DNA of 64,000 bases, taken from assembly GCA_052386335.1 (NCBI GenBank), contig JBQTKH010000015.1:3383-67382 (forward strand), read 5' to 3'. The notes beneath the pieces are model-generated. The model saw only the letters and a list, made by a program, of their open reading frames with translations, had not been told where the DNA came from and ran no database searches. This document shows, piece after piece, positions 1 to 64,000 of the stretch. Within the stretch, counting starts at the first letter, position 1. The number at the start of each line of letters is the position of its first letter. A program made the translations under genes and the position numbers. Source of the DNA: Microthrixaceae bacterium (GTDB lineage: Bacteria; Actinomycetota; Acidimicrobiia; Acidimicrobiales; VFJN01).

Positions 1-684
<684 letters not shown>

Positions 685-698
685 GCGGCGATCCCCCC

Positions 699-1652
699 GT
701 GCGCGCCGTCACGATCGTCGAGGGGTCGCTCGAGTGGCGCGAGCACCCCGACCCGGTGCCCGGTGTCGGCGAGGTGCTGGTCGAGGTGCAAGCGGCCGGG
801 CTCAACAGCGCCGACCGGCTGCAGGTGGCGGGCTTGTACCCGCCACCTCCCGGCTCGCCCGTCGACATCCCCGGCCTCGAGCTCGCGGGCGAGGTGATCG
901 GGCTCGGGCCCGGATCCACCAGGTTCGGCCTCGGCGACCGCGTCATGGCTGTCGTCGGCGGCGGTGGCCAGGCGGAGCTCGCCACCGTCCACGAGCGCCA
1001 CCTCCTTGCAGTGCCCGACGGCGTCGACTGGAGCGAGGCCGGCGGGTTTCCCGAGGCGTTCACGACGGCCCACGACGCGCTGTTCACGCAGTGCGGCCTG
1101 CAGATGGGCGAGATCGTGTGCGTGCACGGCGCCGCCGGTGGCGTCGGACTCGCGGCGCTTCAGCTCGCGGCCGCGGCTGGCGCCCGGGTGACGGCAACGG
1201 TGCGGAACGAGTCGCTGCGCGACGACGTGTTCGCCCTGATCTGCACCATCGGCCCCACCGAGGTGATCGCGCCCGATGACTTCGTCGGATCGGGGCCCTT
1301 CGACGTGGTGCTCGAGCTGATCGGCGCGCCGAACCTGCCCGACGACCTTCGGGAGCTCGCTCCCCGAGGGCGCATCGTCGTGATCGGCGTCGGGGCCGGA
1401 GCCAAGGCGGAGGTGAACCTGCTCGAGCTCATGGGGAAGCGGGCGCGGATCCACGGCTCGACGCTCCGAGCCCGGTCACTGGAGGACAAGGCCGACGCGG
1501 CCCGACGCGTCGAGCGCCACGTGCTCCCGCTGCTCGACTCGGGGGCCATCCAGGTGCCCGTCCATGCCACCTTCGCGATGGCCGACGCGGCCGCGGCCTA
1601 CGACCACTTCTCGGCCGGAGGCAAGCTCGGCAAGATCGTCCTGACCCGCTGA
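699..1652 (+). CDS. NADPH:quinone oxidoreductase / zinc-type alcohol dehydrogenase superfamily (MDR) protein
   Basis: In-frame GTG at 699 inside ORF 546..1652. The upstream part overlaps citrate synthase and is Arg/Pro-rich. VLVEVQAAGLNSADR and the Rossmann-like VHGAAGGVGLAALQLA are typical of Qor-like enzymes. Confidence 0.8.
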   Translation: MRAVTIVEGSLEWREHPDPVPGVGEVLVEVQAAGLNSADRLQVAGLYPPPPGSPVDIPGLELAGEVIGLGPGSTRFGLGDRVMAVVGGGGQAELATVHERHLLAVPDGVDWSEAGGFPEAFTTAHDALFTQCGLQMGEIVCVHGAAGGVGLAALQLAAAAGARVTATVRNESLRDDVFALICTIGPTEVIAPDDFVGSGPFDVVLELIGAPNLPDDLRELAPRGRIVVIGVGAGAKAEVNLLELMGKRARIHGSTLRARSLEDKADAARRVERHVLPLLDSGAIQVPVHATFAMADAAAAYDHFSAGGKLGKIVLTR

Positions 1653-1670
1653 CGCCGGTAGCGTCGGACG

Positions 1671-2783
1671 GTGGACTTCGACCTGTCGCCCGAGCTCCGC
1701 GCCCTGCGCGCCGAGGCGCTCGAGGTCGGGCGCGCAGCTGCGGCACGCTCCGCGCTCACGGAGGACACGTGGATCGCTGCTCCTGACCGAGCGTTCTCGC
1801 TGGAGCTCGCGGCGCGGGGCTGGTTGGGCATGACCTGGCCCGTCGAGGTAGGCGGTGGCGGTCGCACCCCTCTCGAGCGCTTCGTCGTCTACGAGGCCCT
1901 GCTGAGCACCGGCGCCCCGATGGCCACTTCCTGGTTCGCCGATCGTCAGATGGGCCCGACCCTTCTGCAGTTCGGCACCCCCGAGCAGCAGGCCACGCAC
2001 CTACCCGCCATCCTCGACGGCACCTCCGCCTGGAGCATCGGCATGTCCGAGCCCGACGCCGGGTCCGACGTCGCGTCGATCCGCACCCGCGCGGTCCGCG
2101 ACGGCGACGACTTCGTGGTGAACGGTCAGAAGATCTGGAACTCCGGGGCGCTGTCGGCCGACTGGATCTACCTCATCTGCCGGACCGACCCCGACGTGCC
2201 CGCGCACCAGGGCATGTCCGAGCTGATCGTCGACATGCGCTCCCCCGGCATCTCGATCACGCCGATCGAGGACATGACCGGCAGCAACCACTTCTGTGAG
2301 GTGTTCTTCGAGGACGTGCGCGTGCCCGCGACGAACCTCGTCGGTGAGCTCAACGGCAGCTTCCGCCAGGTGATGCGCCAGATGGAGCACGAGCGCGGCG
2401 GCCCTGACCGGCTTCTCTCCAACCGGAAGCTCTACGACGACTGCCTCGCGTTGGCCGACACGAGCAACCCGCTCGTCCGTCAGGAGATCGCCGCGATCGA
2501 GTCCGGCTACCGGGTCGGGCGCCTGCTCGTGCTGCGCGAGGTCATGGGCCAGGCGCCCAAGCAGTTCTCCGCCGCCACGAAGACCTTCTGCACCGAGCTC
2601 GAGCAGCGCATCGCCCAGTTCTGCGCCGCCACCGTCGGCCCGCTCGCCATGCTCGCCGACCCTGGGATCGGTGGACGAGTGTCCCGCAATGTCGCCTACG
2701 CCCCCGCATACACCATCATGGGGGGAACCTCTCAGATCCTGAGGAACATCCTCGGCGAACGTGTGCTCGGTCTCCCCCGCTGA
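1671..2783 (+). CDS. acyl-CoA dehydrogenase family protein
   Basis: 370-aa ORF with GMSEPDAGSD, NGQKIWNSGA and C-terminal IMGGTSQILRNILGERVLGLP, all typical ACAD motifs. Confidence 0.85.
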   Translation: MDFDLSPELRALRAEALEVGRAAAARSALTEDTWIAAPDRAFSLELAARGWLGMTWPVEVGGGGRTPLERFVVYEALLSTGAPMATSWFADRQMGPTLLQFGTPEQQATHLPAILDGTSAWSIGMSEPDAGSDVASIRTRAVRDGDDFVVNGQKIWNSGALSADWIYLICRTDPDVPAHQGMSELIVDMRSPGISITPIEDMTGSNHFCEVFFEDVRVPATNLVGELNGSFRQVMRQMEHERGGPDRLLSNRKLYDDCLALADTSNPLVRQEIAAIESGYRVGRLLVLREVMGQAPKQFSAATKTFCTELEQRIAQFCAATVGPLAMLADPGIGGRVSRNVAYAPAYTIMGGTSQILRNILGERVLGLPR

Positions 2784-2826
2784 CCGACCCTCTGCCGCCG
2801 CTGTCGATAAGTTGCACGAACCCACC

Positions 2827-3939
2827 ATGCTTCGCGAAAGGACCACGACCGTGAGACGCCGGCTTCGCAGCCCCGCAGGGCGTGCCCTGCTCGCCATGGC
2901 CACCGCGGCGCTGGCCGCCGGGCTGTTCATGGGCGGCGCCCAAGCGGGGCCAGGCGACGGCATCTCCGCCTCCGGCGCGACGGTCGACAAGTGGGGATGG
3001 TGGCACTCGCAGAACCACGCCACTGCAGGCCCGACGGGCAACATCACGATCCCGCCGCCCCCAGGCGTACCCGCAGGCACACTGGCCGTGGGCGCCCTCA
3101 ACGGTGAGCCCGACCGCATCGCCGCCATCGGGATCCTGCCTGACGCGGCTCCCGGCGACGAGATCTCCTCCTTCACGCTGACCATCAAGGAGGCAGCCGC
3201 CCCTGCAGCGGGCTTCAACGGTGAGGCAGCGAAGATCGTCGCTTGTCCGATCACGGAGTTCTGGGTGGGCCAGGAGAACGGTGTGTGGGAGAACCGACCG
3301 AAGTTCGATTGCTCGGTCGCCTCCGCCAGGGGCGAGCGCGCACTTGACGGCACCTGGAGCTTCGACCTCCTCGCCATCGGCCAGGCTTGGGTCGACCCCA
3401 ACGGCACCCTCGTGGCGGACGGCGTGGTGCTGGTCGAGGACGTCGAGGATCCCGACGGGTTCCAGACGGTGTTCGCCACCAGCGGCGACGGCGCAATCGT
3501 CGTCACGCTCGCCTATCAGCCCGCTGATGGCACCACCACAACCGAACCCGAGGTCACCGACGGCGGCTTCACGGACGCCGGCTTCACCGATACGGGCTCC
3601 GACGGGTTCAGCGGCCCATCGTTCGGCGGGGGCGGTGTCTCGACGGGCGACCTCCCGCCGGTCAGCTCCCCACCGCCCGGCGAGACACCGCAGAACGCGC
3701 CTCCCGCGGCTCCTCGCCCAATCGCCATCAGCAAGCCCAACGTGCTCGGCAACTTCCCCGGCGGGCTCGCGCTCGCCGTCCCCTTGTTCGTGGTGCTGCT
3801 CGGCCTGCTCACCTATTCCCTCGGCCCAGCGGGCGAGCCCGCCGCGGCCACGCGCCAGCGCGGGGTGAGCCGGGCACTTGCTGCCCGGGCCAGCGTCGGC
3901 AGCACCCACCGACCCCCCAGCTCCCTGGAGACCTCGTGA
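2827..3939 (+). CDS. secreted, C-terminally membrane-anchored hypothetical protein
   Basis: Internal ATG at 2827 gives a signal-peptide-like N-terminus (RRRLRSPAGRALLAMATAALAAGLFMGGAQA). There is an acidic/Gly linker (TDGGFTDAGFTDTGSDGFSG) and a C-terminal TM helix (LALAVPLFVVLLGLLTY). The stop overlaps the start of the downstream substrate-binding-protein gene. Confidence 0.55.
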   Translation: MLRERTTTVRRRLRSPAGRALLAMATAALAAGLFMGGAQAGPGDGISASGATVDKWGWWHSQNHATAGPTGNITIPPPPGVPAGTLAVGALNGEPDRIAAIGILPDAAPGDEISSFTLTIKEAAAPAAGFNGEAAKIVACPITEFWVGQENGVWENRPKFDCSVASARGERALDGTWSFDLLAIGQAWVDPNGTLVADGVVLVEDVEDPDGFQTVFATSGDGAIVVTLAYQPADGTTTTEPEVTDGGFTDAGFTDTGSDGFSGPSFGGGGVSTGDLPPVSSPPPGETPQNAPPAAPRPIAISKPNVLGNFPGGLALAVPLFVVLLGLLTYSLGPAGEPAAATRQRGVSRALAARASVGSTHRPPSSLETS

Positions 3940-5357
3940 TGCACCGCACCCGTTCTCGATCCGTCGCGCTCTTCATGGCACTGCTCCTCCTGGCGGCCGC
4001 GTGCGGCCAGAAGCCCAACGTGGCCCAGGTGGCGGCGGGTGGCGCGGGCGCGGGGGCCATCGACCCCGAGACCGGTGAAGTGATCGATCCGCTCACCGGT
4101 GAGGTGATCGGCGGGGGCGCTGAGGCAAGCGACGGCACGACGGGAGGAACCACCGGAGGAACAACCGGGGGCGCCACCGGCGCTGCAACGGGCGGTACGA
4201 CCGGAGGTGCCGCTGGCGCTGCTGCAGGCGGCACCACCGGCGGGGCGGCCGGCGATCGCACCGGCATCACCGACACCGAGATCCGGATCGGCATCCACGC
4301 TCCGGTCACCGGCGCGGCACCGATCGCGCAGAGCAGCTTCGAGGAGGGCAAGGACATCTACTGGAACACACCTGGGGGCAAGGTGTTCGGTCGCACCGTG
4401 AAGGTGTTCTTCCACGATGACAAGTTCGAGCCTGGCACCGCTGTGCAGGAGTGCAAGAAGATGGTCGAGCAGGAGAAGGTGTTCCTCATCATCGGCGGCG
4501 GCGGCGCCGACCAGATCACGGCCTGCGCAAAGTACGCCCAGGGCAAGGGCGTTCCGTACCTGTCGGCGGGAGTGAACGAGGAGGGACTGGCGAGCCTGCG
4601 CTCGTACTTCGCGCTGTCCACCACCTACGCCCAGCAGTCCCCGATGCTCACCCAGCTCGTGCAGAAGCGCTTTCCCGGCAAGAAGGTCGGCATCGCGGTC
4701 GCCGACTCGGGCTCCTTCAACGACGCCTACGCCAGCATCAAGAAGTCGTTCACGGACGCCGGATTCGAGATCGTCTACGACCAACGGATCGCCAAGAGCG
4801 CCAGCGCCAACGACGGCCGCACGATCGCGAGCAACATGGCCGACAGCGGGGCCGAGGTCATCTACTTCCTCTCCAGCCCGACCACGTTCCTCTACACGGC
4901 CGCCGGACTCCCGGTCACCTACAACCCGCAGTTCATCGGCCCGGGCATCACGAGCGGCCTGGCCACGGTCGCGACGATCGGTTGCCAAGGCCGAGGCGGC
5001 GTCGACAAGGCCATCTTCCTCAGCCCGTTCCCGCAGCTCGACGTGATCAATCAGATCGACCCCGGGTACCAGCAGGCCTACCAGTCGCAGAAGGGCAAGC
5101 AGGGGGACGACCTCGGCTTGGCCCTGTGGGGCCTCAGCAAGCAGCTCAAGACCATGTTCGACGCAGCGGGCAAGGACATGAGCCGCCAGAGCTTCGTGAC
5201 CACCATCGAGGGGGGCCAGAGCTTCGCTGGCGGGGTGTACCCGCCGGTGAAGTACTCCCCACGAAGCCACTTCGGCGGCGCCCAGGTCCACGTCCTCCAA
5301 GCGGACTGCGCCACCCAGAAGTTCAAGACCACCGCCACCTTCGTCAGCGGCTTCTAG
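3936..5357 (+). CDS. Liv-type (branched-chain amino acid family) ABC transporter substrate-binding lipoprotein
   Basis: Lipobox LLLLAAAC near the N-terminus, a Gly/Thr-rich linker, then a periplasmic-binding-protein-like body (IRIGIHAPVTGAAP, FLIIGGGGADQ). It sits directly upstream of livHMGF-like genes. Confidence 0.8.
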   Translation: MMHRTRSRSVALFMALLLLAAACGQKPNVAQVAAGGAGAGAIDPETGEVIDPLTGEVIGGGAEASDGTTGGTTGGTTGGATGAATGGTTGGAAGAAAGGTTGGAAGDRTGITDTEIRIGIHAPVTGAAPIAQSSFEEGKDIYWNTPGGKVFGRTVKVFFHDDKFEPGTAVQECKKMVEQEKVFLIIGGGGADQITACAKYAQGKGVPYLSAGVNEEGLASLRSYFALSTTYAQQSPMLTQLVQKRFPGKKVGIAVADSGSFNDAYASIKKSFTDAGFEIVYDQRIAKSASANDGRTIASNMADSGAEVIYFLSSPTTFLYTAAGLPVTYNPQFIGPGITSGLATVATIGCQGRGGVDKAIFLSPFPQLDVINQIDPGYQQAYQSQKGKQGDDLGLALWGLSKQLKTMFDAAGKDMSRQSFVTTIEGGQSFAGGVYPPVKYSPRSHFGGAQVHVLQADCATQKFKTTATFVSGF

Positions 5358-5361
5358 TCCG

Positions 5362-6267
5362 ATGCTCCTCGCCATCGAGCTCAGCGATCTGAGCCGCGTC
5401 CTCGTCCTCGGTGTCATCAACGGGGCGATCTACAGCCTCGTCGCGATCGGGCTCGTGCTCGTCTACAAGGCGAGCGGCGTGTTCAACTTCGCCCAGGGCG
5501 AGTTCGGCACGATGGCGATCTACGGCGCGTACATCGCGTTCTCGATCTTCCACTTGCCCTATGGCCTCGGGCTGATCGTGGGCCTGGCCACGGCAGTTGG
5601 GATGGGGCTCCTCACCGAACGTCTCGTGATCCGACCGCTCTTCGACGCCCCGCGCGTCACGCTCCTCGTGGCCACCGCTGGGGTGGCGCTGCTGACCCTC
5701 GGCATCCAGTTCTGGAGAACGCAGGACAACCCACTGCGATTCTTCGACAGCATCATCAGCAGCCCCGGCAGTCTGAACCGCGTCACCCCGTTCGGCGTCG
5801 ACGTGTCCGACCAGCACCTGATCACCTTGGCGGTGCTCGCGATCGCTGCGGCGCTCCTGTTCCTCTTCTTTCGCTCACCGCTCGGGCTCGCCGTCCTCGC
5901 CGCCAGCCAAGAGCCGGTGGCGTCCGAGCTGGTCGGCGTGAGCGTGCGCCGCATCTCGACCATCACCTGGGGGCTCGCCTCACTGCTCGGGGGAGCGGCT
6001 GGCCTGCTCTATGTGGGAGGCAACCAGTTCAGTCCCGGGCTGATGACGACCGCTGTCCTCATCCCAGGCTTCACCGCTGCGATCGTGGGTGGTATCTCGA
6101 GCCTCCAGGGGGCGGCCGCCGGAGGGATCCTCGTCGGTGTGCTGCAGGCACTAGGCAGCCTCAGCACGTTCGACTCGATCAAGGGCGCCTCGTTCGTCTC
6201 CGTGTTCCTCGTGTTGCTGGCCGTGCTGCTCATCCGGCCCCAGGGTCTGTTCGCGGGGCGCACCTGA
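5362..6267 (+). CDS. livH: branched-chain amino acid ABC transporter permease (LivH-like)
   Basis: 301-aa polytopic membrane ORF. The N-terminus (GVINGAIYSLVAIGLVLVYKASGVFNFAQGEF) is typical of the LivH family. Operon context supports the call. Confidence 0.85.
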   Translation: MLLAIELSDLSRVLVLGVINGAIYSLVAIGLVLVYKASGVFNFAQGEFGTMAIYGAYIAFSIFHLPYGLGLIVGLATAVGMGLLTERLVIRPLFDAPRVTLLVATAGVALLTLGIQFWRTQDNPLRFFDSIISSPGSLNRVTPFGVDVSDQHLITLAVLAIAAALLFLFFRSPLGLAVLAASQEPVASELVGVSVRRISTITWGLASLLGGAAGLLYVGGNQFSPGLMTTAVLIPGFTAAIVGGISSLQGAAAGGILVGVLQALGSLSTFDSIKGASFVSVFLVLLAVLLIRPQGLFAGRT

Positions 6268-7430
6268 TGACCATCGACGAAGACGAGCTCTACGCGCTTC
6301 CCGATGAGGTCCAGGCCAGAGCCGACGCGGCCGCGGCGGCAGCCACTGCCGTTGCCGCCGCGCCCCCCCGACTCACCACCGCCGGCCGCGCCGGGCGCAT
6401 CGCGGTGGGGTCACTCCTCTTCTGGGGCGTGTTCCTCTACCCCACCAACATCCTGTCGCCGTTCACGGTGGGCGGCGTCGAGGCCAACGCCGCGAGCGAA
6501 GCTGTCATCTTCGCGGTGATCGGGCTCTCGCTGAACGTGCTCATCGGCTACGTGGGCACGATCTCGCTCGGTCACCAGGCCTTCGTCGGCATCGGGGCCT
6601 TCACCTCGGCCTACGTCGTCACCGAGATGGGCCAGGAGTTCTGGATTGCCGCCCTTGTCGCCGCGCTCGTGGGCGCCGCCCAGGCTGCGCTGCTGGGTGC
6701 GGTGTCGTTGCGCGTCACTGGGCTCTACTTCGCGCTCATCACCTTGAGCTACGGGATCATGACGCAGGAGAGCATCTTCCAGGTCGAGTCCCTCACGGGC
6801 GGGACCGCCGGCCAGGACGCACCGCGACCTGTCGGCTTCGAGAGCGACTTCCGGTACTACTACCTCTGCCTGCTGGTGCTCAGCCTGGTGGTCTTCCTCG
6901 ACTGGCGCCTGATCGCGAGCAAGGGCGGGCGGGCGCTCCTCGCCCTTCGGGAGAACCCGCGTGTCGCGGCCACCTGGGGCATCAACGTCAAGGCCTACAC
7001 GGTGCTCGCCTTTGCGGTGTCGGGCCTGTTCGCCGGCCTGGGCGGATCGCTCCTGGCCCACCGCAACACGAGCGTCGTCGCCAACCCGTTCGACTTCCGG
7101 CTCGCGCTCGTCTTCATCATGATGACCGTCATCGGCGGGTTGAGGAACCGAGCCGGCGTCATCGTCGGCTCCGCCTTCTTCGCGCTGCTTCGAAATGGTG
7201 AGCTCCTCGAGATCCTCCACGTTCAGAACCTCTTCGAGACCAAGCCGATCAGTCTCACCGCCGAGGTCCTCCCACTCGTGCTCGGACCGCTCCTGCTCCT
7301 CGTCACCATCACCCTGTTCCCCGGCGGGTTCGGCCAAGTGACCGACGCGCTCGGTCGGTGGCTGCGAGGCGGCCCCTTCCGGTTCGTGAAGGCCGACAAG
7401 GAGGTGCAGAACACCGATGTCCGCGCCTGA
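6267..7430 (+). CDS. livM: branched-chain amino acid ABC transporter permease (LivM-like)
   Basis: 387-aa membrane ORF with NVLIGYVGTISLGHQAFVGIGAF, typical of LivM. The start abuts the livH stop. Confidence 0.85.
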   Translation: MTIDEDELYALPDEVQARADAAAAAATAVAAAPPRLTTAGRAGRIAVGSLLFWGVFLYPTNILSPFTVGGVEANAASEAVIFAVIGLSLNVLIGYVGTISLGHQAFVGIGAFTSAYVVTEMGQEFWIAALVAALVGAAQAALLGAVSLRVTGLYFALITLSYGIMTQESIFQVESLTGGTAGQDAPRPVGFESDFRYYYLCLLVLSLVVFLDWRLIASKGGRALLALRENPRVAATWGINVKAYTVLAFAVSGLFAGLGGSLLAHRNTSVVANPFDFRLALVFIMMTVIGGLRNRAGVIVGSAFFALLRNGELLEILHVQNLFETKPISLTAEVLPLVLGPLLLLVTITLFPGGFGQVTDALGRWLRGGPFRFVKADKEVQNTDVRA

Positions 7431-8240
7431 CACCTTGTCGGCTGGAGCCGCCGACGACGCCCGTGTGACGCTCCTCGAGACCGACGACGTCTCCATCCGC
7501 TTTGGCGGCGTCCAAGCGCTCCGCGATGTGAACCTCCGCATCGACGAGTGGGAGATCGTCGGGATCATCGGTCCGAACGGCGCGGGCAAGACCACGCTGT
7601 TCAACTGCATCACCGGCTTCTACGCCCCCACCTCCGGGCGGGTCCGCTACCGGGGCCAGGACGTCACCGACCTCCCCGTCCACAAGCGCACCAACCTCGG
7701 CATGGGCCGCACGTTCCAGAACGTCGGCCTCGTCAAGGGCTCGACGGCCGGCGAGAACCTGAAGACCGCGCAGCATCTCGAGGTCGACTACGACCCGCTC
7801 GCCGGCATCTTCGGCACGCCGCGCACCTTCGAGGTGGAGAAGCACATCACCGAGCGGGCCCGCGCCATCCTCGACCTGATGGGCCTCGCCCACCTCGAGA
7901 ACACACGGGTGCAGGGCCTGCCCTACGGCATCCTCAAGCGCCTCGAGCTCGCCGCTGTGCTGGCCACCGACCCCGACATCCTCCTGCTCGACGAGCCCGG
8001 TTCCGGCATGGGTCCGGAGGAGGCCGAAGACCTTGGCGACCTGCTGCTCAAGCTGCGTGAGGAGTTCGAGCTGACGATCGTCATGATCGACCACCACGTC
8101 CCGCTCGTGACCCGCATCTCGGACTACATGTACTGCCTCAACTTCGGCGAGGTCCTGGCAGAGGGCTTGCCCGACGACGTGCGCCGCCACCCCGAGGTCG
8201 TGCGGGCCTACCTCGGCGACGACCCCGACGAGGTGTTCTG

Positions 8241-8241
<1 letters not shown>
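7417..8241 (+). CDS. livG: ABC transporter ATP-binding protein (LivG-like)
   Basis: Walker A GPNGAGKTT, Walker B ILLLDEPGSGM and the C-terminal LivG-type extension (EVVRAYLG). Confidence 0.9.
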
Positions 8242-8945
<704 letters not shown>

Positions 8946-8946
8946 G

Positions 8947-9420
8947 ATGGACAACCAAACCCCCACCACCGAAACGTCTGCGGCCAAGGTCGTCTGGAGT
9001 CGCCTCGGCGGCCAGCTGGGCGTGGGCCTGTGCGCGATCGGGTTCTTGCTCGTGTTCCTCGGCTGGAACGGCGCCGCCAGCGTCGATCGCGTGCCGAGCC
9101 AGTTCCCGTACCTGCTCTCCGGGGGCGTGGCCGGGCTCTGCTTCGTCGTCCTCGGCGTGGGCATGCTCGTCGTCCAGAACCAGCGCGTCGACCGAGCCGC
9201 CCTGCAGTCCACCCTGCGCGAGCTGCAGGAGGCCCTCGAACGGGCCGGGCTGGCCGAGGGCACCGGCGAGGCCCGCAAGCCCTTTGCCAAGCCCCTTCCC
9301 CGTCCAGCGGTCACCTCTGCTCGAGCCGAGGACGACGACCTCACCCAGGAGTCGCCGCTGCCGGAGCTCGAGCCAGACGACTCGCCGACCTCGCGTCGTC
9401 GCAAGCCACTGCGCGCCTGA
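8947..9420 (+). CDS. small two-TM membrane protein, hypothetical
   Basis: 157-aa ORF starting 2 nt after the livF stop. It has two hydrophobic helices followed by a charged, coiled-coil-like tail. No family recognised. Confidence 0.5.
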   Translation: MDNQTPTTETSAAKVVWSRLGGQLGVGLCAIGFLLVFLGWNGAASVDRVPSQFPYLLSGGVAGLCFVVLGVGMLVVQNQRVDRAALQSTLRELQEALERAGLAEGTGEARKPFAKPLPRPAVTSARAEDDDLTQESPLPELEPDDSPTSRRRKPLRA

Positions 9421-9437
9421 TCAGGCGCGGCCGCGCG

Positions 9438-9725
9438 CTACGGCGGGGACGAGCCCGCCCGACGGGCCTGACGCACGACGTGCACCACGCCACCGCTCAG
9501 CGCGATCACGACGACCCCGAGCACGAGCAGCTGCAGCGCGCCGCCACGGTCACCCGCCTCGGTCGGGGCTTCACCCGAGTCGGGTCTCGGGATGATGTCG
9601 GGCGCGGGAACGCCCGTCGTCGAGGGCGCGTCCTGGATCAGCGCAGCCTCGACGGGAGCAGCCGACCCCACCAAGGTGAGCACGAGCAGCAGCACGACCA
9701 CCGCCAGACGCCGCCGGGTCGACAT
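9438..9725 (-). CDS. small secreted/anchored hypothetical protein
   Basis: Internal ATG of ORF 9438..9938 gives MSTRRRLAVVVLLLVLTLVGSAAPVEA (signal-like) and a C-terminal TM helix (LLVLGVVVIALSGGVV). The upstream part of the ORF overlaps the neighbouring gene. Confidence 0.4.
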   Translation of the reverse strand: MSTRRRLAVVVLLLVLTLVGSAAPVEAALIQDAPSTTGVPAPDIIPRPDSGEAPTEAGDRGGALQLLVLGVVVIALSGGVVHVVRQARRAGSSPP

Positions 9726-9735
9726 CGACGCCCTG

Positions 9736-10197
9736 CTACCGCGACCGGCGCCGGCGCCCAGCGACTGAGGCGGGAGCGGGCACATCGGCGGCGTCGATCG
9801 TGCGGGTGCCATCCATGTCCCAGAGCCACCGCCCGCCCTCGTTGCGCAGCCGACCCAGGGCCACGCCTGGAAGCGCCCGGTCCGTGAAGACCACCACGTC
9901 GTGACCCGCCGCCAACGCGCGGTGGGCGGCTCGCTCAAGAAAGCCGAGCGTGCCGTCGAGCGCGCCCGCAGGGGCGCACACGATCGCCTGGGCGATGATG
10001 TCGCCCTCGAAGGCCGCCTGTTCGGGCCCCGCCAGATCCCACTTCAGCGACGGGTCGGCGAGGACGGCCACGAGCGCGTCAGGATGCTGGCGGTAGAGGT
10101 GGACGAGGGCTTGGTGAAGCTGCGAGAGGGACAACGTGGCGCGCCGATACCCGGCAACCATGCCAGCGTCGACGAGGACGAGGGTCGTGGGAGCCAT
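9736..10197 (-). CDS. hypothetical protein, possibly a NYN/PIN-like fold
   Basis: 153-aa ORF with normal amino-acid composition. The N-terminal LVLVDAGMVAG and later VVVFTDR resemble NYN-type nuclease strands. This is a weak, unverified resemblance. Confidence 0.45.
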   Translation of the reverse strand: MAPTTLVLVDAGMVAGYRRATLSLSQLHQALVHLYRQHPDALVAVLADPSLKWDLAGPEQAAFEGDIIAQAIVCAPAGALDGTLGFLERAAHRALAAGHDVVVFTDRALPGVALGRLRNEGGRWLWDMDGTRTIDAADVPAPASVAGRRRRSR

Positions 10198-10345
10198 GGC
10201 GCGTCGACGCTAGTTCCCGTGCGCGCTCCCATCTGGGAGCAGCACCGGACGGAGCTCGGCTCCCGACAAGGACAGGGACCTTGGTCCCATCGGCGAGGGT
10301 CGGGTGGCCCTGCCCGGATGGGTCTCCGCCGCGGAGGATCACCCC

Positions 10346-10996
10346 ATGGCTCGACACCTGGACGTCCTGGCTCTGGAGAACCGACGCGGCGATGCCCGAG
10401 TGGCCATCTCCGAGCTCGAGGCACGCGGGCACCGCGTGCAGCGGTGCCACGAGGACGGCGAGGCGCCGTTCCCCTGTCGCGGGGTGGTCGACCCGAACGA
10501 TTGCCCCCTGGAGGGACCGATCGATGTGGCCCTCGTGGTGCGGCACCACATCCGCCCCCACCCGTCGGACGACGAGTCCGGCGTCGCGTGTGCGATCCGG
10601 GCGGGCGTTCCCGTCGTCGAGCAGGGTTCCAGCATCCTCGACCCCTTCGATGCCTGGATCACGGCGCGGGTCGACGACCTGTCGGTGGCCGACACGTGCG
10701 AGCAGGCCGTGACCCTGTCCCACGAGCCGCTCATCGCCGACATCCGGCGGCGCTGCACACCGCTGCTCGACGCCGCCGGCATCGACCCATCCAAGGTTGC
10801 CTGTGCGATCGAGCTCGATTGGCCCCAGCTGCGAGTCCGGATCGCCCTTCCTGCACCGGTTTCCAGCGGGATGCGCGACTCCATGGCCGTTCGGGCCTTG
10901 GATGCGGTGCGGGCCGGTCGACGCTCGTACGAGAAGGTCAACGTTCAGGTCCGCGAGGTGGAGCCCGACGATGCCCCGGACATGCGGAGCTGCTGA
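10346..10996 (+). CDS. hypothetical protein
   Basis: ATG at 10346 within ORF 10304..10996. Coding-like composition, no family recognised. Its stop lies 1 nt before the start of the Bpa-like gene. Confidence 0.5.
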   Translation: MARHLDVLALENRRGDARVAISELEARGHRVQRCHEDGEAPFPCRGVVDPNDCPLEGPIDVALVVRHHIRPHPSDDESGVACAIRAGVPVVEQGSSILDPFDAWITARVDDLSVADTCEQAVTLSHEPLIADIRRRCTPLLDAAGIDPSKVACAIELDWPQLRVRIALPAPVSSGMRDSMAVRALDAVRAGRRSYEKVNVQVREVEPDDAPDMRSC

Positions 10997-10997
10997 G

Positions 10998-11369
10998 GTG
11001 CAACCAGCCGTGATCGACCGTGCCACCGCTGGTGATGTGGTCGCGCCGGGCAAGGTCCTTCGTCTGGCGGGGATGATCGACGCCATCGTCGAGGAGCTCC
11101 ATGCCCAACCCCTTGACGGCGGCAACCGTGCGCGGGTCCAGGTCATGTACCGCGACGCACTGGTCGAGATCGGGAGCACCCTGTCAGACACGCTCCTCGA
11201 GGAGCTGGCCCGCCTCCAACCGACCAAGGGCGTCAGCTCTGACGACGAGCTGAGGATCGACATCACGCTCCTGGCCGGGTGGCTGCGCGGACTTCGCTCA
11301 GGACTCGCGGCCGCTCAGGTGCCCTATGAGCTGCGGTCCGTGGAGGACTGCGCCGCCGCACGGGCCTGA
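10998..11369 (+). CDS. bacterial proteasome activator (Bpa/DUF2587)-like protein lacking the C-terminal GQYL tail
   Basis: GTG at 10998 in ORF 10797..11369. GKVLRLAGMIDAIVEELHAQPLD and DDELRIDITLLAGWLRGL align by eye with the Mycobacterium Bpa core (KVMRIGTMIKQLLEEVRAAPLD, DAELRIAQAQLVGWLEGL). Confidence 0.6.
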   Translation: MQPAVIDRATAGDVVAPGKVLRLAGMIDAIVEELHAQPLDGGNRARVQVMYRDALVEIGSTLSDTLLEELARLQPTKGVSSDDELRIDITLLAGWLRGLRSGLAAAQVPYELRSVEDCAAARA

Positions 11370-11374
11370 GCGCG

Positions 11375-11400
11375 ACGAGAGGCCCTCGCGGGCCTCTCGT
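11375..11400. terminator. GC-rich hairpin between the Bpa-like gene and tRNA-Val (putative bidirectional terminator)
   Basis: Perfect 11-bp stem ACGAGAGGCCC / GGGCCTCTCGT with a 4-nt loop, starting 6 nt after the stop at 11369. Confidence 0.45.
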
Positions 11401-11413
11401 GACGGGCTCTGGG

Positions 11414-11488
11414 TGGGCGATGGGGGACTCGAACCCTCGACCTCCTGCGTGTCGAGCAGGCGCTCTAACCAGACTGAGCTAATCGCCC
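11414..11488 (-). tRNA. tRNA-Val (anticodon GAC)
   Basis: The reverse complement reads GGGCGAT-TA-GCTCAGTCTGGTTAGAGC-G-CCTGC-TCGACAC-GCAGG-...GGTTCGAGTCC...-ATCGCCC-A. Acceptor and anticodon stems pair. CCA is not encoded. Confidence 0.85.
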
Positions 11489-11555
11489 GTGAGGGGGAGA
11501 CCATAGCAGGGGCCCTCCGACGCTCTGCAGCCGCGGATGCGTCGGGGACCGCCGA

Positions 11556-12464
11556 TCACACGACCTGGTTCGTGAGCGATCCGATGCCCTCGACCGCGAG
11601 GGTGACCTCGTCGCCTGGCCGCAGCCAGGGGAAGCGGTCGCGTCCGTGGACGAGCCCGAGCTCGAGGATGCACCCGGTGCCAACCGTGCCCGACCCGATG
11701 ACATCTCCGGGGCGCAGGCGGGTGGAGCGCGATGCGTGAGCGAGCAGCTCGCCCCACCCGAAGTGCAGATCGCCCAGCTCGCCGTGGCTCCACTCCACGC
11801 CGTTCACCGAGGCCGTCATCGCTCCCGAAGGCGCGCCTGCCGCACCGATCAGCTCGTCGGGGGTGACCAGCAAGGGCCCGAGCGCGGTGGCGAAGTCCTT
11901 CCCCTTGGCCGGACCCAGCCCCAGCGCCATCTCTCGCCGTTGCAGGTCGCGAGCCGACCAGTCGTTCATCACCGTGAAGCCGGCAACGACGTCGGACCAA
12001 TCCGCCGGGTCGAGGTCGGCGCACTCCACGCCGATCACCGCGGCCACCTCCAGCTCGTAGTCCAGCTCGTCGGTGGGCGGCATGCGGATCACATCGTCGG
12101 GGCCGACCACCGCGGCAGGGTTGGTGAAGTAGAAGACGGGCAGCTCGTACCAGTCGGGCTCCATCGCCAGACCGCGGCTCTGGCGCGCCGTGGCGGCGTG
12201 TGCCTCGAAGGCGTAGAAGTCCCGGATCGACGGGGGCTCGGGGATGGGTGCGAGCAGCTGCACGTCTTCGAGGGGCTCTGGTTCGCCGCAGTCGTGCTGG
12301 CTCAGGTCCCGTGCCATCGCGAGCTCGAGGAGGAGCTCTTGGCCCTCGCGCCCCACCCCCGAACCGAGTGAGGCGATTAGATCGTCGTCGTCGCCCTCGA
12401 CGACGACGACGCCGCCGACGTGCACGTGCCCGTCGCGCCCTGATCGATACCGAGCCAGCCTCAC
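11556..12464 (-). CDS. fumarylacetoacetate hydrolase (FAH) family protein
   Basis: 302-aa ORF with the FAH-fold motifs DYELEVAAVIG, GLGPAKGKDF and GDVIGSGTVG. It is the last gene of the homogentisate operon and overlaps the hmgA stop by 4 nt. Confidence 0.85.
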   Translation of the reverse strand: MRLARYRSGRDGHVHVGGVVVVEGDDDDLIASLGSGVGREGQELLLELAMARDLSQHDCGEPEPLEDVQLLAPIPEPPSIRDFYAFEAHAATARQSRGLAMEPDWYELPVFYFTNPAAVVGPDDVIRMPPTDELDYELEVAAVIGVECADLDPADWSDVVAGFTVMNDWSARDLQRREMALGLGPAKGKDFATALGPLLVTPDELIGAAGAPSGAMTASVNGVEWSHGELGDLHFGWGELLAHASRSTRLRPGDVIGSGTVGTGCILELGLVHGRDRFPWLRPGDEVTLAVEGIGSLTNQVV

Positions 12465-13585
12465 GCGTCAGGCCGCCACGAGCGCGCGTAGCCCTCCACG
12501 TCGAGATCCTTGGCCGCCTCACCCGGGAGGAGCGGGTGCCGAGCATCGATCATGATGGCGACCTCGTCAGCCATCCTGCGCTCGCCGGTGGGGTTGGCCG
12601 CCGCTGCGGCGTCACGAGCCCGCGCCCCCGGCTGGGGCCCATGGTGCAGCCCGAACGGGTGCCACGTGACCATGCCCTCGGCGATCCCGGCCCGCGAGAA
12701 GAACTCGCCTCGGTGGTAGAAGATCACCTCGTCGTAGTCGACGTTGCGGTGGAAGAACGGGAGCCGCAGCGCCTCCGGGTCGTCCTCGAGGGGGCGCGGC
12801 GCGAAGGTGCAGATCACGAACCCGTCCGCGACGAAGGTGGTGTGGGCCGACGGGGGCAGGTGGTAGCGCGCGGAGGTGACGGGGCGGATGTCGTCCACGT
12901 TGAGGCGCATCGGGGCCACATCACCCTTCCACCCGACCACGTCACACGGATGGAACGGGTAGGTGATGCGCGTGTCGTGCCCTCCCCGCTTGACCACCAC
13001 CGTGAACTCACCAGCTTCGTCGATGGCCTCGGCCTCGGGCACCTCGATCACGGCGGGGTCGAAGAGCGCGTGGCGCCCGAGCATCCCGCGGTCGGGGAGC
13101 CGGAAGCGCGACTCGTACGCCTCGACTACGAGGAGCTCGGTGACCTCAGAGGGCTCGACGCGATAGGTGGTGCCGCGCGGCACGATCAGGTAGTCGCCCA
13201 TCCGGTAGGTGAGCGGGCCGTACTCGGTGCGCAGCACGCCCGCACCCGAGTGCACGAAGAAGAGCTGGTCGCCATCGGCATCGCGGAGGAACTCCGGCCG
13301 ACCCCCCACCGCCACGCGCAAGAACGCGATCGATGTCTGGTGATTGCCGAGGAGGAGCGTGGGCCAGAGATCCGCGTCGCCCGAGAGGCGGCCGGTGTCG
13401 TAGGCATGATGGGCCGCGGGGCCCTCGACTGTCGTCCAGTCGGTCGGCGCGTGGAGCCGGTAGAGGTGGCTGGCGGGGCCATAGAAGCCGGAGCGCCCGT
13501 GCTCCTCCTCCACCGTCCCTGGTGGCAGCCCGACGTGGGCCTGGCGGCTCGTCACCCCTCGCACCCACTGCGGCAGGCCGTCCAT
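12461..13585 (-). CDS. hmgA: homogentisate 1,2-dioxygenase (short actinobacterial type)
   Basis: 374-aa ORF. FFHRNVDYDEVIFYH...VTWHPFGLHHGPQP resembles the HGD metal-binding region. It lies between hppD and the FAH gene. Confidence 0.8.
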   Translation of the reverse strand: MDGLPQWVRGVTSRQAHVGLPPGTVEEEHGRSGFYGPASHLYRLHAPTDWTTVEGPAAHHAYDTGRLSGDADLWPTLLLGNHQTSIAFLRVAVGGRPEFLRDADGDQLFFVHSGAGVLRTEYGPLTYRMGDYLIVPRGTTYRVEPSEVTELLVVEAYESRFRLPDRGMLGRHALFDPAVIEVPEAEAIDEAGEFTVVVKRGGHDTRITYPFHPCDVVGWKGDVAPMRLNVDDIRPVTSARYHLPPSAHTTFVADGFVICTFAPRPLEDDPEALRLPFFHRNVDYDEVIFYHRGEFFSRAGIAEGMVTWHPFGLHHGPQPGARARDAAAAANPTGERRMADEVAIMIDARHPLLPGEAAKDLDVEGYARSWRPDA

Positions 13586-13609
13586 CAGGCTTCCCCCTCT
13601 TGATCGACG

Positions 13610-14752
13610 CTACAGGTTGCCCCGGCGGGACTGTGCCCGCTCGATCGACTCGAACAGGGCCTTGAAGTTGCCTTCACCGAACCCCCGCGCGCCCTCACGC
13701 TGGATGATCTCGAAGAAGACGGTGGGACGATCCGTGAGCGTCTCGGTGAAGATCTGCAGGAGATGCCCGTCGTGGTCTCGGTCGACCAGGATCCCGAGCG
13801 GCGCCAACGTGTCCCACGGCAGCTCCACGTCGGTCAGCCGCGTCCGCGCCTCGACGTAGTACTCGGCCGGGACCTCCATGAAGCGGACACCGCGCGCCCG
13901 CAGCGCCCGGACCGAGGCCACGATGTCCTCGGTGTGGAGCGCGATGTGCTGGACACCCGGGGAGCCGTAGAAGTCGAGGTACTCCTCGATCTGGCTCTTG
14001 CGGCGGCCCTGCGCCGGCTCGTTGATCGGCAGCACGACCTGGTCGTGGTTCCACACCACGGTGGACATCAGCGCCGAGTACTCCGTGGAGATCTGGTCTT
14101 CGCTGAAGTGGGTGAGCTGGTCGAACCCGAGGACGTCCTCGTAGTAGCCGACCCATTCGTCGAGTCGACCTTGCTCGACGTTTGCCACGACGTGGTCGAG
14201 CCGGCTGATCCCCACCTCCGGACCGACGGGGCGGGTGAGGTCGGTGAGCTCGAACTGCGGCGCGAACGGGCCCTGGTAGTGGCTGCGGTCGAGGAAGGTG
14301 TGGACGGTCTGACCGTACGCACGGATGGCAGCGTGGTGGATCACCCCGTGCTCGTCGGTGTCCGTGGCGGGCGCGCGCTGCGACACGGCCCCGCGCGCGA
14401 CCGCCGCGGCGAAGGCGGCCTCGACGTCGTCGACGAGGAAGCAGATGTCCCGGACCCCGTCACCGTGCACGAGGACGTGGTCGGCGATGGGGCTGTCGGA
14501 GCTGAGCCCGCCTGACACCATGAAGCGCACCTTGCCCTGCTGGAGCAGGTAGCTGACGCGGTCGCGCCGGCCCGTCTCCGGCCCGGCGTAGGCCACCACG
14601 TCGAAGCCGAACGCGGACGCGAGGAACGCCGTGAAGGCCCGCGCGTTGCCGACCCACCATTCGAGGTGGTCGATGCCGCCCAGGTTGGGAGCCGGTGGCC
14701 AGGTGGCCTCGGCCTCGGCCTCGGGTGTCGCCGATCCCGCAACGGAGGTCAT
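13610..14752 (-). CDS. hppD: 4-hydroxyphenylpyruvate dioxygenase
   Basis: ATG at 14752 inside ORF 13610..14959. Motifs are HLEWWVGNA, GVQHIALHTEDI, LLQIFT and the C-terminal FFEIIQREGARGFGEGNFKALFESIE, all typical of HppD. Confidence 0.9.
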   Translation of the reverse strand: MTSVAGSATPEAEAEATWPPAPNLGGIDHLEWWVGNARAFTAFLASAFGFDVVAYAGPETGRRDRVSYLLQQGKVRFMVSGGLSSDSPIADHVLVHGDGVRDICFLVDDVEAAFAAAVARGAVSQRAPATDTDEHGVIHHAAIRAYGQTVHTFLDRSHYQGPFAPQFELTDLTRPVGPEVGISRLDHVVANVEQGRLDEWVGYYEDVLGFDQLTHFSEDQISTEYSALMSTVVWNHDQVVLPINEPAQGRRKSQIEEYLDFYGSPGVQHIALHTEDIVASVRALRARGVRFMEVPAEYYVEARTRLTDVELPWDTLAPLGILVDRDHDGHLLQIFTETLTDRPTVFFEIIQREGARGFGEGNFKALFESIERAQSRRGNL

Positions 14753-15573
14753 CGCTCCACTCCCGCCTCGTGGTCGGCCCACAGTCCGTCCCAGAAGACC
14801 TGCACGCCATCGAGCATGCGCGTGGCTCCGGCCAGGAACCGCTCTTCGTCGAACCACGGCTGCCCATAAGCCTCGACGAGCTCGTCGGCCGTGTGCGCCG
14901 CGTGCTGATCCTCCACCTTGTCGTGCCAGGTCCAGAAGGCCAGCGGCAGCTCCGGGCACTCGCGGGCCTTGTACGCCTCGAGACCTGCGATCAGCTCCTT
15001 CCAGAAGCCGGAGGCAGCCCAGTGCTCGACGGCGTAGCTGGCCCCCTCGGCCGTGGCTGCGTCGTCTGAGCCGTACACCTCGAGCAGCTCGTCACAGAAG
15101 AACAGCGTGGGAGCGGTGCCGTGGCGACGCTTGCCGACGTCGTCGAAGGCGAGACCGAGGGGCTTGGCGAAGCGGAGCAACCACTCGAAGTGCGCGGCAC
15201 CGAAGCGGAAGCGGCCCCCGTCAACCGTGCCCTCGGTGGCGACGAGATCGGGATCGGTGTCAGCCGATGCGTCGACCGACCCGCCGCGCCGGCCCGCGTT
15301 GAACACCACGCCGAGCTCGTTGAGGAGGATCTCCTTGCCGGTGCGATAGGTGTCGAGGTCGGCGGCGTTGATGACCTTGCGGAGCTGTGCCTCGACGAAG
15401 AGGTGGCTGAACACCGAGAACTGCACGGTGAGGTGGCGGACCTCCCCCCGACCCGCCTCGCCGAGCGAGAACCAGCGCGTGTAGCGGTTGTCGTGCACGA
15501 CGGGATGGCGCGCGACGAGGTCGTCGACCCGCGACCGGAACGCGTCGATCCTCGGTTCGGTGGTGAGCGACAT
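14749..15573 (-). CDS. heme-oxygenase-like (iron-containing redox enzyme family) protein
   Basis: 274-aa all-helical-looking ORF with spaced Glu/His pairs (FVEAQL, HFEWLL, AVEHWAASG, KVEDQHAAHT), as in TenA/PqqC/heme-oxygenase-like di-iron proteins. Its stop overlaps the hppD start in an ATGA. Confidence 0.55.
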   Translation of the reverse strand: MSLTTEPRIDAFRSRVDDLVARHPVVHDNRYTRWFSLGEAGRGEVRHLTVQFSVFSHLFVEAQLRKVINAADLDTYRTGKEILLNELGVVFNAGRRGGSVDASADTDPDLVATEGTVDGGRFRFGAAHFEWLLRFAKPLGLAFDDVGKRRHGTAPTLFFCDELLEVYGSDDAATAEGASYAVEHWAASGFWKELIAGLEAYKARECPELPLAFWTWHDKVEDQHAAHTADELVEAYGQPWFDEERFLAGATRMLDGVQVFWDGLWADHEAGVER

Positions 15574-15700
15574 GAGATCCTCCGCGCGATTGGACGTCTT
15601 GCGCCCCCAGCACAGACCATGCGGTGAGGAACGTCAAGCAAACGAGGATTACCTGAGCATCTTGTGCAGCGTCTGCCCCCGTGTGCTAGACATCCTGCTC
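15574..15700. promoter_or_regulatory. divergent promoter/operator region between the homogentisate operon and the lrp-like regulator
   Basis: 127-bp intergenic gap between divergently transcribed genes. It is noticeably more A/T-rich than the flanks (e.g. CAAACGAGGATTACCTGAGCATCTTGTGC). No specific sites were mapped. Confidence 0.3.
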
Positions 15701-16216
15701 ATGTTGCCCAGCGGAATCGACACCCTCGACGCCAAGCTCATCCAAGCCATGTGCGAGACCCCGAGAGCCGGGGTGATGGAGCTCGCCCGTCAGCTCGGTG
15801 TCGCGCGGGGAACCGTACAGGCTCGCCTCGACAAGCTCCAGAAGCGCGGCATCATCAGCGGGTTCGACCCGGACCTCGACCTGCAGGCGATGGGCTACGA
15901 GGTGCTCGCCTTCGTGATGCTCGAGATCGCCCAGGGGCGGCTCGACGACGTCATCACCCATTTGAAGAGCATCCCCGAGGTCCTCGAAGCGCACGCCACC
16001 ACCGGCCAGGGCGACCTGCACTGCCGCGTGGTCGCCCGCACGAACGCGCACCTCCAGTTCGTGCTCGGACGGGTGCTCGAGGTGCCGGGCATCGTGCGCA
16101 CGACCACGCAGATCGCGCTGAGCGAGCAGGTGCGCCACCGGGTGCTGCCGCTCGTCGCCCAGGTGATCGACGACGCCGACCAGGCACCGGAGCGCCGCAG
16201 GTCAGCTCGCCGCTGA
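15701..16216 (+). CDS. Lrp/AsnC family transcriptional regulator
   Basis: ATG at 15701 in ORF 15488..16216. N-terminal HTH (LDAKLIQAMCETPRAGVMELARQLGVARGTVQARLDKLQKRGII) followed by an AsnC-type ligand-binding domain. Confidence 0.85.
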   Translation: MLPSGIDTLDAKLIQAMCETPRAGVMELARQLGVARGTVQARLDKLQKRGIISGFDPDLDLQAMGYEVLAFVMLEIAQGRLDDVITHLKSIPEVLEAHATTGQGDLHCRVVARTNAHLQFVLGRVLEVPGIVRTTTQIALSEQVRHRVLPLVAQVIDDADQAPERRRSARR

Positions 16217-16218
16217 CG

Positions 16219-18060
16219 ATGACCGACACCGCGCTCCCGATCGGCTCCGACAGCAACGCCGTGCCTCGCTCGGCCACTCCCCCGCTGCGCCAGCTGTGGC
16301 GACATGCTCAGCGCCATCGGGGCCGCGTGATCTTCGCCAGCGTGTTCTCCGTGCTGAACAAGATCTGCGATGTGGCACCCGAGATCCTGATCGGGGCCGC
16401 CGTCGACGTGGTCGCCAACCCGTCGGGACGCTCGTTCGTGGGCCGCCTGTTCGGCGTCGAGGACCGCTTCGACCAGCTCACGATCCTGGCGGTCATCACG
16501 GTGGCGGTGTGGGTCGCGGAGTCCATCACCGACTACATCGCCGACATCACCTGGCGGAACCTCGCACAGTCGATCGAGCACGACACCCGCATGGAGGCCT
16601 ACGCCCACGTGCAGCACCTCGAGCTCGCGTACTTCGAGGATCGTTCCTCGGGCGGGCTGATGGCCGTGCTGAACGACGACGTCAACCAGCTCGAGCGCTT
16701 CCTCGACATGGGTGCGAACGAGCTGATCCTCACGGCGGCGAACGTGGCGCTCGTCGGGGTGACGTTCTTCGTCATCTCGCCTGTGCTCGCCCTCCTCGCG
16801 TTCCTGCCGATCCCGGTGATCGTCCTCGGGTCGCTGCGGTACCAGCGGACCCTCGAGAAGCGCTACGACGCGGTGCGTGCGGCCGCCGGACGCATCGCCG
16901 ACACCCTCACGAACAACCTCGGCGGCATCGCCACGATCAAGGCGTTCAACGCCGAGGACCGCGAGGTAGACCGCGTGGCGGTCGACAGCCTCGCCTACTC
17001 CACGGCCAACGCCGACGCGATCCGCTACTCCAGCGCGTTCATCCCGCTCATCCGCATGGCGATCCTCGCCGGGTTCACGATGACGCTCGTCGTCGGGGGT
17101 CACGCCACGCTCAACGGCACGCTCGAGCTGGGGCTGTTCTCCACGCTCGTGTACATGACCCAACGGCTGCTGTGGCCGCTCACCCGGCTGGGCGAGATGC
17201 TCGACCTCTACCAACGGGCGATGGCGTCGAGCCGCCGCATCTTCGGCCTGCTCGAGGTGACGTCGTCGATCCAACCGGGCACCCGCGCCCTACCAGCGCC
17301 GGTGGCCGGCCACGTGCAGTTCCTCGACGTGCGGTTCGCGTACGGCGACGGCGCCGGCGGCGAGGTGCTCAAGGGCCTCACCCTCGACATCCCTGCCGGC
17401 GAGACCCACGCCATCGTCGGTGCCACCGGCGCCGGGAAGAGCACGATCGTGAAGCTGCTGCTCCGGCTCTACGAGCCGACGAGCGGCCAGGTGCTCCTCG
17501 ACGGCGTCGACACCAAGGACCTCACCTGGGGATCGCTGCGCGGCGCGATGGGCTTCGTGAGCCAGGACGTGTTCCTGTTCCAGGGGACCGTGCGCGAGAA
17601 CCTCACCTACGGGCGCCCCGGCGCCACCATGGACGACGTGGTGCGGGCGGCCACCCTCGCCGAGGCCCACAGCTTCATCCAGACGCTCCCCGATGGCTAC
17701 GACACGATCGTCGGCGAGCGCGGCCAGAAGCTCTCCGGCGGGCAGCGCCAGCGCCTCACGATCGCCCGCGCCATCGTGCGAGACCCCGCCGTCCTGGTGC
17801 TCGACGAAGCCACCTCGGCCGTCGACAACGAGACCGAAGCCGCCATCCAGCGCTCGCTCGCCCGCGTGGCGGCCGACCGCACCACGATCGTGATCGCCCA
17901 CCGCCTCTCCACCGTGCGCCACGCGCATCGCATCCACGTGCTCGAAGCCGGCGAGGTGATCGAGGCCGGCACCCACGAGGAGCTGGTCGAGGCCGGCGGT
18001 CTCTACGCCGCCCTGTGGCGCGTGCAGACCGGCGAGGCCACCGACAATCCGGTGCTCTAG
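16219..18060 (+). CDS. ABC exporter, fused permease/ATP-binding protein (MsbA/type I exporter-like)
   Basis: ATG at 16219 in ORF 15664..18060. Six-TM N-terminal half, Walker [10 protein letters not shown], signature LSGGQRQRL, Walker [13 protein letters not shown]. Confidence 0.9.
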
Positions 18061-21035
18061 TCCTCCGGGGCGAAGCCTTGGCGGAGGGTGTTCTCGGTGC
18101 TGACGCGGGGGTCGAGGAAGTGGTGGAGGTAGTCGGGTCCGCCGGCCTTGGAGCCGGCGCCGCTCATGCCGTAGCCACCGAAGGGCTGGCGGCCCACCAC
18201 CGCGCCGGTGATGGCCCGGTTGAGGTAGACGTTGCCGGCGCGCAGCTCGGCGGCGGCCCGCTCGAGGTGCACCGGTGAGCGGGAGAACACGCCGGCGGTG
18301 AGTGCGTAGTCGGTGTCGTTGGCCAGCGTGAGCGCGTGGTCGAAGTCGGTGGCCCGCAACATCGTGAGCACCGGGCCGAAGATCTCCTCGGTGGCGATCG
18401 GGGCGTGGGGATCGTCGACGGCCACGATCGTGGGGCCGACGAACCAGCCGCCGTATGGCACATCAGTGCGCGCGAGGAGCACCGTGCCTTGCGACGGTGC
18501 CTGCTCCACGTAGCGGCACACCCGATCGTGAGCGTCTGCGTCGATGAGTGGGCCTACCTGCACACCCGGCGTGGCCGGGTGTCCGACGAGCAGCTCGCGT
18601 GAGCACCCCACGAGCCGCTCCATCACCTGGTCGTAGACCGCGTCGTGCACGATCACGCGGGACGCGGCCGAGCACTTCTGGCCGGCGTAGCCGAACGCGC
18701 TGTAGGCGACGGCGGGCACCGCCTGGTCGGGGTCGGCATCGGCGTCGATGATCAGCGCGTTCTTGCCCCCCAGCTCGCACACGACCTTCTTGATGTGGCG
18801 CTGCCCGGGGTGGGTGACCGCGGCGGCCGCGTAGATCCCGAGGCCCACCGGCCGCGACCCCGTGAACGCGATGACCGCTACCTCGGGGTGGGCGACGAGC
18901 CGCGCGCCGACGGTCTCGCCCGGACCCGGAAGGAGCTGGAACACCCCGGGAGGTGCACCTGCTGCCAGCAGCGCCTCCGCCAGCCGCCACGCAACGCCGG
19001 GCGTCTGCTCCGCCGGCTTGAGGATCACCGGGTTGCCCGCCGCGAGGGCGGCGACGGTCATGCCGCAGGGGATCGCCAGCGGGAAGTTCCACGGTGAGAT
19101 CACCGCGGTGACACCCTTGCCCTGGTAGGTGAGGCGGTTGCGCTCCCCCGGCGGCGACTGGACGAGGTGGGCGGCACCGTCGGCGAGCCGCAGGATCTCC
19201 CGGCCGTAGTACTCGCAGAAGTCGATCGCCTCGCAGACATCCCCGTCGGCCTGGTCCCAGGGCTTGCCCGCCTCGAAGCACTCGAGCGCGGCGATCCGGT
19301 CGCGCTGCTGGCGCATCCACTGGGCGGCACGGAACAAGACGGCGGCCCGCTCGACGACAGGCGTCGAGCGCCATCGGGGTGCCACGCGGCCAGCCGCGGC
19401 GACTGCCGCGTCGGCATCGGCGGCGGTGCAGGCCGCCGAGGTGGCGATCACCCGGTCGATCTGCGCGGGGTCGACCGAGGCGATGGTGGCGGAGGTGTGG
19501 ACGAGCTCGCCATCGATCAGGGCCGGCACGGTGATCCCGACGTCGCCTCGGGTGCTGTCGATGGCCACCGCGAACGATGCTCGAGCAGAGCCACGGCGCC
19601 ACTCCCGCAAGGGCTCCGGTGCATAGGGCGACGGCCGCGTGGCGTCGGTCTCGGGAACCTCCGGGGGTTCGGTGGGGCCGGGCAGACGAGCGACGTCCGG
19701 TGGGGCCACGAGCGCCTCGAGGGCGCGGCCCTCCGCGAAGCGGTGACGCACGAAGCTCTCGTTCGACGTGTTCTCCAGCAGTCGGCGCACGAGGTAGGCC
19801 ATGCCCGGTACGAGCTCGCCCACCGGCCCGTACACGCGCAGCCGCAAGCCCAGGCGCTTGATGGCCGCGTGCACGGGTTCGGCCATCCCGTAGAGGAGCT
19901 GGATCTCGTAGGCGTGGTCGGCCAGGCCGATCTGTCGGCCATAGCTCACCGCATAGGCGAGGGAGCGCAGGTTGTGGGAGCCGAACGCGGCCCGAACCGC
20001 GCCGTGGTGGTCGTGGAGCAGGCGCGTGCACAGCTCGTAGCTCGCGTCGGTCTCCTGCTTGTGCTGGAAGACCGGTGGTTCCCACCCCGCCGCTCGGGCG
20101 TGCACGGTCTCCGCGTCCCAGTAGGCGCCCTTCACGAGGCGGACAGTGATGGGTCGAGTCCGCGTGCCCGACCATGCGATCAGGTCGGCGAGGTCGTCGC
20201 GCGCGTCTCGCAGGAACGCCTGGATCACCACACCGGCGTGGACATCGGCGAACTCGTCCTCGCTGAGCAGATCCCGGAACAGCGCGAGGGTGAGGTCCTT
20301 GGCGTCGTAGTGCTCCATGTCGAAGTGGACGTGCGCGCCTCGATCGCGCGCGCGGCGCAGGATCGGACGGATCCGCTCCTTGGCCGACGTGAGGCCCTCG
20401 ACGCGGCTGAGAGGTTCGTAGTGCGTGGCCAGCGCGGTGGGCTTGATGCTCACGTTCACCCGCGGCAGTGCGCCGAGGTCATCGCGGTCGAGGTGGTCAT
20501 CAGGAGCCCAGCCCGGGGCCGCGTCGCACAGCGCGTCGAGCAGCTCGAGCACCCTCGCCTGATAGCGGTCGGCCTCCGCGGCCACGACGGTCTTCTCGCC
20601 CAGCAGGTCGACGGTCGCCGCCGAACCCGCCCGCCAGAGCGCGTGGAGCCGGAGCACCGCCTCGGCCGGAGTCTCCCCCACGATGAACTGCTGTGCCATC
20701 CGGGCGATGTTCTTGCGGGCGACCCGGGCCTCGACGGCCGCGCCGAAGGGGACCTTGTCCGCGACATCGATGCCGAGGTCGAGGGCCTTGGGCACATCGA
20801 CGCCGTCGAAGTACTCCGCGAGGTGGCGGGCGATGTCGTCGCTGCCGTCGAGGGCCGGGAAGACATCGACGAACCGGAACAGCTGCGTCTTGAAGTCCGG
20901 GCGCGCCATCGCCCAGTCCATCATGCGATCGCTCCACCACGACATGCGAAAGACGCGAGATCGTTCCCCGTCGCCCAGCGTTGCGATGCGGCGCGCGAGC
21001 GCCTGCGTGTCGCGCTCGACGGCGGCCGGATCCAT
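18057..21035 (-). CDS. putA: bifunctional proline dehydrogenase / L-glutamate gamma-semialdehyde dehydrogenase
   Basis: 992-aa ORF. The N-terminal half is PRODH TIM-barrel-like (VRLVKGAYWD, YLVRRLLENTSNESF). The C-terminal half is an aldehyde dehydrogenase (ELGGKNA, GQKCSA, EEIFGPV). Confidence 0.9.
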   Translation of the reverse strand: MDPAAVERDTQALARRIATLGDGERSRVFRMSWWSDRMMDWAMARPDFKTQLFRFVDVFPALDGSDDIARHLAEYFDGVDVPKALDLGIDVADKVPFGAAVEARVARKNIARMAQQFIVGETPAEAVLRLHALWRAGSAATVDLLGEKTVVAAEADRYQARVLELLDALCDAAPGWAPDDHLDRDDLGALPRVNVSIKPTALATHYEPLSRVEGLTSAKERIRPILRRARDRGAHVHFDMEHYDAKDLTLALFRDLLSEDEFADVHAGVVIQAFLRDARDDLADLIAWSGTRTRPITVRLVKGAYWDAETVHARAAGWEPPVFQHKQETDASYELCTRLLHDHHGAVRAAFGSHNLRSLAYAVSYGRQIGLADHAYEIQLLYGMAEPVHAAIKRLGLRLRVYGPVGELVPGMAYLVRRLLENTSNESFVRHRFAEGRALEALVAPPDVARLPGPTEPPEVPETDATRPSPYAPEPLREWRRGSARASFAVAIDSTRGDVGITVPALIDGELVHTSATIASVDPAQIDRVIATSAACTAADADAAVAAAGRVAPRWRSTPVVERAAVLFRAAQWMRQQRDRIAALECFEAGKPWDQADGDVCEAIDFCEYYGREILRLADGAAHLVQSPPGERNRLTYQGKGVTAVISPWNFPLAIPCGMTVAALAAGNPVILKPAEQTPGVAWRLAEALLAAGAPPGVFQLLPGPGETVGARLVAHPEVAVIAFTGSRPVGLGIYAAAAVTHPGQRHIKKVVCELGGKNALIIDADADPDQAVPAVAYSAFGYAGQKCSAASRVIVHDAVYDQVMERLVGCSRELLVGHPATPGVQVGPLIDADAHDRVCRYVEQAPSQGTVLLARTDVPYGGWFVGPTIVAVDDPHAPIATEEIFGPVLTMLRATDFDHALTLANDTDYALTAGVFSRSPVHLERAAAELRAGNVYLNRAITGAVVGRQPFGGYGMSGAGSKAGGPDYLHHFLDPRVSTENTLRQGFAPED

Positions 21036-21063
21036 CGTGCGACGGTACCCGTGCAGGTTGCTG

Positions 21064-21097
21064 GGCGGGGGGCGAGCCGTTGGGCCCGCCCCCCGCC
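21064..21097. terminator. GC hairpin downstream of hup (putative terminator)
   Basis: 9-bp stem GGCGGGGGG / CCCCCCGCC around a 16-nt loop, located between the HU stop (21110) and the putA start (21035). Confidence 0.4.
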
Positions 21098-21109
21098 GAG
21101 CGCTGCGTG

Positions 21110-21382
21110 CTACTTGACGGCGTCCTTGAAGGACTTGCCGACCTTGACCTTCGGCACCGTGGCAGCGGCGATCTGGATCTCCGCTCCCGTGGCCGGGTTG
21201 CGTCCGGTCCGAGCGGCGCGCTCAGCCCGCTCGAAGCTCAAGAAGCCGGGGAGCTGGACCTTGCCACCTCCCGCGACCGTACTGGTGATCACGTCTTCGA
21301 TCGCTCCGAGGACCGCACTGACAGTCGCGTTGGACTGTCCGGTCTTCTCGGCGACGGCACTGACGAGCTCGGCCTTGTTCAT
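21110..21382 (-). CDS. hup: HU family nucleoid-associated DNA-binding protein
   Basis: ATG at 21382 gives MNKAELVSAVAEKTG...RTGRNPATGAEIQI...KVGKSFKDAV, the classic HU/IHF sequence. Confidence 0.9.
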   Translation of the reverse strand: MNKAELVSAVAEKTGQSNATVSAVLGAIEDVITSTVAGGGKVQLPGFLSFERAERAARTGRNPATGAEIQIAAATVPKVKVGKSFKDAVK

Positions 21383-21459
21383 TCGGGCCCTCCTCAAGGG
21401 TCAGATCAAGCGATCGTCACCGTAAACGCAGGGTTGGGCCCATTGGTGGATGGTCGCGG

Positions 21460-22659
21460 CTACGCGCCGTGCGCGTGATCGCAGAGGCGTTCTTCACCCT
21501 CGGCGATCGTGCCGCCGGCGACGCCTTCGAGCGCAGCGAACGGTCCGCACGGGTGCGGCACGATCCACACGTGGATCATCGGCGTCTCGGCGCCCTTGGT
21601 GAGCCCGGCGGCGCAGTTGCCCTCGGCGTCGGTGAGCCCTGCGACGCGGGGCCCCGAGAAGCAGAGGTTGTCGTGCACGTGCCACTGCGTGAGCTTCCCG
21701 CCCACCTCGGGCACGTCGGCGAGCGTGTCACCGGGGTTCAGCATGAACATCGCTGCGGCGAGGCGCTTGGGCGTGACGCTCGTGTCGAACACGAGCGACT
21801 CGGGGTAGTCCGGGTCGAGGATCCGGTCGTCGTTCATGTTGGCGGCGTTGAGGTAGTGCTCGTGACCGAGGAACCCATCGCCGATCGACACGAAGCCCAT
21901 CGCCTCGGCCGTCGCGGGGTCGGCGAACTTCGGGAGCCGCACGAGCGAGATGGCCAAGAGGTTCTCTGCTCTCGCCTGCTCCTCTGGTGTGACGCCTTCC
22001 ACCCCACCGAGGTCGATCGGCAGCGTCGGGTCGTAGGGCTTGGGTGCCACCGCGGATGCGGGCTCAGCGTCACTCGTGCTGTCGTGCCCGTCACCAGCGT
22101 CGTGGTCGTCGGCGACGACGGAGCTGTGCGCGTCCCCCGCGTCGTGGGCGTGAGCTCCCGCCGACACCATCCCCGGAACACCCGCGGTGGCGACGAGCAG
22201 TGCGAGGCCTCCAAAGCGCAAGGGGCTCGTCGAGCCGTCGCGCTCCCCCACGCGGAACCAGGTGGCGATCGCGGTGAGCACGACGAGCGCCGCCAGGGCT
22301 GCGGCCAGCCCGTCGGCGGTCTGGATCGGCTCCTTCGCCTCGAGGCCATCGACGAACCAGATCCCGCGGGTCTTCGCCAGGCCCCATGCCGCGATGAACC
22401 CGAGGCTGACGAGCGCGGCAACCCCCGCCGCTCGTCGGCTCGGCCGCGCCAGCAGCAGGGCACCCAACGAGAGCTGGGCGACCGCGACACCGGTGAACAC
22501 CAGACCCGCCTGCTCGTGCTCGCTGTGCACGCCGATCGCAGCGGCGTGGATGGCGCCTGCAGCAAGGAAAGCCGCGCCCGCGACGGCGGGCCAGCCCCAT
22601 GCAGCGGCGCGAGCCACGGCCCGGGCCGGTTGGACCTGACGATCGAGGACGCTGACCAC
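21460..22659 (-). CDS. polytopic membrane protein with a His/Asp-rich linker and a Cys/His-rich extracytoplasmic domain, hypothetical
   Basis: 399-aa ORF. About five hydrophobic helices come first, then HAHDAGDAHSSVVADDHDAGDGHDSTSD, then a soluble domain with GHEHYLN, WHVHDNLCF, HVWIVPHPCGPF and CDHAHGA. Confidence 0.6.
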   Translation of the reverse strand: MVSVLDRQVQPARAVARAAAWGWPAVAGAAFLAAGAIHAAAIGVHSEHEQAGLVFTGVAVAQLSLGALLLARPSRRAAGVAALVSLGFIAAWGLAKTRGIWFVDGLEAKEPIQTADGLAAALAALVVLTAIATWFRVGERDGSTSPLRFGGLALLVATAGVPGMVSAGAHAHDAGDAHSSVVADDHDAGDGHDSTSDAEPASAVAPKPYDPTLPIDLGGVEGVTPEEQARAENLLAISLVRLPKFADPATAEAMGFVSIGDGFLGHEHYLNAANMNDDRILDPDYPESLVFDTSVTPKRLAAAMFMLNPGDTLADVPEVGGKLTQWHVHDNLCFSGPRVAGLTDAEGNCAAGLTKGAETPMIHVWIVPHPCGPFAALEGVAGGTIAEGEERLCDHAHGA

Positions 22660-22742
22660 GGTTCTGCCCTTCCAACGGTTGTGGAAAGACTACGGCGCGA
22701 TCCGGCATGGCGGATGGGCGCCGCCCAACACGGGCAAACCGC

Positions 22743-23777
22743 TCAGGGGCGCACGGCCACGAGGACGTCACGGATGATCGAGCGGTCGACTCGGTGCACG
22801 AATGCGTCGTCGTCTGCGGGTCGGCGCAGGTCGAAGCCCGCGGTCGTCACCAGCTCCACGAGCGCCGGACGAGACAGCGTGTGACGGTTCCAGGAAAGGG
22901 CCATCGCGCCCCCGGGCACCAGCAGGTCGAGCCACACGGGGAGCGCTTCGCGCAGCAAGGTGCCGGGGCCGCGCTCGAGGGCGGCACCCGACGCCTGGGC
23001 GCCGTGCTGCACGCCGTACGGGAGGTCGCAGACGATGAGGTCAGTGGCGCGGGCCTTGAGGTGTGCCCGCGCCGCGAGCGTGTCGTCGTGGATGATGTCC
23101 ACCACCCGGTGCTGGCTCCGGTCCTTGTCTCGCCCGTAGGTCACCGTGATGCGATGCGCCGGCGTGTCACGCCCCTTGCGCAGCTTGGCCTGCGCGAGCT
23201 GGTGCTTGAGCCGCTTGTCCTTCAACCAGGTGAGGATGAACTGCGTGTAGGCCTCGACGTCGCGCTGATCGAGCTCGATCCCGGTCGCATCCATCCCGTA
23301 CACGACGGCCCGGTTGAGCGAGGTGCCGCGCCCACACGCGGGATCCAGGAGGCAGACTCGGCCTCCGGCGAGCAGCCGGTCGAAGGCGCCATCGCTCTCC
23401 GCCAGCGCGAGGTTCACGAGCAGGTGCGTGAAGGCTTCGTTCGTCTTGCCCGGGTAGCGCTGGATCGACACGACGTCGTCGTCCATCCGAGCAAGGGGCC
23501 TGATCCCACAGGGGCGCAGCAACGGACCTTCCAGCGCGAAGAGGGCGTGCATCGACGAGAGGTTGGACAAGACCGCGAGATCCCGCTCGCCGAGCTCGTG
23601 GGCCGTCTCGAACACCAGGTAGTCGACACCACCGAGGGTGGCTCGCCGGGCCTCCCCAAGACCACCATCCAGCAGGGCGTGACCGAGACACGCCAGCTCG
23701 GCCGCCGCGAGGCCGAACGAGGCCTCGCCGTAGACTCGGTTGGCGTTCGCCTTCAGCAGGCAGGCGTACTCGGGCAC
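22743..23777 (-). CDS. SAM-dependent methyltransferase (Trm11/RlmL-like, DxPYG type)
   Basis: GTG at 23777 in ORF 22743..24074. Motif I is VCLLDPACGRGTS and motif IV is CDLPYG. The longer ORF extension overlaps the DUF2277-like gene. Confidence 0.7.
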   Translation of the reverse strand: MPEYACLLKANANRVYGEASFGLAAAELACLGHALLDGGLGEARRATLGGVDYLVFETAHELGERDLAVLSNLSSMHALFALEGPLLRPCGIRPLARMDDDVVSIQRYPGKTNEAFTHLLVNLALAESDGAFDRLLAGGRVCLLDPACGRGTSLNRAVVYGMDATGIELDQRDVEAYTQFILTWLKDKRLKHQLAQAKLRKGRDTPAHRITVTYGRDKDRSQHRVVDIIHDDTLAARAHLKARATDLIVCDLPYGVQHGAQASGAALERGPGTLLREALPVWLDLLVPGGAMALSWNRHTLSRPALVELVTTAGFDLRRPADDDAFVHRVDRSIIRDVLVAVRP

Positions 23778-23784
23778 GCAGGGA

Positions 23785-24039
23785 TCAGGTGCGCGACGCC
23801 GCGAGGCGACGAAGGGGAGGCACCGTCTTGGGTGGCTGCTGGCGGGGCGGGAGCGCCGCGAGCAGCTCCTCGGAGGCGAGGGTGATCCGGCGGACGGCCC
23901 GCTCGAAGGCCGCCTCGGTGCGCTCCGAGGTCTTCTGCACACCGCTGATCTTGCGGACGAACTGGCGGGCCGCCGCCTCGATCTCCTCGTCGGTGGCCTC
24001 AGGGTCCAAGCCGCGAAGCGTGGTGATGTTCCTGCACAT
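23785..24039 (-). CDS. DUF2277-like small protein
   Basis: 84-aa ORF starting MCRNITTLRGLDPEATDEEIEAAARQFVRKISG, the conserved N-terminus of actinobacterial DUF2277 proteins as I recall it. Confidence 0.55.
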   Translation of the reverse strand: MCRNITTLRGLDPEATDEEIEAAARQFVRKISGVQKTSERTEAAFERAVRRITLASEELLAALPPRQQPPKTVPPLRRLAASRT

Positions 24040-24048
24040 GGGCCAAGG

Positions 24049-24507
24049 CTACGCGCGGCGGACCTCGGCATCACCGGCGTGGGCGATGAACTGGCGGGCG
24101 CCGCTGTCCAGCACCCAATCGTGACCCTGGCGAACCACGGGCGCGGCGATCCGCGCCATCGCCTTCAGCAGGCGGTTGTGCGGCTCCAGGCTGGACACCA
24201 GGCGCGCCTCGCAACCGCCGACCTGGCCTGTGATCTCGAGGCGCGCTGTCCCCACCACATCACCGCTGATCGACGCCCGCACGGTGTGCGGCGCGACCAC
24301 CTCGTCGAGGGCGACGTGGAAGCGGACGACGTAGGGAAGCGGGGGGCGCACGGTGCAGCGCCAGGTGAGACCGCCGGCCAGGCGCGCGCCATCGAAGTGA
24401 CGAAGCCACGGCCACCATGTCTGGTAGTCGTCCACCTGACTGACGGTGTGCCACAGGTCCTCAGGCGCAAGGGGGAGCGGGTACCGCCGGTCAGTGTCGA
24501 ACCGCAC
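24049..24507 (-). CDS. SRPBCC (polyketide cyclase/START-like) family protein
   Basis: GTG at 24507 in ORF 24049..25239. The ~150-aa sequence with LWHTVSQVDDYQTWWPWL is typical of SRPBCC proteins. The upstream ORF part is antisense to the serine hydrolase gene. Confidence 0.55.
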   Translation of the reverse strand: MRFDTDRRYPLPLAPEDLWHTVSQVDDYQTWWPWLRHFDGARLAGGLTWRCTVRPPLPYVVRFHVALDEVVAPHTVRASISGDVVGTARLEITGQVGGCEARLVSSLEPHNRLLKAMARIAAPVVRQGHDWVLDSGARQFIAHAGDAEVRRA

Positions 24508-24570
24508 GCCAGCCAGCCTCCCACGTCCTGTGCGGGCCAGGGAGGGCTGCGGCGTGCCACCATCGCGCCC

Positions 24571-25785
24571 ATGACCAGCAACCCCTCGGACCTCGGCATG
24601 TCGGGCGAGCAGCTCGCCCACGTTGACGCCGCGATGCACGCCTACGTCGACAAGGGAAAGCTGCCGGGCGTCCAGACGCTCATCAGCCGCCGCGGCCAGG
24701 TCGTCCACCACGACGTGTACGGCTTCGCTGACGTCGAGGCCGAGAAGCGGGTGACGGCCGAGACGATCTACCGGATCTACTCGATGACCAAGCCGATCAC
24801 CAGCGTCGGGCTGATGATGCTCTACGAGCGCGGCCACTTCCTGCTGGAGAACCCGATCGCCCGCTGGCTCCCGGAGTTCGCCGACGTGCAGGTGTGGGTC
24901 GGCGGCACGGCGGAGGCACCCCAGACCCGGCCCGCGGCGCGACCGATCACCGTGCACGACGTCCTCACGCACCTGTCGGGGCTCACCTACGGGTTCCACT
25001 ACCAGAACCCAGTCGACGAGATGTACCGCGCCGATCATCTGGGTGACTTCACCGAGCCCAGCTACGACCTCACCGAGGGCATCGGCCGGATGGCGGCGCT
25101 CCCCCTCCTGTTCGATCCGGGCACGAGCTGGAACTACTCGATGTCCACCGACGTGTGTGGCCGCCTGATCGAGGTGATGAGCGGACAGCCGCTCGACGAG
25201 TACTTGCGCGACCACGTGCTCGAGCCCCTCGGGATGCACGACACCGCCTTCAGCGCACCCGAGTCGGACCTCGACCGCTGCTCACCGCTCTACGTGCGCG
25301 GCGCGGATGGGGCCCTCCACCGCATGGCACCAGCCGACACCATGGTCCAGCCGCCGAAGTACCTCGCCGGCGGTGGCGGACTGGTCGGCACCGCCCCCGA
25401 CTACCTCCGCTTCACGCACATGCTGCTCGGCGGCGGAGCGCTCGACGGCGTCCGCCTGCTCAGTCCCCGCACCCTGAGCTACATGACCCGCAACCACCTC
25501 CCAGACGGGAAGCTCCTCAACGAGCTCGGCCAGTCCACCTTCTCCGAGGCAACCATGGCGGGTACCGGCTTCGGTCTGGGATTCGCGGTGATCGAGGACG
25601 CCGCTGCGCTGCAGAACCTCGCTACCGAGGGCGAGATCAGCTGGGGTGGGGCCGCCAGCACCGCGTTCTGGGTCGACCCCGTCGAGGAGCTCTGTGTGGT
25701 GTTCATGACACAGCTGCTCCCGAGCAGCATGTACCCGATCCGGCGCCAGCTCCGGGCGACGGTGCTGCCCGCCCTCATCGACTGA
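24571..25785 (+). CDS. serine hydrolase, beta-lactamase/transpeptidase-like (class C/esterase family)
   Basis: ATG at 24571 in ORF 23740..25785. SxxK motif YSMTKPIT, a later YSMS, and GGGGLVGT. Confidence 0.85.
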   Translation: MTSNPSDLGMSGEQLAHVDAAMHAYVDKGKLPGVQTLISRRGQVVHHDVYGFADVEAEKRVTAETIYRIYSMTKPITSVGLMMLYERGHFLLENPIARWLPEFADVQVWVGGTAEAPQTRPAARPITVHDVLTHLSGLTYGFHYQNPVDEMYRADHLGDFTEPSYDLTEGIGRMAALPLLFDPGTSWNYSMSTDVCGRLIEVMSGQPLDEYLRDHVLEPLGMHDTAFSAPESDLDRCSPLYVRGADGALHRMAPADTMVQPPKYLAGGGGLVGTAPDYLRFTHMLLGGGALDGVRLLSPRTLSYMTRNHLPDGKLLNELGQSTFSEATMAGTGFGLGFAVIEDAAALQNLATEGEISWGGAASTAFWVDPVEELCVVFMTQLLPSSMYPIRRQLRATVLPALID

Positions 25786-25790
25786 CCCGC

Positions 25791-26717
25791 TCAGGACGAT
25801 GCGGGGAGCGCGCGATGCGGCTCCGAGTGGTCCCAGTCCGCGAGGAGCGTGCGCAGCGCGGTGAGCAGGACGAGGGGCTGGTCGAGCATCGCGTGGTGAC
25901 CGGCCTCGGGGATCTCGATCACCGGAGCCACCCGACCCAGCGCGTCGTACATCGCGGCGCTGATGTCGTCGGTGACGAGACCGTGTTCGGAGCGCAGCAG
26001 TGCGAAGCGGCATCGCACCTCGCTGAGGTACGGCTGCGCGATCCCGCGCATGCCCCCAGCGAACTGCTCGAACACGTGACGGTCGAACTTCCACTGGTAC
26101 CCGCCGTCGACCGCGTTCAAGGACCGCCGCGCGACGTGGTCCATCACGAAGTCGCAGTAGTGGTCTTGCGGCGGCACCGTGCGGAACCGAGCAAGGGCGT
26201 CGTCGACCGACGCATAGACGCGCGGGTTGCCGAAGGCCTCCTTGAGTCGGTACGACTCGACCTCCGGGTCGGGCTCGGTCACCGGCGAGTCGCACACGAT
26301 CACACCGGTGAGGTCGTCCGCGTGCAGGGCGGCGGTGGCGATCGTGACGAACCCACCCATCGAGTGCCCGATCACGACCGGCTTGCCCGCAACGCCGCCG
26401 GCACGGCCGGCCGCCATCACCTCCTCGGTCCACTGCTCGATGTCGTAGGCGTCGCGGTGGGCGCTGTCGCCGTGGCCTGACAGGTCCACCGCCACGACCC
26501 GGAACTCCTCCGCGAAGGTGGCGGCCAGGTGGGTCCACCAGTGTGCGTGCGCGCCCCCGCCGTGCACGAACACCAGGCCTCGCCGACCCTGGTCACCCCA
26601 GGCGAGGTAGTGGATGCGCGCGCCGTCGACCTCGACCTCCCCATCGGTGAAGGGCACGGCGAGGGCGCGGCGGAACCAGGCGGGAGCCGATTCGAGGAGC
26701 GGCGGGACCGCGGTCAC
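25791..26717 (-). CDS. alpha/beta hydrolase
   Basis: 308-aa ORF with HGGGAHAHWW, nucleophile elbow GHSMGG and a C-terminal catalytic His (AGHHAMLDQP). Its start overlaps the DyP stop. Confidence 0.8.
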   Translation of the reverse strand: MTAVPPLLESAPAWFRRALAVPFTDGEVEVDGARIHYLAWGDQGRRGLVFVHGGGAHAHWWTHLAATFAEEFRVVAVDLSGHGDSAHRDAYDIEQWTEEVMAAGRAGGVAGKPVVIGHSMGGFVTIATAALHADDLTGVIVCDSPVTEPDPEVESYRLKEAFGNPRVYASVDDALARFRTVPPQDHYCDFVMDHVARRSLNAVDGGYQWKFDRHVFEQFAGGMRGIAQPYLSEVRCRFALLRSEHGLVTDDISAAMYDALGRVAPVIEIPEAGHHAMLDQPLVLLTALRTLLADWDHSEPHRALPASS

Positions 26718-27643
26718 GCGTCGTCGCGCAAGCCGGCGAAGGCCTCGATCGGCGGCGCGACGTACCAGGCGCCACCGGTGGACCTGGAGAAGTCCGTCAG
26801 CCGGTCGGTCAGGCCGTCGCCATCGCCCACCATGCGCCGCAGCATCCGTGCCAAGCGCTCCACGTCGGCGCTGAACGCAACGAACACGAGCCCGTGCTCG
26901 AGCACACCCCCGAACGCGGTGGAACGGCGGAAGACCTCGAGCTCATCGCCGTCGTCGTCCTCGATCACGACGCGGCTGATGTGGGCGCGCGGTGACCGAA
27001 CGTCGTCTGGGAGCTCGTCGCTCGTCGTCCTGTCGCGTCCGAACACCTGGCACTGCTCGTCGTGGTCGAGCAGCTCGAACCCCACGAGGTCATGGACCCA
27101 CCGTTGCAGCAGCACGACGCTCCCCCCGGCGCCGGGCTCGCCCTTCGGCACGGTGGCGACCCCCGGCGCGTCGTCGATCGGCGGGTTCTCGGTACCGTCC
27201 TCGAACCCGGTCATGTCCCGGCTGGCCAGGTAGGTGAACGAGGGTTGTTCGGCCACCACCTCCGCCAACCCGTGGAGCGCCCGCTGCGCGCCACGTGCCA
27301 CATCGAACACGGCGTCGAAGCCGCCGGCGTGGAGCCAGATCCAGAGGTCGTGCTGATCGGCCGGCATCACCACTGGCGGCGCCGCATCGCCGACGATGTC
27401 CGTGAAGGGGGCGAGCCCGGCCGGCAGGTGCAGGGGAAGGACGCGGCGGCACAGGTCCGCACCCAGGCCCACCACGATGTTCACGCCCGCGATGGTGGTG
27501 GCCAGAGCACGGACACGCCCGAGCGCTCGAACGAGCTCGTCCGGGTCGGCATCGGCCCGAACGTCGAGCTGGAGGTGGTGATGCGCCCGGGTGCCGACCG
27601 CGAAGATGCCTGGCTGTGGGGTGGAGGTCACCCCGGGGACCAT
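26714..27643 (-). CDS. Dyp-type peroxidase
   Basis: ATG at 27643 in ORF 26714..27700. DyP hallmark GFEDGTENP, plus SRDMTGF and RRSTAFG. Confidence 0.85.
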   Translation of the reverse strand: MVPGVTSTPQPGIFAVGTRAHHHLQLDVRADADPDELVRALGRVRALATTIAGVNIVVGLGADLCRRVLPLHLPAGLAPFTDIVGDAAPPVVMPADQHDLWIWLHAGGFDAVFDVARGAQRALHGLAEVVAEQPSFTYLASRDMTGFEDGTENPPIDDAPGVATVPKGEPGAGGSVVLLQRWVHDLVGFELLDHDEQCQVFGRDRTTSDELPDDVRSPRAHISRVVIEDDDGDELEVFRRSTAFGGVLEHGLVFVAFSADVERLARMLRRMVGDGDGLTDRLTDFSRSTGGAWYVAPPIEAFAGLRDDA

Positions 27644-27681
27644 ATTCGGCCACGCTCGGCGACCGCGCGAGCGCAGCGTCG

Positions 27682-28995
27682 TCAGCCGCCGCGCCCCCAC
27701 CTTCGTCCAGCGGCAGCCCCTACGCCCAGGAGGGCCGCTGCGGCCAGCACGACGGCCGCCACCACGAGGAGCGTGGAGGGGCTCTCGTCCGAAGGTCCGT
27801 CGCCCCCGTAGGGCTCGGTCAGCGCGGCCCGCTCCCGGTCGTTCAGCGGCGTGAGCGCGCGCTGCGGACCGGGACCCCAGACCGAGACCTCACGAAGTCC
27901 GGCACCCGTACCCAAGCCGACCCGTACCGAGCGCACCGGTCCACCCGAGAGCTCGACCGTTCCGAAGCCATCGGAGGCTGACCCTGCGGGAGTGAACGTG
28001 CTGCCGTCGGCACTCACGTCGACCGCGCAACCGCCTTCGCAGCCGCGCACGACGACGAGCTCTGCCGGCACCTGCTCGCCGAGGTCGACGATGACGGCGG
28101 CTGGCGGCGTGCACGCGGCCTCGTCGGGCGGGCCCGAGCAGATCTGCTCCGATGGAGCCATCGCGACGAGATCGCCGTCGGTGAGCTTGCAGTTCTGGTG
28201 GTCCTGCGTCGTGCCCGAGGAAGCGACGAGCTGACATGGCCGGCCCCGGGACGGGGGTGGTCCGGCCGCGGCCGCGTAGGGCTTCCCCGGGGACCGCCAG
28301 CGCATGATCGCAGTGCTTCCCTCGATGACCTCCTCGAAGGTGCCCGACAGCACGGCGCGCCCTGAGGTGTCCTCGAGCAAGCGAGCATCCACGCTGGCTG
28401 TTGACTCGGTACCGGCCGCGAGCCACACCGGGACCTCAGCCCCATCGTCGAAGGACAGCTCGTAGGGCCCACTGCGCGATGTCGACCATCGGGCCAGCAC
28501 CGCACCCTGATGAGACTCGAGCGTCAGCCCCGGATCGATCAAGGCGAGCATCGGAAGCGTGACCCGCTCGGTCTGGACCCGAAAGCGAACCGAGGTGAGC
28601 GGACCGGAGACCTCGTCCGACGCCACGTCACCGAAGGCCGATACGAGCACCGACAACGCCTCGCCGAACGACGACTGGGTGTCACTGCCCTGCAACGTGA
28701 ACGCGTAGCTCCCGGCGGCGTCGGTGGTGGCGGTTCGAACCTTCCCAGAGCACGCTCCCGACGTGCACGACATCCCGACGGTCAGCACGGCGAAGGCACC
28801 ATCGCTCTCCGACACTCCTGTGCCGAGGCGCACCGGTCGCCCGTGCGCCGGTCGGCCGTCCGGCGCCGCAACGCCTCCGGCGACGGTGATGATCGCGTCT
28901 GGGGCCACCCTGCTCTGCTCGCCGCAGCCGACAAGCGCGATCACGGCGAGCGCGAGCCCCCAAGCGCGGGCCCCACGTCCGGTCCTTGCCAGCAT
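27682..28995 (-). CDS. lipoprotein with a C-terminal TM anchor, hypothetical
   Basis: ATG at 28995 in ORF 27682..29106 gives a lipobox (LAVIALVGCGEQ). The body looks beta-rich and the C-terminus has a TM helix (LLVVAAVVLAAAALLGV). No family recognised. Confidence 0.5.
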   Translation of the reverse strand: MLARTGRGARAWGLALAVIALVGCGEQSRVAPDAIITVAGGVAAPDGRPAHGRPVRLGTGVSESDGAFAVLTVGMSCTSGACSGKVRTATTDAAGSYAFTLQGSDTQSSFGEALSVLVSAFGDVASDEVSGPLTSVRFRVQTERVTLPMLALIDPGLTLESHQGAVLARWSTSRSGPYELSFDDGAEVPVWLAAGTESTASVDARLLEDTSGRAVLSGTFEEVIEGSTAIMRWRSPGKPYAAAAGPPPSRGRPCQLVASSGTTQDHQNCKLTDGDLVAMAPSEQICSGPPDEAACTPPAAVIVDLGEQVPAELVVVRGCEGGCAVDVSADGSTFTPAGSASDGFGTVELSGGPVRSVRVGLGTGAGLREVSVWGPGPQRALTPLNDRERAALTEPYGGDGPSDESPSTLLVVAAVVLAAAALLGVGAAAGRRWGRGG

Positions 28996-29099
28996 GTGCC
29001 TCCAGCCGCCGGCTGGCCAACCAGGCCCCACCGCGCTCGTCTCGACGAAACGGACGCGAAGGTAGCGCCAGATCCGGTCCGCTTCGCGGACGCTTCGTC

Positions 29100-30476
29100 G
29101 TGACACCCAGGCACCGCGCGTGGGTGGAGCGGGTCGGCCAGACTCCGCCCGTGGATGACTCGCACGCGCACCACCATGGATCTGGTCGGACGCTGACGTC
29201 GCAACAGACCCGTCGCCTGCTCGGTGCCCTCGTGGGCATCACCGCCGTGATCGCGGTCGTGGGCATGGTCCTGCTCCGAGCCCAAGGACCGCGTCCAGAT
29301 GTGGCGGAGGAGCTCGGGCTCAACGCGCGGATCGTCGATGCCACGGTCACCGATGTCGTGGAGCTCTCGTGCGAGGGCACCGCCGAATCCGATGACATCC
29401 TCTGCCTGAGGGTCGAGTTCGACGTCACGAGCGGGCCCACGAAGGGTGAGGCGTCGAGCTTCGAGACCGCCGTCAGCGAGGTGACGCTGCACTTCACCGA
29501 GGGCGACCGCGTGACGCTCGGCTACCAAGCCGACCGCGAACCCGGTCGGCAGTACTACTTCAACGACTTCCAACGGCGGACGCCGTTGCTCCTCCTGGCG
29601 GGCGTGTTCGCCGCGGCCGTGCTGGCACTGGGACGCTTCCAGGGTCTGCGCGCGCTCATCGCGCTGGGGATCACGGGAGTGGTGATCCTCGCCTTCATGT
29701 TCCCGGCCATCCTCGATGGCGCTGACCCGACTGCTGTCGCCCTGGTGGCTGCGGCGGTGATCGCGATCGTGGCGCTGTACCTCACCCACGGGGTGACGGA
29801 GATGATCACGGTGGCGTTGCTCGGCACCTTCGCCGCGCTCGGCCTCACCGCACTCCTCGCGGCGGTCTTCGCGAACCTGGCGCAGTTCACGGGCTTCTCC
29901 TCGGAGGATGCCTTCTACCTCACGATCGCCTCCGCCCAGGTCGACGTGAAGGGCCTGGTCCTGGCCGGCATCATCATCGGCAGCCTGGGCGTGCTCGACG
30001 ACGTGACGGTCACCCAGGTGTCGGCCGTGTGGCAGCTCCACGAGGCAAACCCCACCTACACCGCCCGGCGGCTCTACTCGTCCGCGGTGGTGATCGGTCG
30101 CGACCACATCGCGTCGACGGTCAACACGCTCGTCTTGGCCTATGCGGGGGCCTCGCTGCCCCTGCTGCTCATCTTCACCCAGGGCGGGCGCGGGCTGGGC
30201 GCGGTGGCCGAGGGGGAGGTGGTCGGTGTGGAGATCGTCCGCACGCTCGTCGGGTCGATCGGGCTCGTCGCCGCGGTGCCGCTGACGACCGCGTTGGCCG
30301 CCCTCGTCGTGACCCGAGGTTCGGCGGCACGCGCCGCCGCGGAGCCAGTCCCATCAGTGCGGCGTCGGCGACGCACCGCCCCGAACGAGCGCGTGCCCAC
30401 TCGTGGTCCGGAGCCGAAGCAGGAGCCCGAGCCGGACTGGGAGCAGTTTGCCCCCGGCGACCCCGACGGCTGGTAG
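29100..30476 (+). CDS. YibE/F family membrane protein
   Basis: GTG at 29100 (alternative start 29124) in ORF 28986..30476. One N-terminal TM helix, an extracytoplasmic domain, then about six TMs with GVLDDVTVTQVS, typical of YibE/F. Confidence 0.7.
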   Translation: MTPRHRAWVERVGQTPPVDDSHAHHHGSGRTLTSQQTRRLLGALVGITAVIAVVGMVLLRAQGPRPDVAEELGLNARIVDATVTDVVELSCEGTAESDDILCLRVEFDVTSGPTKGEASSFETAVSEVTLHFTEGDRVTLGYQADREPGRQYYFNDFQRRTPLLLLAGVFAAAVLALGRFQGLRALIALGITGVVILAFMFPAILDGADPTAVALVAAAVIAIVALYLTHGVTEMITVALLGTFAALGLTALLAAVFANLAQFTGFSSEDAFYLTIASAQVDVKGLVLAGIIIGSLGVLDDVTVTQVSAVWQLHEANPTYTARRLYSSAVVIGRDHIASTVNTLVLAYAGASLPLLLIFTQGGRGLGAVAEGEVVGVEIVRTLVGSIGLVAAVPLTTALAALVVTRGSAARAAAEPVPSVRRRRRTAPNERVPTRGPEPKQEPEPDWEQFAPGDPDGW

Positions 30477-30494
30477 CGGCGCTTCAGGAACGGC

Positions 30495-31196
30495 TCAGCG
30501 CAGCGCCTCCGCGGTGGTCGGTGGCACGGCAGGGGACAACGCTGGGTCGAACATCAGGCCCTCCCGGCGGGCCACGCGCACGGCCACGTGGATGGTGACG
30601 GCCACACCCAGGCCCATCAGGCTGAGGGACATGACCTGCTTGGCCAGCACGTACCACGTGACCGGCAGCCAGAGCAGCAACCCCATCGTCGCCATCGCGA
30701 TCGTCAGGTTGACCGCTGCCCACCACACCGTCAGGCGGCGCAGCAGCCGGACGACGTTCGGGCGGCCCAAGTGGTCCGGGGTGAGCGGGTAGAAGTCCGT
30801 CGCGAGGCGGGCCACCATGGGCCGGGCCGACCAGCACGAGCCTGCGAAGAGCGCCGAGGTGACCAGGTTGGTGAGGACGGGCTGGGCGAAGTACACGAAG
30901 CTCGACCCGGACCACACGGCCACCGCGGTGCGCACCGAGATGCCCACTGCAGCCAGGCTGACGAGGCCCGGCACGGGACGGCGTTGCACGAGACGGATGG
31001 CGACTGCGCCGTACACCCAGGCGCAGGCCACCGCGAACGCCGCCCCGAGTCCGATGAGCGTGAGCGCCAGCCAGAACAGCACCGTGGGCACGATCGACGC
31101 CTCGAGGACGTGCGGACCGGCCCGCCGCACCACCCGACCGAACACGGCCAAGCGGGCCCCGGAGATCCAGCCGACCGGCTCGCTGGTGACCTCCAT
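30495..31196 (-). CDS. polytopic membrane protein (VC0807/DUF3159-like), hypothetical
   Basis: ATG at 31196 in ORF 30495..31358. The upstream part of the ORF is read-through of tRNA-Cys. Six hydrophobic helices. Confidence 0.55.
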   Translation of the reverse strand: MEVTSEPVGWISGARLAVFGRVVRRAGPHVLEASIVPTVLFWLALTLIGLGAAFAVACAWVYGAVAIRLVQRRPVPGLVSLAAVGISVRTAVAVWSGSSFVYFAQPVLTNLVTSALFAGSCWSARPMVARLATDFYPLTPDHLGRPNVVRLLRRLTVWWAAVNLTIAMATMGLLLWLPVTWYVLAKQVMSLSLMGLGVAVTIHVAVRVARREGLMFDPALSPAVPPTTAEALR

Positions 31197-31284
31197 CGCT
31201 GCGCCTCCTGGGGGCTCGTCCGCACGAGCGATACCAGGGGCTGGAGCAGCGCTGCGAGCCAACCTACACCTGCGACCGACTGGC

Positions 31285-31359
31285 TGGAGGTGGCGGCGGG
31301 AATCGAACCCGCGTACAGGGCTTTGCAGGCCCTTGCCTAAGCCACTCGGCCACGCCACC
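31285..31359 (-). tRNA. tRNA-Cys (anticodon GCA), CCA encoded
   Basis: The reverse complement reads GGTGGCG-TG-GCCGAGTGGCTTAGGC-A-AGGGC-CTGCAAA-GCCCT-GTAC-GCGGG-TTCGATT-CCCGC-CGCCACC-T-CCA. All stems pair. Confidence 0.9.
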
Positions 31360-31432
31360 AGGGAGCGGTCACCTTAGCGCCGCGCCCCTCCGACGCCGCA
31401 TCCGTGGCAGCCCCCCGGCGCGACGCCGACCG

Positions 31433-31954
31433 TCAGAGCCGCGCGAAGACCTCGGCGACCCACACCCGACCGTCTGGTCCCGTTGCCACGCCGACGCCCA
31501 TGTGGGTGAACTCACCGCTCAGCAGGTTCTGTCGATGCTGGGGCGAGCTCGCCAAGGCATCGTGCAACGAGAGCAGCGTGTCGCCGGTGGGGTCGCTCAC
31601 GGCGACGTTCTCAGCCAGCGCCCTCCACGACAGCCCCTCGAGACCCTGCGCGAGCTGCGAGTGCGCGAGCTGGCCCGAGGCGGCCATGTGCTGGGCCCAC
31701 TGCTCGGCCTTGCGGGTGAGCGTGTCGTGCTCAGCCAGCCCGTGGACCCCCGAGGCGGCGCGCAGCGAGTTCGTCCGGTCGAGGAACGTGCGGGCCTCGG
31801 GCGACATGCAGGCGGCCGCCACGAGCGCGAGCGCGACGAGCCCGACCATGCCGACGGCGCGCCACCCCCGGGGACGAGCAGCGCGGCGCGGGCTGGCGGG
31901 TTCGCCGGTCTCGATCGCGGCGGGGACGAGGGGGGCGTGGGTGAGAACCGTCAT
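31433..31954 (-). CDS. CAP/SCP domain-containing secreted protein
   Basis: ATG at 31954 in ORF 31433..32071. A TM/signal segment is followed by a CAP domain (AEQWAQHMAASGQLAHS, ENVAVS, HRQNLL, FTHMGVGV). Confidence 0.75.
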   Translation of the reverse strand: MTVLTHAPLVPAAIETGEPASPRRAARPRGWRAVGMVGLVALALVAAACMSPEARTFLDRTNSLRAASGVHGLAEHDTLTRKAEQWAQHMAASGQLAHSQLAQGLEGLSWRALAENVAVSDPTGDTLLSLHDALASSPQHRQNLLSGEFTHMGVGVATGPDGRVWVAEVFARL

Positions 31955-32079
31955 GAGTCGGGGTGCCTCCAAGGACGTTGTCGGGGTGCCCGCCAGCTTT
32001 CGTTGCCCAATCGCAAGGTTAGACACACGATTGCAACAGTTCGCGCATCCCCGGCCCGCCGCTTGACCCAAACGATCGT

Positions 32080-33375
32080 TTGATGGACGATGGCCCGATG
32101 CCCGCCTTCCCCGCCGCTGACGCCCCTGCTCCTCCCTGCGAGATCGACGCGCTCGACCCCCGGTTCTACGACGACCCGTGGGACGCCTATCGCTGGTTGC
32201 GCACGCACAGCCCGATCCACTGGGACGCCAAGAACGAGCTGTGGGTGATCTCGCGGCACGCCGACGTGTCCCACATCTCGCGCCACCCGGAGCGGTACTC
32301 GGCGGCCGACGGCGTCCGGCCCCGCGTGGCGGCGCCGATGTCGATCATCTCCATGGACGACCCCGAGCACCCTCGGCAGCGCCGGCTCGTGAGCCGCGGC
32401 TTCACACCGGCGAAGGTGCGCGCGATCACCGACCACATCCGCGAGCTCTCGAACCAGATCATCGACGAGGTGGCCCACCGGGGTGAGCTCGACTTCGTGG
32501 AGGACTTCGCGATCCACGTCCCGCTCATCGTGATCGCGGAGATGATGGGACTCGACCCGGAGCAGCGCGGCAACCTCTACCGCTGGTCCGACGCGATGAT
32601 GGCCGGCGACTCCGCCGTCGACCCCGACGACCCGCGACTGCACGCGGCGGCGGAAGCGTTCGGCGAGTACGCGGTGATGTGCCAGGCCTTGATCGACGAG
32701 CGTCGAGCCAACCCCGGCCTGACCGACGACATCATCAGCACGCTCACCCAGGCCTTCGATGCCGGTGCGCTGGCCCGTGAGGATCGTGGGGGTGCGGCGG
32801 TCGAGGCCGACGGTCTGCTGCACGGAGAGCTCACCGACGACGAGCTGTTCATGTTCCTCGTGCTCATCGTCGTGGCAGGCAACGAGACCACTCGCAACGC
32901 GCTGACCGGAGGGCTCGTGGCCTTCTCCCAGTTCCCCGACCAGAAGCGACGCGTCATCGAGGACCCGTCCCTGTGGGACACCGCTGTCGACGAGGTCATC
33001 CGATTCGTCTCGCCGGTCCTCAGCTTCAGCCGCACGGTCACGGAGGACCACACCTACAACGGCGTCGACCTCAAAGCCGGACAGAAGGTGTTCATGCTCT
33101 ACCAGTCAGCCAACCGAGACGAGGAGGTGTTCGATGCACCGGACGAGCTCCGCGTGGATCGAAACCCGAACCCTCATCTCGCCTTTGGCATCGGCACGCA
33201 CTACTGCATGGGAGCGAACCTCGCGCGCGCGGAGGTGCGCGTGGTGTTCGAGGAGCTCTTCCGGCGACTCAGCGACATCCATGTGCCACCGGGCACCCCT
33301 CAGCAGCGCGGCGGCTCGTCACTGGTCCTGTCTCTGGAGCACCTCCCCGCCGTGTTCACTCCCCAACCTGCGTGA
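32080..33375 (+). CDS. cytochrome P450
   Basis: 431-aa ORF. I-helix AGNETT, ExxR, and heme-binding loop FGIGTHYCMGANLA. Confidence 0.9.
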   Translation: MMDDGPMPAFPAADAPAPPCEIDALDPRFYDDPWDAYRWLRTHSPIHWDAKNELWVISRHADVSHISRHPERYSAADGVRPRVAAPMSIISMDDPEHPRQRRLVSRGFTPAKVRAITDHIRELSNQIIDEVAHRGELDFVEDFAIHVPLIVIAEMMGLDPEQRGNLYRWSDAMMAGDSAVDPDDPRLHAAAEAFGEYAVMCQALIDERRANPGLTDDIISTLTQAFDAGALAREDRGGAAVEADGLLHGELTDDELFMFLVLIVVAGNETTRNALTGGLVAFSQFPDQKRRVIEDPSLWDTAVDEVIRFVSPVLSFSRTVTEDHTYNGVDLKAGQKVFMLYQSANRDEEVFDAPDELRVDRNPNPHLAFGIGTHYCMGANLARAEVRVVFEELFRRLSDIHVPPGTPQQRGGSSLVLSLEHLPAVFTPQPA

Positions 33376-33959
33376 TGGCAGCGTCCCCTACCGCCGGAAG
33401 CGATCAGCGCACCCGGATCCTCGATGCCGCCCTCGCGCTGATGAGCGAGCAGGGCGTGGCTGGCTCGTCGATGCGGCAGCTCGCCTCGGCATGCAGCCTC
33501 AACGTCGCCACCATCTACCACTACTTCCCATCGAAGGCCGACCTCCTGCGCAGCGTGATCGACGAACGCCGCTACGGCGAACGACTGCAGATCGACAGCC
33601 CGCCCATCGACCTTGCCACGCCGCCCCGGGAACGACTGGCCACCCTGCTGTCGTGGCTGTGGGCCAACGCGCTCGAAGAGGAGGCCGTGTGGCGTCTCCT
33701 GATCGGCGAGTCCATCCGGGGTGAGGCAGCGGCAGCCGCGAGCGCGGCGGCGGTCGTCGAGGCGCTCGCGGCGGCACTCGAGCAGTGGCTCGAGAACGGG
33801 TTCCCCGAGCTCCACGACGAGCCTGCTGTCGTCGCGCGCGTGATCCGCGGCCAGGTCTTCGCAATGGTCGTCGAGCACCTCGCCGTCGGGGCTGTCACCT
33901 CGACGGCCGCGCGCCAGAGGGCCGAGGACCTTGCCGGGATCGTGTTCCCCGGGAGCTGA
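33375..33959 (+). CDS. TetR family transcriptional regulator
   Basis: ATG at 33375 overlaps the P450 stop by 1 nt. HTH region: RILDAALALMSEQGVAGSSMRQLASACSLNVATIYHYFPSKADLL. Confidence 0.85.
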   Translation: MAASPTAGSDQRTRILDAALALMSEQGVAGSSMRQLASACSLNVATIYHYFPSKADLLRSVIDERRYGERLQIDSPPIDLATPPRERLATLLSWLWANALEEEAVWRLLIGESIRGEAAAAASAAAVVEALAAALEQWLENGFPELHDEPAVVARVIRGQVFAMVVEHLAVGAVTSTAARQRAEDLAGIVFPGS

Positions 33960-34049
33960 TCCTCGCTCAGCGCAGCGCGATCCCATTGGGTATCGTCGGG
34001 CCCAGCGGCCACCACCGCGCGGTGGCCGTGATCCTCTGGGGAGGCGATC

Positions 34050-35402
34050 ATGACCCTCAGCGCACCGCAAGAGCGGCACGAGGACCACGAGCGTCGCCCG
34101 GTGACCCGGGAGCTGCCGACGGGGGCCGCGGTGGAGGCGATTCGTCCACTCCTCACTCGGCTGCTGGGACACGACCCGGCGGTCACCATCGAGCTGTGGG
34201 ATGGCAGCGCGTTCGGCTCGTCCGAGGGCGTGGGCCGACTGCGCATCCGCTCTGCGGACGCGCTCCGGCGCCTCGTGTGGGCGCCTGGTGAGCTCGGCCT
34301 GGCCCGCGCCCACATCGCAGGCGACCTCGACGTGGACGGTGATGTGATCGCGGTCGTCGCCGCGCTGCGTGATGCGACCAAGAACGACCTCGGCATCGGC
34401 ATTCTGCCCGCCACGCTCCGGGCCGCACGCAGGCTCGGCGCGCTGGGCAGGCCGCTTCCACCGCCGAGCGAGGAGGCCCGGGTGCGCGGTCGTCGCCACT
34501 CGAGGCGTCGCGACGAGCAGGCGGTTCGACACCACTACGACGTGGGCAACGACTTCTACGAGCTCGTCCTCGGGCCCACGATGACCTACTCATGCGCCTA
34601 CTACGGCCACGCCAACGCCACCCTGGAGGACGCGCAGACGGCGAAGCACGACCTCATCTGTCGGAAGCTCGGGCTGCCCGACCACCCGCGAGCGCGCTTG
34701 CTGGACGTCGGCTGCGGCTGGGGCTCGATGGCGATCCACGCGGCCACCCACTACGGCGCTGCCGTCGTCGGCATCACGATCAGCCCCGAGCAGGCCCGTC
34801 GCGCGCAGGAGCGTGTGCGGGACGCGAGCGTGGACCACCTCGTGGAGATCCGGCTCCAGGACTACCGCGACCTCCACGACGAGCCGTTCGATGCGATCTC
34901 GTCGATCGGCATGTTCGAGCACGTCGGCAAGCGCCAGATGAGCGACTACTTCAGGACGTTGCGCTCGCACCTCCACCCTGAGGGCCGCCTCCTGAACCAC
35001 GCCATCTCCAGCACGAACGGGTCACGCCTCGCGGGGCGGTCCTTCACGGGGAGGTACGTGTTCCCCGACGGTGAGCTCCTCGACGTCGGTGAGGTCGTCC
35101 TGGCGATGGAGGCTGCCGGGCTCGAGGTGCGTGACGTCGAGGGGCTGCGCGAGCACTACGCGCGCACGCTCCGGGCATGGGTGGGCAACCTCGAGGAGTC
35201 GTGGGACCGAGCGGTCGAGCTCGTCGGCGAACCCCGGGCGAGGGTGTGGCGCCTCTACATGGCGGCGTCGGCAGTCGGGTTCGACGATGGCGGGGTCGCG
35301 CTGCACCAGGTTCTGGGCGTCGTGCCCTCCCCCTCGGGGGCGACCGGGATGCCCCGCACCCGAGATGCCTGGAGCGTCGCCCGCGCTACGTTGCCCGCAT
35401 GA
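34050..35402 (+). CDS. cyclopropane-fatty-acyl-phospholipid synthase family SAM-dependent methyltransferase
   Basis: HYDVGNDFYELVLGPTMTYSCAYY and SAM motif LLDVGCGWGSMAIHAA are CFA/mycolic acid cyclopropane synthase signatures. Confidence 0.85.
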   Translation: MTLSAPQERHEDHERRPVTRELPTGAAVEAIRPLLTRLLGHDPAVTIELWDGSAFGSSEGVGRLRIRSADALRRLVWAPGELGLARAHIAGDLDVDGDVIAVVAALRDATKNDLGIGILPATLRAARRLGALGRPLPPPSEEARVRGRRHSRRRDEQAVRHHYDVGNDFYELVLGPTMTYSCAYYGHANATLEDAQTAKHDLICRKLGLPDHPRARLLDVGCGWGSMAIHAATHYGAAVVGITISPEQARRAQERVRDASVDHLVEIRLQDYRDLHDEPFDAISSIGMFEHVGKRQMSDYFRTLRSHLHPEGRLLNHAISSTNGSRLAGRSFTGRYVFPDGELLDVGEVVLAMEAAGLEVRDVEGLREHYARTLRAWVGNLEESWDRAVELVGEPRARVWRLYMAASAVGFDDGGVALHQVLGVVPSPSGATGMPRTRDAWSVARATLPA

Positions 35403-35866
35403 CCGCCATCGATCTCCCCACCGCGATCCTGCGCAACGAGGCTGAGCTCCCGTTCGTCGAGCTCGGGGACGGCTCCACCCTCCAGCTCCTCCAGGTCGAC
35501 GTCGACCAAGGGCTGTGGGTCGTCCGCACCCGCTTCGCCCCCGGCATGACCGTGCAGACGCACAAGCACACCGGCTCGGTGCTCGCCTTCACGATGTCCG
35601 GGTCCTGGAAGTACCTCGAGTACCCGAACGACGTCAACCGCGCCGGCAGCTACCTGTTCGAGCCCGCCGGCTCCGTGCACACGCTGCATGTACCGGACGG
35701 CAACGACGAGATCACCGACGTGTTCTTCGCGATCCACGGTGCCAACCTCAACCTCGATCCCGACGGCAACGTCGAGATGGTGATCGACGCCGGAGGCATG
35801 CGCGACTTCTACTTCGCGATGTGCGAGGCCGCCGGCCACCCGAACCCACCGGTCATCGGCACCTGA
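35399..35866 (+). CDS. cupin domain protein (ChrR / 2,4'-dihydroxyacetophenone dioxygenase-like)
   Basis: ATG at 35399 overlaps the CFA synthase stop (ATGA). Cupin His motif HKHTGSVLAFTMSGSW...EPAGSVHTL. Confidence 0.6.
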   Translation: MTAIDLPTAILRNEAELPFVELGDGSTLQLLQVDVDQGLWVVRTRFAPGMTVQTHKHTGSVLAFTMSGSWKYLEYPNDVNRAGSYLFEPAGSVHTLHVPDGNDEITDVFFAIHGANLNLDPDGNVEMVIDAGGMRDFYFAMCEAAGHPNPPVIGT

Positions 35867-35925
35867 GCTAGCCGTTGCCCCTGGGCGGGTGACGCCGCTG
35901 CGAGGCTCGGAGGTAAGGTCGAGTC

Positions 35926-36309
35926 GTGTCGATGCGGGTGATGATCGCCGATGATGACGAGGACATGCGCGAGCTGTTGCGCATGGTGCTGGTCAGCGCG
36001 TCCTACACCGTCGTGGGCGCTGCAACCGATGGCGACGAGGCCCTCGAGATGTGGCGTCGCGAGCGGGGCAACGGCGTGTGCGCCGTGATCCTCGACCAGC
36101 GCATGCCCGGGAAGTACGGGGTCGAGGTGGCCAAGGCCATCCTCGACGAAGATCCGCACCAGGCCGTGGTGCTGCTGAGCGCGTTCATCGATGCGGCCAC
36201 CGAGCATGAGGCGATCACCGCCGGCATCATCGCGTGCATCCCCAAGCAGGACGTGCTCGCGATGCCCGCCCACCCCGCGCTGCGTCACGCCTGCACCGAG
36301 AGCGACTGA
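35926..36309 (+). CDS. stand-alone response regulator receiver domain protein
   Basis: 127-aa ORF. VMIADDDEDMRELL, the phospho-acceptor region VILDQRMPG, and KQD near the C-terminus. No output domain. Confidence 0.8.
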   Translation: MSMRVMIADDDEDMRELLRMVLVSASYTVVGAATDGDEALEMWRRERGNGVCAVILDQRMPGKYGVEVAKAILDEDPHQAVVLLSAFIDAATEHEAITAGIIACIPKQDVLAMPAHPALRHACTESD

Positions 36310-36358
36310 CCGAGCGCGCCACCGCCAAGAGCCGCTACTGGCCACGGCTCTCGTAGCC

Positions 36359-36397
36359 CCACCTTTCGGCGGGGGTTGTCGTCCCGCCCGAAGGTGG
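36359..36397. terminator. strong GC hairpin after the receiver gene (putative terminator)
   Basis: CCACCTTTCGGCGGG ... CCCGCCCGAAGGTGG form near-perfect ~14-bp arms. A second, 7-bp-stem hairpin AGAGCCG/CGGCTCT precedes it. Confidence 0.45.
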
Positions 36398-36464
36398 TGG
36401 TGGCACCATTGGAGATCGGGAGCTGAGGTGGTGAGATACGCCCGATGACCGGGCAGGTGACGCC

Positions 36465-38855
36465 ATGACCGCTGTGGCGTATCGGTTCCGTTCCGAGCTC
36501 CGCGATCGTTGGCGGTCGTGGATCGCTGTCGCGCTCGTGATCGGGCTGGCGGGCGGCGTGGTGCTCGCGCTGCTGGCAGGGGCGCGACGAACGGACGACG
36601 CATACCCGCGGTTCCTGCGCACCAACGACGCCTACGACGTGCTGCTCGTCAGCGGCATTCCCGGGCTCTTCGAGTTCGCACCGCTGGATCTGGATGAGAT
36701 CGCACATCGCAGCGAGGTGAGCGACGCGACCCCGTTGCGTGTCGTCGCGATGACCGGCACTGCCCCTGATGGCACCCTGATCACACCGGGGTCGGCGAAC
36801 TTCGGAGGCGACCCGACTGGTCGTTACGGCATTGAGCTGAACCGGTTCAAGGTGCTGGAGGGTCGGCTCCCAGATCCCGACCGACCGGATGAGGTGGTCG
36901 TCGGGTTCCCAACGGTGGACGAGGTCGCACTATCCGTCGGTGACACCCTCCGGGTCAACGTCCTCGACGCCGCAGAGGCGGGCGCCGTCTTCAGTGGGCA
37001 GACGACCTTCGACCGGTTGGCCACCACTGGGCCGCTGCAGGACCTCGAGGTGGTCGGAATCGTCGCGGAGCCGAACGGGTTCCCTCCCGCCTCCGATCCG
37101 ACGGTGGACCTCGCGTTCATCTATGTCACTCCATCCCTGCTCGCGCGCAACCCGGAGGCGATGGGTGTGGACGCGCTGGCCGTGCGTCTCGTGGGCGGTG
37201 CCGCGGCCGGCAGTGCGCTCATCGCGAGCCTGCAGGAGGCAGCCGGCGACCTGCCGGTCTCCGCAGCTACCAGCGCACAGCAAACCGCGTCCGTCCAGCG
37301 TGCGCTGGCCCCGTTGAGCAGTGCGTTACGAGTGGCGGGCGCCCTTGCCGCGCTCGTCGCCGCGCTCGTGGTGGGACAGCTCCTCTCACGCCAGGCGTTC
37401 GTCGACGGCGCCGACGCGCCGACGCTCCGCTCTCTAGGCTGCACCCGACGCGACCGCACAGCCCTGCGGTTGATGAAGGCGGCCGCGATCGGCACGATCG
37501 GGGCCGCGACGGCCGCCCTCGTTGCGATCGCACTGTCCGCATTGTTCCCCGTCGGGCTCGCCAGGAAGGCCGAGCCCGATCCGGGCATCCTCATCGACGT
37601 GTTCGTGCTCTCGCTGGGGTTTGCTGCCATCCTCGTCACGACGCTCTGCCTCGGGGGGCTCACCGCTCTGGGAGGCGCGACCGGCCCCACCGCGGCCCAC
37701 GCCGAGCTCGAGTGGGCCGCGCCCGGACGTGTTCGGCGTGCGGCCGGTGTGATCCAAACCGCCGCGCCGGGCCCCACCTCGCTCGCAGGTACGAGCATGA
37801 CTGCGGGTCAGCGGGGGACCGCCGGTGCGGTCGTCGGGGTAGCGCTCGGCCTGCTGACCGTCATGGGGATGCTGACGTTCGTCGCAAGCCTGCATCGCCT
37901 GCGGGAGTCTCCCGCGCTCTATGGCTGGACGTGGGACCTCATCGTTGGCGGCGACTTCGGCGAACCCCTCGACGAGGGGGACATCGAGGAGCTGGCTCAT
38001 GACCAGCGGATTCGAAGCATGGATGTCGGGGCCTATGCCGACCTCGAGCTCCTCGGTCGCCCGGTTCGCGCGCTGGCCCTCGATCCTCGCGTCGGGTCGC
38101 TGCAACCAGCGGTGGTGGACGGGCGCGCCCCGCACGGCCGTCAGGAGGTCGTGCTCGCACCCGGTGAAGCCACCGAGCTGGCGTTGGGTGAAGCGACACG
38201 CGCTCGGGCCGGACCCAGCTCAGTGGAGGTCACGGTGGTGGGACGGGCCGCGCTCCCCGGGGTGGACATACTCGTGCCATTCGACGCCTTGCAGGGGCTC
38301 GGGCTGGACATCTCCCCGCAGCTGGTGGCGATCACGCTGGTCGAAGGCACCGACGTCGACGCCTTCGGCCGGCGGGCGACGGCAGCGCTCGGTCTCACGC
38401 CCGACAACCTGGAGCGAGCGGAGCTGCCGCAGGATCTCGTGAACTTCGGACAGGCCGACTCGGCACCGCTGATCGTGGCCGCACTGATGGCGCTCGTTGC
38501 GGTGGGCACGCTGCTGCACGCCTTGCTCACCGCTGTCCAGCGGGAGCGACGCACGCTGGCGGTGCTCCGAACGCTCGGCTTCACGCGGCGCCAGCTTCTC
38601 GCAGCCGTTGCGTGGCAGTCGTCGCTCCTCGTCGGCGCCGCGGTGGTCCTGGCTGTTCCGATCGGAGTCGCCACGGGCCGGTGGTTGTGGCTGACCGTCG
38701 CGCAGGGACTCGGGGTGGTTCCCAAGGCGGTCATCCCCCCGGTGGCGCTGGCGATCACCGTCGCCGCCGCGCTGCTCGTGGGCACCGTCGTCGCAGGCAT
38801 ACCAGCGTGGCGCGGGTGGCGAGTTGCCCCCGCGGACACACTCCGAGCCGACTGA
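36465..38855 (+). CDS. ABC transporter permease with two FtsX domains (MacB/YbbP-like)
   Basis: 796-aa ORF. Each half has an N-terminal TM helix, a large extracytoplasmic domain and three TMs. The C-terminal LRTLGFTRRQL motif is typical of FtsX. No ATPase gene is adjacent. Confidence 0.8.
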   Translation: MTAVAYRFRSELRDRWRSWIAVALVIGLAGGVVLALLAGARRTDDAYPRFLRTNDAYDVLLVSGIPGLFEFAPLDLDEIAHRSEVSDATPLRVVAMTGTAPDGTLITPGSANFGGDPTGRYGIELNRFKVLEGRLPDPDRPDEVVVGFPTVDEVALSVGDTLRVNVLDAAEAGAVFSGQTTFDRLATTGPLQDLEVVGIVAEPNGFPPASDPTVDLAFIYVTPSLLARNPEAMGVDALAVRLVGGAAAGSALIASLQEAAGDLPVSAATSAQQTASVQRALAPLSSALRVAGALAALVAALVVGQLLSRQAFVDGADAPTLRSLGCTRRDRTALRLMKAAAIGTIGAATAALVAIALSALFPVGLARKAEPDPGILIDVFVLSLGFAAILVTTLCLGGLTALGGATGPTAAHAELEWAAPGRVRRAAGVIQTAAPGPTSLAGTSMTAGQRGTAGAVVGVALGLLTVMGMLTFVASLHRLRESPALYGWTWDLIVGGDFGEPLDEGDIEELAHDQRIRSMDVGAYADLELLGRPVRALALDPRVGSLQPAVVDGRAPHGRQEVVLAPGEATELALGEATRARAGPSSVEVTVVGRAALPGVDILVPFDALQGLGLDISPQLVAITLVEGTDVDAFGRRATAALGLTPDNLERAELPQDLVNFGQADSAPLIVAALMALVAVGTLLHALLTAVQRERRTLAVLRTLGFTRRQLLAAVAWQSSLLVGAAVVLAVPIGVATGRWLWLTVAQGLGVVPKAVIPPVALAITVAAALLVGTVVAGIPAWRGWRVAPADTLRAD

Positions 38856-38939
38856 CCAGCGCGTCACGCCCTCTGACCGAGACTTGGTTGGGGCGGATGA
38901 CCAAGTTCGAACGTCAGGCAGGTGCTCGGGTGCGCGGCC

Positions 38940-39983
38940 TCACAGGTCGTGGCCGTGGCGATGGTGGACGTCGGACACGTGTGCGTGGGCATGGGTGGTC
39001 GGGAGGTGGGCGTGGAGATGGCTGTGCTCGTCGACGAGCTCCTCGTGCACATGGTCGTGGTGACCGTCGTCGTGGCGGTGCCGGTGGTCGTGGTCGATCG
39101 CGACGTGCGTGTGGGTGTGGTGGTGACGCTCGGTCAGGAGGAGGTAGACGCCGAGACCCATCGCGCCCATGGACGCGGCCTCCGTGGAGCTCACCGTCTC
39201 ACCGAGCACCATCACGGCGGCGGCGACCCCGAACAGCGGCGCTGTTCCAAAGTAGGCGGACTCACGTGCGGCGCCCACCCATCGCAGCGCGTAGGCGTCG
39301 AGCACGACGCTCGCTCCGTATGCAGCGCCTCCGAGCGCGAGCGCTGCGATCAGGACGCCCGCGGCCGGACGGGTGGCGCCAAGTCCGACGGCCAGAGACA
39401 GGTTCACGGATCCGGCCACGGCAGCCTTCACTCGCACGATCGCGAAGGGATCGCGGGTGCTGAGACGCTGCGTCAGGTTGTTGTCGATCGCCCAGCACAC
39501 GCAGGCGGCTGCGATGTACGCGATCCCAGCGGCGTCAGAGCGAGACTCACCGCCACTTAGACCGAGGACGGCGGCTGCGCCGACGACCGCAGCTGCCCCG
39601 ACACCCGCGCGGCGGCTGAGGTGCTCACCGAAGATGACCAGGGCCAGCGCCAAGGTGGTGACGGCCTCGAGGTTGAGGAGCAGGGAGGCCGCGACGCCCG
39701 ACACCCGTTCCAGTCCGACCAGCAGGAGCAGTGGTGCGATCACACCGCCAGCGAGCGTCACCACGGCGAGCGTGGGCCCGTCGCTCAGGCGGAGTCGGGC
39801 CTCGACTGGGCTCCGACGGATCGCCAAGGTGGCCGTCAGAGCCGCCGCGGCACCGAGGTAGAGGAGCCCGGCGAGGAGCTGAGGCGACACGTCACCGACG
39901 AGCTGCTTGGCGAGCGGGGTCGACGCACCGAACAGCGTGGCCGCGGAGATCCCCGCCACGGCCCCTCGAGTCGACCCATCCAT
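38940..39983 (-). CDS. EamA/DMT family transporter with a ~60-aa His-rich C-terminal tail
   Basis: ATG at 39983 in ORF 38940..40112. The upstream ORF part is read-through of the tRNA-Gly fragment. Ten hydrophobic helices are followed by RHHHTHTHVAIDHDHRHRHDDGHHDHVHEELVDEHSHLHAHLPTTHAHAHVSDVHHRHGHDL. Confidence 0.75.
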   Translation of the reverse strand: MDGSTRGAVAGISAATLFGASTPLAKQLVGDVSPQLLAGLLYLGAAAALTATLAIRRSPVEARLRLSDGPTLAVVTLAGGVIAPLLLLVGLERVSGVAASLLLNLEAVTTLALALVIFGEHLSRRAGVGAAAVVGAAAVLGLSGGESRSDAAGIAYIAAACVCWAIDNNLTQRLSTRDPFAIVRVKAAVAGSVNLSLAVGLGATRPAAGVLIAALALGGAAYGASVVLDAYALRWVGAARESAYFGTAPLFGVAAAVMVLGETVSSTEAASMGAMGLGVYLLLTERHHHTHTHVAIDHDHRHRHDDGHHDHVHEELVDEHSHLHAHLPTTHAHAHVSDVHHRHGHDL

Positions 39984-40067
39984 GTCGTCAGTCTGCCGCC
40001 GCGCTCGACAACCGGAGGGCACGGGCGGGACCCAGGGCATACCGCCCACCGGTCCTACCTGCATGTT

Positions 40068-40112
40068 TGGAGCGGACGACGGGATTCGAACCCGCGACCC
40101 CAACCTTGGCAA
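40068..40112 (-). other. truncated tRNA-Gly(GCC) 3' half (anticodon loop to CCA): putative att site / island boundary
   Basis: The reverse complement, TTGCCAAGGTTGGGGTCGCGGGTTCGAATCCCGTCGTCCGCTCCA, is a tRNA-Gly(GCC) anticodon loop, 3' anticodon stem, variable loop, T arm, acceptor 3' strand and CCA. Sequence 5' of it (40113-40160) has no D arm and no complementary acceptor strand. Confidence 0.7.
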
Positions 40113-40429
40113 TGTCGTTCAGGCCGTCCAGCCAGGCTCGACACGTGCCGTCACCTGGGCATCAGTCCAGCCCGTCGTCCGGCCAGTGGGCCTGTTTCCG
40201 CCCTGTAGTAGAGCGGTCTACTGAGGATCCGCCGCGTCATCGGGGACGAGCTTGACGTCGTCCTGCCGGCGTCGGATGGCGGCATCGAGCACCACCGGGA
40301 AGGCAGGGTCCATCAACGTGCGCTCGGCGATCATCTCGTCGAGGAAGTCGTCGGTCACCACAACGACGATACCGACCCGCCGGGAGCTCGTCGGCCGACC
40401 CGGCTCGGAGGTTCCCCTAGGCTCGGCTC

Positions 40430-41131
40430 ATGGACGACGCCACCGCCATCGCCGCGGCGACGACCCTCATCGAATCTCTCGCCCCACGCGGCGCGCCCGT
40501 TCCGATCCGCACTCCGCTGTTGGCCGACGAGTGCCGGTGGTTCCTTCGCTCGGTGCAGGCGGGAGTTGTCGAGTTCGATGCCTGCACGGCGGCGTGCTTC
40601 CGCTTCAAGAAGTGGGGGTCGGGGCCAGACCACTTCCTCACGCCCGCCGGAAAGCCCCGCCACCTGTTCTCGAAGCCCGACGATCAGCAGGCATGGCTGA
40701 ACCGCGAGTACGTCCCGCACATCGCCGCCTACGCCAAGGCGATCCTGCATCACGGCTACGACCGGGACCGCAGCTCGTTCTCTCGATACCGAGCGTTCAG
40801 CCGCGACCTCATCGTCAAGAAGGCCGGCGGCAATTACGAGACCGACGCCGAGTTCTACGGACACGACGAGACGCTTCTCCTCCAGATCGAGGCCAAGGCC
40901 AGCGAGCGTCAAACCCAAGCACTCGCCCGAGCGATCGAGACCCATGGCTCATTGCGCGATCTGCCGACCGCCGCCGCGAAGGAGATCGAGTACGTGCTGG
41001 ACCTGGCGCCTCGTGTCCTGTGGATCGTCGGCCCAGGTTCCGTCGACCCAGCGAGATTCGTCTACGAGGTCCACCTCGACGGGCCGCTCAACGCGAGGTT
41101 CGAGCGCATCGAGGACCTTCCGGCCCCTTGA
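40430..41131 (+). CDS. hypothetical protein with a possible PD-(D/E)xK nuclease motif
   Basis: 233-aa ORF with coding-like composition. YETDAEFYGHDETLLLQIEAKASE fits D...(D/E)xK. No family recognised. Confidence 0.5.
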   Translation: MDDATAIAAATTLIESLAPRGAPVPIRTPLLADECRWFLRSVQAGVVEFDACTAACFRFKKWGSGPDHFLTPAGKPRHLFSKPDDQQAWLNREYVPHIAAYAKAILHHGYDRDRSSFSRYRAFSRDLIVKKAGGNYETDAEFYGHDETLLLQIEAKASERQTQALARAIETHGSLRDLPTAAAKEIEYVLDLAPRVLWIVGPGSVDPARFVYEVHLDGPLNARFERIEDLPAP

Positions 41132-41209
41132 CCGTCACCGCTGTGTCTCAGCGCGGCTCATGCGAGCTTCCGACCTTTCGACGGTGCGGTCGCCTCTTGC
41201 TACCGCCGG

Positions 41210-41986
41210 TCATAGGAGCGGGAACACCTCGGAGATGATGAGCTCTGCTGCAGCATCGACGTCGTATCCCTCCGGCCACGATGTCACGAGGGGCACCAGG
41301 TCGTTGCGGAACGCCAACGTCGGGACTTTGTCCCGGAGGTTCTGCTCAGCCCGGGCACGTGTGTAGCCGTCCGGCCGGTACGGGGCGAAGCAGTCGACGA
41401 GGTCGGCGGCGGAGACACCGAGACGCATCATCGCGAGCCACAGGTCGAACAGGTCTCGGCCCTTCGATCGCTGGAAGAGCGCGCGGATCTTGGTGGCGAC
41501 GAGCTCCTCGAGGCTGAACGTCAGGACGTCAGCCGACGCTGCGTACCAGGGTGACTCGACGGCGAACGGCGCTCTGACGAGGCCACGGGCGGGTGATCGC
41601 TCGAAGGTGTTCACCTCCACCTTGATCCGCATTGTTCCGCCACCGGACTCGAACGGCGAGCGTAGGTAGATCTTGGGGTGTTGCCCGATTCGGGTCTGCA
41701 CGTCCATCCCGAGCCGTTCGCCAATGGCGGTGGCGGCCTGCGTGAGATCACGGATCCCGCCACCCGTGCGACGCACGTAGTCGAGGTCCTCGCTGTAGCG
41801 GTAGGGCCTGTCCGCGTACAGCTTGTGGAGGCACGTACCGCCGCGGAAGACAAGCTCCTCGCCGAGGTACGGGTCGTTCGCGATCTCGATGATGAGGCGC
41901 GACAGGAGCAAGTCCTGCTCGACCTGCTCCTCCGTCGCCCACCCGACGGAGGTGCCCCAGGCCGTGATGGAAGCGCGCGGGATCAC
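41210..41986 (-). CDS. abiEii: nucleotidyltransferase AbiEii/AbiGii toxin family protein (type IV TA)
   Basis: GTG at 41986 overlaps the abiEi stop (GTGA). LVFRGGTCLHKLY...YRYSEDLDY is the AbiEii NTase motif. Confidence 0.85.
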   Translation of the reverse strand: MIPRASITAWGTSVGWATEEQVEQDLLLSRLIIEIANDPYLGEELVFRGGTCLHKLYADRPYRYSEDLDYVRRTGGGIRDLTQAATAIGERLGMDVQTRIGQHPKIYLRSPFESGGGTMRIKVEVNTFERSPARGLVRAPFAVESPWYAASADVLTFSLEELVATKIRALFQRSKGRDLFDLWLAMMRLGVSAADLVDCFAPYRPDGYTRARAEQNLRDKVPTLAFRNDLVPLVTSWPEGYDVDAAAELIISEVFPLL

Positions 41987-42813
41987 AGGTCCGGCTCCAC
42001 GGCTCCGTTGACGATCACGTTCCACCGCTCATCGAGGTGGCCGCGCCGCGGGCCGTGCGCATCCAGCGGGGCGGGCGTGCCGCGCTTGCCAGCCACGTGG
42101 TGGAGGGCGTCGGTGTTGACGCTTGTCCCCACCTCGTTGGCCACAAAGTCCAGGAGCCACCCCGCCCGTTGGGATACCGACGTCGGGTAGGTGGTGGCGA
42201 CGTCGGCCAGCTGGTCGAGGTCGAGCGCCGTCTCCTGAACCATCTCCGCCAGGATCGTTGCCACGTTGGACAGGCCACCACTGTGGAGCGGCCGCGACAC
42301 GAGATCGAGGGCCGTTGCCTCCGCCGTGGACACCTGCATCGTTCCTGTCGGGGTGTTCCTGGTGATCGTCGGCCGGGAGCCCGCATCGGACGACGTAGCG
42401 AACGAGAGCTGCACACGACCGAAGGAACGATCCCGAAGACGCGCTGAGGTCATCACCTGGAACTGCTGAGGTCGCTGATGCGCGAACCCGTGAGCCTCAG
42501 CGGCCGTCAGGAGGCACACGTAGTAGTCGTGTCCGAGGTGACGCATGAGCGGGTCGATGAAATGCGACGCCGGAACAGCACCCCACGAGCGGTACTCCGG
42601 CGGGATCGGGACGTACACCCCCTTGGTCGGGCTGAACAGCAGCCCTCTGTCGCGCCAGCGCGCCAGCGACGGCGAGACGTGCGCTAGCGGCATCCCGAGC
42701 AGCGTCGCCGCCTGCTCGGAGGTGACCCAGTGCCTGCCCCTCGCGAGCAGCCAGTCCGCGAGATCACGCGGTCCATCAGGCCGGTCGGTGATGGTCGGGG
42801 TCATGTCGGCCAT
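41983..42813 (-). CDS. abiEi: AbiEi family antitoxin/transcriptional regulator
   Basis: 276-aa ORF. N-terminal winged HTH (VTSEQAATLLGMPLAHVSPSLARWRDRGLLFSPTKGVYV) plus a C-terminal AbiEi domain. It lies directly upstream of the AbiEii gene. Confidence 0.85.
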   Translation of the reverse strand: MADMTPTITDRPDGPRDLADWLLARGRHWVTSEQAATLLGMPLAHVSPSLARWRDRGLLFSPTKGVYVPIPPEYRSWGAVPASHFIDPLMRHLGHDYYVCLLTAAEAHGFAHQRPQQFQVMTSARLRDRSFGRVQLSFATSSDAGSRPTITRNTPTGTMQVSTAEATALDLVSRPLHSGGLSNVATILAEMVQETALDLDQLADVATTYPTSVSQRAGWLLDFVANEVGTSVNTDALHHVAGKRGTPAPLDAHGPRRGHLDERWNVIVNGAVEPDL

Positions 42814-42842
42814 GTATCGATACTAACCCTGATCATTAGTAT
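42814..42842. promoter_or_regulatory. palindromic operator-like sequences upstream of abiEi
   Basis: Perfect 10-bp palindrome GTATCGATAC (42814-42823). It overlaps the inverted repeat ATACTAA-N9-TTAGTAT (42820-42842) in an A/T-rich gap immediately 5' of the abiEi start. Confidence 0.35.
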
Positions 42843-42905
42843 TGGTACATAGTCAACAACGAAGGGCCGTCCTAGGCCAGCTGCCCGTTGGAGAAGTCGA
42901 ACAGG

Positions 42906-43787
42906 CTACGGGCCAACGGGGCCCTCGCCACCCGAGAACCACCAGCCGTGATCCTCCCAACCCTTTGCGGTCGCGAACGAGAACACCCGCATCGGAGTGA
43001 ACGCGCTCACCACCCACACACAGTCGACCTCCGGCGGGAGAACCGCCGGCACGCCGGGCGGCCCCCTGTCCGGCTCAGCGCCAACCCCCGGAGCCATCTC
43101 GATGGTTGCAGGGCTGCTCTGGTCAGCCCAGATGAGCAGATGCGACGAGTCGCACCTGGCCTCCCTCAGTTTCCTGCGATTGCCTTCGTCGAGAAGGTGG
43201 GGCGTGATGGCATCTACGACTGGGTCGCGCGAGACCGCGCCGCCGGGCGGCGTGACATGAGGGTGGACGATGCCATGTCCGTCGGCTCCCGTCGGATCGG
43301 TTGGCATCACGGACCAAGCACCGAGGTCCCGCAGGGACTGGCAGATCGCGGCCAGGGCGCCGTGGCTACCTCGATTAGGAAGGGGCATCGCCCTTACCTC
43401 GCCGGCGAGCTCAAGCGCATGCAGCAACGCTGCCGCTCCTTGCCCGGCGGCCTTGAGGTCGGCCGTGATGTCAAGGCCTAGATGCCAGTCGTGCGCCAGG
43501 TGTGGACCGTCCCAATGCACCTTCTCGCTCGCCCCCACGGTCCGCCGCCAGGCGGGATCAGTCGCGATCGTGACCTCAATCGCGATCACCCGTCCGCTCG
43601 ACAGCGCGAGGTCGTAGTCGTGCACGGATGCGGGTCCCCCACCCGGATCCCGGCGTATGGGAGTTCCGCCGAGGATCGACGCAAGCAGCACCGCGGCCGC
43701 GTCCTCCTCGTCCCACGGCAGCATCTGCACCCCGAGAACCGTAGGGCCGCGGCGGTTGGCGCCCCCGAGGGATTTGTGTCGGGGCAT
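42906..43787 (-). CDS. hypothetical protein with a possible PD-(D/E)xK-like motif, downstream of the STAND NTPase
   Basis: ATG at 43787 (alternative 43724) in ORF 42906..43973. VHDYDLALSSGRVIAIEVT resembles a nuclease-fold core. It starts 40 nt downstream of the NTPase stop on the same strand. Confidence 0.45.
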   Translation of the reverse strand: MPRHKSLGGANRRGPTVLGVQMLPWDEEDAAAVLLASILGGTPIRRDPGGGPASVHDYDLALSSGRVIAIEVTIATDPAWRRTVGASEKVHWDGPHLAHDWHLGLDITADLKAAGQGAAALLHALELAGEVRAMPLPNRGSHGALAAICQSLRDLGAWSVMPTDPTGADGHGIVHPHVTPPGGAVSRDPVVDAITPHLLDEGNRRKLREARCDSSHLLIWADQSSPATIEMAPGVGAEPDRGPPGVPAVLPPEVDCVWVVSAFTPMRVFSFATAKGWEDHGWWFSGGEGPVGP

Positions 43788-43827
43788 CCGGTCGACCAAC
43801 GGCCGTACGGCCTCGAACACGGCGACC

Positions 43828-45246
43828 CTAGGAAGCCAGGTCGTCGAAGATGCTGCGCTCGCGACTGGGGGGCTGGGAAGGAGGCGCTTGCTCGTCCTCG
43901 CCCCTCCACTCAACTGCACCTTCATCGACTTCTGGGTTTGCGTGGCGCTCGAGCCGATGCCGCGCTGCTTCAACCTCGGGCCGATCTGGGTAGCGGCTCT
44001 CGTATCTGCTCAGCGACTCCTCCGCGTATGAGAGATCGCCCTCGGAGTTGCTGAGGTCTTCGGCGATTCGATCATCGAGCGCGTCGATGCCGGCGAGGAC
44101 GCGCCGATCGAGTTCATGAAGCTCTGTCGGACGGAAGAAGCTCATCCAGTCCTCATTCGCTAGGAACGAGCCGTCGAGACCGTCGGCTGCGTACTCGGTC
44201 AACGTCGCCACCAATCCTCGGCGATCGTCCTCGGTGGCGAGTTCCAGTCTGAGGAGCGTCGCTGCGAGCTGACGCTCGTTGAAGAAGGCGGTGACCTGAC
44301 AGCCGACGTCGAAGACCATCTCCACAAGGTCAGGCATCGCATCAATGATGGTTCTGAGAGCGCTCTCATCACACCGTCGTGCGAGGAACGGGAAAGCCAG
44401 CTTCTTCCACTCTGAAATCGAGCGCCACCCGTCAGTCGGCTTCGACCTGGTCAGCCGTTCAGCAAGCGCCCCGTAGAGAGAGCCGGGCACGATCAGCGCT
44501 CCCTCCAGGCCCACATCACCACACGTGACCGTTCTAACGAGTTCCTCCAGTCGAGCGCTCGCTACGAATTCCGCGAGTAGCTCCGGGTGGCCCGACAGCC
44601 AGAGCTGGTAGGCGTCGGTGAACGAAGGGTGATGGAACTGCCACCAGCGATCCTGACCGACAGAGACCAGCCGCAGCAGGCTGCCATCAAGCGCCGGAAG
44701 CGCCGCAATCGCGTTGGCAAGGGTCACGCCGACGCGACTTAGGAAATCAGCGTCGCCGGGCGACGCCACATAGGGACTCGGCAGTCGTCCGCCCCGGAGG
44801 TGGACAAGTCCCAGGGCCGCTCGCGAGGCGGCGTCGAGGTTGTTGAGCACCTCGAGCAGGAACTGCGTGGGCCGACGAATGAAGCCCAAGAGGCTTTGCT
44901 GATTCCGAAATTCGACACTCCGTGTGAAGAGCGGGTCGCCAAGTCGCCGGGCTAGTTCCGGCAGGAAGCGGGCATCCCGAGCTACGCCCTCAAGGTGAGC
45001 GATTGGTATCGCTCCCAGAAGGGAGGGCTCCTGGCGACCGAGGCGGAGATGGTTGTAGAGGATCTGTTCACGTTCCTCTCTGGTGAACGACTGGACCTCG
45101 ATGACGACGCTTGCCTCGTCGAGGAGTGGGAACGCGCTCACCTTCAGGTCGCTCCTCGCAGCGGCATAGACGTAGTCCCGTGAGGTCACGATGAATCGAG
45201 CGCCGCCGCGCAACGCGGCCCCCAGCAAGTTCGCTGCCTGGTTCAC
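43828..45246 (-). CDS. STAND-type NTPase, C-terminal part (post-Walker-B NTPase lobe, winged helix, helical sensor-like region)
   Basis: The 472-aa ORF starts at a GTG that overlaps the upstream stop (GTGA). RFIVTSRDYVY, REQILYNHL and WWQFHHPSFTDAY resemble the NTPase/WH modules of nSTAND/AVAST-like proteins. Confidence 0.6.
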   Translation of the reverse strand: MNQAANLLGAALRGGARFIVTSRDYVYAAARSDLKVSAFPLLDEASVVIEVQSFTREEREQILYNHLRLGRQEPSLLGAIPIAHLEGVARDARFLPELARRLGDPLFTRSVEFRNQQSLLGFIRRPTQFLLEVLNNLDAASRAALGLVHLRGGRLPSPYVASPGDADFLSRVGVTLANAIAALPALDGSLLRLVSVGQDRWWQFHHPSFTDAYQLWLSGHPELLAEFVASARLEELVRTVTCGDVGLEGALIVPGSLYGALAERLTRSKPTDGWRSISEWKKLAFPFLARRCDESALRTIIDAMPDLVEMVFDVGCQVTAFFNERQLAATLLRLELATEDDRRGLVATLTEYAADGLDGSFLANEDWMSFFRPTELHELDRRVLAGIDALDDRIAEDLSNSEGDLSYAEESLSRYESRYPDRPEVEAARHRLERHANPEVDEGAVEWRGEDEQAPPSQPPSRERSIFDDLAS

Positions 45247-46052
45247 GCATTCGAAGTCGTGGACTCGTACTGCGTTGCGCCGAAGCCATCATCCAGCCAG
45301 AAGAACTGATCCGTCTCCCGCGGGTTCCATCGATCCTGAAGATCCTCGATGCGCGCCAGCTTGACCGGCCGCGCTCCGTACTGATCCATCGCACCCAGCG
45401 CGAGGCTGGCAGCGATCGAGCTCTTCCCGGATCCCGCCTCTCCTAGCAGCAACGCGAAGCGGTGCTCTCGGAGCGCTCGGTGAGCCGCTCGGTGGGCCTC
45501 GACGGGAACCAGCCGAGCCAGCTGGTCGTGCATCATCGCGAGAATGGATTCGGCTTGCTCGTAGGCCCGCTCGTCGAGAATCTCCGTTAGGTCGCCTAGC
45601 CCATAGAGCCGAGGAACAAGAGCGCGAAGGGCCTTGTGCTCGGTCAGCAGCTCACAAATCGCCTCGTATCCGAGAATCCGAACCTGATTCACGCCGGCGG
45701 AACGGAAAGCCCTCTCGATCGCCTCCGCCGAGGTGCCCGTCAGCCGATGGTTCGTCATCAGGACATAGAGGCCGCACCGCCCAGCGCTCGCGTGCTTCTT
45801 TGCCTTTTCGACATCATCGGCGACGTCCGAGAGCGACAGGTGCGCTGATTCGTTCGACGTGTGCTTGCACTGAAGGATCGATGGCACACGAGATGAACCG
45901 TCCTCCCACGGCCCGTAGAACGCGCCATCGCGTCCCCCATCGGGCCCGCGCGAATAGGCCTCGACTGGCTGTTGCCAGACCTCACGGCAGACGGTCCGAC
46001 ACAACTGCTCGAACGAGAACCAGCCCAACTGGTGAAGCTCAAACTCGAGCAC
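45243..46052 (-). CDS. Mrr-like restriction endonuclease domain fused to a P-loop NTPase N-terminal part (Walker A and B)
   Basis: GPDGGRDGAF...ILQCKH is an Mrr_cat-like D..D..QxK core. Walker A is LLLGEAGSGKSS and Walker B is FFWLDDGFG. The ORF stops right after Walker B. Confidence 0.65.
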   Translation of the reverse strand: MLEFELHQLGWFSFEQLCRTVCREVWQQPVEAYSRGPDGGRDGAFYGPWEDGSSRVPSILQCKHTSNESAHLSLSDVADDVEKAKKHASAGRCGLYVLMTNHRLTGTSAEAIERAFRSAGVNQVRILGYEAICELLTEHKALRALVPRLYGLGDLTEILDERAYEQAESILAMMHDQLARLVPVEAHRAAHRALREHRFALLLGEAGSGKSSIAASLALGAMDQYGARPVKLARIEDLQDRWNPRETDQFFWLDDGFGATQYESTTSNA

Positions 46053-46458
46053 AGCGAAGTCTGCCAGACACGCGTCATCGCCGGTTCACGACCTGAGCCG
46101 TCCGAGCCCTCCCCGCGACACGACGTGTCAAGGGGGACCGCCGCCGATCGTCGATTACTCCGCTGGCGGTCTGCCCATCGCCGAGGCGACCGAACACGCC
46201 CACATCGAGTTCCATGTTGTGAGCGCGCCGTTGGGCACGGGACCGCCGTTCGGCATCGTGGCCATCCGGCAGATCCTGTGACGGCTCGGTCTCAGACGGA
46301 GTCCATCCGCACGAGCTGACGCGGGATGCACACCCCGACGGCGCAGTCGGGCCGACGGGGCCCGCGCGCGCCGGGAACCTACAAGGCAGCGGGCCACCCG
46401 GGTGTATCCTCGACGCCACGTGGTTCCAGGCAGTGGAACCGACAACCGAGGAGTGCCG

Positions 46459-47868
46459 ATGCGGATCTTGAAATCCGTTACCCCAAGCGCCGAGCAGCTG
46501 AAGGTGCTCGGCGACGTCAAGCCCGGCTTCCGGCTGATCCGAGGAGCTGCAGGCAGTGGCAAGACCACCACCGCGCTGTTGCGCCTTCGGGAGCAGACTG
46601 AGACTCGCCTGAACCGGCGGGAACGCTTTGGCCACGACGCGCCGGTGAGAGTCCTAGTCCTGACGTTCAACCGGACCCTCGAGGGCTACATCACGGAGCT
46701 CGCCCACAAGTCCACGCCGCACAACGAGGCGCTGGAGCTGGAGATCAAGACCTTCAGCCGGTGGGCGCGGTCGCTCGTGGGGCAGGTCGACATCCTTGGC
46801 CGGGACCAGGCCGCGGCAATCCTTCGCCCTCACTTCGAAAGGCTCATTGGGTCGAAAAACCTCGAGTACTTCGTCGACGAGATCGAATACATCCTCGGGC
46901 GGTTCGACCCGTCCGACATGAGCCCCTACGCCACCGTCCTTCGGGAGGGTCGGGGCAACGCTCCCCGTGTCGAGCGCTCGCTCCGCGAAGCCTTGTTGAC
47001 CGAGGTGATCCCCGCCTACGAGGCGGAGAAGGCCAGGCGCGGCATGATCGACTGGAACGACCTGGCTTTGCTCGCGAGAACAGCTGAGCCGGGCCTGCTC
47101 TACGACGTGGTGATCGTCGACGAGGCGCAGGACTTCTCCGCCAACCAGGTGCGGACCGTTTTGCAGCACCTCCAGGAGAGCCACAACACGACGTTCGTGC
47201 TCGACGCTGTCCAGCGCATCTACCCCCAGTCGTTCAAGTGGGCCGAGGTTGGCATCAACGCTCGACCGGAGATCATCCACACGCTCGCGGCCAACTACCG
47301 CAACACGGCCGCCATCGCCGCGTTCGCTCGGCCGCTCGTGGATGGCCTCCCGCTTGAGGACGACGGCACGTTGCCCGACTTCAGCGTCTGCGACCGGCCG
47401 GGGACCAAGCCGATCGTCGTCACGGGCAAGTACAGCGCTCAGTTGCGGGTGATGCTCGACGAACTCGAGCGAACGGTCGACATGAAGGAGGAGTCCATCG
47501 TCATCCTCCAGCCTCGCGGTGGCGGTTGGTTCGATGAGGCCCGCAAGGCTCTCCGCACCCGGAGCATCCACTTCTGCGAGCTCACCCGGCAGAACGAGTG
47601 GCCGACCGGACCTGAGGTGGTCGCCCTGTGCACGATCCACTCCGCCAAGGGCCTCGAGTTCGATCATGTGCTCCTTCCGGGCCTGAGCCAGCAGGTCACG
47701 CCTCACGGTCCGGATCAGGAGGACGGGGATCTGCAGAAGCTCCGCCGCATGCTGGCCATGGCCGTCGGCCGTGCCCGCAATTCGGTGATGGTCGGTTACA
47801 AGCCTGGCGAGGAGTCGTCCCTGATCGGCCTCCTTGATCCGTCGACCTACAAGTTGGTGGAGGCGTGA
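46459..47868 (+). CDS. UvrD-like SF1 helicase (short, ~469 aa)
   Basis: ATG at 46459 in ORF 46402..47868. Motif I is RGAAGSGKTT and motif II is VIVDEAQDFS. ANYRNT and TIHSAKGLEFDHVLLPG are also present. Confidence 0.85.
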   Translation: MRILKSVTPSAEQLKVLGDVKPGFRLIRGAAGSGKTTTALLRLREQTETRLNRRERFGHDAPVRVLVLTFNRTLEGYITELAHKSTPHNEALELEIKTFSRWARSLVGQVDILGRDQAAAILRPHFERLIGSKNLEYFVDEIEYILGRFDPSDMSPYATVLREGRGNAPRVERSLREALLTEVIPAYEAEKARRGMIDWNDLALLARTAEPGLLYDVVIVDEAQDFSANQVRTVLQHLQESHNTTFVLDAVQRIYPQSFKWAEVGINARPEIIHTLAANYRNTAAIAAFARPLVDGLPLEDDGTLPDFSVCDRPGTKPIVVTGKYSAQLRVMLDELERTVDMKEESIVILQPRGGGWFDEARKALRTRSIHFCELTRQNEWPTGPEVVALCTIHSAKGLEFDHVLLPGLSQQVTPHGPDQEDGDLQKLRRMLAMAVGRARNSVMVGYKPGEESSLIGLLDPSTYKLVEA

Positions 47869-48557
47869 TGACGATGACATGGGCACCGGAGGCAGCCCCG
47901 AAGGCCGCAGACGAGGCGATCGCGGGCGAACCCCACCCGGAGGTTGTGGAGGCAGCGGTCGCCCGTGACATCACGAGCGTCGTGCATTTCACCCGGACAA
48001 CGGGGCTGAAAGGGATCGCGGGATCGGGTTGCGTCAAGGCACGCCGAGATCTGCCGTCTGATGACCTTGTGAAGTACGTCTACTCGGAGAACGCTGCAGA
48101 CCGTTCGCGCGACTTCTCCTGGCTGGGCTACATCAACCTGTCGATCACTGCCATCAACCCGTCGATGTTCGAAAGTTCTAGGGGGTGGCATCCCAATGAC
48201 GAGTGGGTCATCCTTCGTTTCTCCCCCGACATCCTCGGAGACCCTGGTGTCGTGTTCTGCACCACGAACAACGCGTATCCAGTTGCGCACCGCGCTGAGG
48301 GCCTTCCCGGTTTCGAACAGATGTTCGCCCCTGCGGTACCGTGGGGGAAGTTTGGATCGACGGTGACACGGAGTGGCAAGCCCGACAGCCGGACGACCTG
48401 CCCGCAGGCGGAGGCGCTGTACCCGTTCGAGCTCGAGCTCGACCGCCTTCACACGATCACCGTTGGCGACGACGACACCTACGAGACGACCTACGCGATC
48501 TTGAGCAACTTCGACATCAACCCCAACATCGAACTCGACCCAGGGGCATTCGCATGA
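47865..48557 (+). CDS. DarT-like (DUF4433-like) ADP-ribosyltransferase
   Basis: 230-aa ORF whose ATG overlaps the helicase stop (ATGA). It has an H-F-T motif (SVVHFTRTTGL), INLSITAINPSMF, VVFCTTNNAY and a QAE catalytic-Glu context (CPQAEALYPFE), as in DarT toxins. Confidence 0.65.
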   Translation: MMTMTWAPEAAPKAADEAIAGEPHPEVVEAAVARDITSVVHFTRTTGLKGIAGSGCVKARRDLPSDDLVKYVYSENAADRSRDFSWLGYINLSITAINPSMFESSRGWHPNDEWVILRFSPDILGDPGVVFCTTNNAYPVAHRAEGLPGFEQMFAPAVPWGKFGSTVTRSGKPDSRTTCPQAEALYPFELELDRLHTITVGDDDTYETTYAILSNFDINPNIELDPGAFA

Positions 48558-50191
48558 ACGCGCGTAATACGAAGTCCCAGGGCGACCTCTTCACTACCAT
48601 CGACGGCCGACTCGCTCGCACCACCTCCTCGATGGTGTGGGCCGCGTACGCCGACGCCATTGGCTTCATCAGCGAGCTCGTCGACGAGAAGGGTCTGCTC
48701 CGGCGCACGAAGGGCGCCGCTGCGCTTGACGTGGCTATTTCCTGGAGGCGCCGCGTGGGGGGTCGCGGAGGCGTTGACGCCGTGCTCCCCGCCGGCTGCT
48801 GGTCAGACGACACGCAGCTCCGAATGGCCGTAAGCCGCACGCTCGGACCCCGCGGGTTTGATGTAGAAGCCTTCGCCAAGGTCGAACTGCCGGTGTGGCC
48901 CGCGTACGCGCTCGGCGGCGGCCGCGCATCCAAGGCAGCGGCCGGCAACCTCAGCAAGGCGGAGGTTCGTTGGTACGCGAACACGTTCGACGGCTGGACG
49001 AATGCAGGAGGTAATGGTGCCGCGATGCGGATCCAACCTCACGTCTGGGCCGCCGCTGACCTCGAGCACGGCTATCAGCAGGATGTTGTGGCGGATGCCG
49101 TAGTGACCCACGGTCACCCGCGGGCGATCGTCGGTGCCCTCTTCCATGCTGGGACGCTGGCGCACACCCTTCGATCGCACGACGCGCTCAACCTCAACGC
49201 GTGCTTGGAGATCGCCGCCGAGGTCAATCACGCTTTGAAGGTCTTCGACGACCACCGCCACCTTGGTGAAACCTGGTGTGGCCTGTGGGAACAGGCCACC
49301 GGTCGGTCGTTCTCTGATGAGTGGCGGTCCACCGTGGATGAACTCTCGGTCGCCATTGACCTCGCGATGGGGCCTTCCGGTCCGAGTCAGGATCTCAAGT
49401 CGGATTACCTCTCCATCGTCGACCGCCTCGGGCTTCGTGACCCTGAGCAGCGCGGGAGCGGACTGCTTACGCCGGTCGCAGCGGCTGCACTCGCCGGCCT
49501 GGCTCCGAACACCAACAGCGCCGTCCTGGTTGCGGTGAACGCGTTGGGCACCGATACAGACACGATCGCCACGATGGCTGCAGCGATCCTGGGCGCTCGG
49601 TGGCCGGAGGTGTCACCAGAGATCCAGCCGATCGACTCGGCATACCTCGCGGCCGAAGCAGAGCGCCTGGTCGCGATCTCGAAGGGTGAGGAGGTGGAGT
49701 GCCAGAGCTACCCTGACCTACTGACGTGGACTGCACCGGTGACGCAGGCCGATGCTCTTGTTCAGCACCATGACCAACTCGTGGTCGAAGGGCTCGGCGT
49801 CGTGTCCGAGGACGAGCGACCGATCGTCTGGACCGGCAAGCACGACTTCGGCTGGCAGTGGGTCATCACGAGCTTTGGACAGTCCCTGTTGATCAAGCGG
49901 CGGCCAACGCTTAGAACCCTCGGAGCGTCGAACACGCTCGCTCCCCCGCCGTCACCGCCCACGGTCGCGCGCAAGAGCGGCTCAAAGGACCGCCAGGCTG
50001 ACCGTACCGATACGGGGACGCCGATCCCGATCGACCGCGGGGTGAACCTCGACGGAGCCATCGAGCATGCGATCCACAACATCGGTGATGACCAGAAGCT
50101 TGGCTACACGTTACGCCGGGTCGCCCGAGACGGGACTTTCGCTGATCTCGTCGCGTTCGTGACCGCACTGCGAGACGAGCTCAGACGCTGA
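48554..50191 (+). CDS. ADP-ribosylglycohydrolase (ARH/DraG family) with a ~170-aa C-terminal extension
   Basis: ATG at 48554 overlaps the DarT-like stop (ATGA). ARH motifs are AYADAIGF, CWSDDTQL, GGNGAAMRI and LGTDTDTIATMAAAILG. No macrodomain-like segment was noticed. Confidence 0.8.
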   Translation: MNARNTKSQGDLFTTIDGRLARTTSSMVWAAYADAIGFISELVDEKGLLRRTKGAAALDVAISWRRRVGGRGGVDAVLPAGCWSDDTQLRMAVSRTLGPRGFDVEAFAKVELPVWPAYALGGGRASKAAAGNLSKAEVRWYANTFDGWTNAGGNGAAMRIQPHVWAAADLEHGYQQDVVADAVVTHGHPRAIVGALFHAGTLAHTLRSHDALNLNACLEIAAEVNHALKVFDDHRHLGETWCGLWEQATGRSFSDEWRSTVDELSVAIDLAMGPSGPSQDLKSDYLSIVDRLGLRDPEQRGSGLLTPVAAAALAGLAPNTNSAVLVAVNALGTDTDTIATMAAAILGARWPEVSPEIQPIDSAYLAAEAERLVAISKGEEVECQSYPDLLTWTAPVTQADALVQHHDQLVVEGLGVVSEDERPIVWTGKHDFGWQWVITSFGQSLLIKRRPTLRTLGASNTLAPPPSPPTVARKSGSKDRQADRTDTGTPIPIDRGVNLDGAIEHAIHNIGDDQKLGYTLRRVARDGTFADLVAFVTALRDELRR

Positions 50192-50239
50192 CCACCCTGC
50201 TGAGACGGCGACGGTTTCACTAGATGCGACACTCGCGGA

Positions 50240-50785
50240 GTGTCCAGATTTGAGTGGCGCGAAGGGGAGGTCGTCATCCACGAGCTGACCGAGTCACCGC
50301 GGGATCGCAAGCGCGCCGAGGCAGTCAGGGCGAGGGCAGCGGGTTGCGCCGACGCGTGCGTCGCGCTTCTCGCCATCCCTGATGTCGACGACCGGGTCAT
50401 GCGCAAGATGCTCCTGACGCTGACCCGGCTCGCTACCCGTCCGAAGTGGCGTAACGAAATCAAACTGCGATCGGCCGGCGCTCTCGACGTCAACTGGGCC
50501 GACGCCCGAGCTGGTGGCGATCCGCTGCACATCGAGCACGTCGTGCCCGTACGCGTCCTCGTTGAGCGGATGCTCACGTGCCACGACGAGCCAGCCGAGG
50601 TGTTCGCCATCTCCGTGCTCGCGGTCTGTCGGAAGTCGGAACACGAACGGATCGGACCGCTGCTCAAGAATCATGGCGACGTCTACGAGCAGATGATCGA
50701 CCCGACGACGCCTCTCTCAGCACTCCCCGGCTTGGGCCGCCTCCGCTACGTACGCGCCGAGATCGGTCTGCACGAGGTCGCATAG
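50240..50785 (+). CDS. hypothetical protein with a His-Me-finger/HNH-like LHIEHVVPV motif
   Basis: 181-aa ORF starting 48 nt after the ARH gene on the same strand. The DPLHIEHVVPVRVLVERML motif resembles HNH/DUF1524-type nucleases. Unverified. Confidence 0.45.
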   Translation: MSRFEWREGEVVIHELTESPRDRKRAEAVRARAAGCADACVALLAIPDVDDRVMRKMLLTLTRLATRPKWRNEIKLRSAGALDVNWADARAGGDPLHIEHVVPVRVLVERMLTCHDEPAEVFAISVLAVCRKSEHERIGPLLKNHGDVYEQMIDPTTPLSALPGLGRLRYVRAEIGLHEVA

Positions 50786-50790
50786 GGACC

Positions 50791-50964
50791 GTGGCCGACT
50801 ACCCCGGCGGCATCTGTCCAGTCTGCGGAGACTGGGTGACCGAATGCGACTACGAGGATCCGCGCGACGACGGCGGCTGTTGGGCCTGCAGCGGCAATGC
50901 CCGCACCAGGACCTATCTGCAGCAGTTCTACGACCTGCCCGACGACTGGATTCCCGGCGACTGA
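50791..50964 (+). CDS. small zinc-ribbon-like protein (57 aa)
   Basis: GTG at 50791 in ORF 50578..50964, 5 nt after the preceding stop. ICPVCGDWVTEC...GGCWACSG provides two CxxC pairs. Confidence 0.35.
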   Translation: MADYPGGICPVCGDWVTECDYEDPRDDGGCWACSGNARTRTYLQQFYDLPDDWIPGD

Positions 50965-51021
50965 TCGCAGGATGCGCCGGTCGCCTCCGAGCACGCGTGA
51001 CACTTCCGAGTATCGCCACGC

Positions 51022-52791
51022 CTAGGTCTGGGGTGTGGCGCGCTTGCGGAGACGCCGATCTCGGTACCAGGGACGAAGGCGGACGTGAGCCGGTGGCAGG
51101 GTGCCATGGATGAGCAAGGCGTCGCCCGGATGCATACGGCGGAGCGTTGCCGACGGGACGAGGGGAACGGTTGCCACGCTGTTCTCGCGCGTGCCGTCGC
51201 CCTGGCTCGTGCCATCGCTGAGACGAGCGGGCAGGTGCTCTTCCCCGAGGAGACGGCTGACGTAGTCGAGGCCCGGTGAGTCGGTCATGCCGGCGTAGAA
51301 GAGCTTGCTGAGATGGTTGGTCAGGATCCCCTGCGCGTGGCGACCGTAGGCAGCCTCGATCTGGCTGACGGACTGCCAGGCCGTCACGAGTTGGACGCCG
51401 ATCCCCGACAACGTGGCCGCCCAAGAGGGCAGCTGGTCGGGCCGGAGGATGGCCGCCTCATCCATCACGATGAGCAGCGGAGGATCCAGAGGCTTGTTGG
51501 TCCTGACGTACCGCTCGAAGGCCTGGCCGACGAGGTCGTTGAGCATCCCGCCGAGCACCGGGCGCAGCCGATGCTGATCGGCGACCGGCGCACAGACGTA
51601 GAGCGTGTTCGGGCCCGACATCAGCCAGTCGAGGTCGATCGTTGAACCCGCGGACGCTGCGGTTACGAGCGGGTCGACCCAGGGCCACACCATCGTGCGG
51701 GCGGTGGCGTAGACAGACGAAACCGTGCGAGCGTCGTTCCGCCACAGGCCCTCGAGGACCATCGACGCGAACTGGCCCGCTTCCTTCCGGCTCGGGTCGG
51801 AGTCGGCCTTCAGCGCCCGGATGAGCGGCGGCACCTCGCCGACGAAGCCCTCGACCGGCATGTCGGTCGAGAGGACCCACCGGACCACGTCGGCGAAGGT
51901 GCGGCCCTCGGTGTTGGCGGCCACGTTGAGCAGAGCGGCCAGAAGGCTCTCGGCCATCTGGCTCCAGAAGTCGGACTGCTCGCCTTGGGTGCGGGGGGCG
52001 GCCTCAGTGAGCGACCGTGCGGCCCGCACGGCACCCGAAGAGGTGGCGGCGGCTCGGAGAGGCGTCCACGTGGCGGTCGGATGCCCGGTGACCCCGCTCG
52101 GGTCGAACACCTGGACCGCACCGGCAGCCGCTCGCCACTGACCGGTTGCACCGAGCAGGTCGGACTTGACCGAGCACAGCACCGCCGGTCCCTCCCAATC
52201 GAGGATCCCTCCGATGGCCGCCGTCGTCTTCCCCGAGCGCGTCGGTCCGATGAGCGCCACCGCTCCCCTGCCGGCGTGCCGCCCTCGCCGTCGACGTGGC
52301 GCCGTCGTTCGCTCGGTTGCAACGATTCGACGGCCGACACGACCGAGGACGAACCGCCCGGGCTCCGGGCGACGAACGGTGAGCGCACGAAGGTCAGAGG
52401 GTCGAGCGATCCGGCCAGTGGCCGGGACTCCGAGGCGGCTCCGGCGGTCGAGCGCCTCCCTCCCTCCACCAGTCACGCGGACGACCACCAAGCCGGCCGC
52501 CGCCACGGCGACGATCACAAGCGCCGTCGCCAACCAGTACGGGGTCGCACCCGGCAGCTCGGCTCCTACTGCCGCCGGCCAGGCCAGCCGCGGTTCTCCG
52601 GCATGAGATGGCAGCTGCGCAAGGGCCTGGAGGGCATCTCCGAGGCTGATGTCGACGAACTCGCCGCCGTGCAGGAACGCCGCAAGCTGAGCTCCGGCCC
52701 ACACCGCGGCGCTCAGCGCTGTCCCGGCGACGATGCACACCTCGAACGCGCCGAACGACTGCCTCTCCTGATCCATCGTTGCTCCCTTCAT
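51022..52791 (-). CDS. type IV coupling protein (TraG/VirD4/TraD family)
   Basis: 589-aa ORF with two N-terminal TMs, Walker A GPTRSGKTT and Walker B LLIVMDEAA. Its start overlaps the relaxase stop. Confidence 0.85.
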   Translation of the reverse strand: MKGATMDQERQSFGAFEVCIVAGTALSAAVWAGAQLAAFLHGGEFVDISLGDALQALAQLPSHAGEPRLAWPAAVGAELPGATPYWLATALVIVAVAAAGLVVVRVTGGGREALDRRSRLGVPATGRIARPSDLRALTVRRPEPGRFVLGRVGRRIVATERTTAPRRRRGRHAGRGAVALIGPTRSGKTTAAIGGILDWEGPAVLCSVKSDLLGATGQWRAAAGAVQVFDPSGVTGHPTATWTPLRAAATSSGAVRAARSLTEAAPRTQGEQSDFWSQMAESLLAALLNVAANTEGRTFADVVRWVLSTDMPVEGFVGEVPPLIRALKADSDPSRKEAGQFASMVLEGLWRNDARTVSSVYATARTMVWPWVDPLVTAASAGSTIDLDWLMSGPNTLYVCAPVADQHRLRPVLGGMLNDLVGQAFERYVRTNKPLDPPLLIVMDEAAILRPDQLPSWAATLSGIGVQLVTAWQSVSQIEAAYGRHAQGILTNHLSKLFYAGMTDSPGLDYVSRLLGEEHLPARLSDGTSQGDGTRENSVATVPLVPSATLRRMHPGDALLIHGTLPPAHVRLRPWYRDRRLRKRATPQT

Positions 52792-55247
52792 CGTTCATGC
52801 CCTGGCGGATCCAGGACGTCGACGGCCGCTGTCTTCGCGCCGCTGCGCCCGAGCGCGGTGCTAAACGCGGCGATGGGGTCGACCGTCGGGCCGAATCCGT
52901 GGCCCCCGTCCCGATCGGGGGCGACGAGGTAGAGCTGGTTCTGCTTCTTGCCGCGGGTGAGGCTCGTGTAGCCGGTCTCGATCGTGAAGCTGTCGTCGCC
53001 GAGGACGAAGACGCGGTCGTAGGTGGCGCCCTGGCTCTTGTAGATCGTCGCCGCGTAGCCGTGGGTGAGGTGGCCTGCCTCCAGGTAGGCGAGCGGAAGC
53101 TCGACGAAGCGACCCTCATCCAGCTGGATCAGCAGGCCGTCATCGGTCAGCGAGTGGGCGACACCGTGGTCGTTGTTCAAGATCCCGAGCCGGTAGTCGT
53201 TGCGATGGGCCAGCACTTCGTCCCCGACTGCGAACTCCACGCCGTCCACCTCGACGAGCGCCTCGCCGATCTCGCCGTGACTGAGGCGCATCTCGCGGGC
53301 CCGAGCGTTGAGGTCGGCGACCGCTGAGCGGTGGGACGCGATCATCACGGCGTTGTCGCCGCCGCACCGTGAGGTGTACCAGTCGCCGACGAGGCCGTCG
53401 CGGAGCACGTCGGCGTTCGAGGCGGTGGTGATCCCACCGTGGCGTTCGAGCCGAGTCATCGCCTGATCGACCTGCCTCGTGCGCAGCTCCTGAGCGACCG
53501 CTCGCTCGTCGGGGTCGAGCTGTCGTCGGTTCTCGACGAGCTCCTCGTAGCCGAGGCGATCGGCGACGCTCGAGAACAGCCCGCCGGCGCCGATCTCGGG
53601 CAGCTGCTTCGGATCCCCGACGAGCACGACCTTTGCCCCGACCGTCCGCGCCTCGCCGATGACGGCGGCGAGACGACGAGTTCCGATCATGCCGCTCTCG
53701 TCGACGATGACCACGGTTCGATCGGTCAGCTCTTCTCGGCCCTGGGAGAGTCGGAGCAGCAGCCGGTCGGCGGTCTGGCTCGGGATGCCGGCGCCGTGCC
53801 GCAGCTCGCTGGCCGCCTTGGCGGCGAGTGCAGTCCCTACCACGCGGTACCCGTCGGCCTCCCAGGCCTCCCGTGCGGCATCGAGACAGAAGGTCTTTCC
53901 GGTGCCGGCCGGGCCGATGAGCACGTCGACGGCGTTCCCAGAAGTGACGAGAGCGTGAACAGCCCGACGCTGGTCATCGCCGAGGGACGGACGGGCGGCG
54001 AGGCTGGCTTCGACGGCCCCATCGCCAACGACGCCGCAACCGCTCCCCTGGCCATCGAGGGCCACAGCGATCGCCTGTCGCTCGATCTGGAGCATCTCGG
54101 GCGTGGTCCAGCGGCTGTCCGACACGACCACGGCGGACTCCGACGCAAGGAAGGCGTCGGTTCGCTCTTCGATGGCGACCAGCGCGGCACCCTGGGTCGC
54201 CGCTTGGGCGATGGCGCGGACGACGTCTCGACGCTCGAACGTGGCGTGCTGTTCGGTGACGCGCGCCGCCAGCTCCGAGTCGTCGACGTCGATCGCAGGA
54301 GTTCGTGGAAGGCGAGCGAGATCATCGACGCTGAAGCCGAACGGCTCCGCGCGTGCCGCCCACCGATCTCGAAGCTCCCCCTCGGGGACGTGTTCGGTCT
54401 TGGCTCGCCGCGTGTCGAGGGTGGCGGCCTGCGCGCCCTTCGCCGAGTGCGCGCCATGCCGCTCCATCGAGGCGACGATCTCCCGACGACGGCCACTGAA
54501 CTCCTCGCGCAGCGACTTGGGCACGCCGGCCACGTCGGCGTACCCCTGCTCGACCTCCTCGAAGAGCAGGCCTACCGAGCGAGCCAGCTCGTCGCGCAGG
54601 ACGGCCTGGTAGACGAACCCGGCCGTGCGGGCGTGGCGGTAGACGTGACGGGAGTCGAGGGCGGTCCACCGGCCGTCGTCCCCCTGGGCCAGGTTGGCGA
54701 CGAGAACGTGCGTGTGGAGCGCCGGGTCGGCGAGGCGGCTGGTCCGGTGCCGGAACCCGGCCGCCGCGAAGCCGCTTCCTTCGATCACCTCTGCGCCGGC
54801 ATGGCCGCGCCGGACGTGGCACGCGTAGCGCTCGAGGTAGGTGATGGCGGCGTCCACCGCCCGCTCGTGGCAGTCGACGACGGTCGCAGCCATGTCGGCA
54901 TCACCGAGGCCCCAGACGATCGACACCGACTTCGGCGCCGACAGCGTGAGGTCCAGCCCCGGCACGCTCGCGTTCGTGGCGCGCAGCGGCGCGCCCGTGG
55001 TCGGGTGGACCCCGGAGAGGACGGCGCGCAGATCCTCGGCGCCAACGACGCCGTCGAGCCCGAGGCCCCTTGCTGCCGTGCCGAGCCATCGGCCGGGCGC
55101 TTCGCCGGCGTCGAGGTAGTAGTCCTCGGCTCCGTCGAGGACCTCGGCCAGGTAGTACGCCTCCTGGCCGAGGCTGAGCTTGCCGATGCTCAGCACGACG
55201 AGCGACGCCTGCCGGGCACCCTGGTGCAAGTGTGTGGAATCGTCCAT
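52788..55247 (-). CDS. MobF family relaxase with C-terminal SF1 helicase (TrwC/TraA-like)
   Basis: ATG at 55247 (alternative GTG 55196) in ORF 52788..55493. The N-terminus LSIGKLSLGQEAYYLAEV...DYYL...GEAPGRWLG and HTHVLVAN match a MobF relaxase. Helicase Walker A is LIGPAGTGKTF and Walker B is VVIVDESGM. Confidence 0.85.
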   Translation of the reverse strand: MDDSTHLHQGARQASLVVLSIGKLSLGQEAYYLAEVLDGAEDYYLDAGEAPGRWLGTAARGLGLDGVVGAEDLRAVLSGVHPTTGAPLRATNASVPGLDLTLSAPKSVSIVWGLGDADMAATVVDCHERAVDAAITYLERYACHVRRGHAGAEVIEGSGFAAAGFRHRTSRLADPALHTHVLVANLAQGDDGRWTALDSRHVYRHARTAGFVYQAVLRDELARSVGLLFEEVEQGYADVAGVPKSLREEFSGRRREIVASMERHGAHSAKGAQAATLDTRRAKTEHVPEGELRDRWAARAEPFGFSVDDLARLPRTPAIDVDDSELAARVTEQHATFERRDVVRAIAQAATQGAALVAIEERTDAFLASESAVVVSDSRWTTPEMLQIERQAIAVALDGQGSGCGVVGDGAVEASLAARPSLGDDQRRAVHALVTSGNAVDVLIGPAGTGKTFCLDAAREAWEADGYRVVGTALAAKAASELRHGAGIPSQTADRLLLRLSQGREELTDRTVVIVDESGMIGTRRLAAVIGEARTVGAKVVLVGDPKQLPEIGAGGLFSSVADRLGYEELVENRRQLDPDERAVAQELRTRQVDQAMTRLERHGGITTASNADVLRDGLVGDWYTSRCGGDNAVMIASHRSAVADLNARAREMRLSHGEIGEALVEVDGVEFAVGDEVLAHRNDYRLGILNNDHGVAHSLTDDGLLIQLDEGRFVELPLAYLEAGHLTHGYAATIYKSQGATYDRVFVLGDDSFTIETGYTSLTRGKKQNQLYLVAPDRDGGHGFGPTVDPIAAFSTALGRSGAKTAAVDVLDPPGHER

Positions 55248-55311
55248 CTGGTCCGGACGGACATGACGAACCGGGACGAGCGGCTCGACAGACTCACGGG
55301 ATCGATGGCGG

Positions 55312-55524
55312 TCACGCGCTGGTGCCGGCGCCGCCGACCTGCAGGTAGCGCTCGATGGCTGCCCGCGGGACCCGGATGGTGCGACCCAGCCGGATGACCG
55401 GGAGCCCCGCTTCGCCATTTGACGCAAGCCAGGCATGGGCGAGTTCGTAGGCGGCGGATCGCGAGATCCGGAGGATGCGGGCAGCTTCCTCAACTCGAAG
55501 GAATGGGGGCAGCTGCTCAGTCAT
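55312..55524 (-). CDS. excisionase-family helix-turn-helix DNA-binding protein (Xis or relaxosome accessory)
   Basis: 70-aa ORF. FLRVEEAARILRISRSAAYELA...IRLGRTIRVPRAAIERYL is the MerR-like excisionase HTH pattern. Confidence 0.8.
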   Translation of the reverse strand: MTEQLPPFLRVEEAARILRISRSAAYELAHAWLASNGEAGLPVIRLGRTIRVPRAAIERYLQVGGAGTSA

Positions 55525-55716
55525 GAGGTCGTCTCCTGGGGGTGCCGACTCGGCGGTTACCTACATAGGCCCTCTTTGGCCGCCGGACATCGCGTTACTG
55601 GTGAGACAGATTGCGATTCCCCGGACCTTGGTAAGCCCCGTAGGGGGGCCGTTCCCCGGCCCGACTTCGGCCCAATGCAAGACTCCCGGGATGGCCGAGC
55701 TGAGGGGTGGCGTGGA

Positions 55717-58700
55717 GTGACGGCGGTCGAGCAGGTGCTGGCCGACATCCGCGACATCGCAACGGACGAGCACGACAAGGGCGATCGCTTTGAGCGCCTG
55801 ATGCTCCACGCGTTTCAGACCGATCGCACCTTCCAGCAGCAGTTCACCGAGGTGTGGCGGTGGATGGACTGGCCGGGTCGGAGCGGTGCGGACATCGGCG
55901 TCGACCTCGTCGCTCGCGACGCCGAAGGCCATCTGATCGCCATCCAGTGCAAGTGTTATGCCCCGACGGCGACGCTCACGAAGGAGGAGATCGACTCCTT
56001 CGTCGCCCTCTCGGGTCAGAAGCAGTGGTCTCGCCGGATCATCGTGGCCACCACCGATCTGTGGTCGGCCAACGCTGAGAAGTCCCTCGAGGGCCACGCC
56101 GTTCCGGTCGAGCGCATCGGCATCGACGACCTCGACGCCATGACCGTCGACTGGTCTTCCTACGACGTCGCCAACCCGTCAGGTCTCAAGGCGACCGCCC
56201 GCCACGAGCTGCGACCGCATCAGGTCGAGGCCGTCGACGATGTACGGACCGGCTTCGCAACGGCGGACCGGGGCAAGCTGATCATGGCCTGCGGAACCGG
56301 CAAGACCTTTACGGCGCTGCGCATCGCCGAGGAGCACGCCGGCGCCGGCAAGTCGGTGCTCTTCCTCGCGCCGTCGATCGCCCTCGTGGCTCAGTCGCTG
56401 AGGGAGTGGACCGCGGAGTGCACGGTGCCGATCCGGCCCTTCGCGGTCTGCTCCGACCCTACGGCGGGCAAGCCGATCGAAGGCGAGAACGCCACACCGC
56501 ACGACCTGGTCGTGCCGCCTACGACTGACCCGGAGGCTCTCATCGAGGCGGGCGTGCACAAGCTGCCCGCCGACGAGATGACGGTGGTGTTTTCGACTTA
56601 CCAGTCGATCCAAGTCGTCGCTGACATGCAGAAGGCCACCGGGCACACCTTCGACCTCGTGGTGTGCGACGAGGCGCACCGCACTGCCGGGATCGCCAGC
56701 GTCAAGGGCGAGGACAGCGCCTTCGCCCTGGTGCACGACAACGCCATCGTGCCCGCGACGAAGCGGCTCTATATGACCGCAACCCCGAAGCTGTTCAAGC
56801 CAATGGCCGTCGATGCGGCCAGGGAGCAGGACGCCATCCTCGCCTCGATGGACGAGCCCGAGTTCTTCGGAGAGGAGTTCCACCGGCTGGGCTTCGGCGA
56901 GGCCGTCGAGCAGGGGCTCCTCGCCGACTACCGGGTGCTGATCCTCACCGTCGACGAAGCGGCGGTCAGCGAATCGTTCCAAGACCTGCTCTCCACGAAC
57001 GGCGAGCTGAGCCTGCCCGATGTGGCCCGCTTCGTCGGCTGTCTCTCCGGCCTGGCGAAGCTGCCAGGCGCTGCCGGCGCAGGCTTTGCCGGTGACGAGC
57101 CCGCCATGCAGCGAGCGGTGGCGTTCTGGTCGAAGATCGCCGACTCGGAGCGCTTTGCCGAGCAGTTTGAGCAGGTTGCCGATGCGTACTTCGACCAGCT
57201 CGAGGCGGGCCCCGGTGGCGAGCAGATCAGGCCTCTGGCCGTCCCGACCCGCCACGTCGATGGCACCACGAAGATCAGCAGCCGTCGCACCGACATCCGC
57301 TGGCTCAAGGAGACGCCACCCGAGGGCGTGTGCCGGGTGCTCACCAACGCCAAGTGCCTCACCGAGGGCGTCGATGTGCCAGCGCTTGACGCGGTGATGT
57401 TCCTCACGCCTCGGCGCTCGAAGATCGACATCGTCCAGGCCGTCGGCCGGGTGATGCGCAAGCCGCCGGGCAAGCAGCTCGGCTACGTGATCCTCCCGAT
57501 CGCCATCACCGCCGGGCTCGACCCTGCGACCGCCCTCGATAAGAACACCGACTACGACGCCGTGTGGGAGGTGCTCCAGGCGCTGCGGGCGCACGACGAG
57601 CGCTTCAACGCCTACATCAACCGCATCGCCCTCGGCTCCACAAAGCCGGGCACGGGTCCGGACGACAAGGTCCAGGTGATCCCCGTCGACCTCGTCGGCC
57701 CCGACGGCGTTCCCGACGTCCAGGGTCGGCTGTTCGAGTACGAGGCGTGGACGAACGCGATCTACACGAAGATCGTTCAGAAGGTCGGCTCCCGCACCTA
57801 CTGGGAGGACTGGGCCCGCGACGTCGCCGCCATCGCCGCTCGCCACGAGGCTCGCATCAACACCATCCTCAGCAGCCAGCCGACGGCGGCGGCCGCGTTC
57901 GACGAGTTCCTCGCCGAGCTCCACGCCACGCTCAACGACAGCATCAGCCGTGACGACGCCGTGTCGATGGTGTCGCAGCACCTCATCACCCGGCCGATCT
58001 TCGAGGCACTGTTCGGCGACGACGCGTTCGGCCGGGCCAACCCCGTGTCCCTCGCCATGAGTGGGATCGTCGCCGTGCTCGACGAGCACCAGCTCCAGAC
58101 TGAGACCGAGCAGCTCGACGACTTCTTCGCCTCGATCCGCCGCCGGGTCGAGGGCATCCATCCCGACGACGGCCAGGCCCGCCAGCAGATCATCAAGGAT
58201 CTCTACGGGCGCTTCTTCAAGATCGCCTTCCCCAAGGTGGCCGACTCCCTCGGCATCGTCTACACGCCGCTCGAAGTGGTCGACTTCATCATCCGGGCCA
58301 CCGAGGCCGCGCTCGCCGAGCACTTCGACGGCGCCAGCCTCTCCGACGAGGGCGTGCACGTGCTCGACCCCTTCACGGGGACCGGCACCTTCATGACCCG
58401 CTTGCTGCAGTCCGGCTTCATCAAGCCCGAGGATCTCGATCGCAAGTTCGCCGGCGAGCTACACGCCAACGAGATCTTGCTCCTGGCGTACTACATCGCC
58501 GCAGTGAACATCGAAGCCACCTACCGCCAAGAACGGGCCCGGCAGACCGGCGCAGATCCCGGCTACGAGCCGTTCCCCGGTGTCGTGCTCACCGATACCT
58601 TCCAGCTCGGCGAGGCCGCCGACGGCACGGGCCAGTGGGACGTGTTCCCAGTGAACAACGAGCGGGCGACGAAGCAGAAGGCCCTCGACATCCGCGTGAT

Positions 58701-60603
58701 CCTCGGCAACCCGCCGTATTCGGTTGGCCAGGAGTCCGTCAACGACGACAACGCAAACCTCAAATATCCCCGCCTCGACTCATCCATCGCGGGGACCTAC
58801 GCCAAGCAATCGGGGGCCGCGAACAAGAACAAGCTGTACGACTCCTACATACGCGCAATCCGTTGGGCCTCGGATCGTCTGGCCGAGTCCCACCACGGTG
58901 GGGTGGTGTCATTCGTGACGAACGGTGCCTACATCGATTCCGGCAGCGCAGACGGCATCCGCCTCTCGTTGGCCGCGGAGTTCCACCACCTCTACGTCTT
59001 CAATCTTCGCGGGAATCAGAGAACAGCTGGCGATGTGTCTCGCAGGGAGGGTGGGAAGATCTTCGACTCCGGCAGTCGGGCGACCGTGGCGATCATGCTC
59101 CTGGTCAAACAGCCTGGGGCCGTACCGGAGTCTGGCGCCACGCTCCACTACCGCGACATAGGCGACTACCTCACGCGGGAGGGCAAGCTCGGCATCCTCT
59201 CTGCGGCGTTGCCCGTCGTCGCCAATGGGCCGACTGCGCTCGGAGGGCTGGGCTGGACCACTGTCCGACCGAACGCGCACGGGGACTGGATCAATCAGCG
59301 GTCGGAGTCGTTCGCCAAGCACATGCCTGCGCATTCGGACCGGGAGCCGTCATTTTTTGCGGTGCGCACGCGGGGACTGCTGACGTCGAGGGACGCCTGG
59401 AACTACAACAGCTCCCGGACGGCGCTCGACAGCAACACCTCGCGAATGCTGACGCACTACAACCTGCAGGTCGACCGATTCGAGGCGGCGTATCCAGACC
59501 TCACGGGAACGATGAGGAGTCGTACCGAGGTGGCAGCGAAGTTCGTCGACAGAGACCCGGGCCGCTTCAGCTGGGAGGGCGGGAACTTCAGCGACGTTGC
59601 TCGCGGAGCTCGGTACGGGTCCGATGACCTGTCAGTCATGGAGGCGGCGTATCGGCCCTTTCACCGACGGTGGGGAAATGCTGGCTCTCGACTGAATAGT
59701 CGGGTGTACCAACTGCCACGGGTGTTCCCCGATGATCAGGTAGACAACCTCGTCATCGGGGTGCTCGACAGCGGGAGTCCGGCACCGTTCTCGACCCTGT
59801 GTGCTCGGACCCTGCCCGACGACAAGCTGGTCGGCGCCGGGAACGCGATGCAGTTCCTCCCTCGATACGTATTCGATCTACCCAGTGGCTCCGCCGGGGA
59901 TGTCGCTCCGGGCCTCTTCGATGAAAGAGCGCCGGCAGACACCCAGGGACGCCTCCACAACGTCACCGATCACGCGCTCGCCATCTACCGCGCGTTGGAC
60001 CTGGCGATCGAGCGGGACGACATCTTCTTCTACGTCTACGGCATCCTCCACTCGCCCGATTACCGCACCGCGTTCGCCGCCGACCTGAAGAAGTCGTTGC
60101 CGCGCATCCCGCAGGTGACCTCCGCCGACGACTTCTGGGGGTTCTCGAAGGCCGGGCGAGAACTCGCCTCGCTGCACACCGAGTACGAGTCGGTCGAGCC
60201 CTGGCCGGAGCTGACCTACGCCTATGCCACGGACTTCGACGCCTCGCATCCCGATGCATACCGGGTGCTGAAGATGAAGCACCCCAAGGCTGCTGATCCG
60301 CTCGACCCGAAGGGCGCCAAGGTCGAGGATCGAAGCCGAATCATCTACAACGACTGGATCACCATCGGGGAGATCCCCGAGCGGGCCTACGACTACGAAC
60401 TCGGCTCGCGCTCAGCGATCGCCTGGGTGATGGAGTCCAACCGAGTCCGCACCGACAGGGCGTCGGGCATCCGCAACGACCCCAACGACTGGGCCGTCGA
60501 GCACGACGACCCCACCTACATCCTCGACCTCATCGGCCGGGTGGTCACCGTCTCGATACGAACGCTCGACATCGTTGACTCGCTCCCACACCTTGACCTT
60601 TGA
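55717..60603 (+). CDS. Type ISP restriction-modification enzyme (Mrr-like nuclease + SF2 helicase-like ATPase + N6-adenine methyltransferase + target recognition domain)
   Basis: GTG at 55717 (alternative ATG 55675) in ORF 55435..60603. Nuclease core: GADIGVDLVARD...IAIQCKCY. ATPase motifs: MACGTGKTF, VVCDEAHRTAG, MTATP, QAVGRVMR. MTase motifs: VLDPFTGTGTF and ILGNPPYSVGQ. The long C-terminal domain matches LlaGI/LlaBIII-type enzymes. Confidence 0.85.
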   Translation: MTAVEQVLADIRDIATDEHDKGDRFERLMLHAFQTDRTFQQQFTEVWRWMDWPGRSGADIGVDLVARDAEGHLIAIQCKCYAPTATLTKEEIDSFVALSGQKQWSRRIIVATTDLWSANAEKSLEGHAVPVERIGIDDLDAMTVDWSSYDVANPSGLKATARHELRPHQVEAVDDVRTGFATADRGKLIMACGTGKTFTALRIAEEHAGAGKSVLFLAPSIALVAQSLREWTAECTVPIRPFAVCSDPTAGKPIEGENATPHDLVVPPTTDPEALIEAGVHKLPADEMTVVFSTYQSIQVVADMQKATGHTFDLVVCDEAHRTAGIASVKGEDSAFALVHDNAIVPATKRLYMTATPKLFKPMAVDAAREQDAILASMDEPEFFGEEFHRLGFGEAVEQGLLADYRVLILTVDEAAVSESFQDLLSTNGELSLPDVARFVGCLSGLAKLPGAAGAGFAGDEPAMQRAVAFWSKIADSERFAEQFEQVADAYFDQLEAGPGGEQIRPLAVPTRHVDGTTKISSRRTDIRWLKETPPEGVCRVLTNAKCLTEGVDVPALDAVMFLTPRRSKIDIVQAVGRVMRKPPGKQLGYVILPIAITAGLDPATALDKNTDYDAVWEVLQALRAHDERFNAYINRIALGSTKPGTGPDDKVQVIPVDLVGPDGVPDVQGRLFEYEAWTNAIYTKIVQKVGSRTYWEDWARDVAAIAARHEARINTILSSQPTAAAAFDEFLAELHATLNDSISRDDAVSMVSQHLITRPIFEALFGDDAFGRANPVSLAMSGIVAVLDEHQLQTETEQLDDFFASIRRRVEGIHPDDGQARQQIIKDLYGRFFKIAFPKVADSLGIVYTPLEVVDFIIRATEAALAEHFDGASLSDEGVHVLDPFTGTGTFMTRLLQSGFIKPEDLDRKFAGELHANEILLLAYYIAAVNIEATYRQERARQTGADPGYEPFPGVVLTDTFQLGEAADGTGQWDVFPVNNERATKQKALDIRVILGNPPYSVGQESVNDDNANLKYPRLDSSIAGTYAKQSGAANKNKLYDSYIRAIRWASDRLAESHHGGVVSFVTNGAYIDSGSADGIRLSLAAEFHHLYVFNLRGNQRTAGDVSRREGGKIFDSGSRATVAIMLLVKQPGAVPESGATLHYRDIGDYLTREGKLGILSAALPVVANGPTALGGLGWTTVRPNAHGDWINQRSESFAKHMPAHSDREPSFFAVRTRGLLTSRDAWNYNSSRTALDSNTSRMLTHYNLQVDRFEAAYPDLTGTMRSRTEVAAKFVDRDPGRFSWEGGNFSDVARGARYGSDDLSVMEAAYRPFHRRWGNAGSRLNSRVYQLPRVFPDDQVDNLVIGVLDSGSPAPFSTLCARTLPDDKLVGAGNAMQFLPRYVFDLPSGSAGDVAPGLFDERAPADTQGRLHNVTDHALAIYRALDLAIERDDIFFYVYGILHSPDYRTAFAADLKKSLPRIPQVTSADDFWGFSKAGRELASLHTEYESVEPWPELTYAYATDFDASHPDAYRVLKMKHPKAADPLDPKGAKVEDRSRIIYNDWITIGEIPERAYDYELGSRSAIAWVMESNRVRTDRASGIRNDPNDWAVEHDDPTYILDLIGRVVTVSIRTLDIVDSLPHLDL

Positions 60604-60748
60604 GGTGGAGATGCGAGGGCGTCGGGGTGACAGTGCCACGGCCTCGGCCGCTGTGAGCCTCGTCGCTGGCGCGTGCGTTGCCAGAGTCACCTCGGTGCTT
60701 GCACGAAACCGCCGAAGCGCTGTCCCATGCCCTCGTTAGCCTCAAACA

Positions 60749-61642
60749 ATGGCGCCGAGACAGCCGACTCCAAGCGCGATGTCTATTGCTCTGCCGGGCG
60801 GGCGCGAGCTCGACATGGCGATTCGCATGCCCTCCGACGCCCAACAATTCACCGTCAGGCCGGTGCGTTCCATAGCGCCCCATCGCTTCGAGGCCTGCCC
60901 GATCTGCGGCAACCCGGCCACAACGAGCGAGCACGTTCCGCCCGCCGCCATGGGCGGTGTGGTCATGACTCGAACCTGCGAACCCTGCAACCACCGGCTG
61001 GGCAGCCACGTCGAGCCCGACCTAATCGATTGGGTCGACGGGGCGCTCACATTGACCGCTTTCGCTGGCGACGCCGTCGTCGGCCCCCGCTATGCGCGCC
61101 GCCTCCTTCACCGAACGACCGCCGCTGGCGAGTTCGTGCTCGTCATCGACGGAAAGCACGACGAGGCAATCCGGGACCTGCTCGCCAGTGGCACCGCACA
61201 ACTGTCCGCCTCGTTCCCGGACGAGAATCGGATGCGGATCGCTGCAATGAAGCACGCCTACCTCAGCGCCTGTCTCTACCTGCGCAGCGTCCCGCCGCAC
61301 TCCGACCAGATGCGTAGAGACTTGCTGGCGGCGCGGGACGCACAGCGTCGTGATGCCGTTCCGTACAGCCCGGTGGCAGCCGGTTTGACAGTCCTCCGAC
61401 TGGACCCCGACAGCGGCACTCTCCCGAGCGGACCGCTCGTCTACGCCATCGCACAGATCGACGGACAGTCAGTCCCGGGAGTGCTTCTAGGCGGCGCGAC
61501 GTTCGTGTCCTGGGCAGGCGATCTCAAGCCGGCCTCGACAATCACGCATCCCAATCGGATGACAGCAACGCTCGATGTCGGCGCGGCACTTTCGGGGACC
61601 ATCACGAGCGTGACCCCGGATATCGGGGCGTCGTCGACTTGA
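60749..61642 (+). CDS. HNH endonuclease-like protein
   Basis: 297-aa ORF (alternative starts at 60779 and 60815). CPICGNPATTSEHVPPAAMGG...CEPCNHRLG is an HNH/His-Me finger with flanking Cys pairs. Confidence 0.6.
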   Translation: MAPRQPTPSAMSIALPGGRELDMAIRMPSDAQQFTVRPVRSIAPHRFEACPICGNPATTSEHVPPAAMGGVVMTRTCEPCNHRLGSHVEPDLIDWVDGALTLTAFAGDAVVGPRYARRLLHRTTAAGEFVLVIDGKHDEAIRDLLASGTAQLSASFPDENRMRIAAMKHAYLSACLYLRSVPPHSDQMRRDLLAARDAQRRDAVPYSPVAAGLTVLRLDPDSGTLPSGPLVYAIAQIDGQSVPGVLLGGATFVSWAGDLKPASTITHPNRMTATLDVGAALSGTITSVTPDIGASST

Positions 61643-62745
61643 GTGAGACCGTCGACACCGAGTCCGTGCCAGTTCGCTATCTGCTGCCGATCCCAGCGTT
61701 CACGGTCCCTGGCCCCTGGTCTGTGGGTAGAACAACGCTGCATCCCATCGAAGCCGCTCCCGAGCTGCTCGCCGGCTCGCCGCCCGCGACTTTTCGCGAT
61801 GGCGGCGACATCGGCCCGGAGATCGCCCGCGTCCTCGAAGAGGCCGCGGCTGGGACGATCGCCGAGGTGCGCGACGCCAGCGACTCGAAGGAAGCCGTTG
61901 CTGCGGTCCGAGCAGCGCTCGACGCGCTCCGCTTGTTCTCGTGTAGCCGCCGCCTCACCCACACGCTCCCGTTCGGGCTGCCCGGGGACCTTGCACATGG
62001 GATCGTCAACTACGTCGCCGTTGGCAAGGTCAGTGCCCCCGGCTGGATGCGCGTCGGCGACCCACCGGGAGGCGGCTTCAACCAGGACGATCTCGATGCG
62101 TGGTCGAACTCTGGGGCGTTCCAGTTTCTGAGCGCCGCCATCGCAGACCCAAGCGCCTCTGAAGGTGCCCGACGCGCGTCGATCGGCGCTCAGCTCTTCA
62201 GCCGCGCCGCAGCTGAGCAACGGGCCGACATCAAGATGCTCGGGATCGTTGCCTCGCTCGAGGCTTGGCTCCTGCGTCGGAACGGCGGTCCACAGACTCT
62301 CCGGCTCGCAAGACACGTCAGCTGGTTCGGCTGCGGTCGCCACGAGGATGACCTCTGCGGCAGAAGTCGACCCGTTTGTCCGTACCTCCACCTCGAGCCT
62401 GGTCGGGACAACCGGCGGCTCAACACTCTGCGCGACCTGGGCAACGCCTACGCGGCGTGGCGATGCTCGGAATGGCACCAAGTCATGGACTGGTACGACG
62501 CCCGATCAGACGCCGCGCACGGCGGCGACCCGACCGACATCGACCCGAAGTACGCGGGCAGCGCTGAGTTCTGGGTCGCCCGGTACCTCGCCGAACCGAT
62601 CCTCGATTGGCTCCGCTCCCACCCCGACGATCCGATCGGCGACCTGGCGAACGAACTGGGTGCGGTTCCTGAGCCCGCCGGATGGGCGGCGATGGTCGCG
62701 GCGCTGGACGCTGATCCCCCGGCCCCGGCGCCGCCTCCGTTGTGA
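61639..62745 (+). CDS. hypothetical protein with an Rx4H (HEPN-like) motif
   Basis: 368-aa ORF whose TTG start overlaps the HNH gene stop (TTGA); an alternative GTG lies at 61666. The C-terminal WYDARSDAAHGG fits the HEPN Rx4-6H signature. No family recognised. Confidence 0.45.
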   Translation: MSETVDTESVPVRYLLPIPAFTVPGPWSVGRTTLHPIEAAPELLAGSPPATFRDGGDIGPEIARVLEEAAAGTIAEVRDASDSKEAVAAVRAALDALRLFSCSRRLTHTLPFGLPGDLAHGIVNYVAVGKVSAPGWMRVGDPPGGGFNQDDLDAWSNSGAFQFLSAAIADPSASEGARRASIGAQLFSRAAAEQRADIKMLGIVASLEAWLLRRNGGPQTLRLARHVSWFGCGRHEDDLCGRSRPVCPYLHLEPGRDNRRLNTLRDLGNAYAAWRCSEWHQVMDWYDARSDAAHGGDPTDIDPKYAGSAEFWVARYLAEPILDWLRSHPDDPIGDLANELGAVPEPAGWAAMVAALDADPPAPAPPPL

Positions 62746-62760
62746 GCCGAGCGGCTGCAC

Positions 62761-62779
62761 GGGGGGGGGTCGGGGGGGG
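62761..62779. repeat. tandem homopolymeric G tracts (G9-TC-G8) in a convergent intergenic gap
   Basis: Read directly from the sequence: GGGGGGGGG TC GGGGGGGG TC GCCGGG, between the stop at 62745 and the stop at 62788. Confidence 0.9.
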
Positions 62780-62787
62780 TCGCCGGG

Positions 62788-64000
62788 TTACGACGTGGGC
62801 ATCACCTGTTGAAGCCTGCGGCCAACACCTGCGAAACGCTGGTTCTGGGCGATGCGCTCAAAGAGCGTGTCGGGGGCACCCGCGAGCCGGAGCATGCCCA
62901 TGACGAACAGGTAGTAAGCGGACTCGGCGAGCCAGTAGAGAAGCTCGGAGTCGCGAGCCGGGATTCGGTCTGTGTGGTGTGCGAGGTCGACCCGGGATGC
63001 CTTGAGAACCTTGGCCCAGGCCTCCGGTTTGCCCATCGTGTCGGTGAACGGAGCCCCGGCGAGGTCTTGACATCGCATGATGCGCTTGTAGAACGACTGC
63101 TCGTCGTTGTTGTGCCGCACGCGGTCAAACCCCTCCAGAGCGGCTGCCCGATTGAAGAGCTTGTCATCGAGCATCTGTGAGCTCCGATGGCGGGTAACCA
63201 TCACCCGGCCGATCGCGGTGCGGTGCTCGTGCGCGAGGGCGCACCATCGGCTGACCGTGTCCATTCCTCCGGCCGCTTCGAGAGTGAACAGGAGGTCGTG
63301 GTAGCCGATGGCCTCGGTGTTGCGGGCCTCCCAGTTCAACCATTGCGCGTAGAACTCAGCGTTGAGCGGGATCGGATCAGCTCCCGGACGCTCGTGGGCG
63401 AGGTCGGGATGGCGGAACTCGACCGCCTCGAACGTGGATGCTCGGTCGACCCCGATGGAAACAAGCTGCTGCACGTACGTGGCGGTTTGGAGGAACTCCT
63501 CGATGCCGCGCTGGTCGCCGGCTAGACGCAGGACGAAGTCGCGCGTCCATGCCCGTGAGGTGATGCGATCCCCGTCGGTGCCCATCTGCTCGATCAGATC
63601 GAGTTGCATCCCGTTGTTCAACGCGATGGTCATTTCGGGGACCCACTGGTGGGTGAGGGTCCAGGACGGCTCCCCTTCTGGCGCCTTCCCGGGGAAGTAG
63701 CCCGTCTCACCGAAACCACCCTGAGCGATCCAGTACGTGAAGTGCAGCAGCCGCACGTCAACTCGGGTCGCTTCAACGGGCTCGTCGAGCTCGAACCCGA
63801 TGCCCCGTAGCGCGTGGCCGACGTGGACGACCTCGGTCGAGGACCCGGGTGCCGACCCTCCGAGGATGTTGCTTGCGCTGGTCTGGAAGCACCCCTCGAG
63901 AGTGAAGTACTTCCCTCCCGCCGCTCCACAGACCCGCCCGTAATTCCCTGACCGTTCGAAGTCGCTGTCGTCCAGCTCGACCGACGAGCCTCCACCGAGG
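62788..64000 (-). CDS. ApeA-like HEPN domain protein (N-terminus outside window)
   Basis: The reading frame of ORF 62788..63756 stays open upstream to base 64000 (translated by hand: LGGGSSVELDDSDFERSGNYGRVCGAAGGKYFTLEGCFQ...). The C-terminal KASRVDLAHH fits Rx4H. The overall layout resembles ApeA-type single-gene defence proteins. Confidence 0.5.
   Translation of the reverse strand, partial: LGGGSSVELDDSDFERSGNYGRVCGAAGGKYFTLEGCFQTSASNILGGSAPGSSTEVVHVGHALRGIGFELDEPVEATRVDVRLLHFTYWIAQGGFGETGYFPGKAPEGEPSWTLTHQWVPEMTIALNNGMQLDLIEQMGTDGDRITSRAWTRDFVLRLAGDQRGIEEFLQTATYVQQLVSIGVDRASTFEAVEFRHPDLAHERPGADPIPLNAEFYAQWLNWEARNTEAIGYHDLLFTLEAAGGMDTVSRWCALAHEHRTAIGRVMVTRHRSSQMLDDKLFNRAAALEGFDRVRHNNDEQSFYKRIMRCQDLAGAPFTDTMGKPEAWAKVLKASRVDLAHHTDRIPARDSELLYWLAESAYYLFVMGMLRLAGAPDTLFERIAQNQRFAGVGRRLQQVMPTS

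Follow-up and report, generated by a model that had tools for sequence, protein, structure and literature searches.

Within the 64,000-nucleotide window (the whole stretch of Microthrixaceae contig JBQTKH010000015.1 that was analysed), positions 46459–50191 of the forward strand carried a cassette of three tightly packed genes, in which the starts of the DarT and ADP-ribosylglycohydrolase (ARH) genes overlapped the stops of the genes upstream (Table 1). The first-pass annotation had described three overlapping genes and quoted motifs from their products, and all of these open reading frames and motifs were found in the sequence. It had also placed a 4-nt ATGA overlap at both junctions; this was correct for 48554-48557, whereas 47865-47868 read GTGA.

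The darH start at ATG 46459 was supported by the alignment to the E. coli homologue, which began at residue 1, and a GGAG was located 7 nt upstream of it. At the helicase/DarT junction, where GGAGG occupied positions 47859-47863, there were three candidate starts for darT. Namely, GTG 47865 produced a 4-nt overlap with the helicase gene, ATG 47868 produced a 1-nt overlap and corresponded to the first codon of the 229-aa protein at NCBI, and ATG 47874 fitted the MTWAPEA N-terminus of many homologues. Judging from these positions, the coupling of the genes would be kept with any of the three.

Table 1. Coordinates of the genes, junctions and protein domains of the cassette within the window
Feature	Coordinates	Strand	Description
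darH	46459..47868	+	469-aa UvrD-like SF1 helicase without 2B subdomain
Helicase/DarT junction	47865..47870	+	GTGATG; helicase stop TGA 47866-47868 overlaps GTG 47865 and ATG 47868
darT	47868..48557	+	229-aa DarT-family ADP-ribosyltransferase
DarT/ARH junction	48554..48557	+	ATGA start/stop overlap
darG3	48554..50191	+	545-aa ADP-ribosylglycohydrolase, putative antitoxin
ARH catalytic domain of DarG3	48596..49681	+	aa ~15-376; from family alignment
Small beta-strand domain of DarG3 extension	49757..49900	+	aa 402-449; AF2 pLDDT ~90
Pro/Ser-rich linker of DarG3	49931..50038	+	aa 460-495; disordered, pLDDT < 50
C-terminal three-helix bundle of DarG3	50048..50185	+	aa 499-544

Protein components of the cassette

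Pfam profile matches to all three proteins agreed with the domain calls made earlier. DarH matched UvrD-helicase (3e-10) and UvrD_C (2e-11) and carried motif IV NYRNT and motifs V/VI HSAKGLEFD and VGRARN, together with intact ATP-binding motifs (Walker A GAAGSGKT and motif II DEAQD). In the alignment with PcrA, residues 23-257 of DarH corresponded to PcrA 25-259 and residues 385-444 to PcrA 556-616. The 2B subdomain was absent from DarH since approximately 170 PcrA residues forming it had no counterpart. The top PADLOC matches were NERD+UvrD (2.6e-22) and GajB (4e-19). Similar to GajB of Gabija and other UvrD-like defence helicases (PADLOC C3a187 NERD+UvrD, Nhi/AbiO), DarH was a compact UvrD-like SF1 ATPase, but the profile matches were partial and confined to the common helicase core, and the cassette had no NERD or nuclease domain. 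Moreover, there was no PADLOC match to the GajA partner near the helicase gene, whose neighbours were the DarT gene and a split Mrr-nSTAND3 gene. Membership in Gabija was rejected because its OLD/TOPRIM nuclease GajA was missing beside the helicase.

The second protein matched the Pfam DarT family (PF14487) at 2e-20, with positions 2-200 of the 201 in the profile covered. Its AF2 model (pLDDT 89) was similar in Foldseek to the crystal structures of DarT1 (8BAQ, TM 0.72/0.79), Thermus DarT2 (TM 0.61/0.66) and M. tuberculosis DarT (7YK3, TM 0.55), in accordance with the DarT/DUF4433 identity proposed from the sequence. The key residues were H40-F41-T42, R59, R79/D82, S92, M100-F101, N134 and the catalytic E182 (PQAE), of which H40/F41/T42, R59, S92, N134 and E182 were invariant in the alignment of homologues. 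The expected catalytic Glu was present, with E182 aligned to DarT1 E152, and S92 and N134 corresponded to DarT1 S63 and N104. Residues 1-35 were a clade-specific N-terminal extension.

DarT1 was the only solved structure matched by sequence (E=5e-12) and also the closest one by structure. No DarT2 chain was matched by sequence at E<=10, and Ser and Asn stood at the positions of the H-Y-E Tyr and the base-contact His of DarT2. On the other hand, the residues by which DarT1 holds NAD+ and guanine (H-F-T, R59, S92, M100/F101, N134 and E182) were invariant, and by alignment the toxin was of the DarT1 kind at all NAD+-binding, catalytic and base-contact positions that were mapped. Since it had Asn rather than His at the base contact, guanine, not thymidine, was the predicted target, with guanine-N2 the atom likely to be modified. 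Thus, this protein falls on the DarT1 (guanine) side of its family; its designation in databases as 'ssDNA thymidine ADP-ribosyltransferase' is probably misleading, and the thymidine-type chemistry implied by the first-pass annotation is probably wrong.

DarG3 matched ADP_ribosyl_GH (6e-24, residues 30-350), and its last ~170-190 residues matched no Pfam family. The profile search found neither a macrodomain nor a NADAR domain in the cassette proteins. The AF2 model (pLDDT 84.5) was most similar to MJ1187 (TMt 0.81), followed by ARH3, ARH1, DraG, Tri1 (6DRE) and Lmo0067. Pfam and Foldseek therefore both agreed with the earlier description of gene 3 as an ARH with a C-terminal extension of ~170 aa (169 aa by our measurement) in place of a macrodomain. 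The metal-site motifs E41, S84-D85-D86-T87 and D334-T335-D336-T337 were invariant in the family and aligned to those of MJ1187, Lmo0067, Tri1 and DraG. In the extension, an invariant YPD-L-W-P-QAD-LV segment (aa 386-403) preceded the small beta-strand domain, for which no Pfam family was matched. The terminal bundle was modelled as helices 499-508, 513-526 and 529-544 (pLDDT 86-88). It was kept in E. coli DarG3 but had been replaced in certain relatives; in Ralstonia, for instance, a Glyoxalase-like domain occupied its place. The modelled bundle is a candidate partner-binding or DNA-binding module.

Conservation and genomic setting

Conservation was assessed in the best 80 loci fetched by DarT similarity, with gene junctions measured in 79 of them. 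Full-length helicase, DarT and ARH genes were present in identical order and on the same strand in about 76 of these 80 loci, so the trio was indeed conserved across genomes, a point on which the first-pass annotation had called for a check. The loci spanned at least six phyla (Actinomycetota, Acidobacteriota, Alpha-/Beta-/Gammaproteobacteria, Spirochaetia, Chloroflexota and Planctomycetota), and the helicase was the most conserved of the three components. A 4-nt overlap joined DarT to ARH in 55/79 loci and the helicase to DarT in at least 38/79. No fourth conserved gene was found in the DarT-related loci. The helicase–DarT–ARH arrangement was thus far beyond chance, and the complete conserved module was a three-gene unit with start/stop overlaps.

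In E. coli, a single helicase–DarT–ARH operon was found among 5,426 complete genomes. Its products were homologous over their full length to DarH (WP_000699006.1, 41% identity, E=8e-127), DarT (WP_000151475.1, 37%, E=4e-43) and DarG3 (WP_001087212.1, 34%, E=7e-92). This trio was represented by one allele (>=99% identical) in 21 genomes (0.39%).

The neighbourhood of the Microthrixaceae cassette included AbiE, Mrr-nSTAND3, Type ISP R-M, HNH and ApeA-like genes, as well as T4 coupling protein (T4CP) and TrwC relaxase genes ~830 bp from the trio. Thus, the cassette was located within a defence island, as noted earlier, on a conjugative or mobilisable element. Parts of this island may be decaying since the adjacent nSTAND3 gene was split. 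The proximity of the two transfer genes, the GC content of the region, which was lower than that of its surroundings, and the plasmid-borne relatives in Salmonella, Streptomyces, Cereibacter and Ralstonia would also be expected if the cassette were mainly an addiction or stabilisation module, whose toxin–antitoxin pair kills element-free cells and whose role in defence is at most secondary in this host. We considered this unlikely: the 21 copies in E. coli were all chromosomal, as were most of the fetched related loci, some of them adjoining restriction or PIN genes (one relative was next to PLD-helicase, methyltransferase, PIN and EVE genes), simple addiction needs no helicase, and in E. coli the orthologue confers a measurable level of phage defence, for which DarT and ATP binding by the helicase are both needed. 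Addiction and defence roles are not mutually exclusive.

Relation to DarHTG and other systems

The helicase–DarT–ARH combination has been published as Liu-DS3 / TgaH-DarTG (bioRxiv 10.64898/2025.12.08.692795, December 2025), and the same system was named DarHTG, consisting of DarH, DarT and DarG3 (NAR 2026 54(6):gkag308, April 2026). Therefore, the annotation of the cassette as an undescribed system did not stand: it matched an already named system in the literature, though PADLOC-DB v2.0.0 (2023) did not contain DarHTG, and a claim of discovery falls because the E. coli representative has been experimentally validated. DarHTG protects E. coli from T4, T7, T5 and SSL_2009a. [quoted passage not shown] The published DarH was UvrD-like without 2B, and the published DarG3 resembled archaeal and eukaryotic ARHs. 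These descriptions and mutant phenotypes fit the 2B-less DarH and the ARH-type DarG3 seen here. Additionally, the frequency of the E. coli trio fits the value given for DarHTG, <0.5% of genomes (NAR gkag308), and from its uniqueness and frequency we infer that this trio is Liu-DS3.

The Microthrixaceae cassette shared with E. coli DarHTG the same three co-directional genes in the same order, full-length homology of all products, a UvrD-like helicase without 2B, a DarT toxin, an ARH-fold antitoxin with a long C-terminal extension, and a mobile-element or defence-island setting. It differed in host phylum (Actinomycetota, Acidimicrobiia) and GC content (~65%), in the extra conserved N-terminal segment of ~35 aa in DarT, and in its 1-4 nt overlaps, the E. 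coli genes being separated by 0 and 9 nt. Moreover, the defence phenotype is known from experiments on the E. coli member, whereas that of the Microthrixaceae member is predicted. Since all three genes were orthologous to those of E. coli, the catalytic motifs were intact, synteny and coupling were conserved and the surroundings were those of a defence island, we regard the cassette as very probably an actinobacterial member of DarHTG, that is, a toxin–antitoxin-type anti-phage system on a mobile defence island. What is new is a large Acidimicrobiia/Actinomycetota clade of DarHTG, the DarT1-like active site of its toxin and the domain anatomy of the DarG3 C-terminus. DarHTG was abundant in Acidimicrobiia and other Actinomycetota and also occurred in other phyla than the paper emphasised.

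Other described systems shared only some of these features. DarTG1 (DarT1 and NADAR; E. coli C7, 8BAQ) had the same active-site pattern in its toxin, namely H-F-T, Arg, Ser replacing the H-Y-E Tyr, M-F, the base-contacting Asn and the catalytic Glu, but identity between the toxins was only about 22-26%, the antitoxin was NADAR rather than ARH, and the helicase gene was an addition of the cassette. A true DarTG1 (Klebsiella p6) matched PF22397 at 2.7e-87, while no match to this family was found in cassette genes 1-3 or their neighbours; thus, despite the DarT1-type active site, the missing NADAR antitoxin excluded DarTG1 membership. The closest non-trio DarT found on plasmids was NADAR-linked. 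T4 evades DarTG1 via its NADAR protein AdfN, yet DarHTG restricts T4. DarTG2 (DarT2 and the macrodomain protein DarG; Thermus, M. tuberculosis, EPEC) shared the toxin fold (TM 0.55-0.66) and the logic of a toxin paired with an ADP-ribose-removing antitoxin, but not the helicase. It was rejected since the cassette lacked a macrodomain and a DarT2 sequence match and had Ser and Asn at the key positions. In DraT-DraG, Tre1-Tri1 and Lmo0066-Lmo0067, an ARH-fold hydrolase likewise reverses the product of its cognate ADP-ribosyltransferase, and these immunity hydrolases were structural neighbours of DarG3; however, their transferases modify proteins, do not belong to the DarT family and have no helicase. 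DraT/DraG membership was rejected because DarG3 scored 19.8 bits against the NCBIfam DraG model TIGR02662 (cutoff 337) and its partner was DarT.

The M. tuberculosis DarTG, for which a regulatory function has been proposed, raised another interpretation, in which the cassette would be a housekeeping-like regulator of replication or of the DNA-damage response rather than part of immunity. In favour of this, the host belongs to the actinobacteria, and replication and transcription in M. tuberculosis are controlled through reversible ADP-ribosylation of DNA (PMC12170906). We found this very improbable given the patchy distribution across phyla and among E. coli genomes, the mobile-element and defence-island setting, and a toxin of another type than Mtb DarT2, as 7YK3 was matched by fold and not by sequence.

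Proposed mode of action

In the proposed mechanism, DarT would act as a toxin that uses NAD+ to ADP-ribosylate ssDNA bases, and the modified ssDNA would block DNA replication of the phage (and of the host). DarG3 would be the antidote, its di-metal active site stripping the adducts in uninfected cells; it may also hold DarT through the C-terminal beta-domain and helical bundle, for which the toxin-binding C-terminal domain of DarG in DarTG2 is a precedent. The 2B-less DarH would be an obligatory, ATP-requiring third component that most likely translocates on or unwinds DNA, supplying ssDNA to DarT, or senses phage replication intermediates. The start/stop overlaps would ensure co-expression of the three proteins.

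Counted against enzymatic reversal by DarG3 is that efficient removal of base-linked ADP-ribose has yet to be demonstrated for any enzyme of the ARH fold: human ARH1 is inactive on thymidine-ADPr, ARH3 acts only weakly on the T- and U-ADPr nucleosides, and Streptomyces ARH-like proteins are inactive on U-ADPr. Characterised ARH-fold hydrolases, at most weakly active on the base-linked (T-, U-) substrates tested, remove ADP-ribose that is linked to Arg or Ser of proteins, and Tri1 and Lmo0067, among the DarG3 neighbours, are protein-ADPr immunity proteins. Accordingly, the transferase might modify RNA or protein (for example the helicase of the cassette or a replication protein of phage or host), and the ARH would then remove ADP-ribose linked to these; the published descriptions of DarHTG name no target of any kind. 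We gave this a low probability, slightly below that of an addiction module, because ssDNA bases are the substrate of both DarT subfamilies characterised biochemically, the NAD+- and guanine-holding residues are those of DarT1, and the partner is a DNA-type SF1A helicase. DNA thus seems the likely substrate of DarT.

With DNA as the target and an active site of the DarT1 kind in this DarT lineage, DarG3 may prove to be the first enzyme of the ARH fold to clear ADP-ribose from DNA bases, most likely from guanine-N2 or from a linkage distinct from the DarT1 and DarT2 products, while the 2B-less helicase would serve as a phage-sensing or ssDNA-feeding trigger acting through the C-terminal modules of DarG3. 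We put this forward tentatively, as a possibility that falls somewhat short of probable; neither base de-ADP-ribosylation by DarG3 nor helicase-trigger biochemistry has been reported for DarHTG in the literature. If this is true, DarG3 would add a fourth way of freeing DNA from ADP-ribose, and divergent material for the biochemistry of DarG3 and the helicase would be available in the large Acidimicrobiia clade.

Relation of the trio to the published DarHTG system

The trio at window positions 46459-50191 (+), composed of darH (UvrD-like helicase), darT (DarT ADP-ribosyltransferase) and darG3 (ARH hydrolase), had been proposed in the first-pass annotation to be an undescribed defence system. 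However, the same architecture was already described as DarHTG, or Liu-DS3, in NAR 2026 (PMC13069673; preprint December 2025). [quoted passage not shown] DarHTG protected E. coli against T4, T7, T5 and SSL_2009a, the protection was lost in DarT active-site and DarH ATP-site mutants, and construction of a DarG3 mutant was not possible (PMC13069673). It was present in <0.5% of E. coli genomes and was most abundant in Thermodesulfobacteriota and Bacteroidota (PMC13069673). Besides this paper and its preprint, our full-text literature search found no paper naming a helicase-DarT-ARH system. The first sequence reading of the window locus, and the functional logic predicted from it, were in line with the published DarHTG experiments.

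Comparison with named systems was thus positive in the literature and negative in PADLOC-DB v2.0.0, which had no DarHTG model and returned a weak DarT match (1.5e-7) and nothing for the ARH protein. Anyone scanning the locus with this release would be misled into calling it new. None of the three proteins had a specific model in NCBIfam. With the window locus, the known DarHTG family gains a new and divergent member. Its value is threefold: it widens the taxonomic range, allows a DarT1-like prediction of the target base and provides a domain map for DarG3.

When the Vibrio trio was used in a distant DNA search, 21 complete E. coli genomes out of 5,426 gave a match. Megablast with the E. coli trio recovered this set of 21 again, each at >=99% identity. 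Therefore, E. coli carried a single allele at a frequency of 0.39%. At the locus in NZ_CP021722.1, three consecutive genes encoded a "3'-5' exonuclease" corresponding to the helicase (465 aa), DarT (221 aa) and an ADP-ribosylglycohydrolase (561 aa), with IS elements and integrases on the flanks. From its uniqueness, architecture and frequency, we infer that this operon is Liu-DS3. The window proteins aligned with it over their full length, namely the helicase at 41% identity (8e-127), DarT at 37% (4e-43) and the ARH protein, including its C-terminal extension, at 34% (7e-92).

The E. coli-type trio was found with the same neighbours on the E. coli AR_0128 chromosome (L081) and on the Salmonella plasmid pIndS104-CTX (L084), which points to its recent horizontal transfer as a block. 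IS100kyp was located upstream, and on the other side there was a large opposite-strand gene. In L081 its product was a P-loop NTPase of 1,300 aa, and in L084 an unnamed hypothetical protein of equal length.

Conservation and gene layout

Cluster representatives included 209 DarT relatives at E<=1e-3 and 2,629 ARH relatives at E<=1e-10. With the DarT alignment as query, a scan covering a single genome for each GTDB species gave 197 relatives that were confirmed, of which the 80 best were analysed. By tblastn with the window helicase and ARH proteins, both genes were full length, co-directional and in unchanged order in about 76 of these 80 loci, so that the trio extended well beyond this genome. 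The exceptions (L026, L035, L045, L046, L054 and L058) carried truncations or insertions. Among the best 80 of 197, the hosts were Actinomycetota (Acidimicrobiia, Micromonospora, Nocardioides, Nocardia, Pseudonocardia, Saccharopolyspora), Gamma- (Vibrio), Beta- (Burkholderia, Azonexus) and Alphaproteobacteria (Pelagibacterium), as well as Acidobacteriota, Spirochaetia, Chloroflexota and Planctomycetota. Within Acidimicrobiia, identity was roughly 65-76% for the helicase, 52-61% for DarT and about 51-59% for the ARH protein; the helicase was the most conserved part of the trio. No flanking gene family occurred in more than 11 of 81 loci and the ORF immediately downstream recurred in none, therefore the conserved unit was exactly three genes.

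This downstream ORF (181 aa), located 48 nt 3' of the ARH gene and with good GC3 bias, was rejected as a fourth component: it matched no family in Pfam, PADLOC or NCBIfam, had a homologue in 0 of 80 loci, and appears to be an orphan. Several loci showed individual rearrangements. Namely, about 3.2 kb was inserted between the helicase and DarT genes in L035, the ARH gene was broken in L001/L082 (271-aa call), and one Spirochaetia MAG had two copies of the trio (L056/L057). On the Sphingopyxis plasmid NZ_CP102386.1 (L086, 3120-4576), DarT overlapped a Toprim/DUF7146 gene 5' of it and had no adjoining ADP-ribose hydrolase gene, which may represent another DarT pairing.

In the window, the ORF list contained the three co-directional ORFs together with every motif that had been quoted for them. 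Both junctions had been reported as ATGA overlaps. This was correct for the DarT/ARH junction (48554-48557), but the helicase/DarT junction read GGAGGCGTGATGACGATGAC, where the helicase stop TGA (47866-47868) was overlapped by GTG 47865 and ATG 47868 instead. Of 79 loci, 55 had the 4-nt start/stop overlap between the DarT and ARH genes, and at least 38 had it between the helicase and DarT genes. The NCBI protein for gene 2 of this MAG (229 aa, 100% identical) corresponded to ATG 47868, and the position of ATG 47874 coincided with the N-terminus of many DarT homologues. Gene 1 starts at ATG 46459, with GGAG 7 nt upstream; this start was preferred over GTG 46402, which we rejected, because the alignment with the E. 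coli homologue began at residue 1 from ATG 46459.

Features of the trio and its surroundings in the window
Feature	Position	Strand	Evidence or remark
AbiEi antitoxin/AbiEii nucleotidyltransferase toxin pair	41210-42813	-	Pfam 2.5e-32 and 7.6e-30
ORF	42906-43973		no family match
Mrr_cat-nSTAND3 gene, split by a frame change	43828-46052	-	PADLOC PDC-S73, 3.7e-25
Gene 1, helicase (darH)	46402/46459-47868	+	window ORF list
Gene 2, DarT (darT)	47865-48557	+	window ORF list
Gene 3, ARH hydrolase (darG3)	48341/48554-50191	+	window ORF list
Gene 3 extension, conserved segment	aa 386-403		gene 3 model
Gene 3 extension, small beta domain	aa 402-449		gene 3 model
Gene 3 extension, disordered linker	aa 460-495		gene 3 model
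Gene 3 extension, three-helix bundle	aa 499-544		gene 3 model
Downstream ORF	50240-50785	+	no family match
T4 coupling protein	51022-52791	-	
TrwC relaxase-helicase	52788-55493	-	
Type ISP restriction-modification enzyme, 1,722 aa	55435-60603	+	
HNH protein	60749-61642	+	
ORF	61639-62745		no family match
ApeA-like HEPN protein, weak	62788-63756	-	ApeA_NTD1 ~4e-4, HEPN_Apea ~1e-3, below threshold

Active sites and domains of the three proteins

The assignment of gene 2 to the DarT family was confirmed by an end-to-end Pfam DarT match (2e-20). At E<1e-5, every structure retrieved with its AlphaFold2 model (pLDDT 89) was a DarT; DarT1 of E. coli C7 scored best (TM 0.72/0.79), above DarT2 of Thermus, M. 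tuberculosis and Thermosipho (TM 0.55-0.66). For the residue comparison, the family profile was mapped to the DarT1 structure 8BAQ, whose chain numbering was that of the paper plus 1, and the residue roles were taken from Schuller et al. 2023 (PMC11543638). The H-F-T residues H17/F18/T19 of DarT1, of which H17 and T19 touch NAD+ and F18 the nicotinamide, corresponded to H40/F41/T42 of the window protein, the NAD+-contacting R35 to R59, and S63, which sits where H-Y-E has Tyr, to S92 (PMC11543638). M71/F72 (M71 is essential, probably for stabilising the oxocarbenium intermediate, and F72 stacks against the nicotinamide) corresponded to M100/F101, the guanine-coordinating N104 (His119 in thymine-specific DarT2) to N134, and the catalytic E152 to E182 (PMC11543638).

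All mapped residues were invariant or nearly so across the DarT family of the trio. H40/F41/T42, S92, N134 and E182 were also invariant in a five-sequence alignment of the window, E. coli trio, Ralstonia trio and Sphingopyxis proteins with a bona fide NADAR-linked DarT1. The NAD+-binding loop also contained an invariant Arg/Asp pair (R79/D82), approximately in register with R52/D54 of DarT1. Since the active site matched the DarT1 type and no DarT2 chain was detected by sequence with the gene 2 family even at E<=10, this lineage is DarT1-like, with guanine-N2 as the most likely target. On the other hand, T4 evades DarTG1 via its NADAR protein AdfN, yet DarHTG restricts T4, which speaks against a simple equivalence between the DarT of DarHTG and DarT1. 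A search of 50,697 phage records returned no DarT homologue.

The N-terminal extension of DarT (residues 1-35, window 47868-47975) was conserved, with the pattern M-x-W-A-P-E-A-x-P-Q...C-P-E-V-V-E-A-A, and part of it is predicted to be helical. It was common to the closer relatives (mostly Acidimicrobiia) and was not covered by alignments with more distant DarTs; in contrast to the window protein, E. coli DarT lacked it.

Gene 3 was likewise placed correctly in the ARH family: residues 30-350 matched ADP_ribosyl_GH (6e-24), and the closest structure to its model (pLDDT 84.5) was archaeal MJ1187 (TMt 0.81), followed by ARH3, ARH1, DraG, Tri1 and Lmo0067. E41, S84-D85-D86-T87 and D334-T335-D336-T337 were invariant in 29 ARH homologues, and the SDDT/DTDT motifs aligned with TDDT and DTD(S/T) of solved ARHs. 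The C-terminal extension, estimated earlier at ~170 aa, measured 169 aa and consisted of four parts in the model; nothing in Pfam matched it, even with the cutoff relaxed to E<=10. A divergent trio with 4-nt overlaps on the Ralstonia solanacearum megaplasmid AP024098.1 (L087, 2499-6483) had a Glyoxalase/bleomycin-resistance-like domain in place of the beta domain and helix bundle; therefore, the DarG3 C-terminus was modular. None of the characterised ARHs removes base-linked ADP-ribose efficiently. If DarG3 acts as an enzyme, its activity would represent new biochemistry, a question that belongs to the published system.

The helicase (469 aa) matched Pfam UvrD-helicase (3e-10) and UvrD_C (2e-11, only the last ~60 profile positions). 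Its residues 23-257 and 385-444 aligned with PcrA 25-259 and 556-616, and ~170 PcrA residues from the 2B subdomain region had no counterpart. PADLOC-DB v2.0.0 gave generic GajB and NERD+UvrD helicase matches.

Genomic surroundings

The window was part of a 176,629 bp contig of the Microthrixaceae MAG. The suggestion that the cassette sits in a defence island held, with AbiE, Mrr_cat-nSTAND3, Type ISP, HNH and weak ApeA-like genes around it. The island is on a conjugative or mobilisable element. GC content was 63-67% over 40-52 kb and 58-64 kb, compared to ~70% elsewhere. The Mrr_cat-nSTAND3 gene consisted of two ORFs overlapping by GTGA (45243-45246), between which the Pfam nSTAND3 profile was divided (positions 2-86 and 93-154), and it has the appearance of a pseudogene with a frameshift, or else of an assembly error. 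The longest Type ISP ORF overlapped the relaxase start by ~58 nt. At the window edge, the ApeA-like gene may also serve in defence. Related trios adjoined PLD-helicase, methyltransferase, PIN and EVE genes, and some were located on plasmids.
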